DNA of 64,000 bases from Candidatus Latescibacterota bacterium. Lineage in GTDB: Bacteria; Latescibacterota; UBA2968; UBA8231. The stretch spans positions 3,296,001 to 3,360,000 of the forward strand of contig CBDETK010000013.1 of assembly GCA_965242865.1 (NCBI GenBank), given 5' to 3'. Of this stretch, positions 1 to 64,000 are shown piece after piece; positions within the stretch are counted from its first letter, which is position 1; every line of letters begins with the position of its first letter. The translations under genes were made by a program, and so were the position numbers. A model generated the notes under the pieces. That model saw nothing but the letters and a program-made list of their open reading frames with translations, had not been told where the DNA came from and did no database searches.

Positions 1-988
1 CAATGCCCGGGTCGGGCGTGGCCAACGCGACGTGGGCGCGATCCGGCGCGAGCAGCTGCACCTGACCGGGAATGAGGACTGGCCCGTGCCGCAGCTTGAC
101 GTGGAGCGCGCCCTGCGCTGGAGCACCCGCGATCCAATGGATTTGTTCGGCGATCAGTTCGCGGCGTCCGGCGCGCGTCGGCGCGCTGCCGTGGGCGATG
201 TACACGATGTTGTTGGCGACATCCTTGTCGATCACATACCAAGGGCCGCCGCCGAGGCGCAAGCCGTGCCGCTGGCCAATGGTGTAGAACCAATAGCCCG
301 GGTGCTCGCCCTTCTTTTGCCCGCTTGCCTGCTCGACGATGTCGCCTTGGGCCTCTCCCAAGTGGAAGCGGACAAAATCTCGGTAGTTGATCTTGCCCAA
401 GAAGCAGATGCCTTGGCTGTCGGGGCGGTCCTTGGCCGGCAGGTCAAATTCTGCGGCGAGGGCGCGCACTTGGTGCTTGTGCAGGTGCCCGATGGGCAAG
501 CAGAGCCGAGCGAGTTGCGCCGCGCTCAGGTTGGAGAGGAAATAGGTCTGGTCCTTGACCGGATCGGCCGCGCACCGCAGCCGATACCCGCCAGTCGCCG
601 CCTCGACGCGGGCGTAGTGCCCGGAGGCAATTTGCTCGCACTCGCCAGCCACCCGCTGATAAAAGGCACCGAACTTGACGCGCTGGTTGCACCAGATGTC
701 CGGGCTAGGGGTGCGCCCCAAGCGCAGCTCGGCCAGCGCATACTCGACGATGTGCGTGCGGTACTCGCTTTGCAGCGGCACGACTTCGAGCGGGACCCCG
801 AGCTGGTCGCAGGTGGCGCGGGCGTAGGACAAATCCGTTTCCCACGGGCAGTCGCCGAGCGAAAATAGCTCGTCCTCCAGCCAAATTTTGAGGTAGTAGG
901 CTTTGGGGACGAGCCGCTTTTCGCGCTGGACCAACGCCAAGGCCAACGAGCTATCGACCCCACCGGAAAGCAGGACGGCGACGTTCAT
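1..988 (-). CDS. mnmA: tRNA 2-thiouridine(34) synthase, runs off window start
   Basis: Manual translation from ATG at 988: MNVAVLLSGGVDSS (PP-loop), TPSPDIWCNQRVKF, ASGHYAR, DPVKDQTYFL, DSQGICFLG, YTIGQR. Absent from the ORF track because no stop lies in the window. Confidence 0.95.
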   Translation of the reverse strand, partial: MNVAVLLSGGVDSSLALALVQREKRLVPKAYYLKIWLEDELFSLGDCPWETDLSYARATCDQLGVPLEVVPLQSEYRTHIVEYALAELRLGRTPSPDIWCNQRVKFGAFYQRVAGECEQIASGHYARVEAATGGYRLRCAADPVKDQTYFLSNLSAAQLARLCLPIGHLHKHQVRALAAEFDLPAKDRPDSQGICFLGKINYRDFVRFHLGEAQGDIVEQASGQKKGEHPGYWFYTIGQRHGLRLGGGPWYVIDKDVANNIVYIAHGSAPTRAGRRELIAEQIHWIAGAPAQGALHVKLRHGPVLIPGQVQLLAPDRAHVALATPDPGI

Positions 989-998
989 GGGAGGCGGG

Positions 999-2321
<1,323 letters not shown>

Positions 2322-2446
2322 TGATTTCTCCTTCATGGGGGATGATTTGGCTGTTAGGCAATTAAGATACGCGCTAGCGGCTGGGCAAGCGTCTCTCGCC
2401 CGGTTGACGGCCTAGAGGCTGCATCCTACCTTGCCCCCGTCCTCTC

Positions 2447-3013
2447 ATGCAATCCCTCGTTTCCCCCTCCGTCCTGTACCGAGCCAGCTTCCTCGAGGGC
2501 GCGGCCGAGTTCTCAACCGAAGGCCGTTTCGACTCCACGTACGCCCTCGCCCTCGGCTATGACCGCGCCTCCCTCGCCAGCCAGTTCCCGCAATTCGTGC
2601 GCGACCTCCGCGCCCTCGCCGACTCAACGGGGTTGCGGGCGCGGTATCCAGACCGAGTGCTCTGGCTCGTTCACGACGGCGAGTACATCGGCCAAACCTC
2701 CATAAGGCCCCAACTCGACACCCCGTATTTGCTCACCTACGGCGGGCACATTGGCTACAGCATCCGACCCGCTCGGCGGGGTCGCGGCTACGGCAAGGCC
2801 ATCCTCGCCCTGACGCTGGGGGTGTCGCGGGAGATTGGGTTGCGCCGCGTGTTGGTCACTTGCGACTCGGACAACATTGGCTCGCGCAAGATCATTGAGC
2901 ACAACGGTGGCCAATTTGAAAGCGCCATGGTCATGCCTAGTCAGACATTGCGCGCCGAGGGACGCCAATCCGTGCGGCGCATCGAGAAGTTGCGCTACTG
3001 GATAGACCTGTGA
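2447..3013 (+). CDS. GNAT family N-acetyltransferase
   Basis: GGHIGYSIRPARRGRGYG acetyl-CoA motif; VTCDSDNIGSRKIIE. Confidence 0.85.
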   Translation: MQSLVSPSVLYRASFLEGAAEFSTEGRFDSTYALALGYDRASLASQFPQFVRDLRALADSTGLRARYPDRVLWLVHDGEYIGQTSIRPQLDTPYLLTYGGHIGYSIRPARRGRGYGKAILALTLGVSREIGLRRVLVTCDSDNIGSRKIIEHNGGQFESAMVMPSQTLRAEGRQSVRRIEKLRYWIDL

Positions 3014-3059
3014 GGGGCCGCCATTGGCAGGGCGGCTGACAAGTACTATATTCGCCGCC

Positions 3060-4046
3060 ATGCCGAACTCAACCCAAGCCGCACTGCCCGACAAAGACTC
3101 CGGTCTGGCACTCTATCGTCAGATGCTGGTCATCCGCCGCTGCGAAGAACAGCTCGCCCGGTCCTACCAAGCCGGCTTGATCCCCGGGGCGTGCCACACG
3201 TACGTCGGCGAGGAAGCCATCGCCACGGGCGTTTGCGCCCACCTCAACGACCGCGACGCGGTTTTTAGCACCCATCGCGGCCACGGCCACGCCCTCGCCA
3301 AAGGCGTACCGCCCAAGGACCTGATCGCCGAACTTTTTGGCAAAGCCACGGGTTGCTCGCAGGGGCGCGGTGGCTCCATGCATCTCTTCGCGCCGCAAGT
3401 GGGGATGATGGGCACCAGCGGCATCGTCGGTCCCTGCATTCTCCAAGCGGCCGGTGCCGGCTATTCCTTTAAGCTCTTGGGCGTCCCCCAAGTCGGCGTG
3501 GCCTTCTTTGGCGACGGAGCGGTGGCCAATGGTGCCTTTCACGAGGGCATCAATCTGGCGACCAACTGGCAGTTGCCCGTGCTCTTCGTGTGCGAAAACA
3601 ACCTCTACGCTACGGAAGTGGCCTTTGTCGATACCACCCGCAATCCACAGGTAGCCAACCGCGCCGTCGCGTACGGACTGCCCGGCATCGCCATCGACGG
3701 CAACGACCTCGCGGCAGTGCATGCGGTCGCCGGCGAAGCAATAACCCGCGCGCGCCAAGGCCGCGGCCCAACCCTCCTCGAGTGCAAGACCTACCGCACC
3801 CGGCCCCATGCCGAGGGCATGCGCGACGGCGGCTATCGCTCCAGCGAGGAAATCGACGCGTGGAAACAGCGCGACCCCATCCCGGCTTTTGCCCAAAAGT
3901 TGCTCGACGCCGGCCACACCAGCCGCGGAGAGCTCGACGCGATTGCCGCGGACATCGCCGCGCTGATCGCCGAGGCCCTGCAATTTGCCCACGACAGCCC
4001 GTGGCCCGACCCGGCCACCGTGGCGGACCACGTCTTTAGCGCGTAA
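3060..4046 (+). CDS. TPP-dependent 2-oxoacid/acetoin dehydrogenase E1 alpha
   Basis: STHRGHGH, GRGGSMH, TPP motif GDGA...ENN, YRTRPH. Confidence 0.92.
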   Translation: MPNSTQAALPDKDSGLALYRQMLVIRRCEEQLARSYQAGLIPGACHTYVGEEAIATGVCAHLNDRDAVFSTHRGHGHALAKGVPPKDLIAELFGKATGCSQGRGGSMHLFAPQVGMMGTSGIVGPCILQAAGAGYSFKLLGVPQVGVAFFGDGAVANGAFHEGINLATNWQLPVLFVCENNLYATEVAFVDTTRNPQVANRAVAYGLPGIAIDGNDLAAVHAVAGEAITRARQGRGPTLLECKTYRTRPHAEGMRDGGYRSSEEIDAWKQRDPIPAFAQKLLDAGHTSRGELDAIAADIAALIAEALQFAHDSPWPDPATVADHVFSA

Positions 4047-5023
4047 TGCCCGAGCTCACGTACGTAGAAGCGGCCCACCAAGCCCTAGCCGAGGAGATGG
4101 CGTGCGATGAGACCATTTTCGTCGTCGGCGAGGGCATTGGTCCGCGCGGCGGCAACTTCAACACCACCACCGGCCTCTTTGATTTGTACGGCCCGGAGCG
4201 CTTGCGCGACACCCCGATATGCGAGCGCGGCTTCGTCGGCTTGTGCGCCGGCGCGGCCATGACCGGGACGCGGCCCGTGGTGGATTTCATGTTCTTGGAC
4301 TTCATCCTCGATGCGTTCGGCGAATTGGTCAACCAAATCGCCAAGATGCAGTACATGAGCAGCGGCCGCTTAAAAATGCCCATCGTCCTGCGCGGCTGCA
4401 TTGGCGTCGGCGGCGCGGCCGCCACCCATCATTCGGGCAACTACTACCCGATCTTTACGCATCTGCCCGGCTTCAAGGTCGCCGTGCCATCCAACCCATA
4501 CGACGCCAAGGGCCTGCTCAAGACGGCCCTGCGCGGCGACGACCCAGTGCTCTTCCTCGAACACAAGTCCTTGCTCAACACCCGCGGCGAAGTTCCAGCC
4601 GAGGAGTACTGCATCCCCTTTGGCCAAGCGGCCGTGCGCCGCCACGGCGAACACCTGACCGTCGCGGCTCTGACGACCATGGTCCCCGCGGCACTCCAAG
4701 TCGCCGAGGCCCTAGCCGGCGAGGGCCTCTCGGTCGAAGTGATCGACCTCCGCACTACGTCCCCCCTCGACCTAGATGCCGTGCTCAAATCCGTCCACCG
4801 GACGGGCCGCCTGCTGATCGCCGATGAGACCTTTGCCCCCTGCGGCATCGGCGCAGAAATAGCCGCCGTAGTGATGGACCGGGCCTTCGACGACCTTGAC
4901 GCGCCCGTGCGCCGTCTCAACGGCGCGCACGTGCCCACGCCGTACAGCGCACCGTTAGAGGCCGCGGTCGCGCCCAACGGGAAGGACCTAGAACGGGCCA
5001 TCCGCGACCTGATGGCTGAGTAG
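4046..5023 (+). CDS. 2-oxoacid dehydrogenase E1 beta
   Basis: DTPICE, AATHHS, DPVLFLEHK, EVIDLRT, LDAPVRR; start overlaps the E1 alpha stop. Confidence 0.92.
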   Translation: MPELTYVEAAHQALAEEMACDETIFVVGEGIGPRGGNFNTTTGLFDLYGPERLRDTPICERGFVGLCAGAAMTGTRPVVDFMFLDFILDAFGELVNQIAKMQYMSSGRLKMPIVLRGCIGVGGAAATHHSGNYYPIFTHLPGFKVAVPSNPYDAKGLLKTALRGDDPVLFLEHKSLLNTRGEVPAEEYCIPFGQAAVRRHGEHLTVAALTTMVPAALQVAEALAGEGLSVEVIDLRTTSPLDLDAVLKSVHRTGRLLIADETFAPCGIGAEIAAVVMDRAFDDLDAPVRRLNGAHVPTPYSAPLEAAVAPNGKDLERAIRDLMAE

Positions 5024-5033
5024 GAGCGAGCGC

Positions 5034-6104
5034 ATGGCCGAGGCAATCGCAATGCCCCGCCTAGGGTGGACCATGGAGGAGGGGATCCTCGTCGAGTGGC
5101 TCAAAGCCGATGGCGACGCGGTCGAGGCCGGCGAGATCCTCTTTACGGTGCAAAGCGACAAGGCCCTCAACGAGATCGAGACCTTCGCCAGCGGCATCCT
5201 GCGCATCCCCCCAGACGCGCCCCAACCCGGTGCTACCGTGCCGGTAGGCACCGTGTTGGGCTACCTGTTGCAGCCCGGCGAGGCAATGCCGACCGCGCCG
5301 CTCTCGGCGCCCGCCGCCGCGCCGGTTCCAATGCCTGCGGAACCCGCGCCCGCCGCAAAGTCGGAACCGGCCCCAGCCCGCTCGGCCGGGCCGACGATCA
5401 GCCCCCGCGCCCGGCGCGTGGCCTCGGCACTCGGGGTGGAATGGCGCACCCTCACCGGCAGCGGGCGCACGGGCCGGATCGTCGAGCGCGATGTGCGTGC
5501 AGCGGCCGCCCGGCCTCGGAACCTAGCCCATGCGACCCTGACGACCCAAGTAGATGCCACCGCTCTAGTCGCGCTACATGCTCGGCTCAAGGCCGCCCGG
5601 GGCCTCGCTGCGCCCACGTACACCCACCTGTTCGCCAAAATGGCGGCCTGCGCTCTGATTCGCCATCCCCTCGGGCCGGGCGGGGCGGTGCATCTCGGCC
5701 TAGTCGTGGATACCCCCGCTGGCTTGGTCGTCCCGGTCCTCCGCGACGCGGATGCCAAAAATCTGGCGCAGCTCGCGGCCGAAGCCCGCGACCTAACCTT
5801 CCAAGCCCGCCGCGGCACCTTGCCGCCGACCGCGACCCAAGGAGCGACCTTTGTCATCGCCAACTTGGGGTTGTATGGAATCGACGCCTTTGTGCCGACG
5901 ACCTATCAGGCGCACGGGGCGTTTTTGGGAGTGGGTCGAATTGCGGCCAAGCCGGCTGTCTATCAGGGGCAGGTCGTGCCGCGAGCGCATATCGCCCTGA
6001 ACCTGACTTTTGACGACCAAGCCATAGACAGCGGTCTCGCAGCCCGCTTTTTGGGGCAGGTGCGGGCCTTTGTCGAGCAGCCGGAACTGTGGTTGGGGGA
6101 ATAA
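5034..6104 (+). CDS. dihydrolipoamide acyltransferase E2-like protein (lipoyl + E3-binding + degenerate core)
   Basis: Lipoyl motif VQSDKA, Ala/Pro linker, ISPRARR...GSGRTGRI. Core reads FDDQAIDSG instead of DHRxxDG. Confidence 0.85.
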   Translation: MAEAIAMPRLGWTMEEGILVEWLKADGDAVEAGEILFTVQSDKALNEIETFASGILRIPPDAPQPGATVPVGTVLGYLLQPGEAMPTAPLSAPAAAPVPMPAEPAPAAKSEPAPARSAGPTISPRARRVASALGVEWRTLTGSGRTGRIVERDVRAAAARPRNLAHATLTTQVDATALVALHARLKAARGLAAPTYTHLFAKMAACALIRHPLGPGGAVHLGLVVDTPAGLVVPVLRDADAKNLAQLAAEARDLTFQARRGTLPPTATQGATFVIANLGLYGIDAFVPTTYQAHGAFLGVGRIAAKPAVYQGQVVPRAHIALNLTFDDQAIDSGLAARFLGQVRAFVEQPELWLGE

Positions 6105-6129
6105 GGATCTCTTTGGAGCAATAGCAATA

Positions 6130-7632
6130 ATGTCAGATGATTTACGTAAATCGTTGAAAAACAATGAGTTACCCCCCCCCCCCGAAAAATTCGGTCCTGA
6201 GTTTCGGAGTCGCCTGCCCCAACTGCTGCTTGTGTCGGCCCTTGCGCTGGCGGCCTTCGCCTACGGCGGGCTCGTCGTCCACTACGAGCTATTCCCCTAC
6301 CCGGTCATCTCCGATGGCATAAAGACCTTGCAGACTCTGCACCATCTACATACAAGAAGAGAGCTCGCTAGACCCGCTTACTTCGCCGATGTGCCGCCGG
6401 AACGCGCAGTAGCCAACCGCTTCCAGTTCGTGGCCGGCGATGCCCTCAGCGGTCCGGTGCTGTGGCAAGGCGGACGCTACCAGTTCCTCGAGTATTGCCC
6501 CGACTGGGGATGCCTAGCGGTAGAGTACACCGCCACCGGCGAAGTCGCCCATGCCTACCCGTTCCGCAACGAGGAACTCGAACAGGCGGCAGTCGCTGCC
6601 CAGTCTGACGAATTCCCTCACGAACTATCCCCCGCCGCCTCTTTCACTAAGCATGTTGTAGTGATCGGCATATCGCGCTACGCCAATGGCGACCTGCTGG
6701 CGGTCTTTCACCAACTCCCAGGAGCGGCTTTCCCGTATGGTGCGGGCGTTGCGCGGATCGACCGCGACGGGCATCCGGTGTGGTTCCGGCGCGATTACAG
6801 CCATCACTGGCCGCATATCGAGGCCGACGGCGTCGCGCTGGTGCCCGGCGCGTTGATTGGCAGCGAGTCTATATCCTTTAAGCTAGGCCAAACATTACGA
6901 AAGTCCCTCACGCTCAAGTGCGGCACGAACCGGCCGTATCTCGACGCGATAGGCATGATCGATGGGAATGGACGGCTCTCAAAGCGCATCAACCTGCTCG
7001 ACGCTTTGCGCGATTCTCCCTTCGCGTACCTCATGTCATCCACCTCGGAGCCCCAACAGGCTAAAACTCCGTGCGACCCCCTTCACCTCAACTCCGTTCA
7101 CCGGCTTGGGGACGACGCTGGTGGTACGTGGGGCCTCGCGCCGGGTGACCTCGTGGCGTCCCTACGCAATCTAAGCGCATTTGCCATCCTCGATGGCGAG
7201 TCCGGGCGCGTCAAGCGGCTGGTCCGCGGGAGCTTCTTCTATCAACACAGCGTCCACCACCTCACGGGCGCGACCTTTCTGATGTTCGACAATTGCGGCC
7301 ACAATGGGACTCACGGCCCCTCGCGGCTGCTCATGATCGACCTTGCCGACGGCCGGGAGACGACTATCTTTCCCAACGCCCAGACGCCCGAACCCCTGCA
7401 AAACCTGTTCTCCCACCGCCAAGGCGTGGTCGACATCTCCCCCGACCGTCGCCGGGCGATAGTCTCCTTCTCCGCTGAGGGCGTGGCTGTCGAGGTGCGC
7501 CTCGCCGATGGCGCGGTGCTGAACGCCTTCCATTCCCTGCACGATGTGTCGAACTTGGAGCAGTTCCCCCAAGAGCGGCAGCAACGAGCCGCCAGATTCA
7601 GAATGAGAGGACTTTACTACATCCGCAATTGA
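6130..7632 (+). CDS. arylsulfotransferase (ASST)-like membrane-anchored protein, copy 1
   Basis: N-terminal TM helix; SHHW, DPLHLNS, SLRNLS, YQH, MFDN motifs typical of Arylsulfotran_2. Confidence 0.75.
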   Translation: MSDDLRKSLKNNELPPPPEKFGPEFRSRLPQLLLVSALALAAFAYGGLVVHYELFPYPVISDGIKTLQTLHHLHTRRELARPAYFADVPPERAVANRFQFVAGDALSGPVLWQGGRYQFLEYCPDWGCLAVEYTATGEVAHAYPFRNEELEQAAVAAQSDEFPHELSPAASFTKHVVVIGISRYANGDLLAVFHQLPGAAFPYGAGVARIDRDGHPVWFRRDYSHHWPHIEADGVALVPGALIGSESISFKLGQTLRKSLTLKCGTNRPYLDAIGMIDGNGRLSKRINLLDALRDSPFAYLMSSTSEPQQAKTPCDPLHLNSVHRLGDDAGGTWGLAPGDLVASLRNLSAFAILDGESGRVKRLVRGSFFYQHSVHHLTGATFLMFDNCGHNGTHGPSRLLMIDLADGRETTIFPNAQTPEPLQNLFSHRQGVVDISPDRRRAIVSFSAEGVAVEVRLADGAVLNAFHSLHDVSNLEQFPQERQQRAARFRMRGLYYIRN

Positions 7633-7646
7633 GGACAATAATGTTA

Positions 7647-8414
7647 ACGTGAGTTCGGGTTAAGGTGAGGGTCTCCTTTTTGGCTAAACTTTAGGTATAA
7701 CCCCTATACCCCTTAGCCATCCGGGAGCCCTCCCGATGAATTGAGTTGAACTGTTTTGCCCTGTCGATGATTTTTGCCCAGGCTTTGAGCCCTCGTGGAT
7801 ACGCACCCCATTCACGGCGGGGCGTCGTCAGCGTCGGCGTGCCGGTCCCCTCTGTTTGAGCGAGATTATGACCTTGTTGATTTGGTTTCACCCGTCCCAG
7901 TATCGCACGTTCAAGGCGTTCTACCAGCAGCAGGTCTGTCGGCCTCTACGCGGGGCGTTTCCGGGGTTAGTCCGCTACGGGCGTTTTGTCGAGCTAATGC
8001 CTTCAGATCTTATTCCGTTAGGCGTCTATCTGCGTCCATGCCAAGGCTCCTGCACCGGGATTTCGTTTATCGACTCCACCCCGTTAGCGGTCTGTGCGGC
8101 AGCGCGCAAGCCCCAGCACCGCCTGTTTGCCGGCCTTGCCCAATGGGGCAAACGCTCGACCGGGTGGTTTTTCGGCTTCAAGCTCCATCTAGTCTGCAAT
8201 GATCGGGGGCAAGTGCTCCGCTGGGGGCTGACCCCCGGCAACGTCGATGACCGCCAACCCGTCGCCGGCCTGGTGCGCGACCTGTTTGGCACGTTGGTCG
8301 CCGACCGAGGGTATCTTTCCAGCACGCTAGGCCACCAACTGAACGCACAGAGTGCCCTCCGCTTGAAAACCAACAGGCCCAGCCAATCAGAGGCCGGTTA
8401 ACCCGAACTCACGT
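7647..8414 (+). mobile_element. IS982-family element, degenerate and internally deleted
   Basis: Perfect 17-bp TIRs ACGTGAGTTCGGGTTAA (7647-7663 / 8398-8414); 8-bp TSD TAATGTTA (7639-7646, 8415-8422). Confidence 0.9.
7856..8401 (+). pseudogene. IS982 transposase fragment
   Basis: SEIMT..FH, FIDSTPL, GWFFGFKLHL, GNVDDR, ADRGY; N-terminus disrupted and C-terminal part absent. Confidence 0.85.
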
Positions 8415-8416
8415 TA

Positions 8417-9862
8417 ATGTTAGATAATTTACGTAACTCTCGGAACTGCCTGCCCCAACTGCTGTTTGTGTCGGCCCTTGTGCTGGCGGTCTTCATCTAC
8501 GGCGGCCTTGCCGGACGCTCCAAGCTATTTCCCTTCCCGGTCATCTTCGATGGCATAAAGACCTTGCGGACGCTGCACAAGGTATATTATGAGACGGATG
8601 ACGGCAGCTTCTCACACTTCGCCGATGTGCCGCCGGAACGTGCGGTAGCCAACCGCTTCCAGTTCATGGAAGGCGATTCCCTCAGCGGTCCGGTGCTGTG
8701 GCAGGGCGGACGCCACCAGTTCCTCGAGTATTGCCCCGACGGAGGGTGCTTAGCGGTCGAGTACACCGCCACCGGCGAAGTCGCCCATGCCTACCCGCTT
8801 CGCCTCAATGAACTCGAACAGGCGGCAGACGCTGCCCACTCCGACGAATTCCCCTACGAGGTATCCCCCGCCGCCTCTTTCGCTAGGGATATTAATGTGG
8901 TAGGCATATCGCGATACGCCAATGGCGACCTGCTGGTGGTCTTTCACCATGACGCTGCTTTTCCGTATGGTGCTGGCGTTGCGCGGATCGACCGCGACGG
9001 GCATCCGGTGTGGTTCCGGCGCGATTACAGCCATCACTGGCCGCATATCGAGGCCGACGGCGTCGCGCTGGTGCCCGGCGCGTTGGTTGGCCGCGAGTCC
9101 ATATCCTTTAAGCGAGGCCCAAGATTACAAAAGACCCTCGCGCTCAAGTGCGACACGAACCGACCGTATCTCGACGCGATAAACATGATCGACGGGAATG
9201 GACAGCTCCTAAAGCGCATCAACCTCCTCGACGCTTTGCACCATTCGCCATTTGCGTACCTCATGCAATCCACCTCGAATCCCGTTATACGTGACGTTCT
9301 GTGCGACCCCCTTCACCTCAACTTCATTCACCGACTTGGGGCCGACGCCGGCGGTACGTGGGGCATCGCACCGGGTAACCTCGTGGCGTCCCTGCGCAAT
9401 CTAAGCGCATTCGCTATCCTCGATGGCGAGTCCGGGCGCGTCAAGCGGCTGGTTCGGGGCAGCTTCTTCTATCAACACAGCGTCCACCACCTAACGGGCG
9501 CGACCTTTCTGATGTTCGACAATCACGGTCACGATGGGACTCACGGCCCCTCGCGGCTGCTCATGATCGACCTCGCCGATGGCCGGGAGACGACTCTCTT
9601 TCCCAACGACCAGACGCCCGAACCCCTGCGGAACCTGTTCTCCAAGGCCCAAGGCGCAATCGACATCTCCCCTGACCGCCGCCGAGGGATCGTCGCATTC
9701 TCCCGGGAGGGCGTGGCCGTAGAGGTGCGCCTCGCCGACGGCGCGGTGCTGAACGTCTTCCATTCCCTGCACGATGTGTCAAATTTGGAGCAGTTCCCCC
9801 AAGAGCGGCAGCAACGAGCCGCTAGATTCAGAATGAGAGGGCTTTACTACATCCGCAATTGA
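8417..9862 (+). CDS. arylsulfotransferase-like protein, copy 2
   Basis: Close paralogue of 6130..7632 with the identical C-terminus RMRGLYYIRN. Confidence 0.75.
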   Translation: MLDNLRNSRNCLPQLLFVSALVLAVFIYGGLAGRSKLFPFPVIFDGIKTLRTLHKVYYETDDGSFSHFADVPPERAVANRFQFMEGDSLSGPVLWQGGRHQFLEYCPDGGCLAVEYTATGEVAHAYPLRLNELEQAADAAHSDEFPYEVSPAASFARDINVVGISRYANGDLLVVFHHDAAFPYGAGVARIDRDGHPVWFRRDYSHHWPHIEADGVALVPGALVGRESISFKRGPRLQKTLALKCDTNRPYLDAINMIDGNGQLLKRINLLDALHHSPFAYLMQSTSNPVIRDVLCDPLHLNFIHRLGADAGGTWGIAPGNLVASLRNLSAFAILDGESGRVKRLVRGSFFYQHSVHHLTGATFLMFDNHGHDGTHGPSRLLMIDLADGRETTLFPNDQTPEPLRNLFSKAQGAIDISPDRRRGIVAFSREGVAVEVRLADGAVLNVFHSLHDVSNLEQFPQERQQRAARFRMRGLYYIRN

Positions 9863-9949
9863 GGAGGAGCGAGGCGATGAGCGAGGAAGGCAGCGTCATG
9901 GCATACGGAGCGGCCTTGGCGTCCATTAAAAGCTCCCCCGAAACACCCC

Positions 9950-12346
9950 TCACTCCAACATCGTCTGCACGACCATGCGCGTTCCGTCGATCCGCACTTG
10001 GACCGCGCCGGTGTGGTCGGTGCGCAAAACCTGCGCCCCGTGCGCTGCGTAGCGTGCGACGACCTCGGGGGCCGGGTGCTTGAACTTGTTGCCCGCCCCC
10101 AGCGACATCACCGCCACGGCGGGCGCGACCGCCTCGACAAAAAGCGGCTGCGACGAAGTGCGCGAGCCGTGGTGAGCCACCTTGAGCAAACGCGCCGGCA
10201 GCCGCGCTCCCCAAGCGAGGATCGCCGGATCGGTCTCCTGCTCTATGTCGCCGGTGAAGAGGACCCGCACGGCTCCGTGCTGCAAGCTAAGGACCACGGA
10301 GCCGTTGTTGGGGCCAAAAGGGGCGTTGCCGTCTGCATCGACGAAGTCCGGGGTCGGATGCAGGACCAGCCCGGCGACCCCGTCCAAGCCCGCCAAGCTG
10401 TCGCCGGCCGCGACCCGGTGGTAGCGGACGCCCCGCTCGGCAATGAGTTGCTGCAAACGCCGCGCCGTCCACGAGTCATAGACTTGTCCGCTGTCGAGAA
10501 AGTGCTCGACTTCTAGGTGCTCCAGCAGGGCTACTAGTCCGCCGATGTGGTCGTTGTGCGGATGCGAGGCCACGACCACATTGACCCGCTGGACGCCCAG
10601 AGAGCGCAAGAAAGGCACCAGCACCTGTTCGCCGTAGTCGAAGTATTCGCTGCGCTCGCCGCCATCGACGACCATGGTTTTGCCGCCGGGGAAGCGCACA
10701 AACGCTGCGTCGCCTTGGCCCACGTCCAAAAAGACTATTTCCAAGTCGCGGGCGCGGAGCGCGTGCGTCCACACCGCGACATTGAGCCAGACGAGCGCGG
10801 CGAAAAGGGCCGCCTTGCGCGCCCACGCCTTGTGGGGCAGGAGGGGGCCGAGCAGGCAGAGCGCGGCGGCCACGGCGACGAAAAGCACCCCCGGGCGCGG
10901 CACGGCCATCGACGCAAAGGGCAGCGCGGCCCACCACGAGACCAATTCGAGCAGCCCCACGAGGACTAGGTAATTGGCGGCGTTGAACGCGGTGGCGACC
11001 CACGGCAAAATCCAACCCGTCAACGCGGCCAGCAGCCCCAAGCCCACCGCGAGGGCCAAGAGCGGCACGACCACTATGTTGGCCACCACGCCCGTCAGCG
11101 CGAGCTGCTGAAAGGAATAGGCGATTAAAGGGCCGGTGCCGAGCTGGGCCGCCAGCGAGGCGCACAGCGGGCTGACGATCCAGCGCCCCACCCGGCTATC
11201 GGCGCGTTGAAAGGCGGCGGGGAAAAGCGAGGCTATCGGCCCGTGCAAGGCGACTATGGCCCACGTCGCGCCAAAGGAGAGCTGGAAGCTCAGGCTCCAC
11301 GGACTCTCCGGCCATAAGACCAAGATCGCTAGTGCCGCGAGTCCAAGGGTGTTGTAGATGTCGCCCTGCCGCTGGAGCACCCGTCCCAACAGCACCACCG
11401 CCCCCATCAGCACCGCCCGCACCACGGGCACCTGCGCCCCGGTGGCGAGGGCATAGAGCGCGAGCGCGACGATGGTTGCCGCGGAACTGGGGCGGTCGGC
11501 GAGTCGCAGGAGCCGGAACCCGAAGAAGAAGAACCCGCCCACCATGCCGACGTGGAGGCCGCTGACCACGAGCGCGTGCGCCAGCCCGACGCGGCGAAAC
11601 TCCGCCCGCACTTCCGCGGAAATGCGCCGTCTCTCTCCCAAGAGGACGCCCAACAACAGGTCGGCGGGTGCTCCAGCGAGGTTGCGCTCAATGCTCTGGC
11701 GCACGGCGCGTCTGAGGGGCAGCACCACGCCCTCGTACAGCCAGTGCCCGGGCAAACGCTCCACGGCGACGATCTGTTCGGGTTTGCCGACGAAGAGCGT
11801 GCCGTAGATGTCCTGCTGGGCCAAAAAGGCGCGGTAGTCGAAGCCGCTTGGATTGCGGGCGCGGCGGGGCCTTTGCAACTTCCCGCGCAGGGACACGCGG
11901 TCGCCGTAATCGGCCGGCCAGTGCGCGTCTTGTACCGTAACTAGCACTCGCCCTGCCAAGTGGTAGATGGCGCTGTCGGTGGCCACGTGTTCCAGCTCGA
12001 TGGCAAAGTGCATTCGCTCGTCGCTGCGCTCCGGCTCTTGGACGATGTGCCCGGTGACCACGCCGCGCTTGCCAAAGACTTCGAGCGCGCCCCAGTGTGG
12101 CAAAGGGGACAGGGCTGTGTCGATGTGGTAACGCAGCGCACCCAGCAGGACGACCACCACCCACAGCATCCAACCGGCCCAACGCGCCTTGCAGTAGAAC
12201 CCGGCGACCGCGCTGAGAAAGGCCAACCCGCTTAGGGCCGCGACTGTGCCCCAGCCCATTTCCACCGCTCGCCCGAGGAAAATGCCGATTCCGAATCCGA
12301 GGGCCGTCCACAGCGCCGGCCGCCGCGTCTTTTTGCTCGTGGACAT
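9950..12346 (-). CDS. comEC: DNA uptake competence protein ComEC/Rec2
   Basis: RNPSGFDY, HALVVSGLHVG, SFQLSF, DVGQGD, SHPHNDH metallo-beta-lactamase motif, HHGS. Confidence 0.93.
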   Translation of the reverse strand: MSTSKKTRRPALWTALGFGIGIFLGRAVEMGWGTVAALSGLAFLSAVAGFYCKARWAGWMLWVVVVLLGALRYHIDTALSPLPHWGALEVFGKRGVVTGHIVQEPERSDERMHFAIELEHVATDSAIYHLAGRVLVTVQDAHWPADYGDRVSLRGKLQRPRRARNPSGFDYRAFLAQQDIYGTLFVGKPEQIVAVERLPGHWLYEGVVLPLRRAVRQSIERNLAGAPADLLLGVLLGERRRISAEVRAEFRRVGLAHALVVSGLHVGMVGGFFFFGFRLLRLADRPSSAATIVALALYALATGAQVPVVRAVLMGAVVLLGRVLQRQGDIYNTLGLAALAILVLWPESPWSLSFQLSFGATWAIVALHGPIASLFPAAFQRADSRVGRWIVSPLCASLAAQLGTGPLIAYSFQQLALTGVVANIVVVPLLALAVGLGLLAALTGWILPWVATAFNAANYLVLVGLLELVSWWAALPFASMAVPRPGVLFVAVAAALCLLGPLLPHKAWARKAALFAALVWLNVAVWTHALRARDLEIVFLDVGQGDAAFVRFPGGKTMVVDGGERSEYFDYGEQVLVPFLRSLGVQRVNVVVASHPHNDHIGGLVALLEHLEVEHFLDSGQVYDSWTARRLQQLIAERGVRYHRVAAGDSLAGLDGVAGLVLHPTPDFVDADGNAPFGPNNGSVVLSLQHGAVRVLFTGDIEQETDPAILAWGARLPARLLKVAHHGSRTSSQPLFVEAVAPAVAVMSLGAGNKFKHPAPEVVARYAAHGAQVLRTDHTGAVQVRIDGTRMVVQTMLE

Positions 12347-12437
12347 GATATAGTCCAACGGCAAAAATCGTTCCAACTCGACAGGCGTTGGCGAGTGTGT
12401 ATGTTAAAGTGAGGACAATTTGCTGAAGGAAGGTTTG

Positions 12438-12749
12438 ATGACTGCTCCCACCCCGCTGCTCCGCGGCAAGGACCTCCGCTACTTGCGCGGCTTAGGCAAC
12501 GCGCTGCGCCCGACCGTGTATTTGGGCAAAGAGGGCCTTTCCGCGGCCGTCATCCGCTCGCTCGAGCAAGCCTACGCCAACAGCGAGTTGGTCAAGGTGC
12601 GCTGCGAGCGCAACATCCCTCTCGACCGCGGCCAAGCCGGCGAGCAGCTTGCCGCTGCTACTCAGTCACACCTCGTGCAGGTCTTGGGCAACACCCTGCT
12701 CCTCTACCGCCCCGACCCCGACGACCCCCAAATAGTACTGCCCGCATAG
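12438..12749 (+). CDS. yhbY: YhbY/CRM RNA-binding protein
   Basis: LRGLGNALRPTVYLGKEG, ELVKVR, VQVLGNTLLLYRP. Confidence 0.88.
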   Translation: MTAPTPLLRGKDLRYLRGLGNALRPTVYLGKEGLSAAVIRSLEQAYANSELVKVRCERNIPLDRGQAGEQLAAATQSHLVQVLGNTLLLYRPDPDDPQIVLPA

Positions 12750-12759
12750 AGTCCATTTC

Positions 12760-13695
12760 TCATCGCTTCCACGCCTCGGCAAAAAGGCCGAGGGAGCCGG
12801 GCGCGTACCCGGCGTAGTGGTTGTTGAAAAACACGTACACGGGCCGCTCCGACGCAGCCTCGGCCAGCTCGCGCACCTGCCGCGCCCAGTGCTGGGTCTC
12901 GGCGGCGCGGTCCCAGACGAGGCGGTCCCAATGCCGCTCCTGCTCGCCGCGGCGAATCCGCTCCTCAACGTAAGCGTCCATCTTTTTGCGGTTGCCCAAA
13001 AAGCGCACGTAGAGGAAGTTGGCCGTCAGTGGATCGACCCGCCCGACGGTGTCCGCCAAGCTCGGCATGGTGTAGTAGTTGTTCAGCACCAGCGCCACGC
13101 CGTGTTCGCGCAGTACGTCCAACAGTTCCGTGCGCAGCCAGCTCCCGTTGCGCACCTCCACCGCAAAGTGGAACTCACCTGTAGGCAGTTGCGGCAAAAA
13201 GGCCGCTAGACGCTCGGTAAACGCGCTGCCGTACTCGTTTTCGTGCGCGTCTTGGCCGCGGGCAATGTATGGAAACTGCATCAGCAGAGGCCCCAACCGC
13301 TCGCCCAACGGAGCCATCGCCTCGAGAAAGACTTCCATCTCCCCCATGCAATCGACGAGCATTTTCTCGTGGCTGATCACGCGGGGAACTTTGGCGGTAA
13401 AGCGAAAGTGCGGCGGCGTCCGCCGCAGCCATCCCGCGATCGCTTTGGGCGTCGGCACCCGGTACCAGGTCGAGTCGATCTCCACACTCCTGAAGACCTT
13501 GGCATAGTGCTCGATATAATCGGCCGCGGCGCAACCTGCTGGGTAAATCAGCCCTTCCCAATCCGCATTCGACCAACTCGTCGTGCCCAAAAAAAGCTGC
13601 GCCGGCAGCCCCTCCTGCACCTGCTGCATCCGCTCGGCGTGGCACGGCTTGGCCGGCGGCATGATCCGAGAAAAAAGGTCCTGTTGTTCTCCCAC
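12760..13695 (-). CDS. DUF72 family protein
   Basis: GTTSW, VEIDSTWY, FTAKVP, LMQFP, AVEVR, YVRF, FFNNH. Confidence 0.9.
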   Translation of the reverse strand: MGEQQDLFSRIMPPAKPCHAERMQQVQEGLPAQLFLGTTSWSNADWEGLIYPAGCAAADYIEHYAKVFRSVEIDSTWYRVPTPKAIAGWLRRTPPHFRFTAKVPRVISHEKMLVDCMGEMEVFLEAMAPLGERLGPLLMQFPYIARGQDAHENEYGSAFTERLAAFLPQLPTGEFHFAVEVRNGSWLRTELLDVLREHGVALVLNNYYTMPSLADTVGRVDPLTANFLYVRFLGNRKKMDAYVEERIRRGEQERHWDRLVWDRAAETQHWARQVRELAEAASERPVYVFFNNHYAGYAPGSLGLFAEAWKR

Positions 13696-13707
13696 TGCTC
13701 ACTCCAC

Positions 13708-13739
13708 AAAAAAGAGGGCGCGGCTCCAACCGCACCCTC
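13708..13739 (-). terminator. rho-independent terminator after lysS
   Basis: GAGGGTGCGG-TTGGAG-CCGCGCCCTC followed by T6 on the minus strand. Confidence 0.55.
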
Positions 13740-13767
13740 GCAATTCCGGCAAATGTTCCTGCGGGCA

Positions 13768-15333
13768 CTACACTTTCTCCCGCACCATCTTCACCACCTG
13801 CTCCCGCCCCACTAGCTGCACCAGCGACCCAAATCGCGGCCCCCGCTCCTGCCCCAGCACCACCTCGTAAAACATCCGAAACAGCAACTTGGGAGGGACC
13901 CCAGCCTCGCGGGCCAAGTCGAACGGAATGGCCTGTAGCTCCTCCTCGGTGGCCCCGTTGGCCGCGAGCAGCCGCTCGGCCAACTGCTCTAGCAGCACCC
14001 GCTCCGAGTCCGTAGATGGCCGAAAATTCTTGTTCGGCAGCACCACGTCGCGGTAGTAGTTAAGCCCCTTCGCCACCAACGCCTGGGTCACCTGTGGGTA
14101 CGCCGCCGCCTGCGCGTCGTAGCGCACCAGATAGTTGCCCAACACCTCAACCGAATCCACGCCCAAGGCCGCGATCAGATTGTTGACCGTTGAGAAGTTG
14201 ACCCGGGACGCGTACTCGGGCACGACGGCACCGCGGTCGCCGAGGTGCCACAGGGCCTGCTCGGGGCGCGCGGCCTCCGCCACTTCGGGATAGTGCCGCA
14301 GCGCGTCGAGATAATCGTCCACGCACTTGGGGACGATATCCCAGTGCAGCCGCTTGGCCCGCTTGGGATTTTGAAAGAGGAAAAAGAGCAGGGATTCTAT
14401 CGGCGCGTACTTCTTCCACGCATCCACTGTCACCCCCATGCGGCCGGCGCTACTGGCCAACCCGCGGCCTTCCTCGTCGAGAAAAAACTCGTAGCACAAG
14501 CCGACTGGCGGCTGCTTGCCCATCAGGCGCACGATGCGAGCGGACTGGCGCACCGAGTCAATGAGGTCTTTGCCGTACATTTCGTAATCGACCTCGTAGG
14601 CGTACCAGCGCAAGGCCCAGTCCACTTTCCAGCCCACCTTGGCGTTGCCGCCGAGCACGGACTGCTCGCCGCGCTCGCCGCACCCGGTGTAGGGGCCGGT
14701 ATGGAGGCAGGCGAAGCTCACGCTGCCCCGGCTGGGATGGTAGGCCGTGACCCGCGTGGCCATGATCGAGCCACAGGTGGGACAAATCGGGAAGAAGGGT
14801 GACCAGTGCTGGCGATTTTGCTCCCGCAGGGTGGGCACGATGAGCTGGCGGACCTCCTCGGCTTTATCGAGGAGCACCGCAAGCCCTTCGTCGAAGTCGC
14901 CGCGCACGTAAGCGGCCCGCGAGCTTTGGAACTCGTAGTCGAAGCCGGAGGCGTCGAAAAACTCGCACAGCTTGGCGTTCATGTGGTCACTGAAACTCGC
15001 ATAGCAACCAAAGGGATCGGGAACGGCGTGTAGGGGTTTGCCGAGGTGGGCGGCGAGCATGTCCGGCTGCGGCAAGTTGCCGGGCACCTTGCGCAGGCCA
15101 TCCATGTCGTCGCTGAAGCAGAGGAGGCGGGTTTTTGCTTCGTAGAGGTATTCGTACGCGTTGCGCACCCAAGAGGTGCGGACGCCTTCTGAAAAGTGCC
15201 CTAAATGGGGAAAACCGCTGGGGCCAAAGCCGGTTTCAAACAGCACCGGCCGGTCTCCGCTGGGCCGGCGTCGCTGGGCGATTTGTGCCGCCTCTTGGAA
15301 GGGCCAAGCCCGGTGCGTACTGGTCTTCTCCAT
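13768..15333 (-). CDS. lysS: lysine--tRNA ligase, class I
   Basis: AWPF, ETGFGPSGFPHLG, DDMDGLRKVP, WKVDWALRW, YEMYGKDL, GQERGPRFGS. Confidence 0.92.
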   Translation of the reverse strand: MEKTSTHRAWPFQEAAQIAQRRRPSGDRPVLFETGFGPSGFPHLGHFSEGVRTSWVRNAYEYLYEAKTRLLCFSDDMDGLRKVPGNLPQPDMLAAHLGKPLHAVPDPFGCYASFSDHMNAKLCEFFDASGFDYEFQSSRAAYVRGDFDEGLAVLLDKAEEVRQLIVPTLREQNRQHWSPFFPICPTCGSIMATRVTAYHPSRGSVSFACLHTGPYTGCGERGEQSVLGGNAKVGWKVDWALRWYAYEVDYEMYGKDLIDSVRQSARIVRLMGKQPPVGLCYEFFLDEEGRGLASSAGRMGVTVDAWKKYAPIESLLFFLFQNPKRAKRLHWDIVPKCVDDYLDALRHYPEVAEAARPEQALWHLGDRGAVVPEYASRVNFSTVNNLIAALGVDSVEVLGNYLVRYDAQAAAYPQVTQALVAKGLNYYRDVVLPNKNFRPSTDSERVLLEQLAERLLAANGATEEELQAIPFDLAREAGVPPKLLFRMFYEVVLGQERGPRFGSLVQLVGREQVVKMVREKV

Positions 15334-15375
15334 GGAACTCGGGGTCAGGACAGCACTTGGGGGTCTTGCGGCGTC

Positions 15376-15594
15376 TCAGCGATTGCGGAAGGTAATGCGT
15401 CCGCGGCTCAAATCATAGGGCGAAAGAGCCACGGTGACTTGATCGCCGGGCAGTACGCGAATGTAGTATTTGCGCATCTTGCCGGAGATATGGGCCATAA
15501 TCTCGTGACTATTTTCCATCTCGCACTTAAAGTAGCCGTTGGGCAGTGCCTCTTTAACTACTGCTTGGACTTCGATTGCTTCTTCTTTGGCCAT
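15376..15594 (-). CDS. infA: translation initiation factor IF-1
   Basis: MAKEEAIEV...ALPN...AHISGKMR...[13 protein letters not shown]. Confidence 0.98.
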
Positions 15595-15719
15595 GGCTCT
15601 CGCCTAAAGGGGATGAGATAATGGCAGCGTTTTCACGCGCCACGGGAACGGGAAAATCAGCCGCTGAAGCGGCTTGCAAAAAGCGTAGATTGTACGCGTT
15701 CACCGAGCAAAAGTCAAAC

Positions 15720-16661
15720 TCATTCAATTAAATAACTCACATCGTACGAGGCGTGTTTGACCGCCTCGATCGTCGTTAGGTGCGGGGCTAGCTGCTGGAC
15801 CTTGCCGTAGTATTGGACAGCTTCGGCCACGCGCTCGGTCTTTTCGCAGATCACGCCGAGGTTGTGCAGGGCCGGAATGTGATCGCCGGCCAGCGCGATG
15901 ACCTGCTTGAAGGCCGCTTCGGCCCCGGGGAGGTCGCCGCCGCCGAGGTGGGCGAGGCCCTTGGCAAAGAACATGCTCTCGTTGTCTTGCTCGTATTCCA
16001 CGGCCTTGGCCAGCACGGCGAGTGCCAATTCGGGTTGTTGGGCTTGCAGCCGCACGAGCCCGAGGCTGTAATAAGCGCGCGCCAGTGCGCGGCGCGCCCC
16101 GCGATACTTGAAATCGACCCGCAACAAGGTCTCTAGGTGTTCGATGGATTTTTTGAAGTCGCCGACCTTGTGATACGCCACGGCCATGTTGAAGCGGGCC
16201 CTGACGTGGTCCGGCTGGACCGCGATGACTTTTTCAAGGAGTTCGAGGCCCTCGCCTTGGCGCTCGGTGCGGCAGAGCAAGGTCCCTAGCCCGGCCATCG
16301 CTTCGACCATCAGGGAATCCAGCCGCAAGGCTTCCTCGTAGTGGTGCTTGGCCTCGCGGTCGTATCCTTGGCCGTGCAGCATGACCGCGAGGTTGCAATG
16401 GGCCTCGGCGTAGTTGGGGTCGAGTTGCAAGGCCTCGTGCAGCAGCCTTTTGGCCTCGTATTTTTGCCCGTCGTCAAAGTACGCGTTGGCGAGGAGGACG
16501 CGCAGTTGTGGGTTGTAGGGTTCGATGGTGACCTTGGCGTTGAGGTAGCGAATTTTCTCTTTGGCCCAGAGGTTGTACCCCCGCTTATCGCGGCGTTGGG
16601 CCTGTCCCTCGCTGCCGCTACACAGCAAGGCCAGCAATAGAAACGCGAGCGCGGCCCTCAT
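15720..16661 (-). CDS. exported tetratricopeptide repeat protein
   Basis: Signal peptide; repeated TPR patterns (AHCNLA, ARFNMA, ALHNLG). Confidence 0.85.
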   Translation of the reverse strand: MRAALAFLLLALLCSGSEGQAQRRDKRGYNLWAKEKIRYLNAKVTIEPYNPQLRVLLANAYFDDGQKYEAKRLLHEALQLDPNYAEAHCNLAVMLHGQGYDREAKHHYEEALRLDSLMVEAMAGLGTLLCRTERQGEGLELLEKVIAVQPDHVRARFNMAVAYHKVGDFKKSIEHLETLLRVDFKYRGARRALARAYYSLGLVRLQAQQPELALAVLAKAVEYEQDNESMFFAKGLAHLGGGDLPGAEAAFKQVIALAGDHIPALHNLGVICEKTERVAEAVQYYGKVQQLAPHLTTIEAVKHASYDVSYLIE

Positions 16662-17950
16662 GGTTGGAACTTCTGAATCCGATCGTTGAACGTATCGGCC
16701 ACATAAATGAATCCCTCGGCGTCGCGGGCAATGCCGCCAGCCACCACCTCGCGCTCGCCCGCTTCGCCCGTGACCAGATCGACGACCGGGATGCGGCCAG
16801 CAAAGCGGAACTGATCATCCCCCGCGCCTTCCTCGCCCCAGCGCGTCAGGTAGTGCCCTTGGTGGAACACCTCGATGCGACTGTGGCCGGCATTGACCAC
16901 GAAAGCCCGATCGGCCGCTTCATCGACGGCAAAGTCGGTGGGCCGCAGCAAAAGCCCGGGGCCGCGGTCCTGATGCGATTTGGGATCGCGCCCGATGACG
17001 CGACTGGCCGAGGCGCGCTGGGGGTCGTCGTACACCACGAGCCGCGGGGCCTGCCAGTCCCGGTCGCGCAGAGCCAAGGGCTCGATCAGCGCGGCAAAGT
17101 GCCCTTGCCAAAGCCGCAGACTGGCCACCAGCAGGGCCGGTATGGCGTACTGGACTTGCCGTTCGCCGGCCGGGTCGAACAACTGCAACTGGCTAATGCT
17201 CTCGATGTAGATGGCTTGGCCGTTGATGACGATGTGGCGGGCGAACAGCCCGGCGAGTGGGCGCGTCCACAGCCGCTTTCCATCCGGGGCAAATTTCGCC
17301 CAAAAGGCCGCTGGCTTCTGATCGGGGCGGCGCAGGTTGTACACCACGTAGAGGTGATCGTCGTCGTCGAGGGCCAGCGCCGGCCCGTCTAGCGCACTCG
17401 TTTCCATGCAGGCCAGCGGCTCATTGGTATAGACCCATGGCTCCAAAGCGCGGCCCGAGCGGTCAAAGCGGTCGACGCGCCCTGTGCCCGCACCGACGAC
17501 AAAGACCGTGCCCTCGCGGCTGATGGCCAGCCGCGTGGGGGCCGTGCCCTCGGCCAGTGCCCAGTTGGCGACGCGGCGGTGGAATCCCCCGGCGGCGGTC
17601 GTGCTGGCCAGCTCGTGGACGGTGTCGTCCTTGCCGAAGAAGCTGACGACTCGGTAGCGGTAGTGGGTGTTGGCTAGCAGGCCGGCGTCTGTAAAGGTGG
17701 TGTCGGCCGCGGATTCCACGCGCCCGATGGCCGCGAACTCACCCCCGGTCGTGCGCTGGATTTCGCCGTAGAGAAAGCCGGCCGAAGACCCGCGGCGCCA
17801 AGTTAGCTCGGCGGTAGCCTCCGCGCTCAAAAAGGTCGCTTTGAGCACGGGAGGAGCCGCAAGCCAAGGCGGCACCTTTTTGCCGGCAAAGGGACCAACG
17901 CAGGCGACGAGTGCTGCGGCGAGGCAAAAGCAAAAGATGAGTCGATTCAT
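16658..17950 (-). CDS. lipoprotein with FN3-like domain and NHL beta-propeller
   Basis: Lipobox LVAC; TFTDAGL..NTHYRYRV; IYVADTFNDRIQKF. Confidence 0.75.
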   Translation of the reverse strand: MNRLIFCFCLAAALVACVGPFAGKKVPPWLAAPPVLKATFLSAEATAELTWRRGSSAGFLYGEIQRTTGGEFAAIGRVESAADTTFTDAGLLANTHYRYRVVSFFGKDDTVHELASTTAAGGFHRRVANWALAEGTAPTRLAISREGTVFVVGAGTGRVDRFDRSGRALEPWVYTNEPLACMETSALDGPALALDDDDHLYVVYNLRRPDQKPAAFWAKFAPDGKRLWTRPLAGLFARHIVINGQAIYIESISQLQLFDPAGERQVQYAIPALLVASLRLWQGHFAALIEPLALRDRDWQAPRLVVYDDPQRASASRVIGRDPKSHQDRGPGLLLRPTDFAVDEAADRAFVVNAGHSRIEVFHQGHYLTRWGEEGAGDDQFRFAGRIPVVDLVTGEAGEREVVAGGIARDAEGFIYVADTFNDRIQKFQP

Positions 17951-17998
17951 AGCGCAAAGAGATAGGCCCGCCCTTCCGCCATGTCAAGGAATGGGGGC

Positions 17999-20158
17999 TT
18001 ACCCCAGAATAAAGACGGTGTTGCCGATCTTGCCGGTAAAGTAGTCGATGACCAGCCACAGCCCGTTGCACAGGGCCTCACCCATGATCAGGCCCATAAA
18101 GAAATGCTGGCTCGCTCGATAGTGCGCCGCCCCGCCAAAACGCAAGATGATCTTCTTGAGTGCCCAAGCTAAGAGCACGCAAGCCCAGATCTTGTCGAGC
18201 ATGAAGTTCGCGCCCACCGGGAAGCCTATTGGATGGAAGGGCCACCACAAAAGGTGCTGCCGTGCCCAAGTCAGCAGGACCATGACCGCGGCCCCACCGG
18301 CGAAGAACGCCAATCCCAACCAGTCGGCCCCGGCTGGCTCTAGGGCGCGCTGGGCTGCGTTGTAGATGGTTGAGGGACCACCGCGAAAACGCCAACCGTC
18401 GAGGTTGATGCCCCCGTACTTGTAGGCGAGGTGAAAGACCATCCAGCAGGAGCCGGCCGCGCCGATGAAGATGGCCGCGACCACCGCCCAGCAGACGACG
18501 CGCCGACTGCGGCGGTCCATGTTTTGGATCAGCTTCAATCCATTGGCGACCATGGCCAGCAGGAAGATGCGGATGTCGGCCGACCAGATATAGGCCAAGG
18601 AGAGGTTGAAGACGCCCGCGGCCCCGATTGCCTGCGAGCCGATGCCCTGCACGATGAGGTCTGGCGCGATCATGGGCGAGCGCACGGCCGCTAGACCCGC
18701 TTCGCACACGACCCGCGCGATGCCGATAAACACCACCAGGGCCACGACCGCAAAGAGCGCGCCGACCCAAAGCGGAGTACCCATCAGCCACAGCCAGCCG
18801 ACAATGCCCCCGGTGCCGCCGAGCACGCCGAGCACGGCCACTCGATAGGACGCGATTTCGTCGCCGTCGTCTATGGCCGCGTGGCGGTTGAGGGCCTTGC
18901 GCCATACGTCTCGCAAGTGGCCGCGCCCAGCCCACAGGCCCAAGACCACCATGGCGATGAGGGCGCCGCCGCCCTGATAGGCCAAGAGCGGCTCGTGCGC
19001 GACCCCATAGACGAATTTGCTGGTGGATTTGAGGCCGGATAGGGCGAGGAGCTCGGCTTCGACCTTGGAGAGCAAGTAGAAAATCCAGATCCCGGCCGCT
19101 ATTTGGGTGCTAATGAGATAGGAAAAGCCAACGAGCGCGAAGCTGATCCAGATTTGCAGGCTCTGCTGGCCGATAAACGACGGCACCCACCAAATCAGGC
19201 CGAAGCTGGGCAAGGACGGATAGTATGGGTGCAGGGCCTTGAGGCTGCCATATACGAGCGGCACGGTCGCGCCCCACCACAAGGCCCCGCGCTTGAGGAA
19301 GCCGTTGACCAGCCCGGGGCCGCGCTCGCCCTGCACGATGGCCACCCCGAGCTGGGTCAGCGGATAGGCCAGCCGCTCGTGCTCGACCCACTGCCGACGC
19401 AAGATCACGGCCGTCGATACCATCGCCACGTACAGCGAGAGGAGCAGCAGGCCCCACCAGCACAGCGGCTCAACCCAAGTGGCGTAGGGAATGTCCGCGG
19501 GCGCGCTGCCCTCGTAAAAGCCGCGGTTGCCCGCTCCGTCGTCCACGAGGACGCGCTGGGCGGGAAAGAGCGGAAAGAGCTTTTCGGCCCATTGGTTGGC
19601 TGGGGAGGCGTAGTAGAAAATGCCGGTGAGGGCCGGCAACAGTTGCTGGGTCAGCCCCATGGTGCAGAGGGCGGAGACGACCAGCAACATCACGTACACC
19701 AGCACGAGCTCGGCGCGGTTGAGGGCGAGGGTCCCGCCGCGCTGTACCACCGGCACGTTCCACCCGGCCGAGAGGGCGAGGAACGCGCCAAACCAAAAAC
19801 CGGGCGAGTACCAATCGACCGCCCCGCGACTGATCCAATAGCTGCCAAAGCCGCCCGCGGCCAGCAGGGCGAGCCCCACCGCTAGGCGGAAGTTGCGGGC
19901 CGCGAGCTTAAAGAGCGTATTGAGCAAGCCGACCAGCACCAAAAACAGAAAGATGGCCCCCGGGGTATTGAAGTCGAAGGCCAGGTTGGTCGCTCGCATC
20001 GCCATGTTGGCATAGGGCGCACCAATGGACAGGAAGAAGCTGAGGAACGCGCCGACCCAAAAGCCGCGCAGCGTCAGCCGAGAGCGGCCCTCGGTGAGTT
20101 CGTCGTGTTGCCCGCCCGCGAGCTGGCGACCATAAGGGGCGGGAAGCGCTCTGTTCAC
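17999..20158 (-). CDS. large polytopic membrane protein (DUF6785/OPT-like putative transporter)
   Basis: Many TM segments; ILRRQWVEHERLAYPL, WWPFHPIG. GTG start overlaps the upstream TGA. Confidence 0.7.
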   Translation of the reverse strand: MNRALPAPYGRQLAGGQHDELTEGRSRLTLRGFWVGAFLSFFLSIGAPYANMAMRATNLAFDFNTPGAIFLFLVLVGLLNTLFKLAARNFRLAVGLALLAAGGFGSYWISRGAVDWYSPGFWFGAFLALSAGWNVPVVQRGGTLALNRAELVLVYVMLLVVSALCTMGLTQQLLPALTGIFYYASPANQWAEKLFPLFPAQRVLVDDGAGNRGFYEGSAPADIPYATWVEPLCWWGLLLLSLYVAMVSTAVILRRQWVEHERLAYPLTQLGVAIVQGERGPGLVNGFLKRGALWWGATVPLVYGSLKALHPYYPSLPSFGLIWWVPSFIGQQSLQIWISFALVGFSYLISTQIAAGIWIFYLLSKVEAELLALSGLKSTSKFVYGVAHEPLLAYQGGGALIAMVVLGLWAGRGHLRDVWRKALNRHAAIDDGDEIASYRVAVLGVLGGTGGIVGWLWLMGTPLWVGALFAVVALVVFIGIARVVCEAGLAAVRSPMIAPDLIVQGIGSQAIGAAGVFNLSLAYIWSADIRIFLLAMVANGLKLIQNMDRRSRRVVCWAVVAAIFIGAAGSCWMVFHLAYKYGGINLDGWRFRGGPSTIYNAAQRALEPAGADWLGLAFFAGGAAVMVLLTWARQHLLWWPFHPIGFPVGANFMLDKIWACVLLAWALKKIILRFGGAAHYRASQHFFMGLIMGEALCNGLWLVIDYFTGKIGNTVFILG

Positions 20159-22797
20159 CGCGCGGTTTGGGGCTTGACGGTGCAGGTGGGGCAGACGCGC
20201 CGCAGGTGTTCGCGCCGCACCTGCCACAGGTCGCGGGCCTTCACCAATTCGCAGTCGGCCTGCCCGACCTTGCCCCGCCGCTGCAGCTTTCTCCGGTCTA
20301 GGGTTGAGTCCAGCTTGTGGGTGGGGACCGGGCAGGGGCCGTTGCGAAAGGCCAGCCCCAAGACCTCGTCCACGGTCCCGTCCTCGCGCACGACCCGGTC
20401 CTTGAGGGCAAAGGATTCAATGCAGCCGCAGGGCACGGACAGCTCGGCTACGTGGTAAGCCGTGCTGGTGTCGTGGGTCGTGCCCAGCGCGAGGATGTAG
20501 CCGCCCCCGTGGACCAATTTGCCGATCGGACTCTCTGGTGCCCATATCCCCGCTTCGAGATGCCGGTGGCAATAGTCGCTGGCCCGCGGTCCAATCGCCG
20601 CCACCGCGTGGGTGGGATGCATGCTGCGCTCGGCTTGGGGACGCCGCCACAGCGCGTCTGGAATCGCGCCATTGGTGGTAGGGGTAGTCAAGCGATTGAA
20701 GACGGTGGCCGCGCGGTGATTGAACGAAGGCGCCAGCAGGGTCCCCCGCTTGCCGACCGCCTGCAAGAGCGCATCGACGACGGTCTCGGCCCCGCCCTCG
20801 ACTAAGCCAATGGCCGCTAGCGAGCTGTGTACCATCAAATCCATGCCCGGGGCCACGCCCAAGCGGCGCAAATCCCGCACCAGTTCCTGGCGGCCGATCA
20901 TCTGGGCTGGGTCCATCAGCTCGACATAGCCCAATTCGGCGTGGGCGGCAAAGTACTCGTGAACCTGATCGACGGCCACGGGGCCATCCGTCCGCGGCCC
21001 GGCCCGATAGTCGGCTTCCTCGCTGGCGATGCACTCGGCGATTTCCCCCACATTCCGCCGTCCATCGGCCCAAAACAAGGCCCACGGCGCAAGCTGGGTG
21101 GCCGCAATGCGTGCGTTGATCGCGGCGGGCGCGTTTTCGGCGGTCGGCGAGAGCACGGCCGTGCGCCGTGGCACCAGCCGGGCTCGGGCTGTCTGTCGCG
21201 CTCGCTGGCTCGGCAGGGCGTTTTCGGCCGCCGCGGCTGACACTTGCCGCTCGCTGGCGTCCATGGCCTCCAAGATCGCTCGCCGACTGCCTCCCCAGAG
21301 CCAGCGCGTGAGCCGCCGCACGCTGCGGCTGTGCGCCTCGCGCACGTATTCGGCCTCGGCGCGGGGCCGTTTTTTCTTTTTTAACACGGAGAGAAAATGC
21401 TGCGTTTCAGTGCGGATTAGCTCCTCCACCTCGCGGCTGCCCACGTCGGCCAAGTAGTACAGATAGGCCGCCATTGAGGCCGCGCAGGTCTCCAGCCCCC
21501 GCGGACTGAGCAGGGCTTCCACGTCGGCCGAGGAGTGATAGGCGTCGAAGCCGCGCCCGCTCTGGCGGTGATGCGTGGTGATCCAAGGGCAGGGAAACCC
21601 ATACTGAGGATCGCCGATCAAGGTGTCAGCCGTTGACATGAATCGCGCTAGATGCACTCGGTAGCCGGGCTCGTGTTGCCGCACCCCGGCCCGCAAAATG
21701 GCTGCGCCGACCCGGTCGACGAACCCAGCCGACATCGGGATCGTCGCGTGCCACTCCAGCCGGCCACCGCAGACGGCGGGCTGGGCGCCGACCGTGTCGA
21801 TACACGCGCCGGCCAAGGGAGTTTGCAAGCGCCGCACCCGCTCTAGATAGGCAAAAAACCCGTAGCACTCATAGGCGTTGAGTAGGCGAATGGTGCGCTT
21901 GGGGGGCGCGAGTTTTCCGGCCTCGATAAGCCCTTGGATCACGCGGGCGATCTCCAAGGTGACGGCCACGCCCGAAGCGTTGTCTATGGCCCCGGGCTCG
22001 GCGCTGTGCGCAATGGCCCACACTTCGTCCTGCGGGTCGGCGGCGCCCTCGATGACTCCGCAGACCACGTCGTGGCTGCCGACGTATTTGCGGATGTCGG
22101 CTCGGACGTGCAGGGTGAGGGGACCGTGCTGCTGCGCTAGCTGCCGCAGCCGCTCCCCTTGCTGCTCAGAGATCGCAAACCCCACCAACTGCGCCGCCGC
22201 CTGTTCTAGGGGAATTGCCCCCCACCCGAATTTGGTCCACGCCACGGCGCTGGGCAGGTTGGGCACTGGCCGGTCGGTGATGACTGCGGCGGCCCCTTTC
22301 GCGACCAAAAGGCCGAGGTGGGCGCGCGGGTCTAGCTTGGTCAGGGCGATCGCCCCGGTGAGTCCGTCGGTCGGCTGGCGTTGGATGTCTTCGACTTGGT
22401 CGAGAATCACCAGCCGCAGCCGCAAGCCGCGAGCCGGGGTCGCCGCGCTCCACTGGATGACGTGCCAAGGATTCTCCTGCCAATCCAGCACCCGCTCGGC
22501 GAGCGGATGCACCACCTCCACGGTCGCGCCGGCGACATCGGCGGCCTCGCGGATGATCCACCGGCCCGACCCCAGACGCCCGCCGGTCTGGATGGACTCG
22601 ACCTCTACGCGGGCACCGGCGGCCTCGTAGCGGTTCGTCAGCGTGGCCGTGGTTTCGCCGAAGCGATCAAACGAATTCCACCGATCGGTCTGCACCACGT
22701 CTCGCACCGCCGCCATGATCTGCTGTCCATTCGCCTGTTGTAGCATCAGCGGCAAAGTTTCGCGACAGAGCCGCTGCAATGATTTTGGGCTAGGCAT
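20155..22797 (-). CDS. fusion of M28/DUF4910-like metallopeptidase and AAC(3)-family N-acetyltransferase
   Basis: AHSAEPGAIDNASG and YHSSAD in the N-terminal part; C-terminal LMVHSSL, GAIPD, RSMHPTH, TSTAYHVAE. Confidence 0.75.
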   Translation of the reverse strand: MPSPKSLQRLCRETLPLMLQQANGQQIMAAVRDVVQTDRWNSFDRFGETTATLTNRYEAAGARVEVESIQTGGRLGSGRWIIREAADVAGATVEVVHPLAERVLDWQENPWHVIQWSAATPARGLRLRLVILDQVEDIQRQPTDGLTGAIALTKLDPRAHLGLLVAKGAAAVITDRPVPNLPSAVAWTKFGWGAIPLEQAAAQLVGFAISEQQGERLRQLAQQHGPLTLHVRADIRKYVGSHDVVCGVIEGAADPQDEVWAIAHSAEPGAIDNASGVAVTLEIARVIQGLIEAGKLAPPKRTIRLLNAYECYGFFAYLERVRRLQTPLAGACIDTVGAQPAVCGGRLEWHATIPMSAGFVDRVGAAILRAGVRQHEPGYRVHLARFMSTADTLIGDPQYGFPCPWITTHHRQSGRGFDAYHSSADVEALLSPRGLETCAASMAAYLYYLADVGSREVEELIRTETQHFLSVLKKKKRPRAEAEYVREAHSRSVRRLTRWLWGGSRRAILEAMDASERQVSAAAAENALPSQRARQTARARLVPRRTAVLSPTAENAPAAINARIAATQLAPWALFWADGRRNVGEIAECIASEEADYRAGPRTDGPVAVDQVHEYFAAHAELGYVELMDPAQMIGRQELVRDLRRLGVAPGMDLMVHSSLAAIGLVEGGAETVVDALLQAVGKRGTLLAPSFNHRAATVFNRLTTPTTNGAIPDALWRRPQAERSMHPTHAVAAIGPRASDYCHRHLEAGIWAPESPIGKLVHGGGYILALGTTHDTSTAYHVAELSVPCGCIESFALKDRVVREDGTVDEVLGLAFRNGPCPVPTHKLDSTLDRRKLQRRGKVGQADCELVKARDLWQVRREHLRRVCPTCTVKPQTAR

Positions 22798-22989
22798 GAT
22801 TTCCTCCTTTTGTAGGGCGACCGCTTTATCTGTGCATGGCGGCTATAGTGTAACAGGATTTTCGCGGTTGGGAAAATGATTGACCTGTCGGTCTCCCAGC
22901 GTGGCTTCTACGAGGGGCGACTGTGCGAGGCGAAGCCCTCTAAAGCAAAATGAAGCGTTTGCGGCAATCGCGGCAGCGGTAGGGCACAA

Positions 22990-23040
22990 GATGCCCGCCC
23001 CGCGTCGGAGCACGGGGTGACGTTCTTTCGCGGAAATGAC
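22990..23040. repeat. REP-like palindrome, variant with inner hairpin
   Basis: Near-identical to 57185-57238; related to the GGATTCCCGCTTTCGCGGGAATGAC core at 54793-54817. Confidence 0.65.
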
Positions 23041-23209
23041 GCCGCATGGGCAGAATAGAGATTGAAGGAGCGTACTCGTAAACCCCCATCCATATTAAGC
23101 TAAAAGACTACAACATATTAGGATATTTTCCTACATTAGTACGACGTGTTTTTTTGTTGATTAGAAAATCAAATGTCAACATTATATATAGCATGTTATA
23201 AGGAAAACT

Positions 23210-23854
23210 ATGTCAATAAAAACTCAACAACGACGGGTGCTCTTGCTTTCTCATCACAGTATTATTCGGGCCGGTCTGAAACAGGTTCTTGGTCAGGCTG
23301 TTGTCCCATTCATAATCGGAGAGACTGACGGAGTAAAGGGAGCCATAAAGAGGACGAGAGAGGAGAATTGGGATATAGTAATCGTGGATTTTTCCAAGGA
23401 CGGAGGCCAGAAACTGGACTTGATCAAGCATTTAGAAAACATAGACGATGGCCCTCTAACACTTATAACCAGTCCATGTGTAGAGGATACACATGTGAAG
23501 CGGGGGCTTCAGGCGGGTGCAGCCGGCTACTTGCAATGGGAAGAAATTGAGACCCATTTGCTGAGGGCAATAGATCGAATCATGCAGGGAGAAAAGTATA
23601 TTGACCCTAGGCTAGGCGGTCGCTTACTCCTCGAATCTGGAAAGGATCTAGGGGCTCCACACGATTGTTTGTCGGATCGGGAGTATCAGGTATTATGTCT
23701 CCTAGTGCTGGGAAAAAGAATAGTAGAAGTCGCAGCAGAAATGATGCTCAGCCCCAAGACCATTCATACGTATCGCAAGCGCATCCAAGAGAAGATGGAG
23801 CTTAGGACATACGAGGAATTTGTACAGTACGGTCGAAAACAGCAACTCATATAA
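23210..23854 (+). CDS. NarL/UvrY-type response regulator (REC + LuxR HTH)
   Basis: IVIVDFS; LSDREYQVL...SPKTIHTYRKRIQEKM. Confidence 0.85.
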   Translation: MSIKTQQRRVLLLSHHSIIRAGLKQVLGQAVVPFIIGETDGVKGAIKRTREENWDIVIVDFSKDGGQKLDLIKHLENIDDGPLTLITSPCVEDTHVKRGLQAGAAGYLQWEEIETHLLRAIDRIMQGEKYIDPRLGGRLLLESGKDLGAPHDCLSDREYQVLCLLVLGKRIVEVAAEMMLSPKTIHTYRKRIQEKMELRTYEEFVQYGRKQQLI

Positions 23855-24073
23855 AAAGTAAGACAAAAGACTATCCTATTTTCAGGCTTTTTCCTATTAA
23901 CTAGTGCCGCTTTCTCCATTATCTTGGTCGTCGCCTGTAATAGGCATAAACTGTCAAAGGGTGGTTACTCGAAAACTACCCTATTTGGCAAAATTTATTT
24001 GAGTTGGTGTACTCATTTCTTTTGATATGCCATGTCCCTTTTTTAACCTCCTAACCATATAAAGGAGAAAACA

Positions 24074-25024
24074 ATGTTGTTGAAATCCCTCAAAACCCTA
24101 CTTGGGTTCAGCCTTTTGGGCTTCGTCGCTGTTTGGATGGGCTGCTCGTCCGACACCTCGCCCGTAGCCCCCCAAGCTGCCGGCAAAACCCACCTGACCG
24201 CGCAAGACCCAGTTGTTGACCTATCAGAGCCAGACGATCCAACAACGACCCCCGTTGCGTTTGCCGACTCCAATCTAAAAGCTGCGGTGGGAGAGGCACT
24301 CATGGAGGCGTTGAATCACGCGTCTGTGCCTATCCCGATCACCGTGGCGCAAATGGATTCCCTGACCACGCTCGACGCGAGTGGTAGAAGCATTCAGAGC
24401 TTGGCCGGCCTCGAATACGCTACGAAGCTGGACACGCTGTATCTGGGCGGCAACCAGATTACGGATGTGAGTCTGCTGGGCTACCTGACCAAATTGGAAT
24501 GGCTGTCTCTGAGCAACAACAGCATTACGGATCTGAGTCCGCTGACCAGTCTGACCAAGTTGGAAGTCCTGAATCTGAACTTCAACAAGATTTCGGATGT
24601 GAGTTCGCTGACCAGTCTGACCAAGTTGGAATCCCTGCATCTGTACGCCAACTCGATTTCGGATGTGAGTCCATTGGCCAATCTGACCAACTTGAAACGC
24701 CTGACTGTAACTGGTAACCCTCTTGAGGGGAAGGTTACTCCGTTGGCCAGTCTGACCAACTTGACATGGCTGAAGTTGAACGGCACCGGGATTAGGGATA
24801 GTGATCTGAGTACGTTGGCGGCCAGTCTGACCAAATTGACATTCCTAGACCTGAGCGGCAACACGATTTCAGATCTGAGTCCGTTGACTTGTCTGCCCAA
24901 CTTGGAACGGCTGGGGATGAGAAAGGTCAACGACGGCTCTGGTCCTGGTAATAAGTATGTGGCTACTACTAGTAACATACATATCAGATACTTGATAGAC
25001 AGAGGCGTCACAATAAATTGGTAA
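24074..25024 (+). CDS. internalin-like leucine-rich repeat lipoprotein 1
   Basis: AAGGAG RBS; lipobox WMGC; FADSNLKAAV cap; 22-aa LxxLxLxxNxIxDxSPL repeats. Confidence 0.88.
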   Translation: MLLKSLKTLLGFSLLGFVAVWMGCSSDTSPVAPQAAGKTHLTAQDPVVDLSEPDDPTTTPVAFADSNLKAAVGEALMEALNHASVPIPITVAQMDSLTTLDASGRSIQSLAGLEYATKLDTLYLGGNQITDVSLLGYLTKLEWLSLSNNSITDLSPLTSLTKLEVLNLNFNKISDVSSLTSLTKLESLHLYANSISDVSPLANLTNLKRLTVTGNPLEGKVTPLASLTNLTWLKLNGTGIRDSDLSTLAASLTKLTFLDLSGNTISDLSPLTCLPNLERLGMRKVNDGSGPGNKYVATTSNIHIRYLIDRGVTINW

Positions 25025-25066
25025 CTGACGCATAAGGCGCATTCGGCGCCCACCGTCGTCATATTT

Positions 25067-25118
25067 GGGAATTATATACTTGATAAAGCAAAGTCAAGTA
25101 TATAATTCCCTTTTTTTT
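25067..25118 (+). terminator. 17-bp perfect stem-loop plus T-tract (terminator or operator)
   Basis: GGGAATTATATACTTGA-N10-TCAAGTATATAATTCCC then T8. Confidence 0.55.
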
Positions 25119-25156
25119 ATTGACCGAACTAAGCAGAGATTGCCGCTGGGCGGCCA

Positions 25157-26375
25157 GTGGCCGGGGCACAAGTGACGCTCTTTGACTTGGCTAATTTGCA
25201 TCGAGGCGCGGTGGCACGGGCGACGACCAATGAGTCCGGGTATTTCGCGCTGCCGCTGGCGTCGTTAGGCGGGTCGGCATTGCCGCAGGGATTTGCCCTA
25301 GGACAGAATTACCCCAACCCATTCAACCCTTCTACTATTATCCCCTATCAACTGCCCACGGCTACGCACGTGCAGATCGATGTGTTTAACGTGTTGGGAC
25401 AGCATGTTGCGACGCTGGTGGACGCGGAGCGGCAGGCCGGTTTTCACGCGGCGAAGTGGGACGCGACCGATGCGGCAGGGCAGGCGATGGCCGCTGGGGT
25501 GTACCTTTATCGGTTGACGGTGGGTGGAGAGCAGCAGATTAAGCGGATGGTGCTCATTGACGGGCAGGCGGGGATAGTAGCGGCGGCTTCCTCGGCAGCA
25601 GCGACTATGTCCACGGATGCGGCGGAGCGGGAATATGGTCTCGTCGTTTCAGGCGAGGGCTTGACGACCTATATGGATGCAGCTTTTGGAGTGCGGGCGG
25701 GGATGGCAGCGGTAGAGTTGGTAGTGGATGCGGCATTGCCTGTGGGGATCGGTCAAAGGATAGCGAGCGGGAAATGGGCTTCGGACAGCCCTCTGTATCG
25801 GGCTCCTGCTTGGTCTCCCGATGGTAGCCAAATCGCCTTCTCGTTTGGTTCTGATATTTACGTGATGGACGCGGATGGCTCTGGGCAGGCGCAAAAGCTA
25901 ACCTCTGAGATGACTGACGAGGGAGACAGCTCCGAGACGACCGACGAAGGGGATGGCTCCGAGACGACCGACGAAGGGGATGACCCTGAGATGACCGACG
26001 AAGGGGATGGCTCCGAGACGACCGACGAAGGGGATGACCCTGAGATGACCGACGAAGGGGATGGCTCCGAGACGACCGACGAAGGGGATGACCCTGAGAT
26101 GACCGACGAAGGGGATGGCTCCGAGACGACCGACGAGGAAGACGACGCTGAAACGACTGACGAGGGGGATGACGCTGAGACGACCGACGAGGGAGTATTA
26201 TACTAGGTCGGAGCGGGATGGCCCTCAGGGGCCTACATCCGGCCTTGGTCGCGTCATCCGGGGCGGCCACTTCGGCCATATCGACGGTGTGCGGTCGGCG
26301 TATCGGCACTTCCACTCGCCCGACGCCCGCAGCTATACCATCGGCGTCCGCCTACTCAGGATTCCGGAGGATTAA
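25157..26375 (+). pseudogene. fragmented secreted protein: FlgD-Ig/T9SS-like domain, PD40 repeat, acidic repeats, out-of-frame FGE-sulfatase C-terminus
   Basis: GQNYPNPFNPST, PAWSPDGSQIAF; RVIRGG...RSAYR...IGVRL in another frame; no RBS or signal peptide. Confidence 0.65.
25907..26194 (+). repeat. 27-bp coding tandem repeat, about 11 units, with 54-bp higher-order period
   Basis: Alternating SETTDEGDD / PEMTDEGDG units. Confidence 0.9.
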
Positions 26376-26395
26376 TTGCCTATTGCCACTAACCT

Positions 26396-26431
26396 AAAAA
26401 CCGGCCCCTTTCGCAGGGGTCGGTTTTTTTT
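26396..26431 (+). terminator. bidirectional rho-independent terminator
   Basis: AAAAACCGGCCCCT-TTCGC-AGGGGTCGGTTTTTTTT. Confidence 0.7.
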
Positions 26432-26447
26432 ATTTGTACGTCCAATA

Positions 26448-26591
26448 GATTTCTACGACCAAGTCCGGTGCGCCGAGGACATTCGCGCCGCCGAGCAACA
26501 GGGGCGCTCGCTCGTGGGAGACGAACAGGAGATCGGGCTGAACTGCGTCGCAGGGGGCGAAAAAGACCTCGCCCAAGCCTTGCTCCCGTAC
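26448..26591 (-). pseudogene. Uma2 endonuclease gene remnant
   Basis: Near copy of 28244-28409 with an internal deletion. Confidence 0.75.
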
Positions 26592-26606
26592 GTAAGGATG
26601 TATTAC

Positions 26607-26710
26607 CTTGGCAATGCCGCTCAACTCGCTACCTTGTTTGCGCTGGCCAATTTATACCTCGTCCGGAGACAACTGATGTATCGCCGCGTATTTGAGTTGG
26701 CGTACTCATT
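26607..26710 (+). mobile_element. IS5-family remnants
   Basis: NAAQLATLFALANLYLVRRQLM resembles an IS5 transposase C-terminus; 26674-26710 matches the reverse complement of 50786-50819 inside the IS5 copy. Confidence 0.55.
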
Positions 26711-26771
26711 TCTTTTGATACGCCATTCCCTTTTTTTAATCTCCTAACCATATCATATAAAGGAGAAAACA

Positions 26772-27749
26772 ATGTTGTTGAAATCCCTCAAAACCCTGCT
26801 TGGGTTCAGCCTTTTGGGCTTCGTCGTCGGTGTTTGGATTGGCTGCTCGTCCGACGCCTCACCAGTAGCCCCCCAACCTGCCGGCAAAACCCACCTGACC
26901 CTGACCAGTCCGACAGACTCTGACGGGGACGGCATCCCCGACGCCGACAGTACCCAGACCGCCGATTCTGACGGGGACGGCATCCCCGACGCCGACAGTA
27001 CCCAGACCGCCGATTCTGACGGGGACGGCATCCCCGACACCGATAGCACACCGACCTACGTTACGTTCGCCGACACCAGTCTGGAGCGTGCGGTGGGAGA
27101 AGCGCTCGTGGAGGCGTTGATTTTCCCGCAGGTGCCTACCTCGATTACCGTGGCGAATATGAGAAGCCTGACCGTGCTCAAAGCGAATTGGAGAGACATT
27201 AAGAGCTTGGCCGGCCTCGAATACGCTACGAATTTGGACACGCTGAATCTGGGCGGCAACAGCATTACGGCTCTGACTCCGCTGTCCAGCCTGACCAACT
27301 TGAAATGGCTGATGATGGAACGGAACAACATTACGGATGTGAGTCCGCTGTCCAGCCTGACCAACTTGGAAGAGCTGTATCTATACATGAACAAGATTTC
27401 GGATGTGAGTCCATTGGCCAGTCTGACCAACTTGACACGTCTGATGATAGGCGAGAACGAGGGAATTTCGGATATGAGTCCGTTGGCCAGTCTGCCCAAG
27501 TTGAAATGGCTGAAGATGAGAGGCGCCGGGATTGACGATGCGGAATTGCAAACGTTTGAAGGTCTGACCAACTTGACATTCCTGAGCCTGAACGGCAGCC
27601 CCTTTACGGATATAGAGCCGTTGACCTGTCTGCCCAACTTGGAAATCCTGAGGCTGGTTAAGGTTCACAACCTCAACGACGTATCTAAGAACACATATAT
27701 CCCTTACTTGCGAGCAAAAGACGTCGAGGTAACGTTGAATTGGGAATGA
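26772..27749 (+). CDS. internalin-like LRR lipoprotein 2 with DxDGDG repeats
   Basis: Paralogue of 24074..25024; lipobox WIGC; three DSDGDGIPD(A/T)D units. Confidence 0.88.
   Translation: MLLKSLKTLLGFSLLGFVVGVWIGCSSDASPVAPQPAGKTHLTLTSPTDSDGDGIPDADSTQTADSDGDGIPDADSTQTADSDGDGIPDTDSTPTYVTFADTSLERAVGEALVEALIFPQVPTSITVANMRSLTVLKANWRDIKSLAGLEYATNLDTLNLGGNSITALTPLSSLTNLKWLMMERNNITDVSPLSSLTNLEELYLYMNKISDVSPLASLTNLTRLMIGENEGISDMSPLASLPKLKWLKMRGAGIDDAELQTFEGLTNLTFLSLNGSPFTDIEPLTCLPNLEILRLVKVHNLNDVSKNTYIPYLRAKDVEVTLNWE
26916..27050 (+). repeat. 48-bp tandem repeat x3 (TSP3-like Ca-binding motif)
   Basis: gaytctgacggggacggcatccccgacgccgacagtacccagaccgcc repeated. Confidence 0.85.
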
Positions 27750-28014
27750 CGCATAAGGCGCATTCGGCGTCCACCGTCGTCATATTTGGGAATTATATAC
27801 TTGATAAAGCAAAGTCAAGTATATAATTCCCTTTTTCATATTGACCGAACTAAGCGGAGATTGCCGCTGGGCGGCCAGTGGCCGGGGCACAAGTGACGCT
27901 CTTTGACTTGGCTAATTTGCATCGAGGCGCGGTGGCACGGGCGACGACCAATGAGTCCGGGTATTTCGCGCTGTCGCTGTCGTCGTTAGGGGGGTCGGCA
28001 TTGCCGCAGGGTTT
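27747..28014 (+). repeat. duplicate of 25026-25293 (hairpin plus start of the FlgD-Ig fragment)
   Basis: Near-identical sequence, cut off at the Uma2 stop codon. Confidence 0.85.
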
Positions 28015-28573
28015 AGCCCACTGCAAAAATCTCGTTCAGATCAACGGCGAAGCCTTCAAGCGTCGGCGAGGTCAGCGTCTGTCCTTCGCCGTACAGCCCC
28101 ACCATCTCGAAAGTGTCCCCATCCAGCCGCAGCACCGTCGCGGTCCGAGCCTCTGGATCGACCAGCCAGTATTCCCGCACCCCGTGCTTTGCATACAGGC
28201 CGCGCTTGAGCGTCCGGTCGCGCCCGGCCGTGGAGGGCGACAAGATTTCTACGACCAAGTCCGGTGCGCCGAGGACATTCGCGCCGCCGAGCAACAGGTG
28301 TGCTCGCTCGTGGGAGACAAACAGGAGGTCTGGCTGAACTACGTCTGTGTTCGACAACACTACGTCGCAGGGGGCGAAAAAGACCTCGCCCAAGCCTTGC
28401 TCCCGTACGAAGCCATAGAGCCGAACTCCTAGCCTAACACCAATTCGCTGATGTCCTAAATTAGGCGCGGGGGACATGATCAATTCTCCGTCCAATAACT
28501 CGTAGCGTTGGTCATCCGGGGTGTGCTGATAGTCCTCATAGGTGAACTTGACAGCCGGCGTGGGGCTGAGCAT
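28013..28573 (-). CDS. Uma2 family endonuclease
   Basis: RYELLDGEL, VQPDLLFV, APDLVVEILSPST..RD, GVREYWLVDP; GAGGAG RBS. Confidence 0.92.
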   Translation of the reverse strand: MLSPTPAVKFTYEDYQHTPDDQRYELLDGELIMSPAPNLGHQRIGVRLGVRLYGFVREQGLGEVFFAPCDVVLSNTDVVQPDLLFVSHERAHLLLGGANVLGAPDLVVEILSPSTAGRDRTLKRGLYAKHGVREYWLVDPEARTATVLRLDGDTFEMVGLYGEGQTLTSPTLEGFAVDLNEIFAVG

Positions 28574-28739
28574 GGCAACCCTCCTCTCGTGTTTCTGCTG
28601 TTCTCGTTGCGTCCGGGACGAGGGCAAGATTCCCTCGGCCCTCGTAAGGCTAACGGCTGGTATGGTGTAGCAAGAGAAAATATATAAAAACAAAACCCTT
28701 CAACTGCCTGCCAAAGACTCGTCGCGCGCCGTTTTTAAT

Positions 28740-28785
28740 AAAAAAAACGGGGAGCTAGCGGACGAAAATGTCCACCAACTCCCCG
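28740..28785 (-). terminator. rho-independent terminator
   Basis: CGGGGAGTTGGTGGAC...GTCCGCTAGCTCCCCG followed by a T-run on the minus strand. Confidence 0.65.
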
Positions 28786-28812
28786 CTGGCCGAGCGCGGC
28801 TTGCGATGCCTA

Positions 28813-29067
28813 TTAGTTGAGGTCGAGGACCTCCTCTAGCGCCTCGATCTCTTGCAGGTCCATGTCGATGTCTAAGAGATCGGCTTCGCGCTGGCGGAAG
28901 AACTCCTCGCGCCGCCGCCGCTTGCGCGCATAAGGGGTCTCGATGTTGTAGAGCCGGCAGAGCCGGCTGAAACTGCCCGGGGCAATACCCAGCGCGCGGC
29001 TCGCTTCTTGGTTGCTCGCGTAGATGCGGGCCGCGCGCTTGATGCGTTCTGGTTCGATTTTGCGCAT
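28813..29067 (-). CDS. small HTH-like hypothetical protein
   Basis: SNQEASRALGIAPGSFSRLCRLYNI (Fis-like HTH); basic then acidic tail; RBS and terminator present. Confidence 0.65.
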   Translation of the reverse strand: MRKIEPERIKRAARIYASNQEASRALGIAPGSFSRLCRLYNIETPYARKRRRREEFFRQREADLLDIDMDLQEIEALEEVLDLN

Positions 29068-29896
29068 GAGTTGCTTTCTCTCCAGATCTTCAATTGGTGT
29101 GAAGTTCGACGAAATTCAACGAAAAAAAGCCGCAGCATTTTTGCGCCACGGCCATCAAAAAAGCCGCTGGAAAGCGGCTGTATCGAGTTCGATGTATCGC
29201 CGGTTTCCGGGACGCAAAAGTGCCCTCCTTCTCGAAAGCGCTGTCCCGAAAACCCCGTGGGAAAGCCCTTGCATACGCGGTCCATTGCGGAGGCGAAGGG
29301 AATTCCCGATGCGGCTGGGCGTTTTAGCCAGCCGATGCACACAACCTGAAGAGTCGTGCGTATATCCTAAGAGTTGGGACGAACGCGCAACGCGCGGATG
29401 CTGTTCGTAGCCCTCATATTTGGGACCTTATGGCCGCCCCCATTGGGGAACTGGCTCCTGAGAGTACTACACGAAGATCGACGTGCGAAGAGAATCATTC
29501 TTTGAGGCCTCCTCTCCATGGTGATGTGCATTTGCTTTGCACGGTTTTTGACTGCCTTTTAGTTTCAAGGTCAAGGTGATATATTGTCAAGGAAAAAATG
29601 CCTAAATTACAAAAATTAAAGAACTTTACGTCATTTTCTGAATATCTCTTAGTTAATACGAATACTTATAACAAATTCTGCGATCACCTCATCGCCGGCT
29701 GCGAGCCACACCGGCGGTTTGTGCGCAAACCCCACGCCCTGCGGGGTGCCCGTGAGGGCATGTCTTTCTCCTTTGTTTTCCAGCACTTGCACAAACGTTA
29801 AGGCCGGGCTGGTAGAACGTCAAATAACCTTGACGCTTGGAGTGGGGCCGCCTATTTTCCCCATTCTATTAGTAAACCCAACTCGAGGAAAAGAGC

Positions 29897-31309
29897 GTGC
29901 CCCCCAACGTCAGCGAAGAACATGTACGCAAGATAGTCGAAGAAGTGGTGCAGCGGGTCGTCAGCGGCCAAGATGGTCGCGACGGGGAGGACACCGGCGT
30001 CTTCGCGACAATCGACGCGGCGGTCCAAGGCGCAACCCGCGCCCAGCAGCAGTTGGTTGCCTCGTCGCTGGAGAAGCGCAAAAAGATCGTCGAGGCCCTC
30101 CGGCAGACAGCGCACGCCCATGCCGAGGAGTTTTCGCGCCGGGCCTTGGTCGAGACCGGGATGGGGCGGTTGGAAGACAAGATCGTCAAGCACCAAGTCG
30201 CGGCCGATACAACGCCCGGCGTCGAAGACCTAGAGGCGACTTCGTGGACCGGCGACCACGGGCTGACCGTCGTCGAAATGGCCCCCTACGGGGTCATCGG
30301 CGCAGTCACCCCATCGACCCATCCCGTGCCGACGATGGTCAACAACGCGATATGCATTGTCGCCGCGGGCAACTCGGTCGTCTTCAACGTCCATCCCGCG
30401 GGCAAAAAGGTCTCTATGTTTGCGGTGGGCTTGATCAATCGAGCCATCGTCGCGGCTGGTGGACCGGCCAATTTGGTGACCGCGGTCCAAACGCCGACCC
30501 TTGAAACCGCCAACGAATTGTTCAACCACCCGGATATCCGCCTCCTGCTGGTCACAGGCGGGCCGGGAGTGGCCAAGGCCGCGCTGGCCAGCCCCAAAAA
30601 GGCCATCGTCGCCGGCCCGGGCAATCCGCCGGTAGTGGTCGATGAAACGGCCGATTTGGCCCAAGCCGCGCGCGACATCATCGACGGAGGCGGCTTCGAC
30701 AACAACATTCTCTGCATCGGCGAGAAGCAGGTCTTTGCCGTCGCTTCAATTGCCGACGAACTCAAGCGGCTGATGGTCCAGTACAATGCCTACGAGCTCG
30801 ATGCGCGGCAGATCGAAGCCCTCGCGCAGGTGGCCTTTGTGCAAGGGCCGGACGGGGAGTGCGCAGCCAACCGCGAACTGGTGGGGCGCGACGCGGCCGT
30901 GCTGGCCGACCGCATCGGCCTCCGGCTCGATTCGTCGTTGCGCCTGCTCATTGGCGAGACCGACGCCAATCACGTTTTTGTGCGCGAGGAGCAGATGATG
31001 CCCTTTTTGCCGATCGTGCGGGTCCCCAACATCGATCAAGCCATCCGCGAGGCCGTCATCTCCGAGCACGGCTACGGGCACACGGCCGTGATCCATTCGC
31101 GCAACATCGAAAACATGCACAACATGGCCCGCGCCGTAGATACCACTATTTTCGTCAAGAATGGCCCTTCCTATGCCGGGGTTGGCTTGGGCGGCGAGGG
31201 CTTTGGGACCTACTCCATCGCCGGGCCTACGGGCGAGGGCCTGACCTCGCCGCGCACCTTTACCCGCCAGCGCCGCTGCGCCCTCGTTGATTACTTCCGC
31301 ATCGCCTGA
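29897..31309 (+). CDS. BMC acylating aldehyde dehydrogenase (EutE/PduP family) with N-terminal encapsulation peptide
   Basis: SEEHVRKIVEEVVQRV helix; TPSTHP, VTGG, AGPGNPP, FDNNILC (catalytic Cys), TGEG. Confidence 0.93.
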   Translation: MPPNVSEEHVRKIVEEVVQRVVSGQDGRDGEDTGVFATIDAAVQGATRAQQQLVASSLEKRKKIVEALRQTAHAHAEEFSRRALVETGMGRLEDKIVKHQVAADTTPGVEDLEATSWTGDHGLTVVEMAPYGVIGAVTPSTHPVPTMVNNAICIVAAGNSVVFNVHPAGKKVSMFAVGLINRAIVAAGGPANLVTAVQTPTLETANELFNHPDIRLLLVTGGPGVAKAALASPKKAIVAGPGNPPVVVDETADLAQAARDIIDGGGFDNNILCIGEKQVFAVASIADELKRLMVQYNAYELDARQIEALAQVAFVQGPDGECAANRELVGRDAAVLADRIGLRLDSSLRLLIGETDANHVFVREEQMMPFLPIVRVPNIDQAIREAVISEHGYGHTAVIHSRNIENMHNMARAVDTTIFVKNGPSYAGVGLGGEGFGTYSIAGPTGEGLTSPRTFTRQRRCALVDYFRIA

Positions 31310-31623
31310 TGCTCTTGGGCCAAGTCAAAGGGCACTTGGTTGCCACGGCCAAGGTCCCGAGCCTCAACGGCAAGAAGCTCTTAGTCGTCGAAATCGCGTC
31401 GGTGCGCGAGCACGGTCTGGTGCTGACGGGGCGGGATATGGTCTGCATTGACGCGGTACAGGCGGGCATGGGCGAGCTGGTAATTTTGGTGCAGGGCAGC
31501 TCGTCGCGGATCGCCCCAGACTTGGGCGATGTGCCAACCGACGCGGTAATCGTCGGGATCGTCGATTCGCTACAGGCCATGGGCAAGGATTTCGACTGTC
31601 GGCAACTGAGTCGCGAAAGATAA
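31309..31623 (+). CDS. BMC vertex protein (EutN/CcmL, BMC-P)
   Basis: MLLGQVKGHLVAT.K...DAVQAGMGE...GSSSR...DAVIVGIVD. Confidence 0.93.
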   Translation: MLLGQVKGHLVATAKVPSLNGKKLLVVEIASVREHGLVLTGRDMVCIDAVQAGMGELVILVQGSSSRIAPDLGDVPTDAVIVGIVDSLQAMGKDFDCRQLSRER

Positions 31624-31625
31624 GC

Positions 31626-32306
31626 ATGGGCGTTGCACCCGCGGCCGGATTGGACCGCAAGCAGATCGAGGGGCTGGTGCGCCGGGTGGTGTACGATCAC
31701 CTGCCGGACGCCCAGCTCGCGCAGGCACCGCCCGCCCCGAGGCTGGTCGTCAATATGTCCGCCCGCCACGTCCACCTCAACCAAGAGGGGCTCGACGCGC
31801 TCTTTGGCGCGGGGGCCGAGTTGACCGTCCAGAAGGCCCTGTACCAAGAGGGGGCTTTTGCCGCCGAGCAAACGGTATCGGTTTTTGGGCCGCGCAAGCA
31901 GGTGATTCCCAACGTCCGCATCCTCGGCCCCTTGCGCGATTACAACCAAGTGGAGCTGGCTTTTACGGACGCCCGCTTCTTGGGCATTGACGCGCCAGTG
32001 CGGCTCAGCGGCCACATCGACGGGACGCCCGGCTGCTACTTGGTCGGGCCGGCCGGGGGGCTAACGCTCCACCGCGGCGTGATCCGGGCCGCCCGCCACG
32101 TCCACCTAAACCCGGCCGAGGCCGCGTACTACGAGGTCGGCCCGGGGGACTTGCTGCGGCTGGTGGTAGAAAGCGAGCAGGGCGGAGTGCTCGAAGGGTT
32201 GATCTGCCGAGTCGGCGACCGCGAGCACTTGGAGGTTCACATCGACACGGACGAGGGCAATGCGATTGATTTGGTACATGCCCGCAAGGTATATTTGGAG
32301 CGTTAA
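31626..32306 (+). CDS. pduL: PduL phosphate acyltransferase with encapsulation peptide
   Basis: DRKQIEGLVRRVV; SARHVHL, RILGPLR, AARHVH, HIDTDEGNA. Confidence 0.93.
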   Translation: MGVAPAAGLDRKQIEGLVRRVVYDHLPDAQLAQAPPAPRLVVNMSARHVHLNQEGLDALFGAGAELTVQKALYQEGAFAAEQTVSVFGPRKQVIPNVRILGPLRDYNQVELAFTDARFLGIDAPVRLSGHIDGTPGCYLVGPAGGLTLHRGVIRAARHVHLNPAEAAYYEVGPGDLLRLVVESEQGGVLEGLICRVGDREHLEVHIDTDEGNAIDLVHARKVYLER

Positions 32307-32343
32307 ACGCAACAATCCGCACAATTACTTCAGGAGGTAAGGG

Positions 32344-32907
32344 ATGTCGGATGCAATAGGCATGGTAGAAACCGTGGGGCTGGTCGGAGTCGTCGAGGCC
32401 GGCGACGCCATGGCCAAGGCCGCCAGCGTCCAGCTTTTGGGCTGGGATCGCGTCGGCTCCGGCTTGGTGACAGTGTTTTGCTCGGGCGACGTGGCAGCCG
32501 TTAAGTCGGCCGTGGACGCCGGTTCAACCGCCGCGGCCAAGGTCGGGGAGGTGCATTCGGTACACGTGATTCCCCGCCCGCACAGCGAGTTGACGGCCGT
32601 CGTGCCCGAGCGCGACGACAGCAGCGACAGCGACGACCGCATCCGCGCCTTGGGCCTCATTGAGACGAAGGGCACCATCGGCGTGGTCGAAGCGGCCGAC
32701 GCCATGAGCAAGGCCGCCGACGTGGAGATCGTCAAGCTCCAAGACATCGGCGGCGGGTACATCACCGTCATCGTCAGCGGCGACGTGGGCTCGGTACAGG
32801 CTTCGGTCAGTGCCGGTGCTGAATCGGCCGAGCGCGTGGGCGAGCTCGTAGCGCAGCACGTGATTCCCCGCCCCCACGACGATCTCGTCGCGCTATACTT
32901 GCAGTAG
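32344..32907 (+). CDS. BMC shell protein with two tandem domains
   Basis: Two copies of A(I/L)G(M/L)(V/I)ET.G...DAM.KAA...GDV...HVIPRPH. Confidence 0.93.
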
Positions 32908-32918
32908 AGGAGAGAACA

Positions 32919-33182
32919 ATGAAAGCATTGGGTATGGTCGAGACCCGCGGTTTGGTTTGCGTCGTCGAAGCCCTCGACGCCATGTTAAAAACCGCGGACG
33001 TGAGCTATGCGGGCCAAAAGCGCGTGGGCAGCGGCCTAATCACCGTACTAGTCGAAGGCGACGTAGCGGCCGTCAAAGCGGCCGTGGATGCGGGAGCGCA
33101 AGCCGCCCAGCGCATCGGCGAGCTGCGCAGCGTCCACGTAATTCCCCGTCCAACTGAAGGACTGACCGATCACCTTGGTTAG
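32919..33182 (+). CDS. BMC-H hexamer shell protein
   Basis: [19 protein letters not shown] pore loop, [15 protein letters not shown]. Confidence 0.95.
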
Positions 33183-33186
33183 CTAG

Positions 33187-33594
33187 ATGGCCGAGGCTTT
33201 GCACATCGACGTTCCGGTCGTCACCGGCGACGTGCTCGGGCGCACCCACCAGGGCGAGCGGGTCCTCAGCGTCTCCCCCGGTGCCATCCTGACGCCGACG
33301 GCTTGGGATTACATCCGCCAGCACCGGTTGCAACTGCGGCGCGGCGAGGCCGGCGAGGCCCCCGCCGACAGCGGTTGCGAGCACGAGGAATTTGGTTCGG
33401 GGTACGTTGAGCCAGCGCGTTGCGGCGATTGCGCTGTCCACCAGCGCAAGAAGGCCGGCGATGCCGCGGCGAGTTGCACCGGCTGCAATCGCTACAAGAC
33501 GCTTTTACAACAAATTGAGCAGGGCCAAGCCATCGCCCCAGAAGCCTTAGTTGAGCAGATCACCGAGCTAGTAATGCACCGGCTGGCAGACTAA
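33187..33594 (+). CDS. BMC-associated protein with Cys cluster and C-terminal encapsulation peptide-like helix
   Basis: GAILTPTAWDYIR; CGDC and CTGC motifs; PEALVEQITELVMHRL. Confidence 0.7.
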   Translation: MAEALHIDVPVVTGDVLGRTHQGERVLSVSPGAILTPTAWDYIRQHRLQLRRGEAGEAPADSGCEHEEFGSGYVEPARCGDCAVHQRKKAGDAAASCTGCNRYKTLLQQIEQGQAIAPEALVEQITELVMHRLAD

Positions 33595-33597
33595 GCA

Positions 33598-34176
33598 ATG
33601 GCCGGGGCAGTCGGCATGATCGAGGTGGAGGGCGTGGCCGCGGCCATTGTGGGGGCGGATGCGGCCTGCAAGGCCGCGGACGTGCAGCTCGCAGGCTGGG
33701 CATCGATCGGCGGTTATACCACGGCCTTTTTCACCGGGTCCATCAGCGATGTGGCCGCGGCACTGCAAAGCGGCGAAGAAGCCGCGCGAAGAATAATAGA
33801 ACACGTGGTAGCCGTACCCCTCCACCAACCCGCCGCGGCCTGTCGCCATTTTGTCGATTTTCCGGCCGGGGACCCCAGCGACGTTCCGGCTGGGGCCTTG
33901 GGGTTGGTCGAGACGCGCGGCTACGGGGTCCACATCCACACCAACGATCAAATGGTCAAGACAGCGGCTGTCGAGGTAATCAAGGTGCTGACGGTCCACG
34001 ACCGCGTGGTCTGTTCGCTGGTACTGGGCGACATCGGGGCTGTCACCGAAGCCATCGCGGTCGCGCAACAGCGGCTCGCCGGCTGCGAGCGCTTGCTGGG
34101 CACGGCCCTGATCCCGCAGCCCCGGCCCGAGGTCTTAGCTGCCTACGCCGGGCCGCTGGGAGCGAGCGGTGTCTAG
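33598..34176 (+). CDS. divergent two-domain BMC shell protein
   Basis: AVGMIEVEG..DAACKAA; ALGLVETRG..DQMVKTA..GDIGAV..IPQP. Confidence 0.88.
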   Translation: MAGAVGMIEVEGVAAAIVGADAACKAADVQLAGWASIGGYTTAFFTGSISDVAAALQSGEEAARRIIEHVVAVPLHQPAAACRHFVDFPAGDPSDVPAGALGLVETRGYGVHIHTNDQMVKTAAVEVIKVLTVHDRVVCSLVLGDIGAVTEAIAVAQQRLAGCERLLGTALIPQPRPEVLAAYAGPLGASGV

Positions 34177-35353
34177 CGGGGCAATCGGCGTCCTGGAGAC
34201 GCGCGGCATGGCGTCGCTCATGGCTTCCACCGACGCCATGCTCAAGGCCGCGGACGTGCAGCTCTGTGGGCGGCACGGCATTGGTTCGGGTTGGCTCACC
34301 GCCGTAATCGCCGGTCGAGTGGCTGATGTAGAAGCGGCCCTTGGCGTCGGCGAGGTCGAGGCGAACCGCACGGGCGAACTGATTGGTGCCCACGTGGTGC
34401 CGCGCCCGGTTGCGTCCGCCATGGACGCCATGCCCCACGCAGCGGGCCTCAGTGCCGAACAGGTCCCGGCCGGGGCGATTGGCCTACTGGAAACGCAGGG
34501 CCTGACGCCGCTCGTGGCAGGTGCTGACGCCATGCTCAAGGCCGCCCAAGTGACGCTCGGGGGTTGGGCCTTCATCGGCGGTGCCCTGTGCCACGCGCCG
34601 GTCTTTGGCGATGTAGCGACCGTGCAGACAGCCCTAGCGGCCGGCCGGCAAGCCGCCGAGCGGCTTGGCACCGTGTACGCGACCCTCGTTTTACCCCAGC
34701 CCAGCGACGGGCTAGGCCCGCTGATGCCACCTGCGCCGCCGGCCGCGCCGCGCTCCACCGGGGCCTTGGGCCTCATCGAGACCATTGGTTACGCCGCGGT
34801 CGTGGGCAGTGCCGACGCCATGCTCAAGGCCGCGGATGTCCAAATTGAGCGCTTGAGCATCGGCAGCGGCGGGCGGATCGCCGCGCTGGCCACGGGCCAA
34901 CTCGATGACGTGCAGGCCGCCGTGCGCGCCGGTGCCGAGTCCGCCACGGCCTTGGGGCAGCTCGACGCCTCGGCCATAGTCTCTGGGCCTGATCCCATGC
35001 TAGTAGCCCGCTTTGCGACCGCGCCCGAAGGGTTGGGGCCGGGGGCGCGGCAGGCCATGGGGCTGATTGAGACGCGCAGCACCGTGGCCTTGGTGCAGGC
35101 TGTCGATCGGATGCTCAAGGCCGCGGCCGTCGAATACGAGGGGGCCTATAAGGTGGGATACTACCTGACGGCCGCCGTCGTCCGCGGCGATGTCGGCGCG
35201 GTGCAAGTCGCCATAGACGCCGTAGGGCAGGCCCCCGTGCCTGCCCCAACCAGGGGGCCTGCCCCGCCCAGATCCCCAACCGGCGACTTGGTCTCGGCTT
35301 ACGCAATTCCCCAGCCTTACAGCGGCCTCGAAGGTCGCCTGCCGCACGTTTAG
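34169..35353 (+). CDS. BMC shell protein with four tandem domains
   Basis: AIGVLETRG, AIGLLETQG, ALGLIETIG, AMGLIETRS, each followed by D(A/R)MLKAA. Confidence 0.9.
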   Translation: MSSGAIGVLETRGMASLMASTDAMLKAADVQLCGRHGIGSGWLTAVIAGRVADVEAALGVGEVEANRTGELIGAHVVPRPVASAMDAMPHAAGLSAEQVPAGAIGLLETQGLTPLVAGADAMLKAAQVTLGGWAFIGGALCHAPVFGDVATVQTALAAGRQAAERLGTVYATLVLPQPSDGLGPLMPPAPPAAPRSTGALGLIETIGYAAVVGSADAMLKAADVQIERLSIGSGGRIAALATGQLDDVQAAVRAGAESATALGQLDASAIVSGPDPMLVARFATAPEGLGPGARQAMGLIETRSTVALVQAVDRMLKAAAVEYEGAYKVGYYLTAAVVRGDVGAVQVAIDAVGQAPVPAPTRGPAPPRSPTGDLVSAYAIPQPYSGLEGRLPHV

Positions 35354-35365
35354 CGAGGACGCGAA

Positions 35366-36520
35366 ATGATTCGGATTGACGATGCAGTGATTACCGCTCA
35401 GACCTTGGAGAGCCGCCTAGCGGGCGAACGGCAGGTCGAGATCGGCCCCGGGGCTAAACTGACGCCCTCGGCGCAGGATTTTTTGCGCGTCCAAGGCGTT
35501 GAGGTGGTCCGCCGGGAAGCGGGTCGCCAAGCCCCGCCAACGCCAACGCCAACACCAGCGGCTCCTCAGGCATTTGCCGGCATTTTCTGCCCCAATGTCG
35601 TCCTTTTCGACCGCCAGAACGCGATCAACCACGCCGAGATGGAGCGCTACATCAACTGGCTGATTGAGGTTGGAATCCACGGGCTGTATCCCAACGGCAG
35701 CACGGGCGAGTTTGCCCGCCTGTCGCGCGAGGAGCGCGGAGATGTGGTGCGATTGGTCTGCGAGGTCAACAAGGGGCGCGTCCCGGTGCTGGCCGGCGCC
35801 AGCGAAGCCAATGTGCGCGATGTGCTCGAAATGGCCGAATACTACGCCTCGCTCGGGGTGGATGCCATTGCGCTGATGCCCCCCTATTACTATGAGATTT
35901 CCCCAGAAAGCCTCTTTGAGTACTTCGCCGAAATCGCCGAAGCATCGCCGCTGGACATCCTGCTGTACAACATCCCGCAATTTACCCAAGAGCTGTCGCT
36001 GGACTTGATGGAGCGGCTCTTGCCCTACGAGCGAATCTTCGGCACCAAGGACTCCAGCCGCGACCTGCCTCGGCTGCTCAACACCATGCACCGCCTGCGC
36101 CAACAGCGATCCGACTACGTGGTGATGACCGGCTGCGAGGAGATCGTATTCCCCGCGGTGATGATGGGCGCCAGTGGGGGCACCATCGCCACTTCGGGTA
36201 TCGTCCCGGAAGTCATCGTCGAGCTGTACGAAAGGGCCACGAGCGGCGACGTGGAGCGGGCCCGCGAGCTCCAATACCGCATCCTCGACCTAATTAACCT
36301 CATGCTCTTGGGCGTCAACTTCCCAGAGGGCTTTAAGACCGGGGTGGCAGCCCGCGGCTTCGACGTAGGCCCGGCGCGCACCGCGAGCAGCGCGGCCGAG
36401 CAGGAGTACCTGCTCAAGCTAGAGGGCCAAATCAACTGCGTCCTCGCGGATATGGGCTATCCCGTCCGCGGTCCCCGCGCCTGCCCGCCCACCGACCTGC
36501 CATCGATCGTCGGGCGCTAG
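35366..36520 (+). CDS. DHDPS/NAL-family Schiff-base aldolase/dehydratase with N-terminal BMC-associated domain
   Basis: NGSTGE, PPYY, LYNIP, GTKDSS; N-terminal GAKLTPSAQDFLR domain and PTPTPTP linker. Confidence 0.88.
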   Translation: MIRIDDAVITAQTLESRLAGERQVEIGPGAKLTPSAQDFLRVQGVEVVRREAGRQAPPTPTPTPAAPQAFAGIFCPNVVLFDRQNAINHAEMERYINWLIEVGIHGLYPNGSTGEFARLSREERGDVVRLVCEVNKGRVPVLAGASEANVRDVLEMAEYYASLGVDAIALMPPYYYEISPESLFEYFAEIAEASPLDILLYNIPQFTQELSLDLMERLLPYERIFGTKDSSRDLPRLLNTMHRLRQQRSDYVVMTGCEEIVFPAVMMGASGGTIATSGIVPEVIVELYERATSGDVERARELQYRILDLINLMLLGVNFPEGFKTGVAARGFDVGPARTASSAAEQEYLLKLEGQINCVLADMGYPVRGPRACPPTDLPSIVGR

Positions 36521-37594
36521 ATGGCCCTCGCGAGCGCGGGTGTGCTGGTGGTCGGGGCCGGTATCATCGGCCGCTCGATAGCCTATTTCCTCATGCGGCA
36601 AAACGCGCAGGTCACCCTGCTCGACGAGGGCATCGCTGTCGGCTCGCCCACGAGCCGGGCCTCTTTGGGCGTCCTTACCCACTGCAACGGCGGCGACAAT
36701 CCCTACGCCGAGCTTTTGCGCGACGGCCATGCCCTACACGCCCAGCTAGCCCGCGACCTCGACGCAGAGCTGGGGGCGGACGTGGGCTGGCGGCCCCTCG
36801 GCGGCATCGAGCTTTTTGCCGACCCATCCGAGCTAGAAGCGGTATGGCACTTCAATCGCGCCCGCGGCTGTCGGGTCGAGCGGCTCGACGCGCGGGCCTT
36901 GCGCGCTGCGGAGCCGGCGTTGGCTGGCGGCGAGGGCCTGTACTTTGCCGACGATCACCGGGTGGATCCCGTCAAACTGGGCGCGGTGCTTTGGGCGGCG
37001 GCCGCCCAGCGGGGTGCGGCCGCCGCTTGGGGCGAGCGCGTCTGGCGCGTTGCCCAAGCGGGCGAAACCGTTGAGGTCGCTACCAGTCGCGGAACGCACC
37101 GCGCCGATTTTGCGGTCTTGGCCGCTGGGGCCTGGACCGGCGGCTTGGCCGCCCAGCTCGGCGCCCGAGTCGCGTTGCGCCCGGTGCGGGGCCAGCAAGC
37201 GCGTTTTACGGGTGCCCCACTGCGCCACCTAGTGCGGGCAAACGGACGCCACCTCATTCCAGACAGCGGCGAAACGGTCGTGGGATCGACTGTGGAGGAG
37301 GTCGGCTTCCGGTTGGCAACGACCCGCGCGGCCGCGGTGCAGTTCGCCGCGGAGGTCCGTGCGGTGCTGGGGCGGTGCTTGCCCTTGTCGCGCCAGTGGG
37401 CCGGCCTGCGACCCAAGCCCCGGGGCGGGCGTCCGCTCATCGGCCCGCTGACGGACGCGCCGCGGGTTTTTGTCGCTGCTGGGCACTACAAAAACGGCGT
37501 CTTGCTCGGCCCGATTACCGGCCAAATCGTCGCTCGCTGGATCGCCGAGGGCACCCCGGGGCGCGACATGCGCCGCTTTGCGCCCGAGCGTTGA
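36521..37594 (+). CDS. FAD-dependent oxidoreductase, DAO/glycine oxidase (ThiO)-like
   Basis: GAGIIG, AAGAW, PVRGQ, WAGLRP, GHYKNGVLLGP. Confidence 0.85.
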   Translation: MALASAGVLVVGAGIIGRSIAYFLMRQNAQVTLLDEGIAVGSPTSRASLGVLTHCNGGDNPYAELLRDGHALHAQLARDLDAELGADVGWRPLGGIELFADPSELEAVWHFNRARGCRVERLDARALRAAEPALAGGEGLYFADDHRVDPVKLGAVLWAAAAQRGAAAAWGERVWRVAQAGETVEVATSRGTHRADFAVLAAGAWTGGLAAQLGARVALRPVRGQQARFTGAPLRHLVRANGRHLIPDSGETVVGSTVEEVGFRLATTRAAAVQFAAEVRAVLGRCLPLSRQWAGLRPKPRGGRPLIGPLTDAPRVFVAAGHYKNGVLLGPITGQIVARWIAEGTPGRDMRRFAPER

Positions 37595-37627
37595 ACGTAG
37601 CTCCACCTAACACCGTTGAGGTTAAAC

Positions 37628-38569
37628 ATGCCATTGCAAAAAGAAGACCTACTCGCCGCGCTAAATTCGGTGACCTCCATCCCGGTGGTCCCCTTTCGCG
37701 GCGGGCGAATCGACTACGACGCCCACGCCAAGAACATCAACTACCTGATGGAAAACAACCACTTAGACGGCGGTCGGCCCCGGGTGATTGGCATCGCCGG
37801 CACCAGCTTGGTCCACCACATTAGCGCGGACGAGCAGGTGCGGTTGTTGGGATGTACCGGCGAGCTGATGGGAGGGCGCGGGGTGCTGATGGCCGGGATT
37901 GCCCCCAATCCGGTTGGGGATGCCGAGCGGTTGATCGAGCGGGAGGCCGCGCTCGAATACTCCCCGGATGTCTATCTCGTCATGCCGCTTACTGGCGTGG
38001 CCAATCCAGAGGGCATTTTTGCGTACTACGCGGATTTTGCCGAGCGGTTGGGGCGTGCGTGCGGAGCCAAGTTGCTCTACTACCTGCGCAACCAAGCCGA
38101 GCGCGAAACCGCCGTGCGGCTGATGAACGAGTCCGAGCACTTCGTCGGGCTGAAGATCGGCACCACGGTTGAGGACGTCGAGCCGATTGTCGCGGGGGTA
38201 AAAGAGGGAACGGCACTGGTGATATGGGGCGTGGGAGACCGCTCAACCGGGCCGGCCGAGCGCGGCACCAAAGGCCATACCTCGGGCATCAACGTGGCTT
38301 TCGCCCGCGCCTCCGACGCGATCAACAACGCCCAGCGCCGCGGCGATTTTGCGACCTCCCAGCAGATTGAAAACCAACTCGCGGCCCTGGAGGAGATTCG
38401 CTTCCGCAACGGCCGCATGTACAACTATTCAGCCGTAGTTGAGGCCATGCACTTGGGGGGGTTTAGGGATGTGGATGGCGGCGAGGGCGGCCCGTTCAAT
38501 CCGCGGGTGCCGGCCGAAGTCGCTGCGGAAGTGGCCGCGGCCATAGCCGACATTATGCACTATCACTAG
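37628..38569 (+). CDS. divergent DHDPS-family protein (KDG dehydratase-like)
   Basis: IPVVPF..G.IDY, LYYLR, VGLK; lacks the canonical GxTGE motif. Confidence 0.65.
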   Translation: MPLQKEDLLAALNSVTSIPVVPFRGGRIDYDAHAKNINYLMENNHLDGGRPRVIGIAGTSLVHHISADEQVRLLGCTGELMGGRGVLMAGIAPNPVGDAERLIEREAALEYSPDVYLVMPLTGVANPEGIFAYYADFAERLGRACGAKLLYYLRNQAERETAVRLMNESEHFVGLKIGTTVEDVEPIVAGVKEGTALVIWGVGDRSTGPAERGTKGHTSGINVAFARASDAINNAQRRGDFATSQQIENQLAALEEIRFRNGRMYNYSAVVEAMHLGGFRDVDGGEGGPFNPRVPAEVAAEVAAAIADIMHYH

Positions 38570-38868
38570 CCAACCCGGCGCAGCCGCGCCAGATAGGCGG
38601 CCCATTCGACCGGGAGCAGGTGCTGCTTTTGGCTGTTGCAGTGCTTGCAACAAGGGACCACGTTGGACTTGGCAGTTTGGCCGCCGCGGATGAGCGGCAC
38701 CACGTGGTCCATGGTCAGCTCTTCGGGCGCAAACGACTGCTCGCAGTAGTAGCATTGGCCAGCGGCCCGTTTGCGCTTCCACCACTCGGAGCGGCGCAAC
38801 CCCTTGGCCTTGGTTTTCTCTCGGGCGACGTGCTCGGCGTCGGCCGGGACGAAGTAGTTATTTTTCAT
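38566..38868 (-). CDS. HNH endonuclease
   Basis: CYYC, TMDHVVP, SNVVPCCKHCNSQK. Confidence 0.9.
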   Translation of the reverse strand: MKNNYFVPADAEHVAREKTKAKGLRRSEWWKRKRAAGQCYYCEQSFAPEELTMDHVVPLIRGGQTAKSNVVPCCKHCNSQKQHLLPVEWAAYLARLRRVG

Positions 38869-38926
38869 GGGAGATCAAGATGGCGCAGTTGTGAGCACCG
38901 TGCGAAGCCAATCACAAGTTCGGAAA

Positions 38927-39340
38927 TTACGCTGCTTGGTATCCCAAGTTCCACACGCGCAGGAGATCGCGACATCCCTGTTCAAAAGTTTGCGTAAAAT
39001 CGATTAACTGAATGGAAAACAGCGTCCAAGAAAGTTGCCCGTAGTTACAGGGTTGGTGCAAAAGGGGAATCATTTTGTTTTCAAAGTGATTCAGATGAAA
39101 AGAAAACATCAGTTCTTTCTTTACCCAAGTGGATCTCACTGAATTCGGCGATAAGACAAGCACAAACCAATCGCAGCGGAGAATCGCTTCACCAATTTCA
39201 TCATGCCATTGCTGGCCCCCAAGGACATTGGATCGACTGTACCAGACGCGAAGCCCATGCCGCCGCATCATGTCGACCAACTCTTCTACAAACTGCCGAT
39301 CTTGGTCAGAATGCGAAAGAAAAATTTCCGTTGGCAACAT
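38927..39340 (-). CDS. standalone TIR domain protein (TIR_2)
   Basis: IFLSHSDQD, LVLSPNSVRSTWVKKEL. Confidence 0.9.
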   Translation of the reverse strand: MLPTEIFLSHSDQDRQFVEELVDMMRRHGLRVWYSRSNVLGGQQWHDEIGEAILRCDWFVLVLSPNSVRSTWVKKELMFSFHLNHFENKMIPLLHQPCNYGQLSWTLFSIQLIDFTQTFEQGCRDLLRVWNLGYQAA

Positions 39341-39343
39341 AAT

Positions 39344-39790
39344 TCAAGAGATTGATGCAGATGTAGGCGGGGAGCTTGCTATATCGTTTTCCAGAATTGC
39401 CTGTGCGATTTGTTTAATCCCTTCTTCTTCCTCGTCGTATTCACCCATATCGATTATATGTAAGTGCCGAAGAATCCATGGAATCTCTTCTTTGGGTAGC
39501 TCTTCTGGATCGCCTACAAGGACGGGGATTAGGCGTTTGCGATAGTTTTGTTCGCCAAGAGCATACTCAATTTCCCGGCGTACCCAACTTGAACGCAGCG
39601 CGTCGGCGGTCAGGAGGACGACCATGGCTTCTGACTCTTTTAATGCCTGCGCTACCTTCTCCGTCAAAGTTTCCTCATACAGGATTTCACGGGTGGCATC
39701 CCACACGTCAAGGCCAGCTTTTTCTAAGCCTATCGCAACCTTCTTGACAAAAGGCTCATCCTTATACGCATGACTAATAAAGACTTTCAT
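39344..39790 (-). CDS. standalone TIR domain protein (TIR_2)
   Basis: VFISHAYKD, SSWVRREIEYA, LIPVL. Confidence 0.9.
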   Translation of the reverse strand: MKVFISHAYKDEPFVKKVAIGLEKAGLDVWDATREILYEETLTEKVAQALKESEAMVVLLTADALRSSWVRREIEYALGEQNYRKRLIPVLVGDPEELPKEEIPWILRHLHIIDMGEYDEEEEGIKQIAQAILENDIASSPPTSASIS

Positions 39791-39819
39791 AATCCAAACT
39801 ATCCTTTTCAACTTTTTAG

Positions 39820-40236
39820 CTACAAAGAGCACCTGCGAATAGCAGCTACGATGTTATTTGTTTGCCAACCAACCATTTCCTTGGCAAGGCACTGCACTTC
39901 AATCGGCACACGTTCTTGACCCCAAGGAGTAACTCCGATAATTGGCTTTTCATGGGATATGGCGATGGAGATTTCTTCCTGAATCCACTTTCTGTGGTTG
40001 ACATACATTCCAGAAACCACAAGAAAGCAGTTAATCGGGGCGATTTGTCGGTTAAGTGCTTGGCGTAGTTCCCCATCTGTCTTTGTTCCCAGTGGATCGT
40101 GCTCTGGAACTGAGTAATTGCGCCAATAGAAGTACGGTGCTTCATAGAGCAAACTCTCAAGGCGGTAGTACTCGGAGTTTTCGGCTCGACGCCATACATG
40201 ACTCAAAAAAAGATCATACATTTTAAGTTTTGGCAT
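39820..40236 (-). CDS. ThsB-like TIR protein (DUF1863/MTH538)
   Basis: LFLSHVW, NYSVP, GMY..HRKWIQEEI, KPIIGV.PWGQE; AAGGAGG RBS. Confidence 0.88.
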   Translation of the reverse strand: MPKLKMYDLFLSHVWRRAENSEYYRLESLLYEAPYFYWRNYSVPEHDPLGTKTDGELRQALNRQIAPINCFLVVSGMYVNHRKWIQEEISIAISHEKPIIGVTPWGQERVPIEVQCLAKEMVGWQTNNIVAAIRRCSL

Positions 40237-40445
40237 ATCTACACCTCCTTATAATTTATTGATTGTAATGACCGAATCTTCCGAATATCATTTGCATGTT
40301 ACATTGTCTTTTTATACAATCTCCCTGCGTTGCCTCGTGTACACGGGGAGCCTTATGCCTAAGCAGGCTATGGCCCTATTCATTCATAGTGGCTTTAAGA
40401 AGATACAAAAGGAGCATAGCCTGCTCAAGCACTATGGGGCGCAAC

Positions 40446-41744
40446 TTAGCCAGCCGCCGAAGCCGCCTCGCGCAATGCCTGCCGAGTCCCAGCCAAGTCG
40501 AAACAGGCCTCTTGATTGCCGCGCATAAAGCGGGTCGCCAGCTCTATGGCTTCGGCTTCGGTCAGCAGGCCATCATCTACTTCGCCTTGGAGCGTGCGGG
40601 CGAGCCAGCGACGCGCCTGAATCGCGTAAGCCACCGAGCTGGTCGGCCAGCCCGTGTCGCCGCCAAAGGCGAAGAGCTTGGATGCGGGAGCGGCGTGGAT
40701 AAAGCGGCGCACAAAGTCGCACGCGCTGGCCGGGTCGATGGACCACGCCCAGCAGAGATCCGCGTACACGTTGCGGTAGTGTTTGGCCAGCGCGACCAAT
40801 TCGTTGGAATAGGGATAGGCAATGTGCATCAGCACAAAGCGGCAATCGAGGTAGCGAGCCAGCAAGGGGCAGAGGTGGCCGCTTTTAATGCGATCGACCG
40901 GCATGCGGTCGTTGCCTGCGTAGTAGCCGGTGTGGATCTTGAACGGCAGCTCGTACTCGATGGCCAGCTCGGTGCCCCGCGCCCAGCACCAGTCGCCCAA
41001 AAGCAACCGGCTCGGCTCGTCGAGCTCTGCGCCTCGGAGCAGGCGTTGGAGTACGCGCTCGGCGTCGGCGTCGGCACGCTCTTCCCAGCGCAACGTGCGG
41101 TTGTACGCGTGCTGCGCTTTGACCGCTATGGCATGGGGGCCGTGCTGGGCAAAAATCGCTTCCATGCCCTGCTTGAGGCTAGCCAAGCCCGTCACGACCA
41201 CGCCGGTTGCTCGCTCCATGGCCTCGGCGTCGATTTGGCCGTTGCAAAAGGTGGCCCAAGACAAGTCGTAGAGGAAAAAGTCCACGCCGGACTCGTCGGG
41301 CGGGCAGGGCCAAGAGAAGTCGTCGGTTTGCACGTGGTCTAGTCGGCCTACTTGGTTGAGCAGCTCGTAACGCCCGCCGGGCCGACGCCAAGCGTTGAGC
41401 TTTTCTTGCGCCTTGTGCAACTCGTCGCCGCTAAAATCGGCCATGCCATAGACCTCGTGCGCGAGGATGCGCACGGCCTCGCCGTAGCCGGTGAAGCGGA
41501 TGGCCGCAAAGGCCGAGCGGATGCGATCAAAGCGCGCGCCCAAGTCTGGATCGGCGGCATCGTTGAGCTTGTGCAAGTCCTCGCGGGTGGCACCCGCCGC
41601 GATCAGGTCGGCGGGCACGTAGTTGCCAAAAAGGTCTTGTAAAATGTCCGGGCCTTGCTCGACCCAGTCGCGCTCCCGGCGCAGATGTTCGTGCGTGTCG
41701 ATTAGCGGCGCGTCTGCTAGGTGCTGGTACAGGTCTGTGGCCAT
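40446..41744 (-). CDS. amidohydrolase family protein (uronate isomerase-like)
   Basis: IDTHEH, KIHTG, LMHIAYP, FGGD. Confidence 0.8.
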   Translation of the reverse strand: MATDLYQHLADAPLIDTHEHLRRERDWVEQGPDILQDLFGNYVPADLIAAGATREDLHKLNDAADPDLGARFDRIRSAFAAIRFTGYGEAVRILAHEVYGMADFSGDELHKAQEKLNAWRRPGGRYELLNQVGRLDHVQTDDFSWPCPPDESGVDFFLYDLSWATFCNGQIDAEAMERATGVVVTGLASLKQGMEAIFAQHGPHAIAVKAQHAYNRTLRWEERADADAERVLQRLLRGAELDEPSRLLLGDWCWARGTELAIEYELPFKIHTGYYAGNDRMPVDRIKSGHLCPLLARYLDCRFVLMHIAYPYSNELVALAKHYRNVYADLCWAWSIDPASACDFVRRFIHAAPASKLFAFGGDTGWPTSSVAYAIQARRWLARTLQGEVDDGLLTEAEAIELATRFMRGNQEACFDLAGTRQALREAASAAG

Positions 41745-41789
41745 GGCATTGCTCCGGTTTGAGGTGTCGCGTTTCCCAGCGGCTTTAAT

Positions 41790-42218
41790 ATGGACTGGCA
41801 TCCCTTCATCGTCCACTACCCCATCGCACTGTTGTCCCTGAGCCCACTGTGCGATCTAGGCGCGCTGTGGCTAGGACGCCGAGCCGGGCACCACCTAGCG
41901 TACGGCTTGCTGGTGTTGGGAGTGCTAGCGGCGACGGCCGGTGTGCTCAGCGGCAATGCGGCCGCGGCTACGGCTTGGGACGGACCAGCCGCCGCGCCAT
42001 TAGCCACCCACGAATCCCTCGCCACTTGGACCTTGTTTTTGGGATTGGGGGTCGTTCTCGGGCGCTTGCCCCTGCAGCTCAGGGGGCGGCTCGAAGGATG
42101 GCCGCTCTATGCGTGGATTGCCCTCGGCGTCCTGCTCGGTGGCTTGGTCTTGTGGACGGGCTACTGCGGTAGCGAACTGGTTTACATACACGGCTTGGGC
42201 GTGCGGGCCGATGGCTGA
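41790..42218 (+). CDS. DUF2231-like membrane protein
   Basis: HPFIVHYPIAL, HE, G..GSELVY.HG.GV. Confidence 0.75.
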   Translation: MDWHPFIVHYPIALLSLSPLCDLGALWLGRRAGHHLAYGLLVLGVLAATAGVLSGNAAAATAWDGPAAAPLATHESLATWTLFLGLGVVLGRLPLQLRGRLEGWPLYAWIALGVLLGGLVLWTGYCGSELVYIHGLGVRADG

Positions 42219-42294
42219 TCGATGGCTGGTTGACGCGGTTTGCTTGGCTTATTTTCGAGCCGCTACCAGCACTCAACGCCCCGAGGAGCAACCC

Positions 42295-43695
42295 GTGAAT
42301 CGCCCCAACATCCTGCTCATTATGACGGACGAACACGCGCCCATGTACAGCGGTCCCTACGGGCATCCGCTCGTGCAGACGCCCTTTATGGATCAACTAG
42401 CCGCCGAGGGCGCGACCTTTGCCAACTCCTATTGCAATTCCCCGCTCTGCCTGCCGTCGCGGATGTCGTTTATGACCGGCCGCTACATCAGCCCGATCCG
42501 GGCCTTTGACAATGCCAGCCCCTTGCCGTCGGATGCGGTCACTTGGGCCCATCGGCTGCGTGCGGTCGGCTACGATGTGGTCCTATCGGGCAAACAGCAC
42601 TTTTGCGGCCCGGATCAACTACACGGCTTCCGCGCCCAGCTAGCGCGCGATTTACACGCCGAGCTGTGGACCAAAAATGGCGTCCTGCGCGGCACCCCCG
42701 ACTGGAGCAAGGGCACGCCGCCAGCCAACAAGCCTTGGAGCGGCGTGACCGAGGCCGGGCCGGGGACGACCCTAGAGATCGAAGTGGACGATCTAGTAGA
42801 GGAACGAGCGCTGGCGTACCTGCGCGATCCGGCTCGCACGGAGCGGCCTTGGGCCCTAAATGTTTCGTTTATCGCGCCGCATTTTCCGCTCGTCGTGCCC
42901 GAGCGGTTTTTCAACCTCTATCCTCTCGACCAAATCGACATGCCGGAAATGCCCCCCGGCCACCTCGAAAACCAGCACCCGGTCCACCAGCGGATGCGGG
43001 CCATGTTTGGGGCGGGCCATTTTCCCGCCGAGCAGGTGCGCCGCGCCCGCGCCGGCTACTACGGGCTGATTACCTATCTCGACGAGAAGATCGGCCGCCT
43101 GCTCGCTGTCTTAGAGGAGACCGGCCAGCGCGACAACACATTCATCGCGCATTTCAGCGATCACGGGGAAATGAACGGCGAGCACGGGATGTGGCGAAAG
43201 TCGAGCCTGTACGAGGCGTCTGCCAAGGTGCCCCTGCAAATGGTCTATCCCGGGCACATTCCGGCCGGTCGGCGCATCGGCGAAGTGGTGTCGCTGGTCG
43301 ATCTGGTGGCGACCATCGTCGAACTCGCCGGCGCACCCAGCACGGGGCCGCTCGATGGCGATAGTCTGTTGGGCTTGCTGCAAGGGCGGGACGCGCACTG
43401 GAAAGACCAAGCATTTTCCGAATACCTTGCGCACGGCGTGGCGCGGCCAACGGCCATGTTGCGGCGCGGCCGCTACAAGCTCCACTACAGCTTAGGGGAT
43501 CCGCCCCAGTTATACGACGTAGAGGCCGATCCCAACGAGTTCGACGACCTAGCGAACCATCCGGCCCACGCGGCCCCCCTAGCCGACCTCCAAGAGCGGC
43601 TATTGTCCGAGTGGGACCCGGTCGCCTTAGAGAGGCAGGTGCGGCAAAGCCAACAGGATCGGCTCTTGATCGAGCGAGCCGCCCGCCTCGGCTGA
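42295..43695 (+). CDS. sulfatase (choline-sulfatase-like)
   Basis: PNILLIMTDEH, CLPSR formylglycine motif, GKQH, SDHG; GAGGAG RBS before GTG. Confidence 0.92.
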   Translation: MNRPNILLIMTDEHAPMYSGPYGHPLVQTPFMDQLAAEGATFANSYCNSPLCLPSRMSFMTGRYISPIRAFDNASPLPSDAVTWAHRLRAVGYDVVLSGKQHFCGPDQLHGFRAQLARDLHAELWTKNGVLRGTPDWSKGTPPANKPWSGVTEAGPGTTLEIEVDDLVEERALAYLRDPARTERPWALNVSFIAPHFPLVVPERFFNLYPLDQIDMPEMPPGHLENQHPVHQRMRAMFGAGHFPAEQVRRARAGYYGLITYLDEKIGRLLAVLEETGQRDNTFIAHFSDHGEMNGEHGMWRKSSLYEASAKVPLQMVYPGHIPAGRRIGEVVSLVDLVATIVELAGAPSTGPLDGDSLLGLLQGRDAHWKDQAFSEYLAHGVARPTAMLRRGRYKLHYSLGDPPQLYDVEADPNEFDDLANHPAHAAPLADLQERLLSEWDPVALERQVRQSQQDRLLIERAARLG

Positions 43696-43705
43696 ATGGC
43701 CAGCC

Positions 43706-45079
43706 ATGAATAACAGCTTCGTTTCCTTCGACGCCATGCAGCAGCGCGTGGTCAATATGCTCAAAAACGAGACAATTTCCGACGAGATTACTCCCATCTA
43801 CTTGGTGCGGGATCTGTTCGGAAAGGTGCGTATATCGGTGTCGGACGCAGTCCGAGAGAATAGTACGCTGCGACCGCGCAGCAAGCGTCGCCGGTTCGGC
43901 TACTCTCCCGTGTCGGACGCAGTCCAAGAGAATAGTACGCTGCAACGCCTCGCCGCTGGCCTACACAAAACGCTCGGCAAGCATGGCTACCCTGCGGACG
44001 ACGCCATGCTGTTCGTGGACGACGCCATGCTGCAAACACTCGACGACATGGCGCAAGCGCTCAAAGACGTGGCGCAAGAGATCCCGCCGGGCGTGTATTG
44101 GGTCGACCGCCTAGTAACCGGCCGCGATTGGTGGACCGTCGGCGATTTAGACCCGCAGAGGACGCCGATGCGCTACGCGCTGTTCTCGGTCAAAGGTGGT
44201 GTTGGACGCAGCACGACCGCCGCCGTTCTCGCGTGGCACTTGGTGCGCCGAGGCGAGCGAGTGCTAGTTGTCGATCTCGATCTGGAGTCGCCCGGGCTGT
44301 CGTCGGCCATGCTCGCACATAAGGAGCAGTCCGAATTCGGCGTCACCGATTGGTTCGTGGAGGACTTGGTTGGGCAAGGCGAGTGCGCGATTGAGCAAAT
44401 GACCGCAACTCCCGCGTGGGCGCAAGACTTTGAAGGCGACGTGTACGTAGTGCCCGCACATGGCAGTGAACCGGGCGAGTATCTGGCCAAGCTGGGGCGC
44501 GTCTATATGGACACACCGAATGAACCTTGGGCCGCACGTCTAGAACGGCTATTGAACGCCCTAGAAAACTATTGTAATCCGACCGTCGTTTTACTGGAGA
44601 GCCGTAGCGGATTGCACGACATTGCGGCGACGACTGTCACCCACCTCAATGCCGAGGTCCTGCTGTTTGCTGTCGACTCGGAGAGCAATTGGACGGATTA
44701 CAAAATCCTCTTCCGCCATTGGCAGACTCACGGCTTGGCTCCGAAAATCAGGGAACGCCTCTCGATGGTGTCCGCGCTGACGCCCGAGCTCAATACGAAA
44801 CAATACCTGTGCCGGTTTCAGGAGCAGGCGTGGGACCTGTTTCGGGACAACCTGTATGACGATGTGGACCCGTCAAACGAATCCGGGGCCGAGTTCTCCT
44901 TCGCACAGGACGCTGATCCCGCACCCCACAATCCGCTCCCCATTCACTGGACGCGCGGTCTCGCTGCGGGTGCCTCGTTGCGGAACCTAGAGACGACAAC
45001 CGTAGAGCAGGCCTACGCAGAATTTCTACGCCGCTTCGATCAACTTTTCAAAGTCGAGAACCGAGGAAAGGCACCATGA
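43706..45079 (+). CDS. ParA/MinD-like ATPase, KGGVGR variant
   Basis: FSVKGGVGRST, DLDLESPG, ESRSG; N-terminal VRDLFGK domain. Confidence 0.8.
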   Translation: MNNSFVSFDAMQQRVVNMLKNETISDEITPIYLVRDLFGKVRISVSDAVRENSTLRPRSKRRRFGYSPVSDAVQENSTLQRLAAGLHKTLGKHGYPADDAMLFVDDAMLQTLDDMAQALKDVAQEIPPGVYWVDRLVTGRDWWTVGDLDPQRTPMRYALFSVKGGVGRSTTAAVLAWHLVRRGERVLVVDLDLESPGLSSAMLAHKEQSEFGVTDWFVEDLVGQGECAIEQMTATPAWAQDFEGDVYVVPAHGSEPGEYLAKLGRVYMDTPNEPWAARLERLLNALENYCNPTVVLLESRSGLHDIAATTVTHLNAEVLLFAVDSESNWTDYKILFRHWQTHGLAPKIRERLSMVSALTPELNTKQYLCRFQEQAWDLFRDNLYDDVDPSNESGAEFSFAQDADPAPHNPLPIHWTRGLAAGASLRNLETTTVEQAYAEFLRRFDQLFKVENRGKAP

Positions 45080-46503
45080 CCACAATCGATATGAAGACAG
45101 CGCGCCAAGCACTCGCCGATCTGCCGGATGGGACGAGCCACGGCGAATCGCCAAAGCCTGAATCCGTATATCTGCCGCGATCCCATCTCAAGGCAACTGA
45201 CCCGAACAGCCTGCTCGTCACTGGGATGCGAGGAGCCGGAAAAACCTTCTGGTGGAGCGCACTTCAGGATAGCGATGTGCGTCAGCTAGTTGGGCAGTCC
45301 ACGGGTAAGGCGACCGTGACGCACACGGGATTCGGAGACCCCTCACGGGACGACTACCCGAGCAGAGACATATTGCAGGCTCTGATGAGCGATGGGGTTG
45401 ATCCGAGGATCTTATGGCGCACGGTACAAGCGTGGCAGCTTGCACCTAACAGTCATCCACTCCGACGACAAAATACATGGGCCGAGCGCGTGTATTATGT
45501 CTCCAACCACATAGAGCCGGTTGAGCACCTTTTTCGGGAATGCGACGATGAATTCAACCGACAAGGCGTCTATTGTCTAATTCTCTTCGATGCCCTAGAC
45601 CGTTGTGCCGACAACTGGCAGGACATGTATCGGATGATTCGCGGGCTACTGCAAACGGCACTCGACATGCGCGGCTACCAGCGGCTGCGGGTTAAGGTAT
45701 TTCTGCGGTCCGACCAAGTTGACCCGGCCAAGGTCGCCGATTTCCCCGACGCCTCAAAGGTCCTTTCTTCAGCCGTTGAACTGAACTGGCCTAGCCATGA
45801 GCTGTACGGCCTGTTATGGCACTACCTCGTCAATGGGCCGCACGGAGCCGATTTTCGCAGATTCCTCACAGGAGATGACGGTTGGTATGCCGTGAAAGCG
45901 GGCGGTCAGCGCGTATTCTCCGTACCGCGATCCTTAATCTCAAAAGGGGAAGATCAACGCGAAAAGTTCCATGTTATTGCCGGCCCATGGATGGGACGCG
46001 GCCCTAAACGCGGCTTTCCGTACACTTGGATTCCGAACCACTTAGCCGACACCGAAGGGCGGGTGAGTCCCCGCTCGTTTCTCGCGGCGTTGAAAACGGC
46101 GGCCGAAGACACCTCCGATTCGCACCCCGCCCACGACTACGCGCTGCATTACGACAGCATCAAGCGAGGGGTACAGAAAGCCTCAAAAATACGGGTCCGT
46201 GAAATCCAAGAGGACTATCCTTGGGTACACCAGATGCTATCTCCCCTTGAAGGTATGGTCGTGCCATGCGAGTTTGACGAAATCGCCAAATGTTGGCAGC
46301 GCGGCCCCCTCGCTGAAGAGGTCAAACAGGGCGAGGTAAAGTTGCCGCCTCGCCATATTGAGCAAGGCCCCGATGGCATTCGCGATGACCTCGAATCATT
46401 GGGAGTCTTCTTCCGCATGCGCGACGGACGGGTCAACATTCCAGACGTTTTCAGAGTGGGATACGGCCTCGGGCGAAGAGGCGGCGTCCGGCCGGTTCGC
46501 TGA
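45076..46503 (+). CDS. P-loop NTPase partner of the ParA-like protein
   Basis: Walker A GMRGAGKT, Walker B LILFDALD, KVFLR.D, SPRSF; ATGA overlap with the upstream gene. Confidence 0.8.
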   Translation: MTTIDMKTARQALADLPDGTSHGESPKPESVYLPRSHLKATDPNSLLVTGMRGAGKTFWWSALQDSDVRQLVGQSTGKATVTHTGFGDPSRDDYPSRDILQALMSDGVDPRILWRTVQAWQLAPNSHPLRRQNTWAERVYYVSNHIEPVEHLFRECDDEFNRQGVYCLILFDALDRCADNWQDMYRMIRGLLQTALDMRGYQRLRVKVFLRSDQVDPAKVADFPDASKVLSSAVELNWPSHELYGLLWHYLVNGPHGADFRRFLTGDDGWYAVKAGGQRVFSVPRSLISKGEDQREKFHVIAGPWMGRGPKRGFPYTWIPNHLADTEGRVSPRSFLAALKTAAEDTSDSHPAHDYALHYDSIKRGVQKASKIRVREIQEDYPWVHQMLSPLEGMVVPCEFDEIAKCWQRGPLAEEVKQGEVKLPPRHIEQGPDGIRDDLESLGVFFRMRDGRVNIPDVFRVGYGLGRRGGVRPVR

Positions 46504-46521
46504 ATAGCTGCGGCATAACCC

Positions 46522-47607
46522 CTAGGCATCCGGCTCGTACTTCGGCTGCCTCGGCGCACGGTCCCGCTCCAGCCGATAGGCACTTCCGGCCAGTGGCAGC
46601 GTTACGCGGGCACCGCCGCGCTGGTGCGACTCGACAAATGCGAAAATCAGCTCGGTATTGGCCCGCGCCAGTTCTGCACCGCCGCGCGGCGGCTCGCCCG
46701 TATCGAGTGAGTGGACCAGATCTTCGACCAAGCAGAGCGTTGAAGCCCGGTGCTCGAAAGCAGGAAATTCCACCAAGCCCAGTATATCGCGGCCCCGGTG
46801 ATCGCGGGTTGCCGGTGCCCGCAACTGCCACTCCTTATCGTTGCCCAGTGCCGTCACCACGCCTTTTTCGCAGACGGCCTCCACTTCCATTCCCCGACCC
46901 GAATTGAGCGCGTACGCCGTGACCCCGTTGGCGAACTGGATAATGCCGTGCCCGACCGGGTCCTCGCGCAGGATATTCCCGTCGATTACTTCATCGCCAT
47001 TGGGCAAATGCGCCTGTACCCAAGCAGCGGGGGCGTCGGAGTTGAGACGCTGGAGCAGGTCAAAGCTGTGGCTGGCGCCGTTGAAGAGCGCACTGGTCTG
47101 GTGGATGACGAGGGTTTGCAACGCGCCGATTTCCCCGGAGTCAATGACGGCCTTCATTTGGTCGTAGCCGGGGTAGAAGCGGCGATTGGTTCCCATATTG
47201 AACACGACGCCGTGGCGCTGGCAGGCTTCGACCATGCGGTCGGCTTCGGCCAGCGAGGCCGCGAACGCCTTTTCCGCGTAAATCGCCCGAGCACCCGCTT
47301 CGGCCGCCGCCATGACGATCTCGGCCCGGTGCTCGGGCTGAGTGGCGACGCTGACGATGTCCGGGGCTTCGCGGGCGAGCATTGCGCGGTAGTCAGTGTA
47401 TTGCTTGTCCGCGGGAATGCCGTAGCGCTGGCCGACCCGCTCCATTACATCGACGCGCAGGTCCGAACAGGCGATGAGGTCCGTGCGCTCGCAAGCCTCG
47501 TACCCGGCGGCGTGCGAGTACGGGCGCATAGCGGGCGGAACCTCGTTGTCGATGAAAGCCCCCATGCGACTACAGCCGATGAGGACGGCTCTGTATTGGT
47601 TCATCAC
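46522..47607 (-). CDS. Gfo/Idh/MocA oxidoreductase
   Basis: IGCSRMG, DIVSVAT, YAEKA, SHSFDL. Confidence 0.88.
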   Translation of the reverse strand: MMNQYRAVLIGCSRMGAFIDNEVPPAMRPYSHAAGYEACERTDLIACSDLRVDVMERVGQRYGIPADKQYTDYRAMLAREAPDIVSVATQPEHRAEIVMAAAEAGARAIYAEKAFAASLAEADRMVEACQRHGVVFNMGTNRRFYPGYDQMKAVIDSGEIGALQTLVIHQTSALFNGASHSFDLLQRLNSDAPAAWVQAHLPNGDEVIDGNILREDPVGHGIIQFANGVTAYALNSGRGMEVEAVCEKGVVTALGNDKEWQLRAPATRDHRGRDILGLVEFPAFEHRASTLCLVEDLVHSLDTGEPPRGGAELARANTELIFAFVESHQRGGARVTLPLAGSAYRLERDRAPRQPKYEPDA

Positions 47608-47610
47608 AAG

Positions 47611-47670
47611 CCTCCAAGTTAAAGCTGAGCCACGGCACGGAGTACCGTTGGGCCCAGCGTCTTGTTCGAT
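47611..47670 (-). other. attC-like integron cassette recombination site (degenerate)
   Basis: ATCGAAC-AAGAC-GCTGGGCC-CA-ACGGTAC-TCC-GTGCCGT-GGCTCAGC-TTTAAC-TTGGAGG; L boxes pair 7/8 around an inner hairpin. Confidence 0.55.
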
Positions 47671-49175
47671 TCTTTTCTTTTTACGTATTGGTATATATAA
47701 CCTAAGATCTCTTTTTGCAGCAAGTCTGCTCCGGTTTCTCTAGCCTTGAGGATTTCGAGCAGTTCTTTCGTCTGTCGCGTAACGAACTCTTCCTCGTCAT
47801 GATCGGGAAGAATGATGGGAGTTCGCAGGACGTATTTGGCCGAATTATTCGCGGAAGGATTGATCGCTTTAAGACATACCCAAAAGGGAGTGGAATTACA
47901 ATAAGCTAACAAAAACTCCAGACTGATTCTCTTTGGAAAAATTCCAACGATCGATTGATCGAATAGCGACTCCTGAATAAGTGATGCTGTTGGTTTTGTC
48001 GAGGTGACCATCGGAAAGCCAATTCCCTTTCTAAAGTAGTACGAAGAGTTCTGAAATCTTGCTTTTCGGTCGGACTTGTAATGGGCCACACACTCTTTAC
48101 TCCAGTTCACAAACCACATATTGGGCTTCAAAAAATGATAGCCTCCACCCTTGAGAATGGGGACAAACGTACGTCTTCCAGAAAGCCCGTTTAAGATATG
48201 TGGAACGCCTTCGGGCTGCCTCTCAATCCGATTGGAATCGACGATCTGATAGCCGTTTGATCGCTTGACTGAAATAGAAGCACACCGCAAAAAGTGTTTA
48301 TCATTTCCCGAGTAAAATCCAGTCGCGCAATCAGCAACATTAGCCACTGTTAATCCATTGCGAGATAACTCTTCTATCGCTATCTGTTCTGGAAAAACTG
48401 GAATGGTGTAACTATGAGTCTTCAAAATGTCCTTCTGTAGAAGGAAACTGGAATTTGCTTCGATATGATCAGGCGATTCAAATTCGCTTATTTCATCGAC
48501 AAACCTGAGTCGGAATGAGTGATTTGCTTTGGCCTTCTTCCGAGAGATTGAAACTATGCAAAGATCGGCATGGCCAAAAGAGATTCTTGGAAATAGGGAA
48601 GACTTGAACACATCTATCGTTTCAACGGAAAATTCTTTAAGAATATATTCTCTTAAAGATTCGTGTAGATGAAGGTAGAGAAATGTGTTTGGTATGATGA
48701 AAACCAGCTTTCCATTCTCCTTTAATAATCGCAAACATCTGAGCAGAAAAAGGGTATAGGTCTCACGGACGTAGAACCCCCGAAAACGCTTCTTCAAATC
48801 AGCTCTGCGCTCGCATTCTTGCCATCCGCCATAAGGGGGATTGGCAATAATTTTGCTAAAGCGTGGTCCCAATTTCTCTCGAAGTTCGAGATTGGGACAA
48901 AGTATGGTGTCCTCTTTAACTATTTGAACGGTAGGATCTTTAGAGAATTTCTTTTGCAGGTTGGAAATCTGATTGGAGTGAAGTTCATACGCAGTGATGT
49001 ATAGGTTGGAGTTCGCCTTTTGAACGGCCTCGATTAGATGACCGTCACCGGCTGCCGGCTCAAACACGGTATCACCCTCAACCAAATACAAGAGGCTAGC
49101 CATATATCTACCCAATGCCTCGTCGGCGGTGAAGAACGCCCGATATGGGTCTTTATGTCTTTCTCGAACTACCAT
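47619..49175 (-). CDS. N6-adenine DNA methyltransferase, gamma class (Eco57I/TaqI-like)
   Basis: FFT, FEPAAGDG (motif I), IANPPY (motif IV), C-terminal target recognition region; AT-rich. Confidence 0.9.
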   Translation of the reverse strand: MVVRERHKDPYRAFFTADEALGRYMASLLYLVEGDTVFEPAAGDGHLIEAVQKANSNLYITAYELHSNQISNLQKKFSKDPTVQIVKEDTILCPNLELREKLGPRFSKIIANPPYGGWQECERRADLKKRFRGFYVRETYTLFLLRCLRLLKENGKLVFIIPNTFLYLHLHESLREYILKEFSVETIDVFKSSLFPRISFGHADLCIVSISRKKAKANHSFRLRFVDEISEFESPDHIEANSSFLLQKDILKTHSYTIPVFPEQIAIEELSRNGLTVANVADCATGFYSGNDKHFLRCASISVKRSNGYQIVDSNRIERQPEGVPHILNGLSGRRTFVPILKGGGYHFLKPNMWFVNWSKECVAHYKSDRKARFQNSSYYFRKGIGFPMVTSTKPTASLIQESLFDQSIVGIFPKRISLEFLLAYCNSTPFWVCLKAINPSANNSAKYVLRTPIILPDHDEEEFVTRQTKELLEILKARETGADLLQKEILGYIYQYVKRKESNKTLGPTVLRAVAQL

Positions 49176-49908
49176 TCTAAATACTGTAGCAAATTATTAT
49201 CCGCAAAATGCTCCGCGGTCTCGGGGAGTAAATCCACGGCCCAGTCAATGTTGGAGGAGATCCACTCGCGCAACCCAAATCCGGTGTAATCGCCAATTTT
49301 GTTATAGGCATTCTCACTACAATAGGCCTCCCATACTTCGGAATTCTTCAAGGTCTGAAAATAGCGATTACTCTGATCTTCTCGCGCTCGGACGAGCAGG
49401 ATATTTTCGTAGTCATCCTCTAAATTGTGGTAGATCGTTGCTACCATTAACAACCGATTTGTGTTGCCCTTCTCATTTGATCCAAAACCACTCTTGAAAT
49501 CGATATTGACCTTTTTTCCACCGATCTCGGCATGGAAGTCAAGCTGGAGACTTATTTCGCCCGAGTCGACCAGAACCCAAACCTTTTCGTAGTATGCGAG
49601 AAGTTCTTCTTTTTGCTCAGACGACAGCGAAAGATCGGCAATATACTTCCCGATCTCTTTTCGCCGGCTTGATCGGACCTCAGAAAAAAGAGGAGGCACG
49701 AATGGCCTGATGTCTGCCACGGAATAGGAAAATGGAATGTGAACAAAACGCTCCCATAGTTCGCCAATTCTGCGAGAGAAGGCCATGTATTCGTATGGCC
49801 AAACTTGATTTCGAAGATCGAGCATTGCCACTTGTGTACAGTAGGTAGAAGCTAGAACTGAGTGCAATCTGTCTTCACTAGTCCACTCTTCTAATCTTGA
49901 CGTATTTA
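49169..49908 (-). pseudogene. putative type II restriction endonuclease, 5' end truncated by IS5
   Basis: GELWE...LDFH...IDFKS PD-(D/E)xK-like motif; frame open up to the IS junction; overlaps the MTase start. Confidence 0.65.
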
Positions 49909-50839
49909 GAAGCGGTCTGAAAACTATATTTTTCTATTTGATTCGTTTAAGTACTAGGTGGATCATGGCGATCTGAATCAAGGCTTCGCTATGGCGCGTC
50001 AGGACCTCATACTCTCGGGCATGGCGTCTAAAATTCATCAACCATGCCCAGGTGCGCTCAACGACCCAACGCCGTTTGAGTACGGTACATCCGGGGCCTT
50101 GTTTGGCGACGATTTCCAAGTCGATCTTGTGCGTCTTTTTGAGGTTGGCCACCCATGTTCGGATCGCCGCGCCGCGATAGCCGCCATCGCCCCACAGTTT
50201 GCGTAACCGGGGAGTGCCGGTCGCCTGATAGCGGGTCAACACCTGCTTCAAGCCTGCCCGGTCTTCGACATCGGCGGCGGTGACCACCACCTGTTGAAGC
50301 AAGCCCAAGGAGTCGACTAATAGAGGACGTTTGCGTCCTTGGATTTTTTTCCGGCGTCATATCCAGTTGTTTTACCTTGGGTTGCAGTCTTTATCGTCTG
50401 GCTGTCGATACAGCCAGACGATGGCGTAGCCGCCCGGCCGGTACGACGACGTTCCTGCTGAGTGAGCCGACCCAACACCTGCGCCCAGACCCCTTGGCGA
50501 CTCCAGCGGCGGAAGGCATCATACACCGTCTTCCAAGGACCAAAACAAAGCGGCAACAACGCCCAAGGACAGCCGGCCTTCGTCAGATACAAAATACCAT
50601 GGACGATCGGGCGCCGGTCGCGCGGTGGCCGACCCGGACCCTTGGGACGCCAAATCGGAGCCGGCAGTACCGGTTCGATCGGCGGCCATTGCGCATCGGT
50701 TACATCGGTGGCATATTGACCATGCGGCGTACTCATTATACGAGCCTTTCTGTTCAGATTTTTTGGCGAAACCTGAAGATGGCTCAATGAGTACGCCAAC
50801 TCAAATACGCGATACATCACAGAGTTTTCAGACAGCTTC
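49909..50839 (-). mobile_element. IS5-family (IS1031-like) insertion sequence
   Basis: 17-bp TIRs GAAGCGGTCTGAAAACT / AGTTTTCAGACAGCTTC (1 mismatch). Transposase split into 50317..50736 and 49934..~50350 at an A7 run; motifs YATDVTDAQW, IDSQT, DGGY, RWVVER. Confidence 0.9.
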
Positions 50840-51146
50840 TCAGGTCAAAATCAAGGTGTATGCGGATTTTGCGCTTCTCATCATGGCGATGCACCAGAGA
50901 ACGAAAACCACCTAGATCAGTATAACCATAACCTATCTTTGTACGATCTGGATCGACTCCTGCGGAGCTTTGATACACCTCGACCATGTTTTGATACACC
51001 TCGACCATGTACTGCAGGGCCTGTAACACCGTTGATTTGCCCGAACTGTTTTTGCCAAACAGCAAGGTAATCGGGCGAATGGGGATGGTCACGGCATCGC
51101 CGATTCCCTTGAAGTTTTCTATGGTGATAGATGTAAGAGTAGCCAT
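50840..51146 (-). pseudogene. AAA/ABC-type ATPase N-terminus truncated by IS5
   Basis: ITIENFKGI...LFGKNSSGKST; 21-bp internal duplication MVEVYQ x2. Confidence 0.8.
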
Positions 51147-51389
51147 GATTCTCTCGCGATAGTAAAAGAATGGTAAAAACCTACTGGTGACAAGCAGCCA
51201 CGTCAAGGAACTTCCATTAGGAAATACTGTTCCCGATGCCCAGCTTTTTCTCGACGGCTCCTACCCGTGCGTCACTGCGGATTCTTCTAGCCATGATCCT
51301 ATCCTTTCTGTTCGGTTTAGACGGATGAGCTCTCGCTGGACAACGAGTTGACGCTACCCAGCGAGAGTTGAACGATATGCTAACGCAAC

Positions 51390-51750
51390 TCATCTTAAGA
51401 CATCTCGTCCTTCACCCACTTCCTCAATGAGCGTCCGGTTTGTTGCCGCCACAATGCGTACATCCACGCTGATTGGTTTGGATGCACCGAGGCGGACGAT
51501 CTCGCCTTCTTGAAGGACGCGCAACAATTTTACCTGCATGTCCTTGGGCAACTCGCCGATTTCGTCTAAAAAGAGCGTACCGCCATGGGCCGCCTCAAAA
51601 TGACCTTTGCGTGCGGCTTTTGCGTCGGTAAACGCACCTTTTTCGTGCCCAAACAGTTCGGCTTCCACGAGAGCGTACGGAATTGCACCGCAGTTTACCG
51701 CGATAAATGGCTTATCCTTTCGCAGGCTGTGTTGGTGAATGGCGCGGGTA
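51390..51750 (-). pseudogene. sigma-54 activator AAA domain fragment
   Basis: [41 protein letters not shown]; both ends missing. Confidence 0.85.
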
Positions 51751-51781
51751 AAACTGCACGTTTCAGCAGTTCTGAGCGAAC

Positions 51782-52666
51782 CTATTCGCCGCGATGTGCG
51801 ACAACGCCGCGCGGATGCTCAAAGGCGTCGATCCACAAGCGGCACCATGTCTCGTGGTCGGTTAGCTCGCTGGATGGGGCGCGGCGGGAACGGGCGACGA
51901 AGTCGGGGTGGCCAGTGCGGCCGGTGGGCTGGCCGGTGGGTTGGTAGCGCAGGTCGAGGGACCAGCGGCACTGATCCGAGTAATTGGGGGTGGAGCGATG
52001 AGGCGTAAAGCGGCTCATGAGCACCACGTCGCCGCGCCTGCACTCCAAGGGAATGGGTGCGGTTTGGGGCATGGCCTCGGGGGCGATGGTGGTGCCGCCG
52101 GCCGACAAATGCCGGAGATAGCCGGTTTCGACGAGGCCGGGCAAGACCTCCATGCAGCCGGTCTCTACCGTGGCTTCGGCCAAAGGCAGCCAGCAGGTGA
52201 CCACGTCAGAGCCTTCGGCTTCTGGCATCATCACGCCGGCGTCTTGGTGCCAAGGCGCATTGTGGAAGGAGGGGCCTTCGCGGTTTTCGTAGGCTTGCGG
52301 CGGCTTGGCTCGCAAGTGCTGAATGGGGTTGCAGGTCAGTTCGGGACCCAAGAGCGATTCGAGGAGGTCGAGCAAGTTTTCGTTGCGCAAAAATTTGAAC
52401 ATCGCCCGCCCCCGATAGTGCATGATGTCCATTCCGCGCCCGATCGCAGGGCACTGCTTGAACAGCAAGCCGTAGCGCGTGGCAAACGGGGCGTCCTCGT
52501 GCAGGTCCGCTATTTCGCCCTCCGCGTGCAGTGCCCGCGCCCGCTCGTCGATCCACGCTGACAGCTCGTCGATTACCGGCTGCAAGTCGTCGTGGGTAAG
52601 CACCGCCCGGGCGATGATGACGCCGCGGGTGTTGAATTCTGCTAACTGCTCTGCTGTCAGTCTCAT
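51782..52666 (-). CDS. phytanoyl-CoA dioxygenase family (Fe/2OG)
   Basis: [23 protein letters not shown]...RWSLDLRY. Confidence 0.88.
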
Positions 52667-52738
52667 CTCTTTTTGCTCCGCTGCTGAAAATCACTGATGA
52701 ACATACGCGGGAAAGCGACAGGTTCCTTGCTGATAGGG

Positions 52739-54721
52739 CTATCGCTGTCTCGCCACCTTGAACTTGAAGTTCTTTGCCGGTCGCGGCGTCGGCACATTCG
52801 TCATTTTCAGTTCGTAACCGGGCGGGTCTAGGACGAGTTCGGCCTCGTGCAGGATGGCCGCCAGCGTCAACAAGGTCTGCGCCTCGGCAAAACCGGCCCC
52901 CAAACACCGGTGCGTGCCCACGCCGAAAGGCACATAGGCATTGGGTTGCCTGTGCTCGGCGCGGTCGGGCAAGTAGCGGTCGATGTCGAAGCGGTCCGGG
53001 TCGGGAAAACACTCCGGCAAGCGATGCGTCACGGCCGAGGCGACGAACAGCGACCGGCCAGCGGGAATGCGGTAGCCAGCAAACTCGAACGAGTTTGATA
53101 CGGTGCGGGAAACGACGGGCGCGGCCGGATACATCCGCAGCGATTCCAACACCATGCGGTGGGTGACATCGAGTTGGCGCAGACGTTCTACCGTTGGCGG
53201 CCCCTCGGCGAACAGGGCGTCGGCCTCGGCCGTCATCTGCGCCATCAAATCCGGGTGCTTGAGGATGGCATAGAGCGTAAACGTGCAGGTGGTGCCAACG
53301 GTCTCAATCCCCACCAGATAGGGGGCCAGCACCATAGCCGTCATGTCGGTCTCGGGCATGAACTGCGGGTCCGAGCGGTGGAGGTCAATTACGTCGTTTA
53401 CCAAGTCGGTGGCGTCGCAATGCGGCCCTCCGGGCTCATGGGCCTTCAGCGTCTTTTGCGCCAACTCTTTGAGCCGCTCGTGAGCTTTCTTGAATCTGCG
53501 CCTGAACAAAAACGCGGGAAGCTGTTTCGATATCTTGGTCTTCAGCAATGTTTCGAGGAAGAAGGCCAAATCTTCCAAATAGTCGCCCGCCGATGCGCCC
53601 GACAAAATCGTGCCCATCTGATCGGCAATGATGCGTTGTACCGCGAGCAGCGGCTGGATCGGTTGATTGAGCGGCCAGGCCTTGGCGTGGCCGCGAGCAA
53701 TGTCGCTGGCGACATCGAGATGATTTTGGAACCGCGCCCGCGAGAAGGCCGGGGCGAAAGCCTGACGGTGGCGCACGTGTTCCGGCCCGTCCATGTAGAG
53801 CATCACCCGAGAGGCTTCAAGCCCATCAGCCAGCCCTCGCCAAGACTCGTACGAGCGGAGAAAGAACCGCCCCTTCCGATTGACGAATTGGTTGGCTTCC
53901 GGCCCGGCGAGGACGAGCATCTTCCGACGGAGGAGGCGAATTTCAAACACCGGCCCCAGTTCCAAGTACTGCTGATGCAGAAAACTGCGGATGTCCTTGG
54001 CGGCATCCAGTGCGCTGCCGAATATGGGCAATCCCTTGACAATGGGTATCTGCTTGGGCGCGACCACTGCGCCCGGAGCGGTCAACGCTTCGGCGGATTC
54101 GCGCACTGCCTCGGCGACGGCTTGGCCGATCAGGTCCATGCGCGAAACGATGGCGACGCGCTCACTGGCCTCCTGCAACTCTTCTTTTGACAGGATTTTC
54201 TCGAACATGCCACAGGCGTCGGCCAAGCAGATGAGCACGATGTCGCGCGGGTCGGGTATGTCGTCGCTGAACAGAACGCGCATGATCCGCAGTTGCACTT
54301 CCTGTTCGGCCTTGCCTTCCACAATGGGATAGCGGCGGGAACGCGCCACCCCACGCGCCAGAGCGATGGCCCCTTCCTCGGCCGAGGCCAGAATGCCGGT
54401 TTTTAGCAGGCGAGCGAGCGCGAGGTTGCGAATTTGCTCGCCGGTTTGCGCGATGCGGCGCACGTAGTATTGGGCATTGTGCGTTCCCGCGGTCTGCGCG
54501 ATGTCAGCCAGCGTGGGGTCCAGCAGGTCGTCTTCAACCGGCGTGGAATCGACCAAAATGAGCTTTTCGAGATCCGCGTCAATCCGATTTTCAAGGGCCA
54601 AGTCCATGAGCACGGCCCCGGCGAGCGCGAGGTTCAGATGCGGCTCGGGCACAAAGGCGAGATCGCCGCGATCCTCGTTGAGGATCAGCAGCAGCAGTTC
54701 TTCGGCAAATCGCAGGGCCAT
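52739..54721 (-). CDS. GPP34 (GOLPH3/Vps74) domain - cytochrome P450 fusion
   Basis: N-terminal FAEELLLL...LAGAVLMDLALENRI; P450 motifs GIET, ESLR, PDRF, FGVGTHRCLG. Confidence 0.88.
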   Translation of the reverse strand: MALRFAEELLLLILNEDRGDLAFVPEPHLNLALAGAVLMDLALENRIDADLEKLILVDSTPVEDDLLDPTLADIAQTAGTHNAQYYVRRIAQTGEQIRNLALARLLKTGILASAEEGAIALARGVARSRRYPIVEGKAEQEVQLRIMRVLFSDDIPDPRDIVLICLADACGMFEKILSKEELQEASERVAIVSRMDLIGQAVAEAVRESAEALTAPGAVVAPKQIPIVKGLPIFGSALDAAKDIRSFLHQQYLELGPVFEIRLLRRKMLVLAGPEANQFVNRKGRFFLRSYESWRGLADGLEASRVMLYMDGPEHVRHRQAFAPAFSRARFQNHLDVASDIARGHAKAWPLNQPIQPLLAVQRIIADQMGTILSGASAGDYLEDLAFFLETLLKTKISKQLPAFLFRRRFKKAHERLKELAQKTLKAHEPGGPHCDATDLVNDVIDLHRSDPQFMPETDMTAMVLAPYLVGIETVGTTCTFTLYAILKHPDLMAQMTAEADALFAEGPPTVERLRQLDVTHRMVLESLRMYPAAPVVSRTVSNSFEFAGYRIPAGRSLFVASAVTHRLPECFPDPDRFDIDRYLPDRAEHRQPNAYVPFGVGTHRCLGAGFAEAQTLLTLAAILHEAELVLDPPGYELKMTNVPTPRPAKNFKFKVARQR

Positions 54722-54767
54722 TGCCCACCTCCTGTCGGTGCTAGGCGTCGCCTGTCGGCGGTTGATA

Positions 54768-54880
54768 TAGCAATCCTACATCATTCAAGACTGGATTCCC
54801 GCTTTCGCGGGAATGACGCTTCATAGGCAAAAAACAGTGCCGATCAACACTCCATGCTTTCGAGTCATTTAGGACTGCTA
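54768..54880. mobile_element. 113-bp MITE with TA target duplication, carrying a REP-like hairpin
   Basis: TIRs TAGCAATCCTACATCA / TCATTTAGGACTGCTA, TA on both sides. Excision restores WNYQPPTGDA*, matching the paralogue's WNYRPPSGDA*. Confidence 0.85.
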
Positions 54881-56022
54881 TAGTTCCACTCTTCCACGGC
54901 GAACCGCCATTTCTTCCCGACCCGGTCAATAATCGCTGGATCGAGTTGGAACGCGTTCTTGCGATAATCGGCGATGGTCTTGAGGTACGCGGCGATCTGG
55001 GGCTGGGCGTTTTCCCAATCGGGCAGGTCGAGTTCGGCGTAGAGCCGCGCCAGTTCGCCGAGCGGGTCGCGCTCTAGGTCTTCAAAGCGCACTTCCGCTA
55101 AGTGACCGGCCGGAATCAGAGCGCGGTCCGCCAAGTACTTCTGCATCACCACCGGATAGGCATCGGTGACAAACTGCTCTATTTCCGACCAGTCGTAGTC
55201 GTCGAGTTGATACACGCGCAGCAACTCGCGGTACAGATGCAGGAGTGACGGATACAAGTTGTATGGATTGCGGACGATGTGAATGAACTTGGCGTCGGGA
55301 AAGAGGCGCAGCAGGTGATCGACCCGGCCGATGTTGACCACGTTTTTCAATAGGAGCGGCCGGCCGCCGGTGTGGAGCGTCGTCTTTTGCAAGACGCGCA
55401 GGTACGCCCGCTCCCACCGGCGCAATTCGCTTGCCGTCAAACGCTCGCCCTCGCTCGCCCTCGCTCGCCCTCGCTCGGGAGCTGCGCCCATCAGCACGTA
55501 CTTTTCAAACAACCGCCAACGCAGTTGCGGAAACGTGAGGTGGTGGATAGCGGACAGAGTGGTTGAGCTAGCGAGTGCCGCATCTTCTTCTTGCGGCGTA
55601 TCCAAATCGACTTTCACGTTGTCCATCGGCCGAGTTTGTGCGCCCAACTCCGCCAGCCCCTTTTCCATCCGGCGTTTCAACCATCCCCGCCCGACCAGCG
55701 AAAAGGTTGAGGTCATAATCTGATAGGTAGATACGTACCCGTACGCGGGGTCTTGCGCCAGCAGATTCTGTAGGTGCGTCGTGCCGGACCGCCCAAACCC
55801 CAAGACGAACAAGGGCGCGTGCTCAATTTTTGTGTTGGCGATTTGCCGGGAATACAATAGCCATTCCGCTAGGCGCAACGGCGTGGCCATGGCGGAGGCG
55901 ACCAGAATCCGCGCGAGTTTGCCCCAATACGGCTTGGGCACACCCCGGTTCGCCAGAATGAGACGCAACCACACGAGAGGCGGCGCGAACGTAGATGGGT
56001 GGAATTCGTTTTGCATGGGCAT
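54865..56022 (-). CDS. sulfotransferase, Stf3-like, copy 1
   Basis: 5'-PSB GFGRSGTT, RPMDN, PQEED, 3'-PB IHIVRNPY. Confidence 0.88.
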   Translation of the reverse strand: MPMQNEFHPSTFAPPLVWLRLILANRGVPKPYWGKLARILVASAMATPLRLAEWLLYSRQIANTKIEHAPLFVLGFGRSGTTHLQNLLAQDPAYGYVSTYQIMTSTFSLVGRGWLKRRMEKGLAELGAQTRPMDNVKVDLDTPQEEDAALASSTTLSAIHHLTFPQLRWRLFEKYVLMGAAPERGRARASEGERLTASELRRWERAYLRVLQKTTLHTGGRPLLLKNVVNIGRVDHLLRLFPDAKFIHIVRNPYNLYPSLLHLYRELLRVYQLDDYDWSEIEQFVTDAYPVVMQKYLADRALIPAGHLAEVRFEDLERDPLGELARLYAELDLPDWENAQPQIAAYLKTIADYRKNAFQLDPAIIDRVGKKWRFAVEEWNYSSPK

Positions 56023-56029
56023 CTTCGGT

Positions 56030-57163
56030 TTAGGCGTCGCCGCTCGGCGGTCGATAGTTCCACTCTTCCACGGCGAACCGCCATTTCTCATCAACCCGGT
56101 CGATGATCGCTGGATCGAGTTGGAACACATTCTTGCGATAACCGGCGATGGTCTTGAGGTACGCGGCGATCTGGGGCTGGGCGTTTTCCCAATCGGGCAG
56201 GTCGAGTTCGGCGTAGAGCCGCGCCAGTTCGCCGAGCGGGTCGCGCTCTAGGTCTTCAAAGCGCACTTCCGCTAAGTGACCGGCCGGAATCAGGGCGCGG
56301 TCCGCCAAGTACTTTTGCATCACCCGCGCATAACTCTCGACGAGGAACTCCTCCACTTCCGACTGGTCGTAGTCGTCGAGTTGATACAGGGGAAGCATGG
56401 TGCGGTACAACTTCATGAGCGATGGGTACACGTTGTATGGATTGCGAATGATGTGAATGAACTTGGCGTCGGGGAAGAGACGCAACAGGTGATCGGCCCG
56501 GCCGGTATTGATGGTATTTCGCAACAAGAGTTGTCGCCCGTCGGCGTGGAGCGTCATTTTCCGCAAGATGCGCAGGTACGCCCGCTCCCAACGACGCAGT
56601 TCGCTTGCCGTCAAACGCTCGCCCTCGGGGTCCGCGCCCATCAGCACGTACTTCTCGAACAACCGTCGGCCCTGCTGCGGAAAGGAAAGTTGGTGGGCAA
56701 AGGACAGGTCGCTCAAGTTGGCGAGGGCGACATCTTCTTCCTGCGGCGCGTCCAGCGAGATTTTCACGTTATCGACCCCACGGGTTTGCTCGCCCATGTT
56801 TTTTTCCATCAGGCGTTTCAACCTTCCTCGGCCGACCAGCGAAAAGGTCGGCAGGACCATCTGGAAGGCCGTCAGGTATCCGTACGTGGGGTCTCGCGTC
56901 ATCAGATTTTGCAAGTGCGTCGTGCCCGAACGGGCGAACCCCAAGATGAACAAGGGGGCAGGCTCGATCTTTGTGTTGGCGATTTGGTGGGAATACAACA
57001 GCCATTCCGTTAGGCGCAACGGCGTGGCTAGGCCGGTGGTGATCAGAATCCGCGCGAGTTTGCCCCAATACGGCTTGGGCACGCCCCGGTTCGCCAGAAT
57101 GAGACGCAACCACACAAGGGGCGGCGCGAAAGTGAGTGGGTGAAAGTCGTTTCGCATGGGCAT
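56030..57163 (-). CDS. sulfotransferase, Stf3-like, copy 2
   Basis: GFARSGTT, PQEED, IHIIRNPY; close paralogue of copy 1. Confidence 0.88.
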   Translation of the reverse strand: MPMRNDFHPLTFAPPLVWLRLILANRGVPKPYWGKLARILITTGLATPLRLTEWLLYSHQIANTKIEPAPLFILGFARSGTTHLQNLMTRDPTYGYLTAFQMVLPTFSLVGRGRLKRLMEKNMGEQTRGVDNVKISLDAPQEEDVALANLSDLSFAHQLSFPQQGRRLFEKYVLMGADPEGERLTASELRRWERAYLRILRKMTLHADGRQLLLRNTINTGRADHLLRLFPDAKFIHIIRNPYNVYPSLMKLYRTMLPLYQLDDYDQSEVEEFLVESYARVMQKYLADRALIPAGHLAEVRFEDLERDPLGELARLYAELDLPDWENAQPQIAAYLKTIAGYRKNVFQLDPAIIDRVDEKWRFAVEEWNYRPPSGDA

Positions 57164-57184
57164 TCTCCCTTCGCTACCAATTTT

Positions 57185-57238
57185 CTGGATTCCCGCCCCG
57201 TGTCGGAGCACGGGGTGACGTTCTTGCGCGGGAATGAC
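57185..57238. repeat. REP-like palindrome
   Basis: CTGGATTCCCGC-[CCCGTGTCGGAGCACGGGG insert]-GCGGGAATGAC. Confidence 0.65.
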
Positions 57239-57335
57239 CGCTCGCGTCGTCATGCAAGACTAGCCAAAAGCAACATGAGTTTTAAGAACGCTTCTCCGTT
57301 CTGCTCACTCTCGCGGCGATAGTCTGTCAGTACAA

Positions 57336-58265
57336 CTAAGGTATATCTTCGGCGTGTTCTGCAACATAGCGCTCGATGTCCTCCCCGCTCATTGCGCCGG
57401 TAAAGGTTCCGCCCGGCGGCATGTAGTAGAAGGCCTCGGCGTAGTCTAAGGCATAAGACGCGCCGATGCGCTGGTACTCTTGCAAGCCGAAGAGGCGGAT
57501 GTACTGGCGGTCGGCTTCCTCGTCGTCGTCGCCCAAGGCCGGCAGGTACTGGCCCTGACGCGCCAGCCGCGCCTTGAGGCGGCGACCGTGAGCACCGGCC
57601 GGTCCTTGGGCCTTATTGGCGCTCAGCGCGGCCACCTTTTCCTCCAGATAGGGCGCGATGTCAACGACCGTGTTGTAGGGCTGTCCGGGGCGGCAGGTCC
57701 AGTAGTAGAGGTCTTGCACCGAGTGGGGCTGCAGGCCGCAGGCGAGTTGTTCGGGGTAGTCCTTGTCCATGCCGGCCATCCAGCGCGCGGCTTCGACGGC
57801 TTGGCCGGTAACGTAGTGATCTGGGTTTTCCTCCCAGTGGCCCCAAGGACTGAAGGTCGTAATGGTGTCGATTTTGAGGGCGCGAATCAGAAAGACTAGG
57901 CGGGCGCGGAGCTCGGTGGGCGCGGCTTCGTCGAGGAAGTGATTGCGGTAGCCGAGGTGGATGACCTGTTTGAAGCCCAACGCCTCGGCTAGCACTTCGA
58001 CTTCGCGCTCGTTTTGGCGGATGGTTTCGCCCATCGTCCCCGGGCCGCACTTCTCGTCGTTGGTGGTCTGGATCAAGTAGGCGGTGTAGCCTTCGGCGAT
58101 GAGCTTGGCGACGAGGCCGGCGCAGAAGAAGGGAATATCATCCGCATGGGCTTGGACAGCAGCCAGCACTTTGCCTCGGTGGGGTCGGCTTGCGGCGTGT
58201 TTTTCTACGGTTACTGCACCGACGGGGGTGTACCAAGGAATGCGCGGATCGGGACTAGCGGCCAT
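57336..58265 (-). CDS. PIG-L/LmbE family deacetylase
   Basis: AHADD, NPDH motifs. Confidence 0.85.
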   Translation of the reverse strand: MAASPDPRIPWYTPVGAVTVEKHAASRPHRGKVLAAVQAHADDIPFFCAGLVAKLIAEGYTAYLIQTTNDEKCGPGTMGETIRQNEREVEVLAEALGFKQVIHLGYRNHFLDEAAPTELRARLVFLIRALKIDTITTFSPWGHWEENPDHYVTGQAVEAARWMAGMDKDYPEQLACGLQPHSVQDLYYWTCRPGQPYNTVVDIAPYLEEKVAALSANKAQGPAGAHGRRLKARLARQGQYLPALGDDDEEADRQYIRLFGLQEYQRIGASYALDYAEAFYYMPPGGTFTGAMSGEDIERYVAEHAEDIP

Positions 58266-58445
58266 GGTCGTTTCCTTTATGTCGTAAGGACGGCTATCTC
58301 TATAAACATATAAAGATCGGGAGCTTAATGCGCTACGCTAAGTACGGCATTTTCTGGTGTTGCCGCTGCGTCCGGGATCGAGGGCAAGATGCCCTCGATC
58401 CCAGGAACCCGGGCAGGCGGGGGCTGATGTCGTATAGCGAGCAGC

Positions 58446-59975
58446 CTACGAAAGGGCGTTGCGGTCGAGGGCGCGGTATTGGATGGCCTCGGCCAAGTGC
58501 CGCGGCTGGATGGTGCTGTCGTCGGCTAAGTCCGCGATGGTGCGGGCGACTTTGAGGATGCGGTCGTAGGCCCGGGCCGAGAGCCCGAGGCGGGCCATGG
58601 CTTTTTCGAGCAGGGACTGCCCGGCCGCGTCGAGCGAGCAGTGGCGGCGGATGTGCCGCGGACCCATCTGGGCGTTGCAAAATAGCTCGCCGGCAAAGCG
58701 GTCGAGTTGCCGCCGGCGGGCGCCGTTGACGCGCTGGCGGATGTGCGCTGAGTTTTCGCTGTCTTGCTCGTTGGCCAAGTCGTCGTAGGCCAGAGTCGGC
58801 ACTTCGATGTGGATGTCGATGCGGTCGAGGAGCGGCCCGGAAACGCGGGCGCGATAGCGGCGGATTGCGGCCGGCGAGCAGGTACAAGGGTGGCGGGCGT
58901 CCGCCAAGTAGCCGCAGGGGCAGGGATTCATCGCCGCGACCAGGGTAAAGTCCGCGGGATAGGCGAGCGCGATTTGCGCCCGCGTGATGGTGACGGCGTG
59001 GTCTTCGAGCGGCTGGCGCAGGGCCTCGACGACGTTGCGGCGGAACTCGGGCAACTCGTCTAGGAAGAGCACGCCGTGATGGGACAGCGACACCTCGCCC
59101 GGGCGGGGGTACGCTCCGCCGCCGATGAGGCCGGCGTCCGAGATGGTGTGGTGCGGGGCGCGGAAGGGCCGCGTCGCGACGAGGGCTTGGCCGGCGGGAA
59201 GAATCCCGGCGACCGAGTGGATCTTGGTGGTGTCGAGCGCCTCTTGTAGGGTCGGCGCCGGGAGGATCGTGGGCAGGCGGCGAGCGAGCATGGTCTTGCC
59301 CGATCCCGGCGGCCCGACCATGAGCAAATTGTGCCCCCCGCTGGCGGCGACTTCAAGGGCACGCTTGGCGTGGTCTTGGCCGCGCACTTCCGCAAAGTCA
59401 ACCCCGTAGTTGGCGTTGCTGCTAAACACTTCCTCCACATTCAATTCGTAGGGTCGCTGGCGGGCGTCGCCGGCCAAAATGGCGAGGGCCTCGTTTAGCG
59501 AGCTAACGCCATAGACCAGCGGCCCATTGGCAATGGCGGCCTCGCGGGCGTTTTGCGTCGGCACGATCATGCCGTACAGCCCCTGCTGGTGCAGGGAGGT
59601 GGCCATGGGAAGCATGCCGTGTACCGGGCGCACGCTGCCGTTGAGCGACAGCTCGCCCAAGAGCGCGAACTTGGCGAGGCACACGGGCTTGACCTGCTGA
59701 GAGGCCGCCAAGACGCCGACGGCTATGGGCAGGTCGAACGCCGAGCCTTCCTTTTTGCGGTCGGCTGGCGCGAGGTTGATGGTGATCTTGCGGCGCGGCC
59801 ACTGATAGCCGGCGTTTTTGATGGCCGCCAAGACGCGCTCCTTGCTTTCGCGGACTGCGGAGTCGGGCAGGCCGACGACCGTGAAGGTCGGCAAGCTGCG
59901 GTCGGTATCGACTTCGACGTGGACCGGGTACGCGTCAATTCCGAGCGTAGCGGCCGAGAGGACAGTAGAAGGCAT
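58446..59975 (-). CDS. comM: YifB/ComM Mg-chelatase-like AAA ATPase
   Basis: VGLPD, INLAPAD..KEG, GPPGSGKTM, RPFRAPHH, LFLDE, NPCPCG, SGPLLDRID. Confidence 0.92.
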   Translation of the reverse strand: MPSTVLSAATLGIDAYPVHVEVDTDRSLPTFTVVGLPDSAVRESKERVLAAIKNAGYQWPRRKITINLAPADRKKEGSAFDLPIAVGVLAASQQVKPVCLAKFALLGELSLNGSVRPVHGMLPMATSLHQQGLYGMIVPTQNAREAAIANGPLVYGVSSLNEALAILAGDARQRPYELNVEEVFSSNANYGVDFAEVRGQDHAKRALEVAASGGHNLLMVGPPGSGKTMLARRLPTILPAPTLQEALDTTKIHSVAGILPAGQALVATRPFRAPHHTISDAGLIGGGAYPRPGEVSLSHHGVLFLDELPEFRRNVVEALRQPLEDHAVTITRAQIALAYPADFTLVAAMNPCPCGYLADARHPCTCSPAAIRRYRARVSGPLLDRIDIHIEVPTLAYDDLANEQDSENSAHIRQRVNGARRRQLDRFAGELFCNAQMGPRHIRRHCSLDAAGQSLLEKAMARLGLSARAYDRILKVARTIADLADDSTIQPRHLAEAIQYRALDRNALS

Positions 59976-60094
59976 GCGGTTCCTTTCGTTGAGATAGGCA
60001 AGATCAAACAAGAACCGTGCCAGCGGGGACGCGCTCTAAGGGCGGTAGGAATGTTGGGCTGTAGAATGGGGATTAGGCGATACGGCGTTGGCAC

Positions 60095-60910
60095 CTAAAG
60101 GGTACAGCCGTGCGCCTGCTGCCAAGCCGCGTAAAACTCCGCCATGGAGCGGTAGCGCGCGGCGCGTTGCGTACGACAGGCGCGGCGCACCACCTCCCCG
60201 ATCGCACCGCCGATGTCGTGGCCGAGGAAGGCGATTGCGGCGCGGCCCATGGCAAAGACGGTGGTGCGCTCGTCGATTTGTGCGCCGCGCTCAAATTCCT
60301 CTGGACTCATAAAGCGCGTCGAGCCAAACATCCGCCCCATCCGGTTGGTGAACGCCCCCAAGCGATACATGTCGAGATCGACGATGTGCGCGACGTGGCG
60401 CTCAAAATCGTACATCAGGCAGCCATCGTAGAAATCCACGGCAATCCACCCGCGCCGAGCGAGTTGGACATGCAAATCGTAGATCGCGTCGAGCACCGCG
60501 AGAATGGCGGCGCTGGGCAGGCGGCGAAACCGCTGATGGGCCGATTGGGGGTCGTCGCGTCCGCCGTATAGGCACTCGCCAGCGACCCAGTCGTACACGA
60601 GCGCCGGGCCGTGCGCGGTTTCGACGATGCCATGCAGGGCTGGTAAGGTGGGATGGTCGCAGCTTTGCCGGAGCCGCGCCGCGTTGTACAGGAGGGCCAC
60701 GCGGGTCAGGTGGTCGCTAAAGCTCTCGGCCTCGGGATCGGTGGTTTTGACGAAGAACCGCTCGGCGCCAACCTGCACGCCATAAGAGACATTGCCGGAG
60801 TCTTGGGTGAGTGGGCCAAAAACGGCGAAGATGGTGCCGATTGCCGCGAGATACGGCCCGGGCGGCCCGTCAATGCGCTCGAGGTCGCGCAGGGGGTGGG
60901 CGGTGCTCAT
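60095..60910 (-). CDS. Ser/Thr protein kinase-like protein
   Basis: FFVK, AVDFYDG, VDLD, GSTRFMSPEE, VFAMG. Confidence 0.75.
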   Translation of the reverse strand: MSTAHPLRDLERIDGPPGPYLAAIGTIFAVFGPLTQDSGNVSYGVQVGAERFFVKTTDPEAESFSDHLTRVALLYNAARLRQSCDHPTLPALHGIVETAHGPALVYDWVAGECLYGGRDDPQSAHQRFRRLPSAAILAVLDAIYDLHVQLARRGWIAVDFYDGCLMYDFERHVAHIVDLDMYRLGAFTNRMGRMFGSTRFMSPEEFERGAQIDERTTVFAMGRAAIAFLGHDIGGAIGEVVRRACRTQRAARYRSMAEFYAAWQQAHGCTL

Positions 60911-60913
60911 GCT

Positions 60914-62524
60914 TTAGCTGTCGAGCAGCCGGAGCGCGAGGCGTTTGGCTTCGTCCAAACTTTCGACGAAGCGGTCTGCGGGGACGTCGTCTAGGATGCC
61001 GAGGGCGCGTAGGGTGTGGGCCACCGAACCGGACAAGCCCATGATCACGCATTCCGTGTTTTCGTCCGCGGCCGTTTCGAGCAGGCGTTCGACGACCATG
61101 GCGGTGCTGTCGTCTATGTGCTTGGTGGCCGAGAAGTCGAAGATCACGGCCTCGTGCTCTCGGATGTCCTCGCCGATGACGCGCACCAACTCGGTTGAAG
61201 AGGCAACAGAAAATCGGCCCCGCAGGGCAACTAGGCCGACGCGCGCCGAGTAGGGGTCGGACGCCTGCGCGGGGATGAGCGTCTGATCGAGGAACGGCAC
61301 CGAGACCACGCTGTCCAGTTCGAGGGACTTTGACCGTTGCGAGCTGGCCATGCCAGCGGCGATCAGCCCAATCGCCACGGCCGTGACGATATCCACGAAT
61401 ACGGTGAGCCCAAGCGTCAGAAACATTACGACCAGATGATCGCGCGGGATTTGGCGGACACGCTTGAGGAAGCGCCAGTCGATGATGTCCCAACCGACCT
61501 TCATCAGGATGCCGGCGAGCACGGCATGGGGAATCTGCTCGGTGAGCCCGCTCAACCCCAACCCCAGCCCCAGCAGGAGAAGCGAGCACAACGTGCCAGA
61601 CACCCGCGTTCGCCCGCCCGCCCGCACATTCACCACCGTACAAGTCGTCGTCCCCGACCCGGGCAGCCCGCCCAAGAGACCTGCCATGATGTTGCCGGCC
61701 CCTTGCCCGACCAGTTCGCGGTTGGGCTTGTGGCTCGTCCGCGTGATCGAATCGGCCACCAGCGAGGTCAGCAGGCTGTCGATGGAGCCGATCAGCGCGA
61801 TAATGAAGGCCGGTTCGAGGACGCCGAGCAGGAAAGAGGGGGACAGCACCGGCCAGTTCAGGCTCGGCAGGCCCGCCGGCATCGGGCCGAGCACGGGGAC
61901 ATCGTCCAACCACGCTAGACTGATGAGCGTACCCGCCGCTAGGGCCGCCAGCGTCGGCGGGCACAGTTTGCCTAGCCGGTGGGGCCAGTAAAAGGCCACG
62001 GCTAGGGTCAGCAGGACGCAGAGGATCGCGTCTGCGTTGACCGTTGCGGCAGGCCAAGCGAGGATCGCCTCTACCAAGCCTCCCGGCGGGGTTTTGGTCC
62101 CGCAAATGGCCAGCACTTGCAGCAGGATTATGATAACGCCAATACCCGACCTGAACCCGGAGACTACCGAGTACGGGGTGTACTCCACAAAGCTGCCGAT
62201 TCGCAGGACGCCCAGCGCGATTTGCAAGAGGCCGCCGAGCATGACGATGGTGAGAGCTTGGGCGAGGCTGTCTGCGTACCCGGCCACGATGACGACCATG
62301 GCCACGGTCATCGGGCCGGTGGGGCCGGATATTTGCGCTGGGGTCCCGCCGAATATCGTCGCGAAGAAGCAAACCGCGATCGCACTATAAAGACCCGCTA
62401 GCGGCCCCATGCCGGACGCCACGCCAAAGGCCAATGCTTTCGGCAACAGCACGACCGCGGCCGTGAGGCCGCCGAAAGCATCGTTGCGGAAGGTGCGGAG
62501 ACCGTAGGGGGTGCGCTCGCTCAA
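60914..62524 (-). CDS. SulP family anion transporter with STAS domain
   Basis: ALAFGVASG, GGTPAQISGPTG, IDSLLT, DFS...IDDS. TTG start overlaps the uxuA stop. Confidence 0.92.
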   Translation of the reverse strand: MSERTPYGLRTFRNDAFGGLTAAVVLLPKALAFGVASGMGPLAGLYSAIAVCFFATIFGGTPAQISGPTGPMTVAMVVIVAGYADSLAQALTIVMLGGLLQIALGVLRIGSFVEYTPYSVVSGFRSGIGVIIILLQVLAICGTKTPPGGLVEAILAWPAATVNADAILCVLLTLAVAFYWPHRLGKLCPPTLAALAAGTLISLAWLDDVPVLGPMPAGLPSLNWPVLSPSFLLGVLEPAFIIALIGSIDSLLTSLVADSITRTSHKPNRELVGQGAGNIMAGLLGGLPGSGTTTCTVVNVRAGGRTRVSGTLCSLLLLGLGLGLSGLTEQIPHAVLAGILMKVGWDIIDWRFLKRVRQIPRDHLVVMFLTLGLTVFVDIVTAVAIGLIAAGMASSQRSKSLELDSVVSVPFLDQTLIPAQASDPYSARVGLVALRGRFSVASSTELVRVIGEDIREHEAVIFDFSATKHIDDSTAMVVERLLETAADENTECVIMGLSGSVAHTLRALGILDDVPADRFVESLDEAKRLALRLLDS

Positions 62525-63507
62525 TTCTCGTCCATCACCGCTTGGATCATGGCTTGGATATAGCCGAACTCGTAGGCAAACGCTTGGCGCATGCTGTGGG
62601 GGTCTTTGTGCCCGGGCGCGTGGTCCGGGACGCACATGTGCTGATAGCCCACTTCCTTGAGGGCCTGCATGTTGCGGTGCATGTTCATCACCCCCTCGTC
62701 GGGCCAGACCTCTTGGAACTTGTTGCGCTTGCCGACGATGTTGCGAAAATGGCAGAGGAAAATTTTGTCGCGCTTGCCTAAGTAGCGGATGATTTCGGGC
62801 ACCTCGTTGAGCGGGTCTTCGACGCTTTCGGCCATGCAGCCCAAGCAAAGATTGACGCCGTGGTAGGGGCTGGGGCAGATCTCGATAAACTGCTTGAAGC
62901 CGTCAAAGCCACCCATCACGCGATCGACGCCCTTAAAGCCGGGCGGCAGCCAAGGGTCGCAGGGATGGCAGGCCATGCGAACCTTGCACTCGGTGGCCAC
63001 CGGGATGACCCGTTCTAGGAAGTACGTGATGCGCCGCCAGTTTTCCTCGGCGGTGACAGGTTCGTCGTAGCGAGGCGTATCCGCGTCGGCCTTTTCGAGG
63101 TCCCAAGTGCTGAAGATGGACCCGCCGCGCCCGGGGGGCGTGCTTGCGGTGCGCTGGTTTTCGAGGGCGCAGAGGTAGTATTTGACGGCTGGGATGCCGG
63201 CTTCGGCCGCCTGCCGCACCATGTTGATGACCAGCTCAATCTCCTTATCGCCCTCTTCGTAGTTGCCCATCATAAAGTTGGGGACGCCTTCGCCGCTGAC
63301 GTTGAACTGGGCCATGGGCAGGGCGACCATCTCCAAGTTGATGCCGAAGCGAGCGCACTTCTCCTTCTTGGCGACTAACTCTTCGACATCCCAACCGTAT
63401 TCCCGGTGGAACGCGATGAAGTTTTCGTTCTTGTTGAAGACTCCGTGCCGCGCCAGATATTCGAGGTCTTCGTCCGATGTGTTAAACTGCTGAGTGCCGA
63501 CGTGCAT
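62521..63507 (-). CDS. uxuA: mannonate dehydratase family protein
   Basis: FLERVIPVA, HPCDP, LCLGC, HFRN, PDHAP. Confidence 0.8.
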   Translation of the reverse strand: MHVGTQQFNTSDEDLEYLARHGVFNKNENFIAFHREYGWDVEELVAKKEKCARFGINLEMVALPMAQFNVSGEGVPNFMMGNYEEGDKEIELVINMVRQAAEAGIPAVKYYLCALENQRTASTPPGRGGSIFSTWDLEKADADTPRYDEPVTAEENWRRITYFLERVIPVATECKVRMACHPCDPWLPPGFKGVDRVMGGFDGFKQFIEICPSPYHGVNLCLGCMAESVEDPLNEVPEIIRYLGKRDKIFLCHFRNIVGKRNKFQEVWPDEGVMNMHRNMQALKEVGYQHMCVPDHAPGHKDPHSMRQAFAYEFGYIQAMIQAVMDEN

Positions 63508-63851
63508 GAGAAGCTCCTTGGTGAGGGGGAAGCAAAAAGCGCAAATCTTATTTTATCCAATTGGACTCCTTTTTGCAATCTCACCACAGAGGAGGCACGG
63601 CATGGCCCAACCATTGGGCGCGGCCTACAAACAGACCGCGGGGCAGTGGTTGGCGGAGGGCGAGCGATGCCGGAGGGGTTGCGGAAGGCGGTGGGGTTAG
63701 ATGCGGAAGGTATGACTTGACACATCGTAGGAGCTGAGTACATTCTTCACGTAGCACGAGTTGGCACAGCCAAAAACACTCAGATATAGAAGATACATGG
63801 ATGAGCAGCTATACTATCTACGCATTACGGACCTCGACGAGATGAGGAAAA

Positions 63852-64000
63852 ATGGTTAGCATCCGAGTGGAAGATGAACTGCCGAATGCAGTAGTTGACT
63901 TCCTTAAACATTGCTATCGGTTTGTTAACGAGGAGTGGCAGCACACAGATCGCGACAACCTGCCTGATCAGGGATTTGAACGTAATTTCCGGGCCGGTTG
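63852..64000 (+). CDS. start of an AT-rich hypothetical protein, runs off window end
   Basis: GAGG RBS, ATG, open frame MVSIRVEDELPNAVVDFLKH... to the window end. Confidence 0.4.
   Translation, partial: MVSIRVEDELPNAVVDFLKHCYRFVNEEWQHTDRDNLPDQGFERNFRAG

Follow-up and report, generated by a model that had tools for sequence, protein, structure and literature searches.

A gene cluster in the 64,000-nucleotide stretch of Candidatus Latescibacterota DNA analysed here (the window) is a real bacterial microcompartment (BMC) operon that fits the MUF2 type, the locus features of the catalogue's passage on MUF2 being present except for a BMC-H next to the class II aldolase; the type is already catalogued, with its function unsolved (Sutter 2021, PMC8217296). 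We consider it probable that this metabolosome is fed by a class II aldolase together with DHDPS1, a DHDPS/NAL-family enzyme of the operon, and that the DAO and DHDPS2 proteins encoded at the operon's end lie outside the cargo. At least two aldehyde-producing lyases would then feed a core of AldDH and PduL. The first would be the class II aldolase, carrying a C-terminal encapsulation peptide (EP), and the second DHDPS1, a predicted class I Schiff-base pyruvate aldolase recruited through an N-terminal domain of ~55 residues rather than a classical peptide. Acyl-CoA would be formed from the aldehyde by AldDH, and acyl-phosphate from this acyl-CoA by PduL.

ORF calling and Pfam searches placed eleven genes, all on the + strand and tightly packed, within positions 29897-38569 of the window (Table 1), with neighbours overlapping by up to 8 bases or lying up to 37 bases apart. 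The first-pass annotation had described a co-oriented operon with AldDH, EutN, PduL and four shell genes, and a second, divergent DHDPS-family gene behind a DAO-like oxidase; Pfam matches were obtained for all of these. It had also reported that the operon contains no diol dehydratase, ethanolamine ammonia-lyase (EAL), glycyl-radical enzyme (GRE), class II aldolase, alcohol dehydrogenase or acyl kinase, and we likewise found no Pfam match to these families among the eleven operon products. Absent from that annotation were the Cys135 ORF and, elsewhere on the 5.6-Mb contig, an EP-tagged class II aldolase and a BMC-P triplet.

Table 1. Genes of the BMC operon, in window coordinates
Feature	Length	Position	Strand	Pfam match (E value)
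CoA-acylating aldehyde dehydrogenase (AldDH)	470 aa	29897..31309	+	PF00171 (5.6e-34)
BMC-P (EutN/CcmL) pentamer protein	104 aa	31309..31623	+	PF03319 (9.7e-24)
PduL-type phosphotransacylase (PduL/PTAC)	226 aa	31626..32306	+	PF06130 (6.1e-64)
T187, tandem (2-domain) BMC shell protein	187 aa	32344..32907	+	PF00936, 2 stretches (3.5e-52)
BMC-H shell protein	87 aa	32919..33182	+	PF00936 (4.8e-27)
Cys135, Cys-rich protein	135 aa	33187..33594	+	without Pfam family
T192, tandem (2-domain) BMC shell protein	192 aa	33598..34176	+	PF00936, 2 stretches (1.6e-31)
Q394, quadruple (4-domain) BMC shell protein	394 aa	34169..35353	+	PF00936, 4 stretches (7.4e-70)
DHDPS1, DHDPS/NAL-family class I (Schiff-base) enzyme	384 aa	35366..36520	+	PF00701 (6.3e-57)
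DAO, FAD-dependent oxidoreductase, ThiO (glycine-oxidase)-like branch	357 aa	36521..37594	+	PF01266 (4.3e-54)
DHDPS2, divergent DHDPS-like protein	317 aa	37616..38569	+	PF00701 (2.3e-11, weak)

The operon encodes a set of shell proteins (one BMC-H, one BMC-P, two with tandem BMC domains and one with four) and an aldehyde-processing core consisting of the acylating AldDH and PduL, each with an N-terminal EP-like helix. AldDH scored 658 bits against NCBIfam NF011927 (cut-off 403), and its helix (EEHVRKIVEEVVQRVV), followed by a Gly-rich linker, was kept in the 12 orthologues printed. The corresponding helix of PduL (LDRKQIEGLVRRVVYD) was also kept in orthologues. All nine BMC (PF00936) domains of the genome lie within the main locus. 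The T192 and Q394 genes overlap by 8 bases; Q394, which had a full-length match in 65 of the 76 genomes of the order, carries a single conserved edge Lys in each domain (K26, K124, K220 and K317). The four PF03319 matches of the genome correspond to the operon copy and a BMC-P triplet at G000:C13:5462503-5463298, beside lytB on the same contig and 2.1 Mb from the operon.

MUF2 is a BMC locus type of Sutter, Melnicki, Schulz, Woyke and Kerfeld (2021, Nat Commun 12:3809; PMC8217296, supplementary file 4). Its entry there lists a BMC-P triplet and one further BMC-P, double and quadruple BMC fusions, an AldDh closest to that of PVM, and a Cys-rich protein (about six conserved Cys, C-terminal EP) that is encoded between BMC-H and BMC-T and has its N-domain in common with a pfam00701 class I aldolase nearby. 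The catalogue assigns the MUF2 shell proteins to colour clades, H_blurple and Ts_hazel among them. The candidate signature enzyme in this catalogue is a class II aldolase, and its main text counts MUF2 with the loci that show no obvious signature enzyme; in these passages MUF2 has no function and the pfam00701 enzyme is not treated as a signature enzyme. Like the entry, our locus combines AldDH (PF00171) and PduL (PF06130), with N-terminal amphipathic helices kept in the orthologues printed, and has a Cys-rich ORF (33187-33594) with a C-terminal EP-like helix and an N-domain in common with DHDPS1; the genome holds one plus three BMC-P, two two-domain and one four-domain BMC proteins. A further point of agreement is that relatives carry the labels Gemmatimonadetes, Latescibacterota and Handelsmanbacteria. 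Unlike the entry, the class II aldolase of this genome stands apart from any BMC-H, the BMC-P triplet occupies a separate site next to lytB, and the Cys-rich protein has lost the segment bearing the first conserved Cys. The first-pass suggestion of an uncharacterised BMC type therefore stands as regards function, which is unsolved, but not as regards the type itself, which is catalogued as MUF2 with its pfam00701 aldolase included (PMC8217296).

T192, Q394 and DHDPS1 were contiguous, with T192 directly upstream of Q394, in all 66 informative loci (those with at least 1.9 kb of upstream DNA). The DHDPS gene is thus conserved beside shell genes, an association on which the first-pass reading depended. 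Of the 59 loci whose upstream DNA extends for 5.8 kb or more, 14 had no AldDH, PduL or Cys135 gene in the flank upstream of this trio. Five of those 14 genomes carry their remaining BMC domains at a distant site, and the two such sites read were PVM-like loci, each combining PduL with an EP-tagged class II aldolase and with an AldDH 57-58% identical to ours; the presence of acetate kinase was confirmed at one of them. This AldDH likeness links the operon to PVM (fucose/rhamnose; class II aldolase, AldDH, PTAC, acetate kinase), and the genomes of those PVM-like loci carry the same trio. However, the operon differs from PVM in having no aldolase, kinase or lactate/malate-dehydrogenase-type gene, in a shell set with tandem and quadruple fusions, and in the addition of DHDPS1, Cys135, DAO and DHDPS2. 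Assignment to the PVM locus type was rejected, as the class II aldolase (C13:910480) and the single acetate kinase (C13:5392443) both lie outside the operon. Satellite EUT modules (EutABC and EutL) extend the substrate range of another BMC, according to the catalogue's account of them (Sutter 2021, PMC8217296). T192, Q394 and DHDPS1 may form a portable three-gene module resembling these add-ons: the 14 trio-only loci likewise present an enzyme and dedicated shell proteins as a separable unit, although the enzyme family and shell proteins differ, and substrate-range extension by the trio is what we infer.

Cys135 consists of an N-terminal domain of ~55 aa in common with DHDPS1 (40% identity to DHDPS1 residues 2-53, E 2e-9), a middle part rich in Cys and, at the C-terminus, an EP-like helix (LVEQITELVMHRL). 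Alignment of 25 sequences identified five invariant Cys and one nearly invariant Cys, the first conserved one, which is missing from the window's copy together with the ~13-aa GRCxHPDRxC segment in which it lies; the other 24 sequences contain this segment. In DHDPS1, a Pro/Ala linker connects the N-domain (residues 1-55) to the catalytic barrel (70-354), behind which lies a conserved C-terminal tail. The genome contains two copies of the N-domain, both at this locus. A profile search of 1.84 billion representatives returned 1270 proteins with the domain; in about 95 of the best 150 matches, counted from the table, it lies behind the N-terminus, mostly in proteins of 200-320 aa, and in the three such sequences read that have an EP-like start, it follows the EP-like helix. 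The family profile of these proteins has an RpiB/LacB-like domain downstream of the N-domain. They fit the SPU-BMC RPI as it is described in PMC11585597, where the stretch between EP and RPI fold figures as a less conserved linker. SPU (DERA class I aldolase and RpiB-family RPI; PMC11585597) resembles the present system in the use of a class I Schiff-base aldolase as metabolosome signature enzyme, and in that RpiB-like proteins with an N-terminal EP-like helix have a stretch homologous to the DHDPS1 N-domain; it differs in that DERA belongs to pfam01791 and acts on a sugar phosphate, whereas DHDPS1 belongs to pfam00701. The ~55-aa domain was otherwise seen only in proteins that are associated with BMCs or, like the RpiB-like carriers, probably so. 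This distribution, the constant place of DHDPS1 behind T192 and Q394 and the 14 loci in which the trio stands apart make it very likely that DHDPS1 is a cargo enzyme of the compartment. A classical encapsulation peptide was rejected for DHDPS1, the N-terminus being the conserved ~55-aa domain instead of a short helix.

A more far-reaching reading, which we regard as rather unlikely, makes T192-Q394-DHDPS1 a portable substrate-extension module of novel design, in which a single six-domain asymmetric tile docks the aldolase through its N-domain. T192 and Q394, whose genes overlap and are always found together, would assemble 1:1 into an asymmetric pseudohexamer in which all six pore loops differ. 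The N-domain, common to DHDPS1, Cys135, the RpiB-like proteins and, weakly, TIGR02536 eut proteins, would represent a second, non-peptide mode of attaching cargo to microcompartments. It would dock DHDPS1 at the tile, and a 2-keto-3-deoxy acid entering the pore would be cleaved on the spot.

The first-pass annotation had taken DHDPS-family enzymes to be the only candidate aldehyde sources. This did not survive inspection of the whole contig, which encodes a class II aldolase with a C-terminal EP-like helix at G000:C13:910480-911271, 2.4 Mb from the operon; it is the genome's only PF00596 gene. Since all nine BMC domains lie in the main locus, no BMC-H adjoins this gene, although aldolase and BMC-H are adjacent in the relative G067. 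That DHDPS1 is the one true signature enzyme, along the lines of the first-pass reading, with the distant aldolase irrelevant to this compartment, now appears unlikely. The EP-like tail of the aldolase (such as LVERITEEVLRQLR) was kept in 32/32 orthologues read and missing from 3/3 read from genera g9 and g7, and no BMC domains were found in G016 and G014, the two of those latter genomes tested. An aldolase orthologue is present in 53 of the 60 genomes with DHDPS1, and G015 has a MUF2 locus and the aldolase orthologue without DHDPS1. Both PVM-like main loci that were read contain the aldolase, while DHDPS1 is found in a satellite. In favour of DHDPS1 as sole source, the operon holds no other lyase, DHDPS1 adjoins shell genes in every informative locus, and the catalogue's main text gives MUF2 no obvious signature enzyme (PMC8217296). 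Furthermore, G011 and G012 (5 and 1 contigs) carry the locus with DHDPS1 and only EP-less, non-orthologous class II aldolases, and RhaA and the FucI N1 domain had no match in our genome (93.6% complete), so that the class II aldolase has no evident source of fuculose or rhamnulose phosphate. MUF2-type loci without DHDPS1, with the order Cys135-T192-Q394-DAO, occur in G015, G020 and G021, indicating that DHDPS1 is dispensable. Taken together, DHDPS1 is probably a genuine extra cargo enzyme rather than the sole aldehyde source. No orthologue of DHDPS1, DHDPS2 or the class II aldolase was found in G020 and G021, and our two-lyase model leaves their aldehyde source unexplained.

DHDPS1 scored 192.9 bits against PF00701 (cut-off 22.1), and its GSTGE motif (residues 111-115), Tyr201 and Lys228, noted as intact in the first-pass annotation, were invariant in 29/29 aligned orthologues. 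The nearest solved relatives are KDG aldolase, DapA and YagE, the closest being KDG/KDPG aldolase 4uxd (1.1e-36), with which the motif YNIPQFT is identical. In DapA, an Arg after the YN(V/I)P motif binds aspartate semialdehyde. DHDPS1 was rejected as DapA proper, with 155 bits against TIGR00674 (cut-off 206.15) and an invariant Phe206 at the position of this Arg in 2yxg. DHDPS1 reached no NCBIfam equivalog cut-off, and its reaction is therefore predicted from the superfamily only: it likely cleaves a 4-hydroxy-2-oxo acid to pyruvate and an aldehyde. Our best guess for the substrate is a 2-keto-3-deoxy sugar acid, for example 2-keto-3-deoxy-L-fuconate or -rhamnonate, which would yield lactaldehyde. 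No sugar-acid dehydratase gene was found beside the locus; MR_MLE genes occur elsewhere in the genome.

The DHDPS superfamily also includes KdgD and pyrroline-4-hydroxy-2-carboxylate deaminase. The existence of such enzymes, sub-threshold NCBIfam matches to KdgD models (1e-28 to 8e-33) besides lyases, and the uncharacterised putative synthetase 3na8, which scores almost as high against DHDPS1 as aldolases do, would be consistent with DHDPS1 being cargo but acting as a dehydratase, deaminase, decarboxylase, pyruvate-consuming synthase, or maker of a semialdehyde such as 2,5-dioxopentanoate. We find this improbable: the top matches are aldolases and DapA, the YNIPQFT motif is that of 4uxd, and small aldehydes are suggested by the PVM-like partner loci. 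In addition, the genome gave no match to the proline-racemase family, which leaves a hydroxyproline route without support.

DHDPS2 and DAO are probably not core to the compartment, and may represent an older two-gene unit of the chromosomal site that is probably not cargo. The pair is present in G016 and G019, at a site between lytB/FAH and LON-domain/Feo genes, and no BMC domain was found in either genome; this pairing in shell-less relatives suggests that the two are peripheral. A search of the five PVM-like genomes found no DHDPS2, DHDPS1 has no DAO gene behind it in the 14 trio-only loci, and DAO has no terminal extension, here or in the 12 orthologues printed. These observations argue against DAO driving the pathway, an arrangement in which glycine, an N-substituted glycine or a D-amino acid would be oxidised to glyoxylate or a 2-oxo acid for DHDPS1 and/or DHDPS2, with Cys135 as electron acceptor or adaptor, and which we judge very unlikely. 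However, DAO starts at the base right after the DHDPS1 stop, and Cys135 and DAO occur together in 45 loci, are both missing in 14 and are discordant in none, so DAO may be functionally tied to the compartment. G020 and G021 keep DAO alone beside the shell and core genes, with a dimethylglycine-dehydrogenase-like gene and a homocysteine S-methyltransferase gene upstream. DAO matched the glycine oxidases 4ysh and 1ryi at about 1e-31 and scored 172.9 bits against TIGR02352, below the cut-off of 250.8; it was rejected as glycine oxidase ThiO proper on this score and because HCY of 1ryi aligns to GRH. The Arg of the glycine oxidase GLRP motif binds the substrate carboxylate, and DAO keeps this motif in alignment. 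The nearest solved relatives of DHDPS2 are 3e96 and 3d0c, both uncharacterised.

The interval 29897-38569 holds eleven co-oriented genes, spaced from an 8-base overlap up to 37 bases, which we assigned from an ORF listing and Pfam searches (see table). This agrees with the gene content given in the first-pass annotation, except that a 135-residue Cys-rich ORF had been overlooked. None of the 11 operon products matched Pfam families for diol dehydratase, ethanolamine ammonia-lyase, glycyl-radical enzyme, class II aldolase, alcohol dehydrogenase or acyl kinase, and tblastn found no close paralogues of the operon proteins in the whole genome. G+C content is 0.64-0.675 in the operon and 0.54-0.555 in the flanking stretches.

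Features of the operon and its surroundings (window positions, unless a contig is named)
Feature	Position	Length	Strand	Basis or remark
Upstream stretch	24074-29410			G+C 0.54-0.555; two LRR proteins, FlgD_ig/Por_Secre_tail protein, Uma2-family nuclease
Promoter-like site	29830-29858			before AldDH gene
AldDH		470 aa	+	NCBIfam NF011927, 658 bits, above cut-off
BMC-P		104 aa	+	Pfam
PduL		226 aa	+	Pfam
T187, tandem BMC protein		187 aa	+	Pfam
BMC-H		87 aa	+	Pfam
Cys-rich protein	33187-33594	135 aa	+	no family
T192, second tandem BMC protein	33598-35353 (with Q394)	192 aa	+	Pfam
Q394, four-domain BMC protein	33598-35353 (with T192)	394 aa	+	Pfam
DHDPS1, DHDPS family	35366-36520	384 aa	+	Pfam
C-terminal tail of DHDPS1	36400-36520	residues about 345-384	+	conserved, past the usual barrel
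DAO, flavoenzyme		357 aa	+	Pfam
DHDPS2, DHDPS-like		317 aa	+	weak Pfam match
HNH endonuclease gene	38566-38868		-	directly after operon; G+C 0.54
TIR-domain gene	38927-39340		-	three TIR genes: TIR_2 and ThsB-like
TIR-domain gene	39344-39832		-
TIR-domain gene	39820-40236		-
BMC-P triplet	5462503-5463298 of C13 (the window's own contig)			beside lytB

The possibility that this BMC type might be unlisted was not borne out, as the locus matches the catalogued type MUF2. In the supplementary passages retrieved from Sutter et al. 2021, pfam00701 is named once, under MUF2 (13 loci), and five MUF2 loci are described as encoding, between BMC-H and the BMC-Ts, an uncharacterised protein with a C-terminal encapsulation peptide (EP) and six conserved Cys (PMC8217296). 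These passages also list a BMC-P triplet plus another copy, as well as double and 'very unusual quadruple' BMC fusions, and the main-text passage places MUF2 among loci without an obvious signature enzyme (PMC8217296). The MUF2 features just listed all occur in the window's genome; of its four BMC-P genes, three form the triplet beside lytB and the fourth belongs to the operon. The Cys-rich protein combines a Cys-rich middle and, by alignment, an EP-like C-terminal helix with an N-terminal domain of about 55 residues (N-domain) that is shared with DHDPS1 (21/52 residues identical, E 2e-9). The N-termini of AldDH and PduL form conserved amphipathic helices. The locus is a real, further member of the catalogued but uncharacterised type MUF2. 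A literature search on MUF2 microcompartments found nothing beyond the catalogue and its preprint, and the passages found on class I aldolases in bacterial microcompartments concern DERA of SPU loci. A segment of about 13 residues (GRCxHPDRxC), present in the other 24 aligned sequences, is missing from the window's Cys-rich protein, which therefore lacks the first of the conserved Cys residues; the cause is a true in-frame deletion or else a fault in the assembly.

Scanning one genome per GTDB species for DHDPS1 identified 74 loci, 71 of them with full-length orthologues (64-93% identity), in hosts labelled Latescibacterota, Gemmatimonadota or Handelsmanbacteria MAGs. Directly upstream of DHDPS1 lay Q394 and then T192 in all 66 loci with at least 1.9 kb of upstream sequence (tblastn). 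This conservation beside shell genes in related MAGs supports the proposal that the compartment includes a DHDPS-family enzyme. AldDH, PduL and the Cys-rich gene were also present in 45 of the 59 loci with at least 5.8 kb upstream (tblastn), and 14 of the 59 had the T192-Q394-DHDPS1 trio alone. Five trio-only genomes carried their remaining BMC domains at a distant site. The two such sites read (L091 and L092) were PVM-like loci with PduL, BMC-H and BMC-P genes, an EP-tagged class II aldolase and an AldDH 57-58% identical to that of the window; L091 also has acetate kinase (Pfam). This combination of trio-only loci with distant PVM-like loci suggests that the trio behaves as a portable module serving two locus architectures.

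The GSTGEF motif, Tyr201 and Lys228 of DHDPS1 were invariant in 29 sequences. The enzyme fell under every NCBIfam equivalog cut-off and was about equally near to the KDG/KDPG aldolase 4uxd (1.1e-36), with which it shares the motif YNIPQFT, to DapA and to YagE. The Arg of DapA structure 2yxg, which binds aspartate semialdehyde, aligns to an invariant Phe in DHDPS1, and this makes a DapA identity unlikely. Its C-terminal tail (...DMGYxVxGxRACPVTNLPPIVGR) has invariant Cys373, Pro374 and Thr376.

The T192 and Q394 genes overlap by 8 bases in the window; in the 28 relatives with coordinates worked out, the overlap is a few bases. One idea is a heteromeric 1:1 tile, in which the two domains of T192 and the four of Q394 would add up to exactly one pseudohexamer whose six pore loops all differ. 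A complex prediction of Q394, T192 and DHDPS1 residues 1-60, run without controls, scored 0.00, which counts neither for nor against an interaction. A PduT-like Fe-S pore in T192 was rejected on reading the sequence, which appears to place His, not Cys, at the pore position.

DHDPS-family enzymes had been put forward as the only candidate source of an aldehyde. However, searching the window's assembly (completeness 93.6%, contamination 6.8%) for PF00596 identified one class II aldolase gene, at position 910480 on the same 5.6-Mb contig but 2.4 Mb from the operon and among housekeeping genes, whose product has an EP-like C-terminus (...STLVERITEEVLRQLR). The window's order is represented by 76 genomes (18 genera in one family), of which 63 have an orthologue with at least 61% identity. 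The EP-like C-terminal helix was present in 30 of 30 fetched aldolase copies and in two from PVM-like loci; the orthologues in G016, G018 and G014 (L166, L167 and L168; 62-66% identity) were without it. Two of these three relatives, G016 and G014, were checked for BMC domains and had none. That the shell-less relatives checked lack the targeting tail is good support for the EP-tagged class II aldolase as compartment cargo, and this undercuts the key inference of the first-pass annotation.

Cross-tabulation across the 76 genomes found both the aldolase orthologue and DHDPS1 in 53, the aldolase only in 10, DHDPS1 only in 7 and neither in 6; because the genomes are related, these numbers depict a mosaic and do not amount to a statistical test. 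Among the seven DHDPS1-only genomes, G033 and G041 are 75% and 58% complete, and PF00596 had no match in the fragmented assemblies of G025, G027 and G029. In the other two, G011 and G012 (5 and 1 contigs), the class II aldolases were all EP-less and non-orthologous, which indicates from gene content that DHDPS1 can be the sole visible lyase of a MUF2 locus. The aldolase likewise appears able to be the sole visible lyase, as in G015. The comparison narrows the question of the MUF2 aldehyde source to two lyases, the EP-tagged class II aldolase and the DHDPS-family class I aldolase.

It also sets apart a gene pair that is probably irrelevant, DAO and DHDPS2. Among loci with enough DNA, DHDPS1 is followed by DAO in 53 of 68, and DHDPS2 follows in 48. 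Of the other 75 genomes in the window's family, 62 have a DHDPS2 orthologue; none was found in 92 genomes sampled from the phylum's other families or in the five PVM-like genomes. In the protein atlas DHDPS2 falls only in 'DHDPS family protein' clusters. In G016 (1 contig) and G019 (2 contigs), each 92% complete and without BMC domains, the pair sits between lytB/FAH and LON-domain/DtxR/Feo genes, which in other genera are the neighbours of the entire MUF2 locus. DAO showed no terminal extension. It is ThiO-like, below the equivalog cut-off, and retains the GLRP motif, and the HCY of glycine oxidase aligns to GRH. Together, we regard DAO and DHDPS2 as probable bystanders. Against this view, the DHDPS1-DAO junction is zero bases, and presence of DAO is concordant with that of the Cys-rich gene (both in 45 loci, neither in 14, discordant in 0). 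Furthermore, in G020 and G021, which have no orthologue of DHDPS1, DHDPS2 or the aldolase, the loci end Cys-rich-T192-Q394-DAO. These two relatives (L133 and L131, each on a single contig) have the MUF2 shell, AldDH, PduL, the Cys-rich protein and DAO, and carry a dimethylglycine-dehydrogenase-like gene and a homocysteine S-methyltransferase gene upstream of lytB.

Gene content, conserved catalytic residues, conserved targeting-type sequences and synteny are supported directly. We infer a shell enclosing AldDH and PduL, in which an aldehyde would be made by the class II aldolase and/or by DHDPS1, the latter cleaving a 4-hydroxy-2-oxo acid to pyruvate and the aldehyde. KDG-type and YagE-type enzymes perform such cleavages. 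DHDPS1 of the PVM-like genomes is about 70% identical to that of the window. Since DHDPS1 would serve PVM-like loci too and the AldDHs are 57-58% identical, we favour an aldehyde shared by DHDPS1 and the class II aldolase. Our first guess at this aldehyde, though less likely than not, is lactaldehyde from 2-keto-3-deoxy-6-deoxyhexonates; behind it rank glycolaldehyde, which keto-deoxy-pentonates would yield, and glyoxylate, with 4-hydroxy-2-oxoglutarate as its source. Several findings weaken this scheme: RhaA and the FucI N1 domain had no match in the genome, no sugar-acid dehydratase lies beside the locus and no alcohol dehydrogenase for NAD+ recycling is in the operon; the single acetate kinase gene is 2 Mb away. 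The genome's MR_MLE, FAH and Zn-ADH homologues lie among ordinary sugar-acid and housekeeping genes that show no link to the locus. A hydroxyproline route, which uses D-hydroxyproline dehydrogenase and pyrroline-4-hydroxy-2-carboxylate deaminase, was set aside because the Pro_racemase family is unmatched in the genome and DAO is ThiO-like. Should cleavage of a keto-deoxy sugar acid by DHDPS1 indeed take place within the shell, the pathways known to be compartmentalised would come to include non-phosphorylative sugar-acid catabolism.

A profile built from 18 N-domains matched the window's genome twice, each time in the operon, and gave one or two matches per genome in 67 of the 76 genomes of the order. 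This closely tracks the quadruple shell gene (65/76), the two discordant genomes being fragmented. Eighteen members tested against Pfam matched 0 meaningful families, and a search of PDB sequences gave one chance-level match (E 0.015) and hence no solved structure. Among 1.84 billion representative proteins, 1270 matched the profile at E ≤ 1e-3, including 140 at E ≤ 1e-10. Apart from proteins of the Cys-rich and DHDPS1 types, the best 150 of these 1270 include about 95, mostly 200-320 aa long, in which the domain lies behind the N-terminus and in most cases begins near residue 35. An EP-like helix starts three of the five such sequences read (e.g. LDSKTLERIVMEVVQQIL), and four of 11 tested matched PF02502 weakly. 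A profile of 32 of these proteins matched LacB and RpiB structures (4.2e-6 and 5.1e-6), with a weak match of its N-terminal part to the EutC N-terminus; 18 of the 32 weakly matched the ethanolamine-utilisation family TIGR02536. The passages retrieved on the RPI of SPU compartments describe an EP, a 'less conserved' linker of about 75 residues and an RPI fold, and report that the protein binds the DERA aldolase (PMC11585597). This architecture fits that of the RpiB-like N-domain proteins, which were read at the level of protein sequence, and with this caveat the domain of DHDPS1 appears otherwise in putative compartment proteins that bear an EP. Each of the five PVM-like genomes has a single N-domain, that of DHDPS1, so the Cys-rich partner seems dispensable. 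Several compartment types may use the N-domain as a general device for attaching cargo. To the catalogue passages retrieved, the comparison adds the portable trio, this wider N-domain distribution, the missing aldolase tail in the shell-less relatives checked and the apparent independence of DAO-DHDPS2.

In the window's genome the flanks of the locus are replaced, with lytB and the BMC-P triplet lying 2.1 Mb off, and the HNH and TIR genes at 38566-40236 are a possible defence island. A promoter and terminator scan found 2 promoter-like sites where 2.4 were expected, which is not above chance. No RNA runs containing the operon were listed among sequencing runs; 'sponge metagenome' runs contain 0.51-0.61 of its sampled words, a hint of habitat only. 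Two relatives (L023 and L041) have an insertion of about 4.3 kb inside the operon, between the Cys-rich gene and T192. In several genera (L033, L048, L132 and L165) a FAH-family gene on the opposite strand separates lytB or the BMC-P genes from the remainder of the locus, and such a gene also adjoins DAO in the shell-less G019. The fumarylacetoacetate-hydrolase family includes diketo-deoxy-sugar-acid hydrolases.

Follow-up and report, generated by a model that had tools for sequence, protein, structure and literature searches.

How can a chain with four BMC domains be fitted into a shell tile of six? In three papers (PMC8217296, PMC11585597, PMC9052549), hexagonal shell parts are defined as BMC-H hexamers or as trimers of two-domain BMC-T variants, and BMC-T is defined as a fusion of two domains. 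The window, a stretch of 64,000 nucleotides from a Candidatus Latescibacterota bacterium of an uncultured marine lineage (contig CBDETK010000013.1), codes for a four-domain protein (Q) preceded by a two-domain one (D). Because Q has four domains, it would be unable to close a ring as a homo-oligomer. A prediction made earlier from the same DNA offered two solutions, an asymmetric 4+2 pseudohexamer of D and Q or a linked double ring. The results below, including modeling of the complex, lead us to consider that D and Q probably form an obligate 4+2 heterodimeric pseudohexamer.

Domain architecture of D and Q

The features of the locus are listed in Table 1. Q matched the Pfam family PF00936 over four stretches (231.4 bits, E 7.4e-70) and D over two (108.5 bits, E 1.6e-31; cut-off 24.5), and in a whole-genome scan all six domains singly exceeded the PF00936 gathering score. 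The genome contains nine PF00936 domains in total, all at this locus, and six of them belong to D and Q. The matches cover profile positions 1-75, 1-75, 1-73 and 1-59 in Q1 to Q4, and positions 1-67 and 1-75 in D1 and D2. Since each of them follows the order of the profile beginning at position 1, the domains are non-permuted, which agrees with the original prediction for Q. In the AF2 model every Q domain has the secondary structure order beta-alpha-beta-beta-alpha-beta.

Coverage of Q4 ends at profile position 59 because the domain is interrupted by a Pro-rich insertion. The insertion is missing from the aligned four-domain homologs, and a contig from another study is 12 nt longer at this site. 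In the protein it corresponds to residues 358-370, the sole low-confidence segment of the AF2 model. We considered the palindromic insertion as a candidate repeated element and ruled this out, as it occurs in a single copy in the genome.

Table 1. Features of the D–Q locus (positions within the window)
Feature	Positions	Strand	Details
Aldehyde dehydrogenase	29897..31309	+	NCBIfam PRK15398, 658 bits (cut-off 403)
BMC-P vertex protein	31309..31623	+	PF03319
PduL-type phosphotransacylase	31626..32306	+	PF06130
Ordinary two-domain BMC-T	32344..32907	+	187 aa; PF00936
BMC-H	32919..33182	+	87 aa; only single-domain PF00936 gene in genome
135-aa protein	33187..33594	+	without Pfam or NCBIfam match
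D, two-domain BMC shell protein	33598..34176	+	192 aa, ATG start; Pfam
D1	~33607-33825	+	PF00936 domain
D2	~33892-34125	+	PF00936 domain
D/Q overlap	34169..34176	+	8 nt; D stop TAG and Q start GTG
Q, four-domain BMC shell protein	34169..35353	+	394 aa, GTG start; Pfam
Q1	~34178-34420	+	PF00936 domain
Q2	34472-34708	+	PF00936 domain
Q3	34760-34996	+	PF00936 domain
Q4	35054-35323	+	PF00936 domain
Pro-rich in-frame insertion in Q4	~35225..35264	+	36 nt, 12-nt inverted arms; strain-specific
DHDPS/NAL-family enzyme	35366..36520	+	~52-aa N-terminal domain and Pro/Thr linker
FAD-dependent oxidoreductase, DAO family	36521..37594	+	best NCBIfam match ThiO-like, below cut-off
Second, divergent DHDPS-family protein	37616..38569	+	317 aa

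D alone has the composition of a BMC-T^s protein (exactly two non-permuted PF00936 domains per chain), and Q, with four, falls outside this class. Circular permutation, the hallmark of BMC-T^sp, BMC-T^dp and BMC-H^p, is not seen in any of the D or Q domains. The pair also differs from the CcmK3/K4 type, defined by single-domain protomers from two genes, as both chains are multi-domain. The best partial NCBIfam matches were the CcmO, EutM and PduT models, with only EutM above the cut-off.

Inter-domain linkers are similar in length (~16-20 residues). They had been described as Pro/Ala linkers, which holds for the one between Q2 and Q3; the others are not clearly rich in these residues. Motifs MPH, LLPP and RLPH in the linkers and at the C-terminus are kept among Q homologs. 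The 8-bp overlap of the two genes, noted earlier, is indeed present, and the sequence GGGAG sits 7-11 nt 5' of the GTG codon of Q; judging from these two signals, D and Q are likely to be translationally coupled.

Contigs from the runs of three studies, including two further studies, cover Q. The second-study contig covers positions 33639-35353, from which it differs by 28 substitutions and a single in-frame indel of 12 nt, and between-strain indels in Q are multiples of three. A homolog search returned 1004 relatives of Q at E <= 0.001; among the best 120, for which domains were counted, 117 have four. The same four-domain frame persists down to ~47% identity. Because the architecture recurs in these best matches and in 49/49 fetched loci, its chance origin is excluded. 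Fusion of two BMC-T genes into Q through an assembly error or the loss of a stop codon, errors that the original prediction had named as a way to be wrong, can be rejected in view of the same frame in independent contigs of other studies, the recurrence of four domains and the frame-preserving indels. Nor did its other potential objection, homologs occurring as separate two-domain genes, materialize: no 2+2 split of Q was found in complete loci (49 loci, best 120 matches).

Conservation and distribution of the gene pair

To describe the association of the two genes, we used 49 loci, 29 from one genus and 20 from other genera in three families. In all of them a two-domain gene lies directly upstream of a single-frame Q. 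The D-Q spacing is between -8 and +14 nt in 48 loci and ~175 nt in the remaining one, with the identical -8 overlap in 32/49. D was found in 84 of 168 genomes of the phylum (65/75 in family f1, 16/22 in f3, 2/31 in f4, plus the genome of the window), and the per-family and per-genus tallies of strong Q matches in the same 168 genomes are equal to those of D. The metabolosome is present in about half of these sampled genomes.

Homologs of D and Q thus occur together, one of the outcomes that the original prediction proposed to look for; the other, a six-domain D-Q fusion (~586 aa), was not seen among the best 120 matches, none of which is longer than 404 aa. A search for longer Q relatives of 691-2000 aa found none, which is weak evidence. 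In every locus examined, either a change of reading frame or a stop codon divides D from Q. Large open frames of up to 791 aa, considered as 2+4 fusions, proved to be out-of-frame GC-rich overlaps. Likewise, matches of 1.0-1.6 kb in Firmicutes, Acidobacteria and other groups, considered as multi-domain genes, were separate BMC-H/BMC-T runs (17 loci), and cyanobacterial matches of ~600 nt were taken for ordinary CcmO-type genes. Near-identical sequence is present in runs labeled sponge metagenome; no RNA runs were among those listed as holding the stretch.

The six domain positions are individually distinguishable. In the domain tree each of them is monophyletic (support 0.91-1.0), and the invariant residues of the pore loop are particular to each position. 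The tree, in which no odd/even pattern appeared, speaks neither for nor against BMC-T triplication as the origin of the six domains. All six pore loops named earlier were located, GIGSGW, FIGGAL, IGSGGR and KVGYYL in Q and SIGGY and TVHDR in D; the latter two belong to the conserved stretches GW(E/A)SIGG(F/Y)TT in D1 and LTVH(N/D)RVVC in D2. In addition, all six domains have a helix-1 lysine (K26, K124, K220 and K317 in Q; K25 and K121 in D) that is invariant or at least 90% conserved. Its position is that of PduA K26, and the titles of PDB entries 4qig and 4qif read 'edge mutation K26A'.

The pair is encoded together with BMC-P and metabolosome core enzymes, as genes for the aldehyde dehydrogenase, BMC-P, PduL, BMC-T and BMC-H lie directly upstream. 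The PRK15398 family, to which the aldehyde dehydrogenase is assigned, is presumably of the CoA-acylating EutE/PduP type. On the other side, a DHDPS-family enzyme is located immediately 3' of Q in 18/20 diverse loci. The 135-aa protein occurs in 13 of these 20 loci, and its N-terminal 52 aa are 40% identical to the N-terminus of the DHDPS enzyme. The ordinary BMC-T is absent within 5 kb in 7/20 loci. In 7/20 loci no shell or core gene besides D, Q and the first DHDPS gene lies within 5 kb, and for those loci the main locus, which has the BMC-P triplet, sits elsewhere. There is a BMC-P triplet elsewhere in the genome of the window. In genomes of families f3 and f4, megabases separate the D-Q cassette from the other PF00936 genes, and D is always retained.

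Predicted assembly of D and Q

The AF2 model of Q alone is confident (mean pLDDT 90.1, pTM 0.89). Its Q1-Q2 part superimposes onto 6ner with a Z-score of 22.7 (2.0 A, 179 residues), and Q2-Q3 onto EutL (4edi) with 9.1 (2.6 A, 143 residues); for Q3-Q4, no two-domain match was present among the structural matches listed by VIA-align. Prediction of the D+Q complex gave ipSAE values of 0.81, 0.76 and 0.73, compared with 0.01 for the best of three controls, which were unrelated proteins and not the BMC-T or BMC-H of the locus. The score mark used is reached by 58/80 solved complexes and by 2/110 mismatched pairs; alignments were unpaired, which makes this calibration approximate. The partner has a pLDDT of 88-90, and at least 90% of contacts recur across the runs.

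In the predicted complex, D2 (residues 108-140) contacts Q1 (6-89), while D1 (5-42, 71-85) contacts Q4 (304-334), so that only a closed ring in the order D1-D2-Q1-Q2-Q3-Q4 would fit. The pore residue 137 of Q2 is also in predicted contact with D. The contacts with the lowest error join residues that are invariant in both families (H36, W42, T44 and E10 of Q1; Y109, R136 and G108 of D2). In Q, 23/43 interface positions are at least 90% conserved against 102/351 elsewhere, and in D 20/43 against 41/149; conservation of the BMC fold as a whole and relatedness of the sequences confound this excess. It should also be noted that many BMC hexamers and trimers have solved structures, so that the passing score may partly reflect a generic ring and not this specific pair. 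A multimer model of the four-domain and two-domain chains was the check suggested by the original prediction, and it returned a closed ring (0.76 against 0.01 for the best control). Of its two options, the asymmetric pseudohexamer is therefore favored over the linked double ring by the adjacency in 49/49 loci, the matching distributions in 168 genomes and, as far as modeling can tell, the predicted ring.

The following picture would account for these data. Translational coupling of the D and Q genes would yield roughly equal amounts of the two proteins, which would then join 1:1, with D filling the two ring positions left open by Q. From the predicted complex we infer a closed tile that would be of BMC-H-hexamer size but without internal symmetry, no two of its six pore loops or of its six edges being alike. 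Such tiles would be incorporated into metabolosome facets, the bulk of which would be made of the single BMC-H together with ordinary BMC-T and BMC-P pentamers. The pair nearly always accompanies the DHDPS-family enzyme with its N-terminal tag, and some lineages have it as a satellite cassette at a great distance from the main shell locus. On the basis of the near-constant enzyme linkage and the satellite cassettes, the D-Q tile would most likely be a dedicated conduit or docking tile of this enzyme. A fuller version is conceivable but rather doubtful: the obligate asymmetric tile of fixed order and stoichiometry would travel with the tagged DHDPS enzyme as a mobile cassette, serving as its private gate and docking site, with the linker motifs binding the 52-aa domain and the pore lined by six conserved loops that include His and Arg (D2), Arg (Q3) and Tyr (Q4).

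It might be argued that Q has no need of D. The domains of Q could be split 2+2 over neighboring tiles, or three Q chains could make two linked pseudohexamers that staple the lattice, D being a co-transcribed homotrimeric BMC-T. The twelve domains of three chains also obey the six-per-ring rule, D has the usual length and layout of BMC-T, and linkers so alike in length say nothing by themselves about which junctions are within a tile. Moreover, adjacency and co-occurrence of D and Q would be equally expected if D trimers merely worked beside Q. However, AF2 arrives at a single confident arrangement of Q, with Q1-Q2 and Q2-Q3 placed as ring neighbors, and the predicted contacts of D reach both free ends of the Q arc. 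D and Q also occur in the same 84 of 168 genomes and abut in 48/49 loci, a tighter link than either has to the ordinary BMC-T. We thus regard this explanation as unlikely.

Alternatively, Q might occupy four of the six ring positions and accept any filler for the remaining gap, be it D, the ordinary BMC-T or two BMC-H, giving mixed tiles. Lateral interfaces are common to all BMC domains and natural CcmK3/CcmK4 heterohexamers have been reported, yet the predicted D-Q interfaces bring together residues that are invariant and family-specific, and D is never lost from f3 and f4 genomes despite the great distance of the cassette from other PF00936 genes. Promiscuous filling therefore seems quite improbable. 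Just as little probability can be given to D and Q forming, in place of a facet tile, a scaffold inside the compartment or a protein strip or tube that organizes DHDPS-family cargo. The tight linkage to the tagged enzyme and the conserved MPH, LLPP and RLPH motifs, which have no role in a plain tile, would suit such a function, whereas the edge lysine and the canonical fold, kept in all six domains, and the closed ring of the predicted assembly speak for a tile.

Relation to known shell proteins

The proposed 4+2 tile shares features with three kinds of known assemblies. BMC-T^s proteins (PduT, CcmO type), whose homotrimer is a pseudohexamer, likewise have head-to-tail non-permuted PF00936 domains, short linkers and six domains per tile, and their layout is exactly that of D. 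What sets the proposed tile apart is the four-domain Q and the 1:1 pairing of two unequal chains, a heterodimer without rotational symmetry. The best PDB match by both structure and sequence (E 1.8e-32) is 6ner, a synthetic BMC-H tandem fusion from the Haliangium ochraceum shell, in which covalently linked neighbors retain hexamer geometry. In contrast to D and Q, which are natural and have six different domains, 6ner is an engineered chain of two identical domains whose trimer has threefold symmetry. Finally, Sommer et al. reportedly described in 2019 CcmK3/CcmK4 heterohexamers of beta-carboxysomes, in which single-domain protomers mix in variable ratios. These resemble the proposed tile in being natural and made from more than one gene product, but the stoichiometry and ring order of D-Q would be fixed covalently (4+2).

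In the literature searched, which lies outside subscription journals and supplements, neither a D+Q-type tile nor natural three- or four-domain shell proteins are described; Supplementary Data 2 of PMC8217296 may list the locus type. If true, a natural 4+2 tile would add a new building principle to shells. Its single pore would be asymmetric and no two of its six edges equivalent, with every position free to evolve or to be engineered independently, whereas shell engineers now approximate such tiles by fusing domains in tandem, as in the synthetic PDB 6ner. Together with separate three-domain BMC proteins of other phyla, it would also bring the ring partitions to 1x6, 2x3, 3x2 and 4+2, exceeding the three-class shell taxonomy. 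For the bacteria that encode it, the D-Q pair offers a handle on an uncharacterized metabolosome.

Domain composition of the two adjacent shell proteins

The whole genome codes for nine PF00936 domains, all within a single complete metabolosome locus (Table), and six of the nine belong to two adjacent genes, which code for a two-domain (D; domains D1 and D2) and a four-domain (Q; domains Q1–Q4) BMC shell protein. This confirms the original prediction, made from the sequence alone, of a four-domain protein next to a two-domain one: PF00936 counts agree, every pore-loop string quoted in it was found, and the 8-bp overlap between the start of Q and the end of the D stop codon was recovered. Q has a GTG start preceded by GGGAG. 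The four domains of Q had also been described as non-permuted. Indeed, all six domains of D and Q match the Pfam profile starting at position 1, which excludes circular permutation.

Genes and features of the metabolosome locus and its surroundings (window coordinates unless a contig is given)
Feature	Position	Strand	Description
Metabolosome locus	29897-38569	+	Complete
Gene 1		+	Aldehyde dehydrogenase (AldDH); NCBIfam PRK15398, 658 bits (cut-off 403)
AldDH N-terminus	29897-29990	+	Amphipathic helix-like stretch, linker
Gene 2		+	BMC-P (PF03319)
Gene 3		+	PduL-type phosphotransacylase
PduL N-terminus	31626-31720	+	Amphipathic helix-like stretch, linker
Gene 4		+	Ordinary two-domain BMC-T, 187 aa
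Gene 5		+	Single-domain BMC-H, 87 aa, one copy
Gene 6	33187-33594	+	135-aa protein, no Pfam or NCBIfam match
Gene 7 (D)	33598-34176	+	192 aa, two PF00936 domains
Gene 8 (Q)	34169-35353	+	394 aa, four PF00936 domains
Q4 insertion	35225-35264	+	36 nt, in-frame
Gene 9		+	DHDPS/NAL-family enzyme with N-terminal extension
Gene 9, residues 1-52	35366-35521	+	Similar to N-terminus of 135-aa protein
Gene 10		+	DAO-family flavoprotein
Gene 11		+	Second DHDPS-family protein, divergent
HNH and TIR genes	38566-40236	-	HNH endonuclease, three consecutive small TIR-domain genes
BMC-P triplet	G000:C13:5462503-5463298		Three adjoining PF03319 genes

Misassembly or loss of a stop codon had been named as a possible source of the four-domain frame. 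The stretch is covered by contigs from public runs of three studies. Two runs gave contigs identical to the window and are possibly its own source; identical pieces also came from a run of the third study. A sponge-metagenome contig (second study) covers 33639-35353 and differs by 28 substitutions and a single in-frame insertion of 12 nt. Both explanations are therefore excluded.

A word-index protein search (7999 candidates scored) returned 1004 relatives of Q at E ≤ 0.001. The best 120 of these span 285–404 aa and 52–89% identity; the named ones among them belong to Latescibacterota or Gemmatimonadota MAGs and are annotated as BMC domain-containing, CcmO, CcmL/EutN or hypothetical proteins. 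An HMM built from the nine BMC domains of the window finds four domains in 117 of them and three in the remaining 3 (two short, one a partial match). None of the 60 PDB sequence matches goes beyond two BMC domains; chains made of BMC domains alone reach 213 aa, and a 342-aa entry is a capsid-CcmK4 fusion. Excerpts of earlier work describe the hexagonal parts of the shell as either BMC-H or variants of the two-domain BMC-T (PMC8217296, PMC4207490, PMC11585597, PMC9052549), and an excerpt on Latescibacteria notes pfam00936 and pfam03319 genes and nothing further (PMC4454575). No account of natural shell proteins with three or four domains turned up in the literature searched; the locus type may already be catalogued in Supplementary Data 2 of PMC8217296. 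There are also separate families of complete three-domain BMC proteins (283–330 aa; P0131, P0132, P0134-P0136, P0138, P0139, P0141, P0144, P0152, P0155, P0184, P0189 and P0200), some present on several contigs and some labelled Dehalococcoidia or Calescamantes; two copies would make six domains.

Pairing of D and Q across genomes

D and Q are an inseparable pair. We examined 49 loci: 29 belong to the genus of the window, and the other 20 are spread over further genera of three families, with identity to Q of the window dropping to ~46%. In every locus Q is a single four-domain frame with a two-domain gene directly upstream. The distance from D stop to Q start is −8 to +14 nt in 48 loci (−8 in 32, −1 in 6, −4 in 3), the exception being L122 (~175 nt). 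Within the phylum, D is present in 84 of 168 genomes (65/75 in family f1, 16/22 in f3, 2/31 in f4, plus the window's genome). At E ≤ 1e-20, Q is found in 91, with the same tallies by family and by genus and seven additional weak matches in families f10 and f14 (E 1e-27 to 1e-32, about two domains covered). In one D-containing genome (G096, a 980-contig assembly) the sole match to Q is weak (E 1.9e-29).

The alternative that homologues are separate two-domain genes fails, as no complete locus examined splits Q into 2+2. Six-domain fusions (~586 aa) are absent among the best 120 Q relatives, and a search for relatives of 691–2000 aa found none. Very long open frames, considered as D–Q fusions, were rejected as out-of-frame overlaps.

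Predicted closure of a six-domain ring

The AF2 model of Q (50-sequence alignment) reaches a pTM of 0.89, with pLDDT averaging 90.1 and residues 358-370 being the sole poor segment. Q1-Q2 matches 6ner, an engineered tandem fusion of BMC-H from the Haliangium shell (Z 22.7, 2.0 Å, 179 residues), and Q2-Q3 matches EutL (4edi; Z 9.1, 2.6 Å, 143 residues); no match spanning Q3-Q4 is among the structural matches listed. Modelling of the complex from unpaired alignments (Q 50 rows, D 22 rows) gave ipSAE values of 0.81, 0.76 and 0.73, compared with 0.00, 0.01 and 0.00 for three unrelated control proteins; 58 of 80 solved complexes attain the corresponding mark, as do 2 of 110 mismatched pairs. The pLDDT of the partner is 88–90 and contact agreement between runs is at least 90%. 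D is predicted to contact both ends of Q (D2 108-140 with Q1 6-89; D1 5-42 and 71-85 with Q4 304-334) as well as the Q2 pore residue 137. Only the closed ring D1-D2-Q1-Q2-Q3-Q4 fits these contacts, and its order matches the gene order. The score may reflect recall of solved BMC rings by the predictor.

The lowest-error contacts (T44-Y109, W42-R136, H36-Y109, E10-G108) are between residues that do not vary in either family. At the interface, conserved residues are over-represented in Q (23/43 versus 102/351 elsewhere, Fisher p 0.002) and D (20/43 versus 41/149, p 0.025), an enrichment confounded by fold-wide conservation and sequence relatedness. A tree built from the domains of 17 Q and 11 D sequences, together with the BMC-H and BMC-T domains of the window, recovers all six positions as monophyletic (support 0.91–1.0). 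Each also has distinct invariant pore-loop residues: G34, H36, G39, W42 (Q1); W133, G137, L140 (Q2); G234, G235, R236 (Q3); K328, L333, T334 (Q4); G33, W34, S36, G38, G39, T41 (D1); V133, R136, V137, V138, C139 (D2). The helix-1 lysine, corresponding to PduA edge residue K26 of PDB titles, is kept in all six domains, and Q has conserved linker or tail motifs (M88-P89-H90, P187, F282, L391/H393). Taken together, comparative genomics and prediction point to a 1:1 ring of D and Q, a pseudohexameric tile, as the best-supported and a reasonably probable explanation.

The Q4 insertion has 12-nt inverted arms and encodes a Pro-rich loop that takes the place of the helix 2 end. It is single-copy in the genome and was not found in 49 aligned four-domain homologues. 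A contig from another study carries 12 additional nt at this site, indicating strain variation in multiples of three.

Genomic context and the DHDPS-family enzyme

The genome has four PF03319 genes, one at the locus and a satellite triplet ~2.1 Mb off. By eye, the N-terminal stretches of AldDH and PduL, each short and followed by a linker, appear to resemble encapsulation peptides. Directly beyond the locus, the TIR genes (TIR_2 and ThsB-like TIR) and the HNH gene lie in a stretch of lower GC (0.54) and may form a defence islet.

A DHDPS-family gene directly follows Q in 18 of 20 diverse loci. Seven of the 20, all in f3 or f4 (L110, L111, L115, L117, L118, L119, L127), lack AldDH, PduL, BMC-P, BMC-H and BMC-T within 5 kb. 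In four f3 genomes that are closed, D–Q lies ~2.2–3.4 Mb from the two remaining PF00936 matches and from a BMC-P triplet. D-Q-DHDPS thus behaves like a cassette, in f3 and f4 a satellite one. NCBIfam matches of the enzyme (N-acetylneuraminate lyase, DapA, KDG aldolase) are all under cut-off. Its first 52 residues share 40% identity (E 2e-9) with the N-terminus of the 135-aa protein, and this common domain may serve in targeting. In 13 of the 20 diverse loci a gene for the 135-aa protein lies between those for BMC-H and D. This protein is rich in Cys in its middle part and amphipathic in a stretch at its C-terminus, and may act in targeting or as a scaffold. The combination of a DAO-type dehydrogenase, a DHDPS-type deaminase and an aldehyde dehydrogenase is reminiscent of bacterial hydroxyproline catabolism. 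The putative D–Q tile would be a dedicated conduit or dock of the DHDPS-family enzyme.
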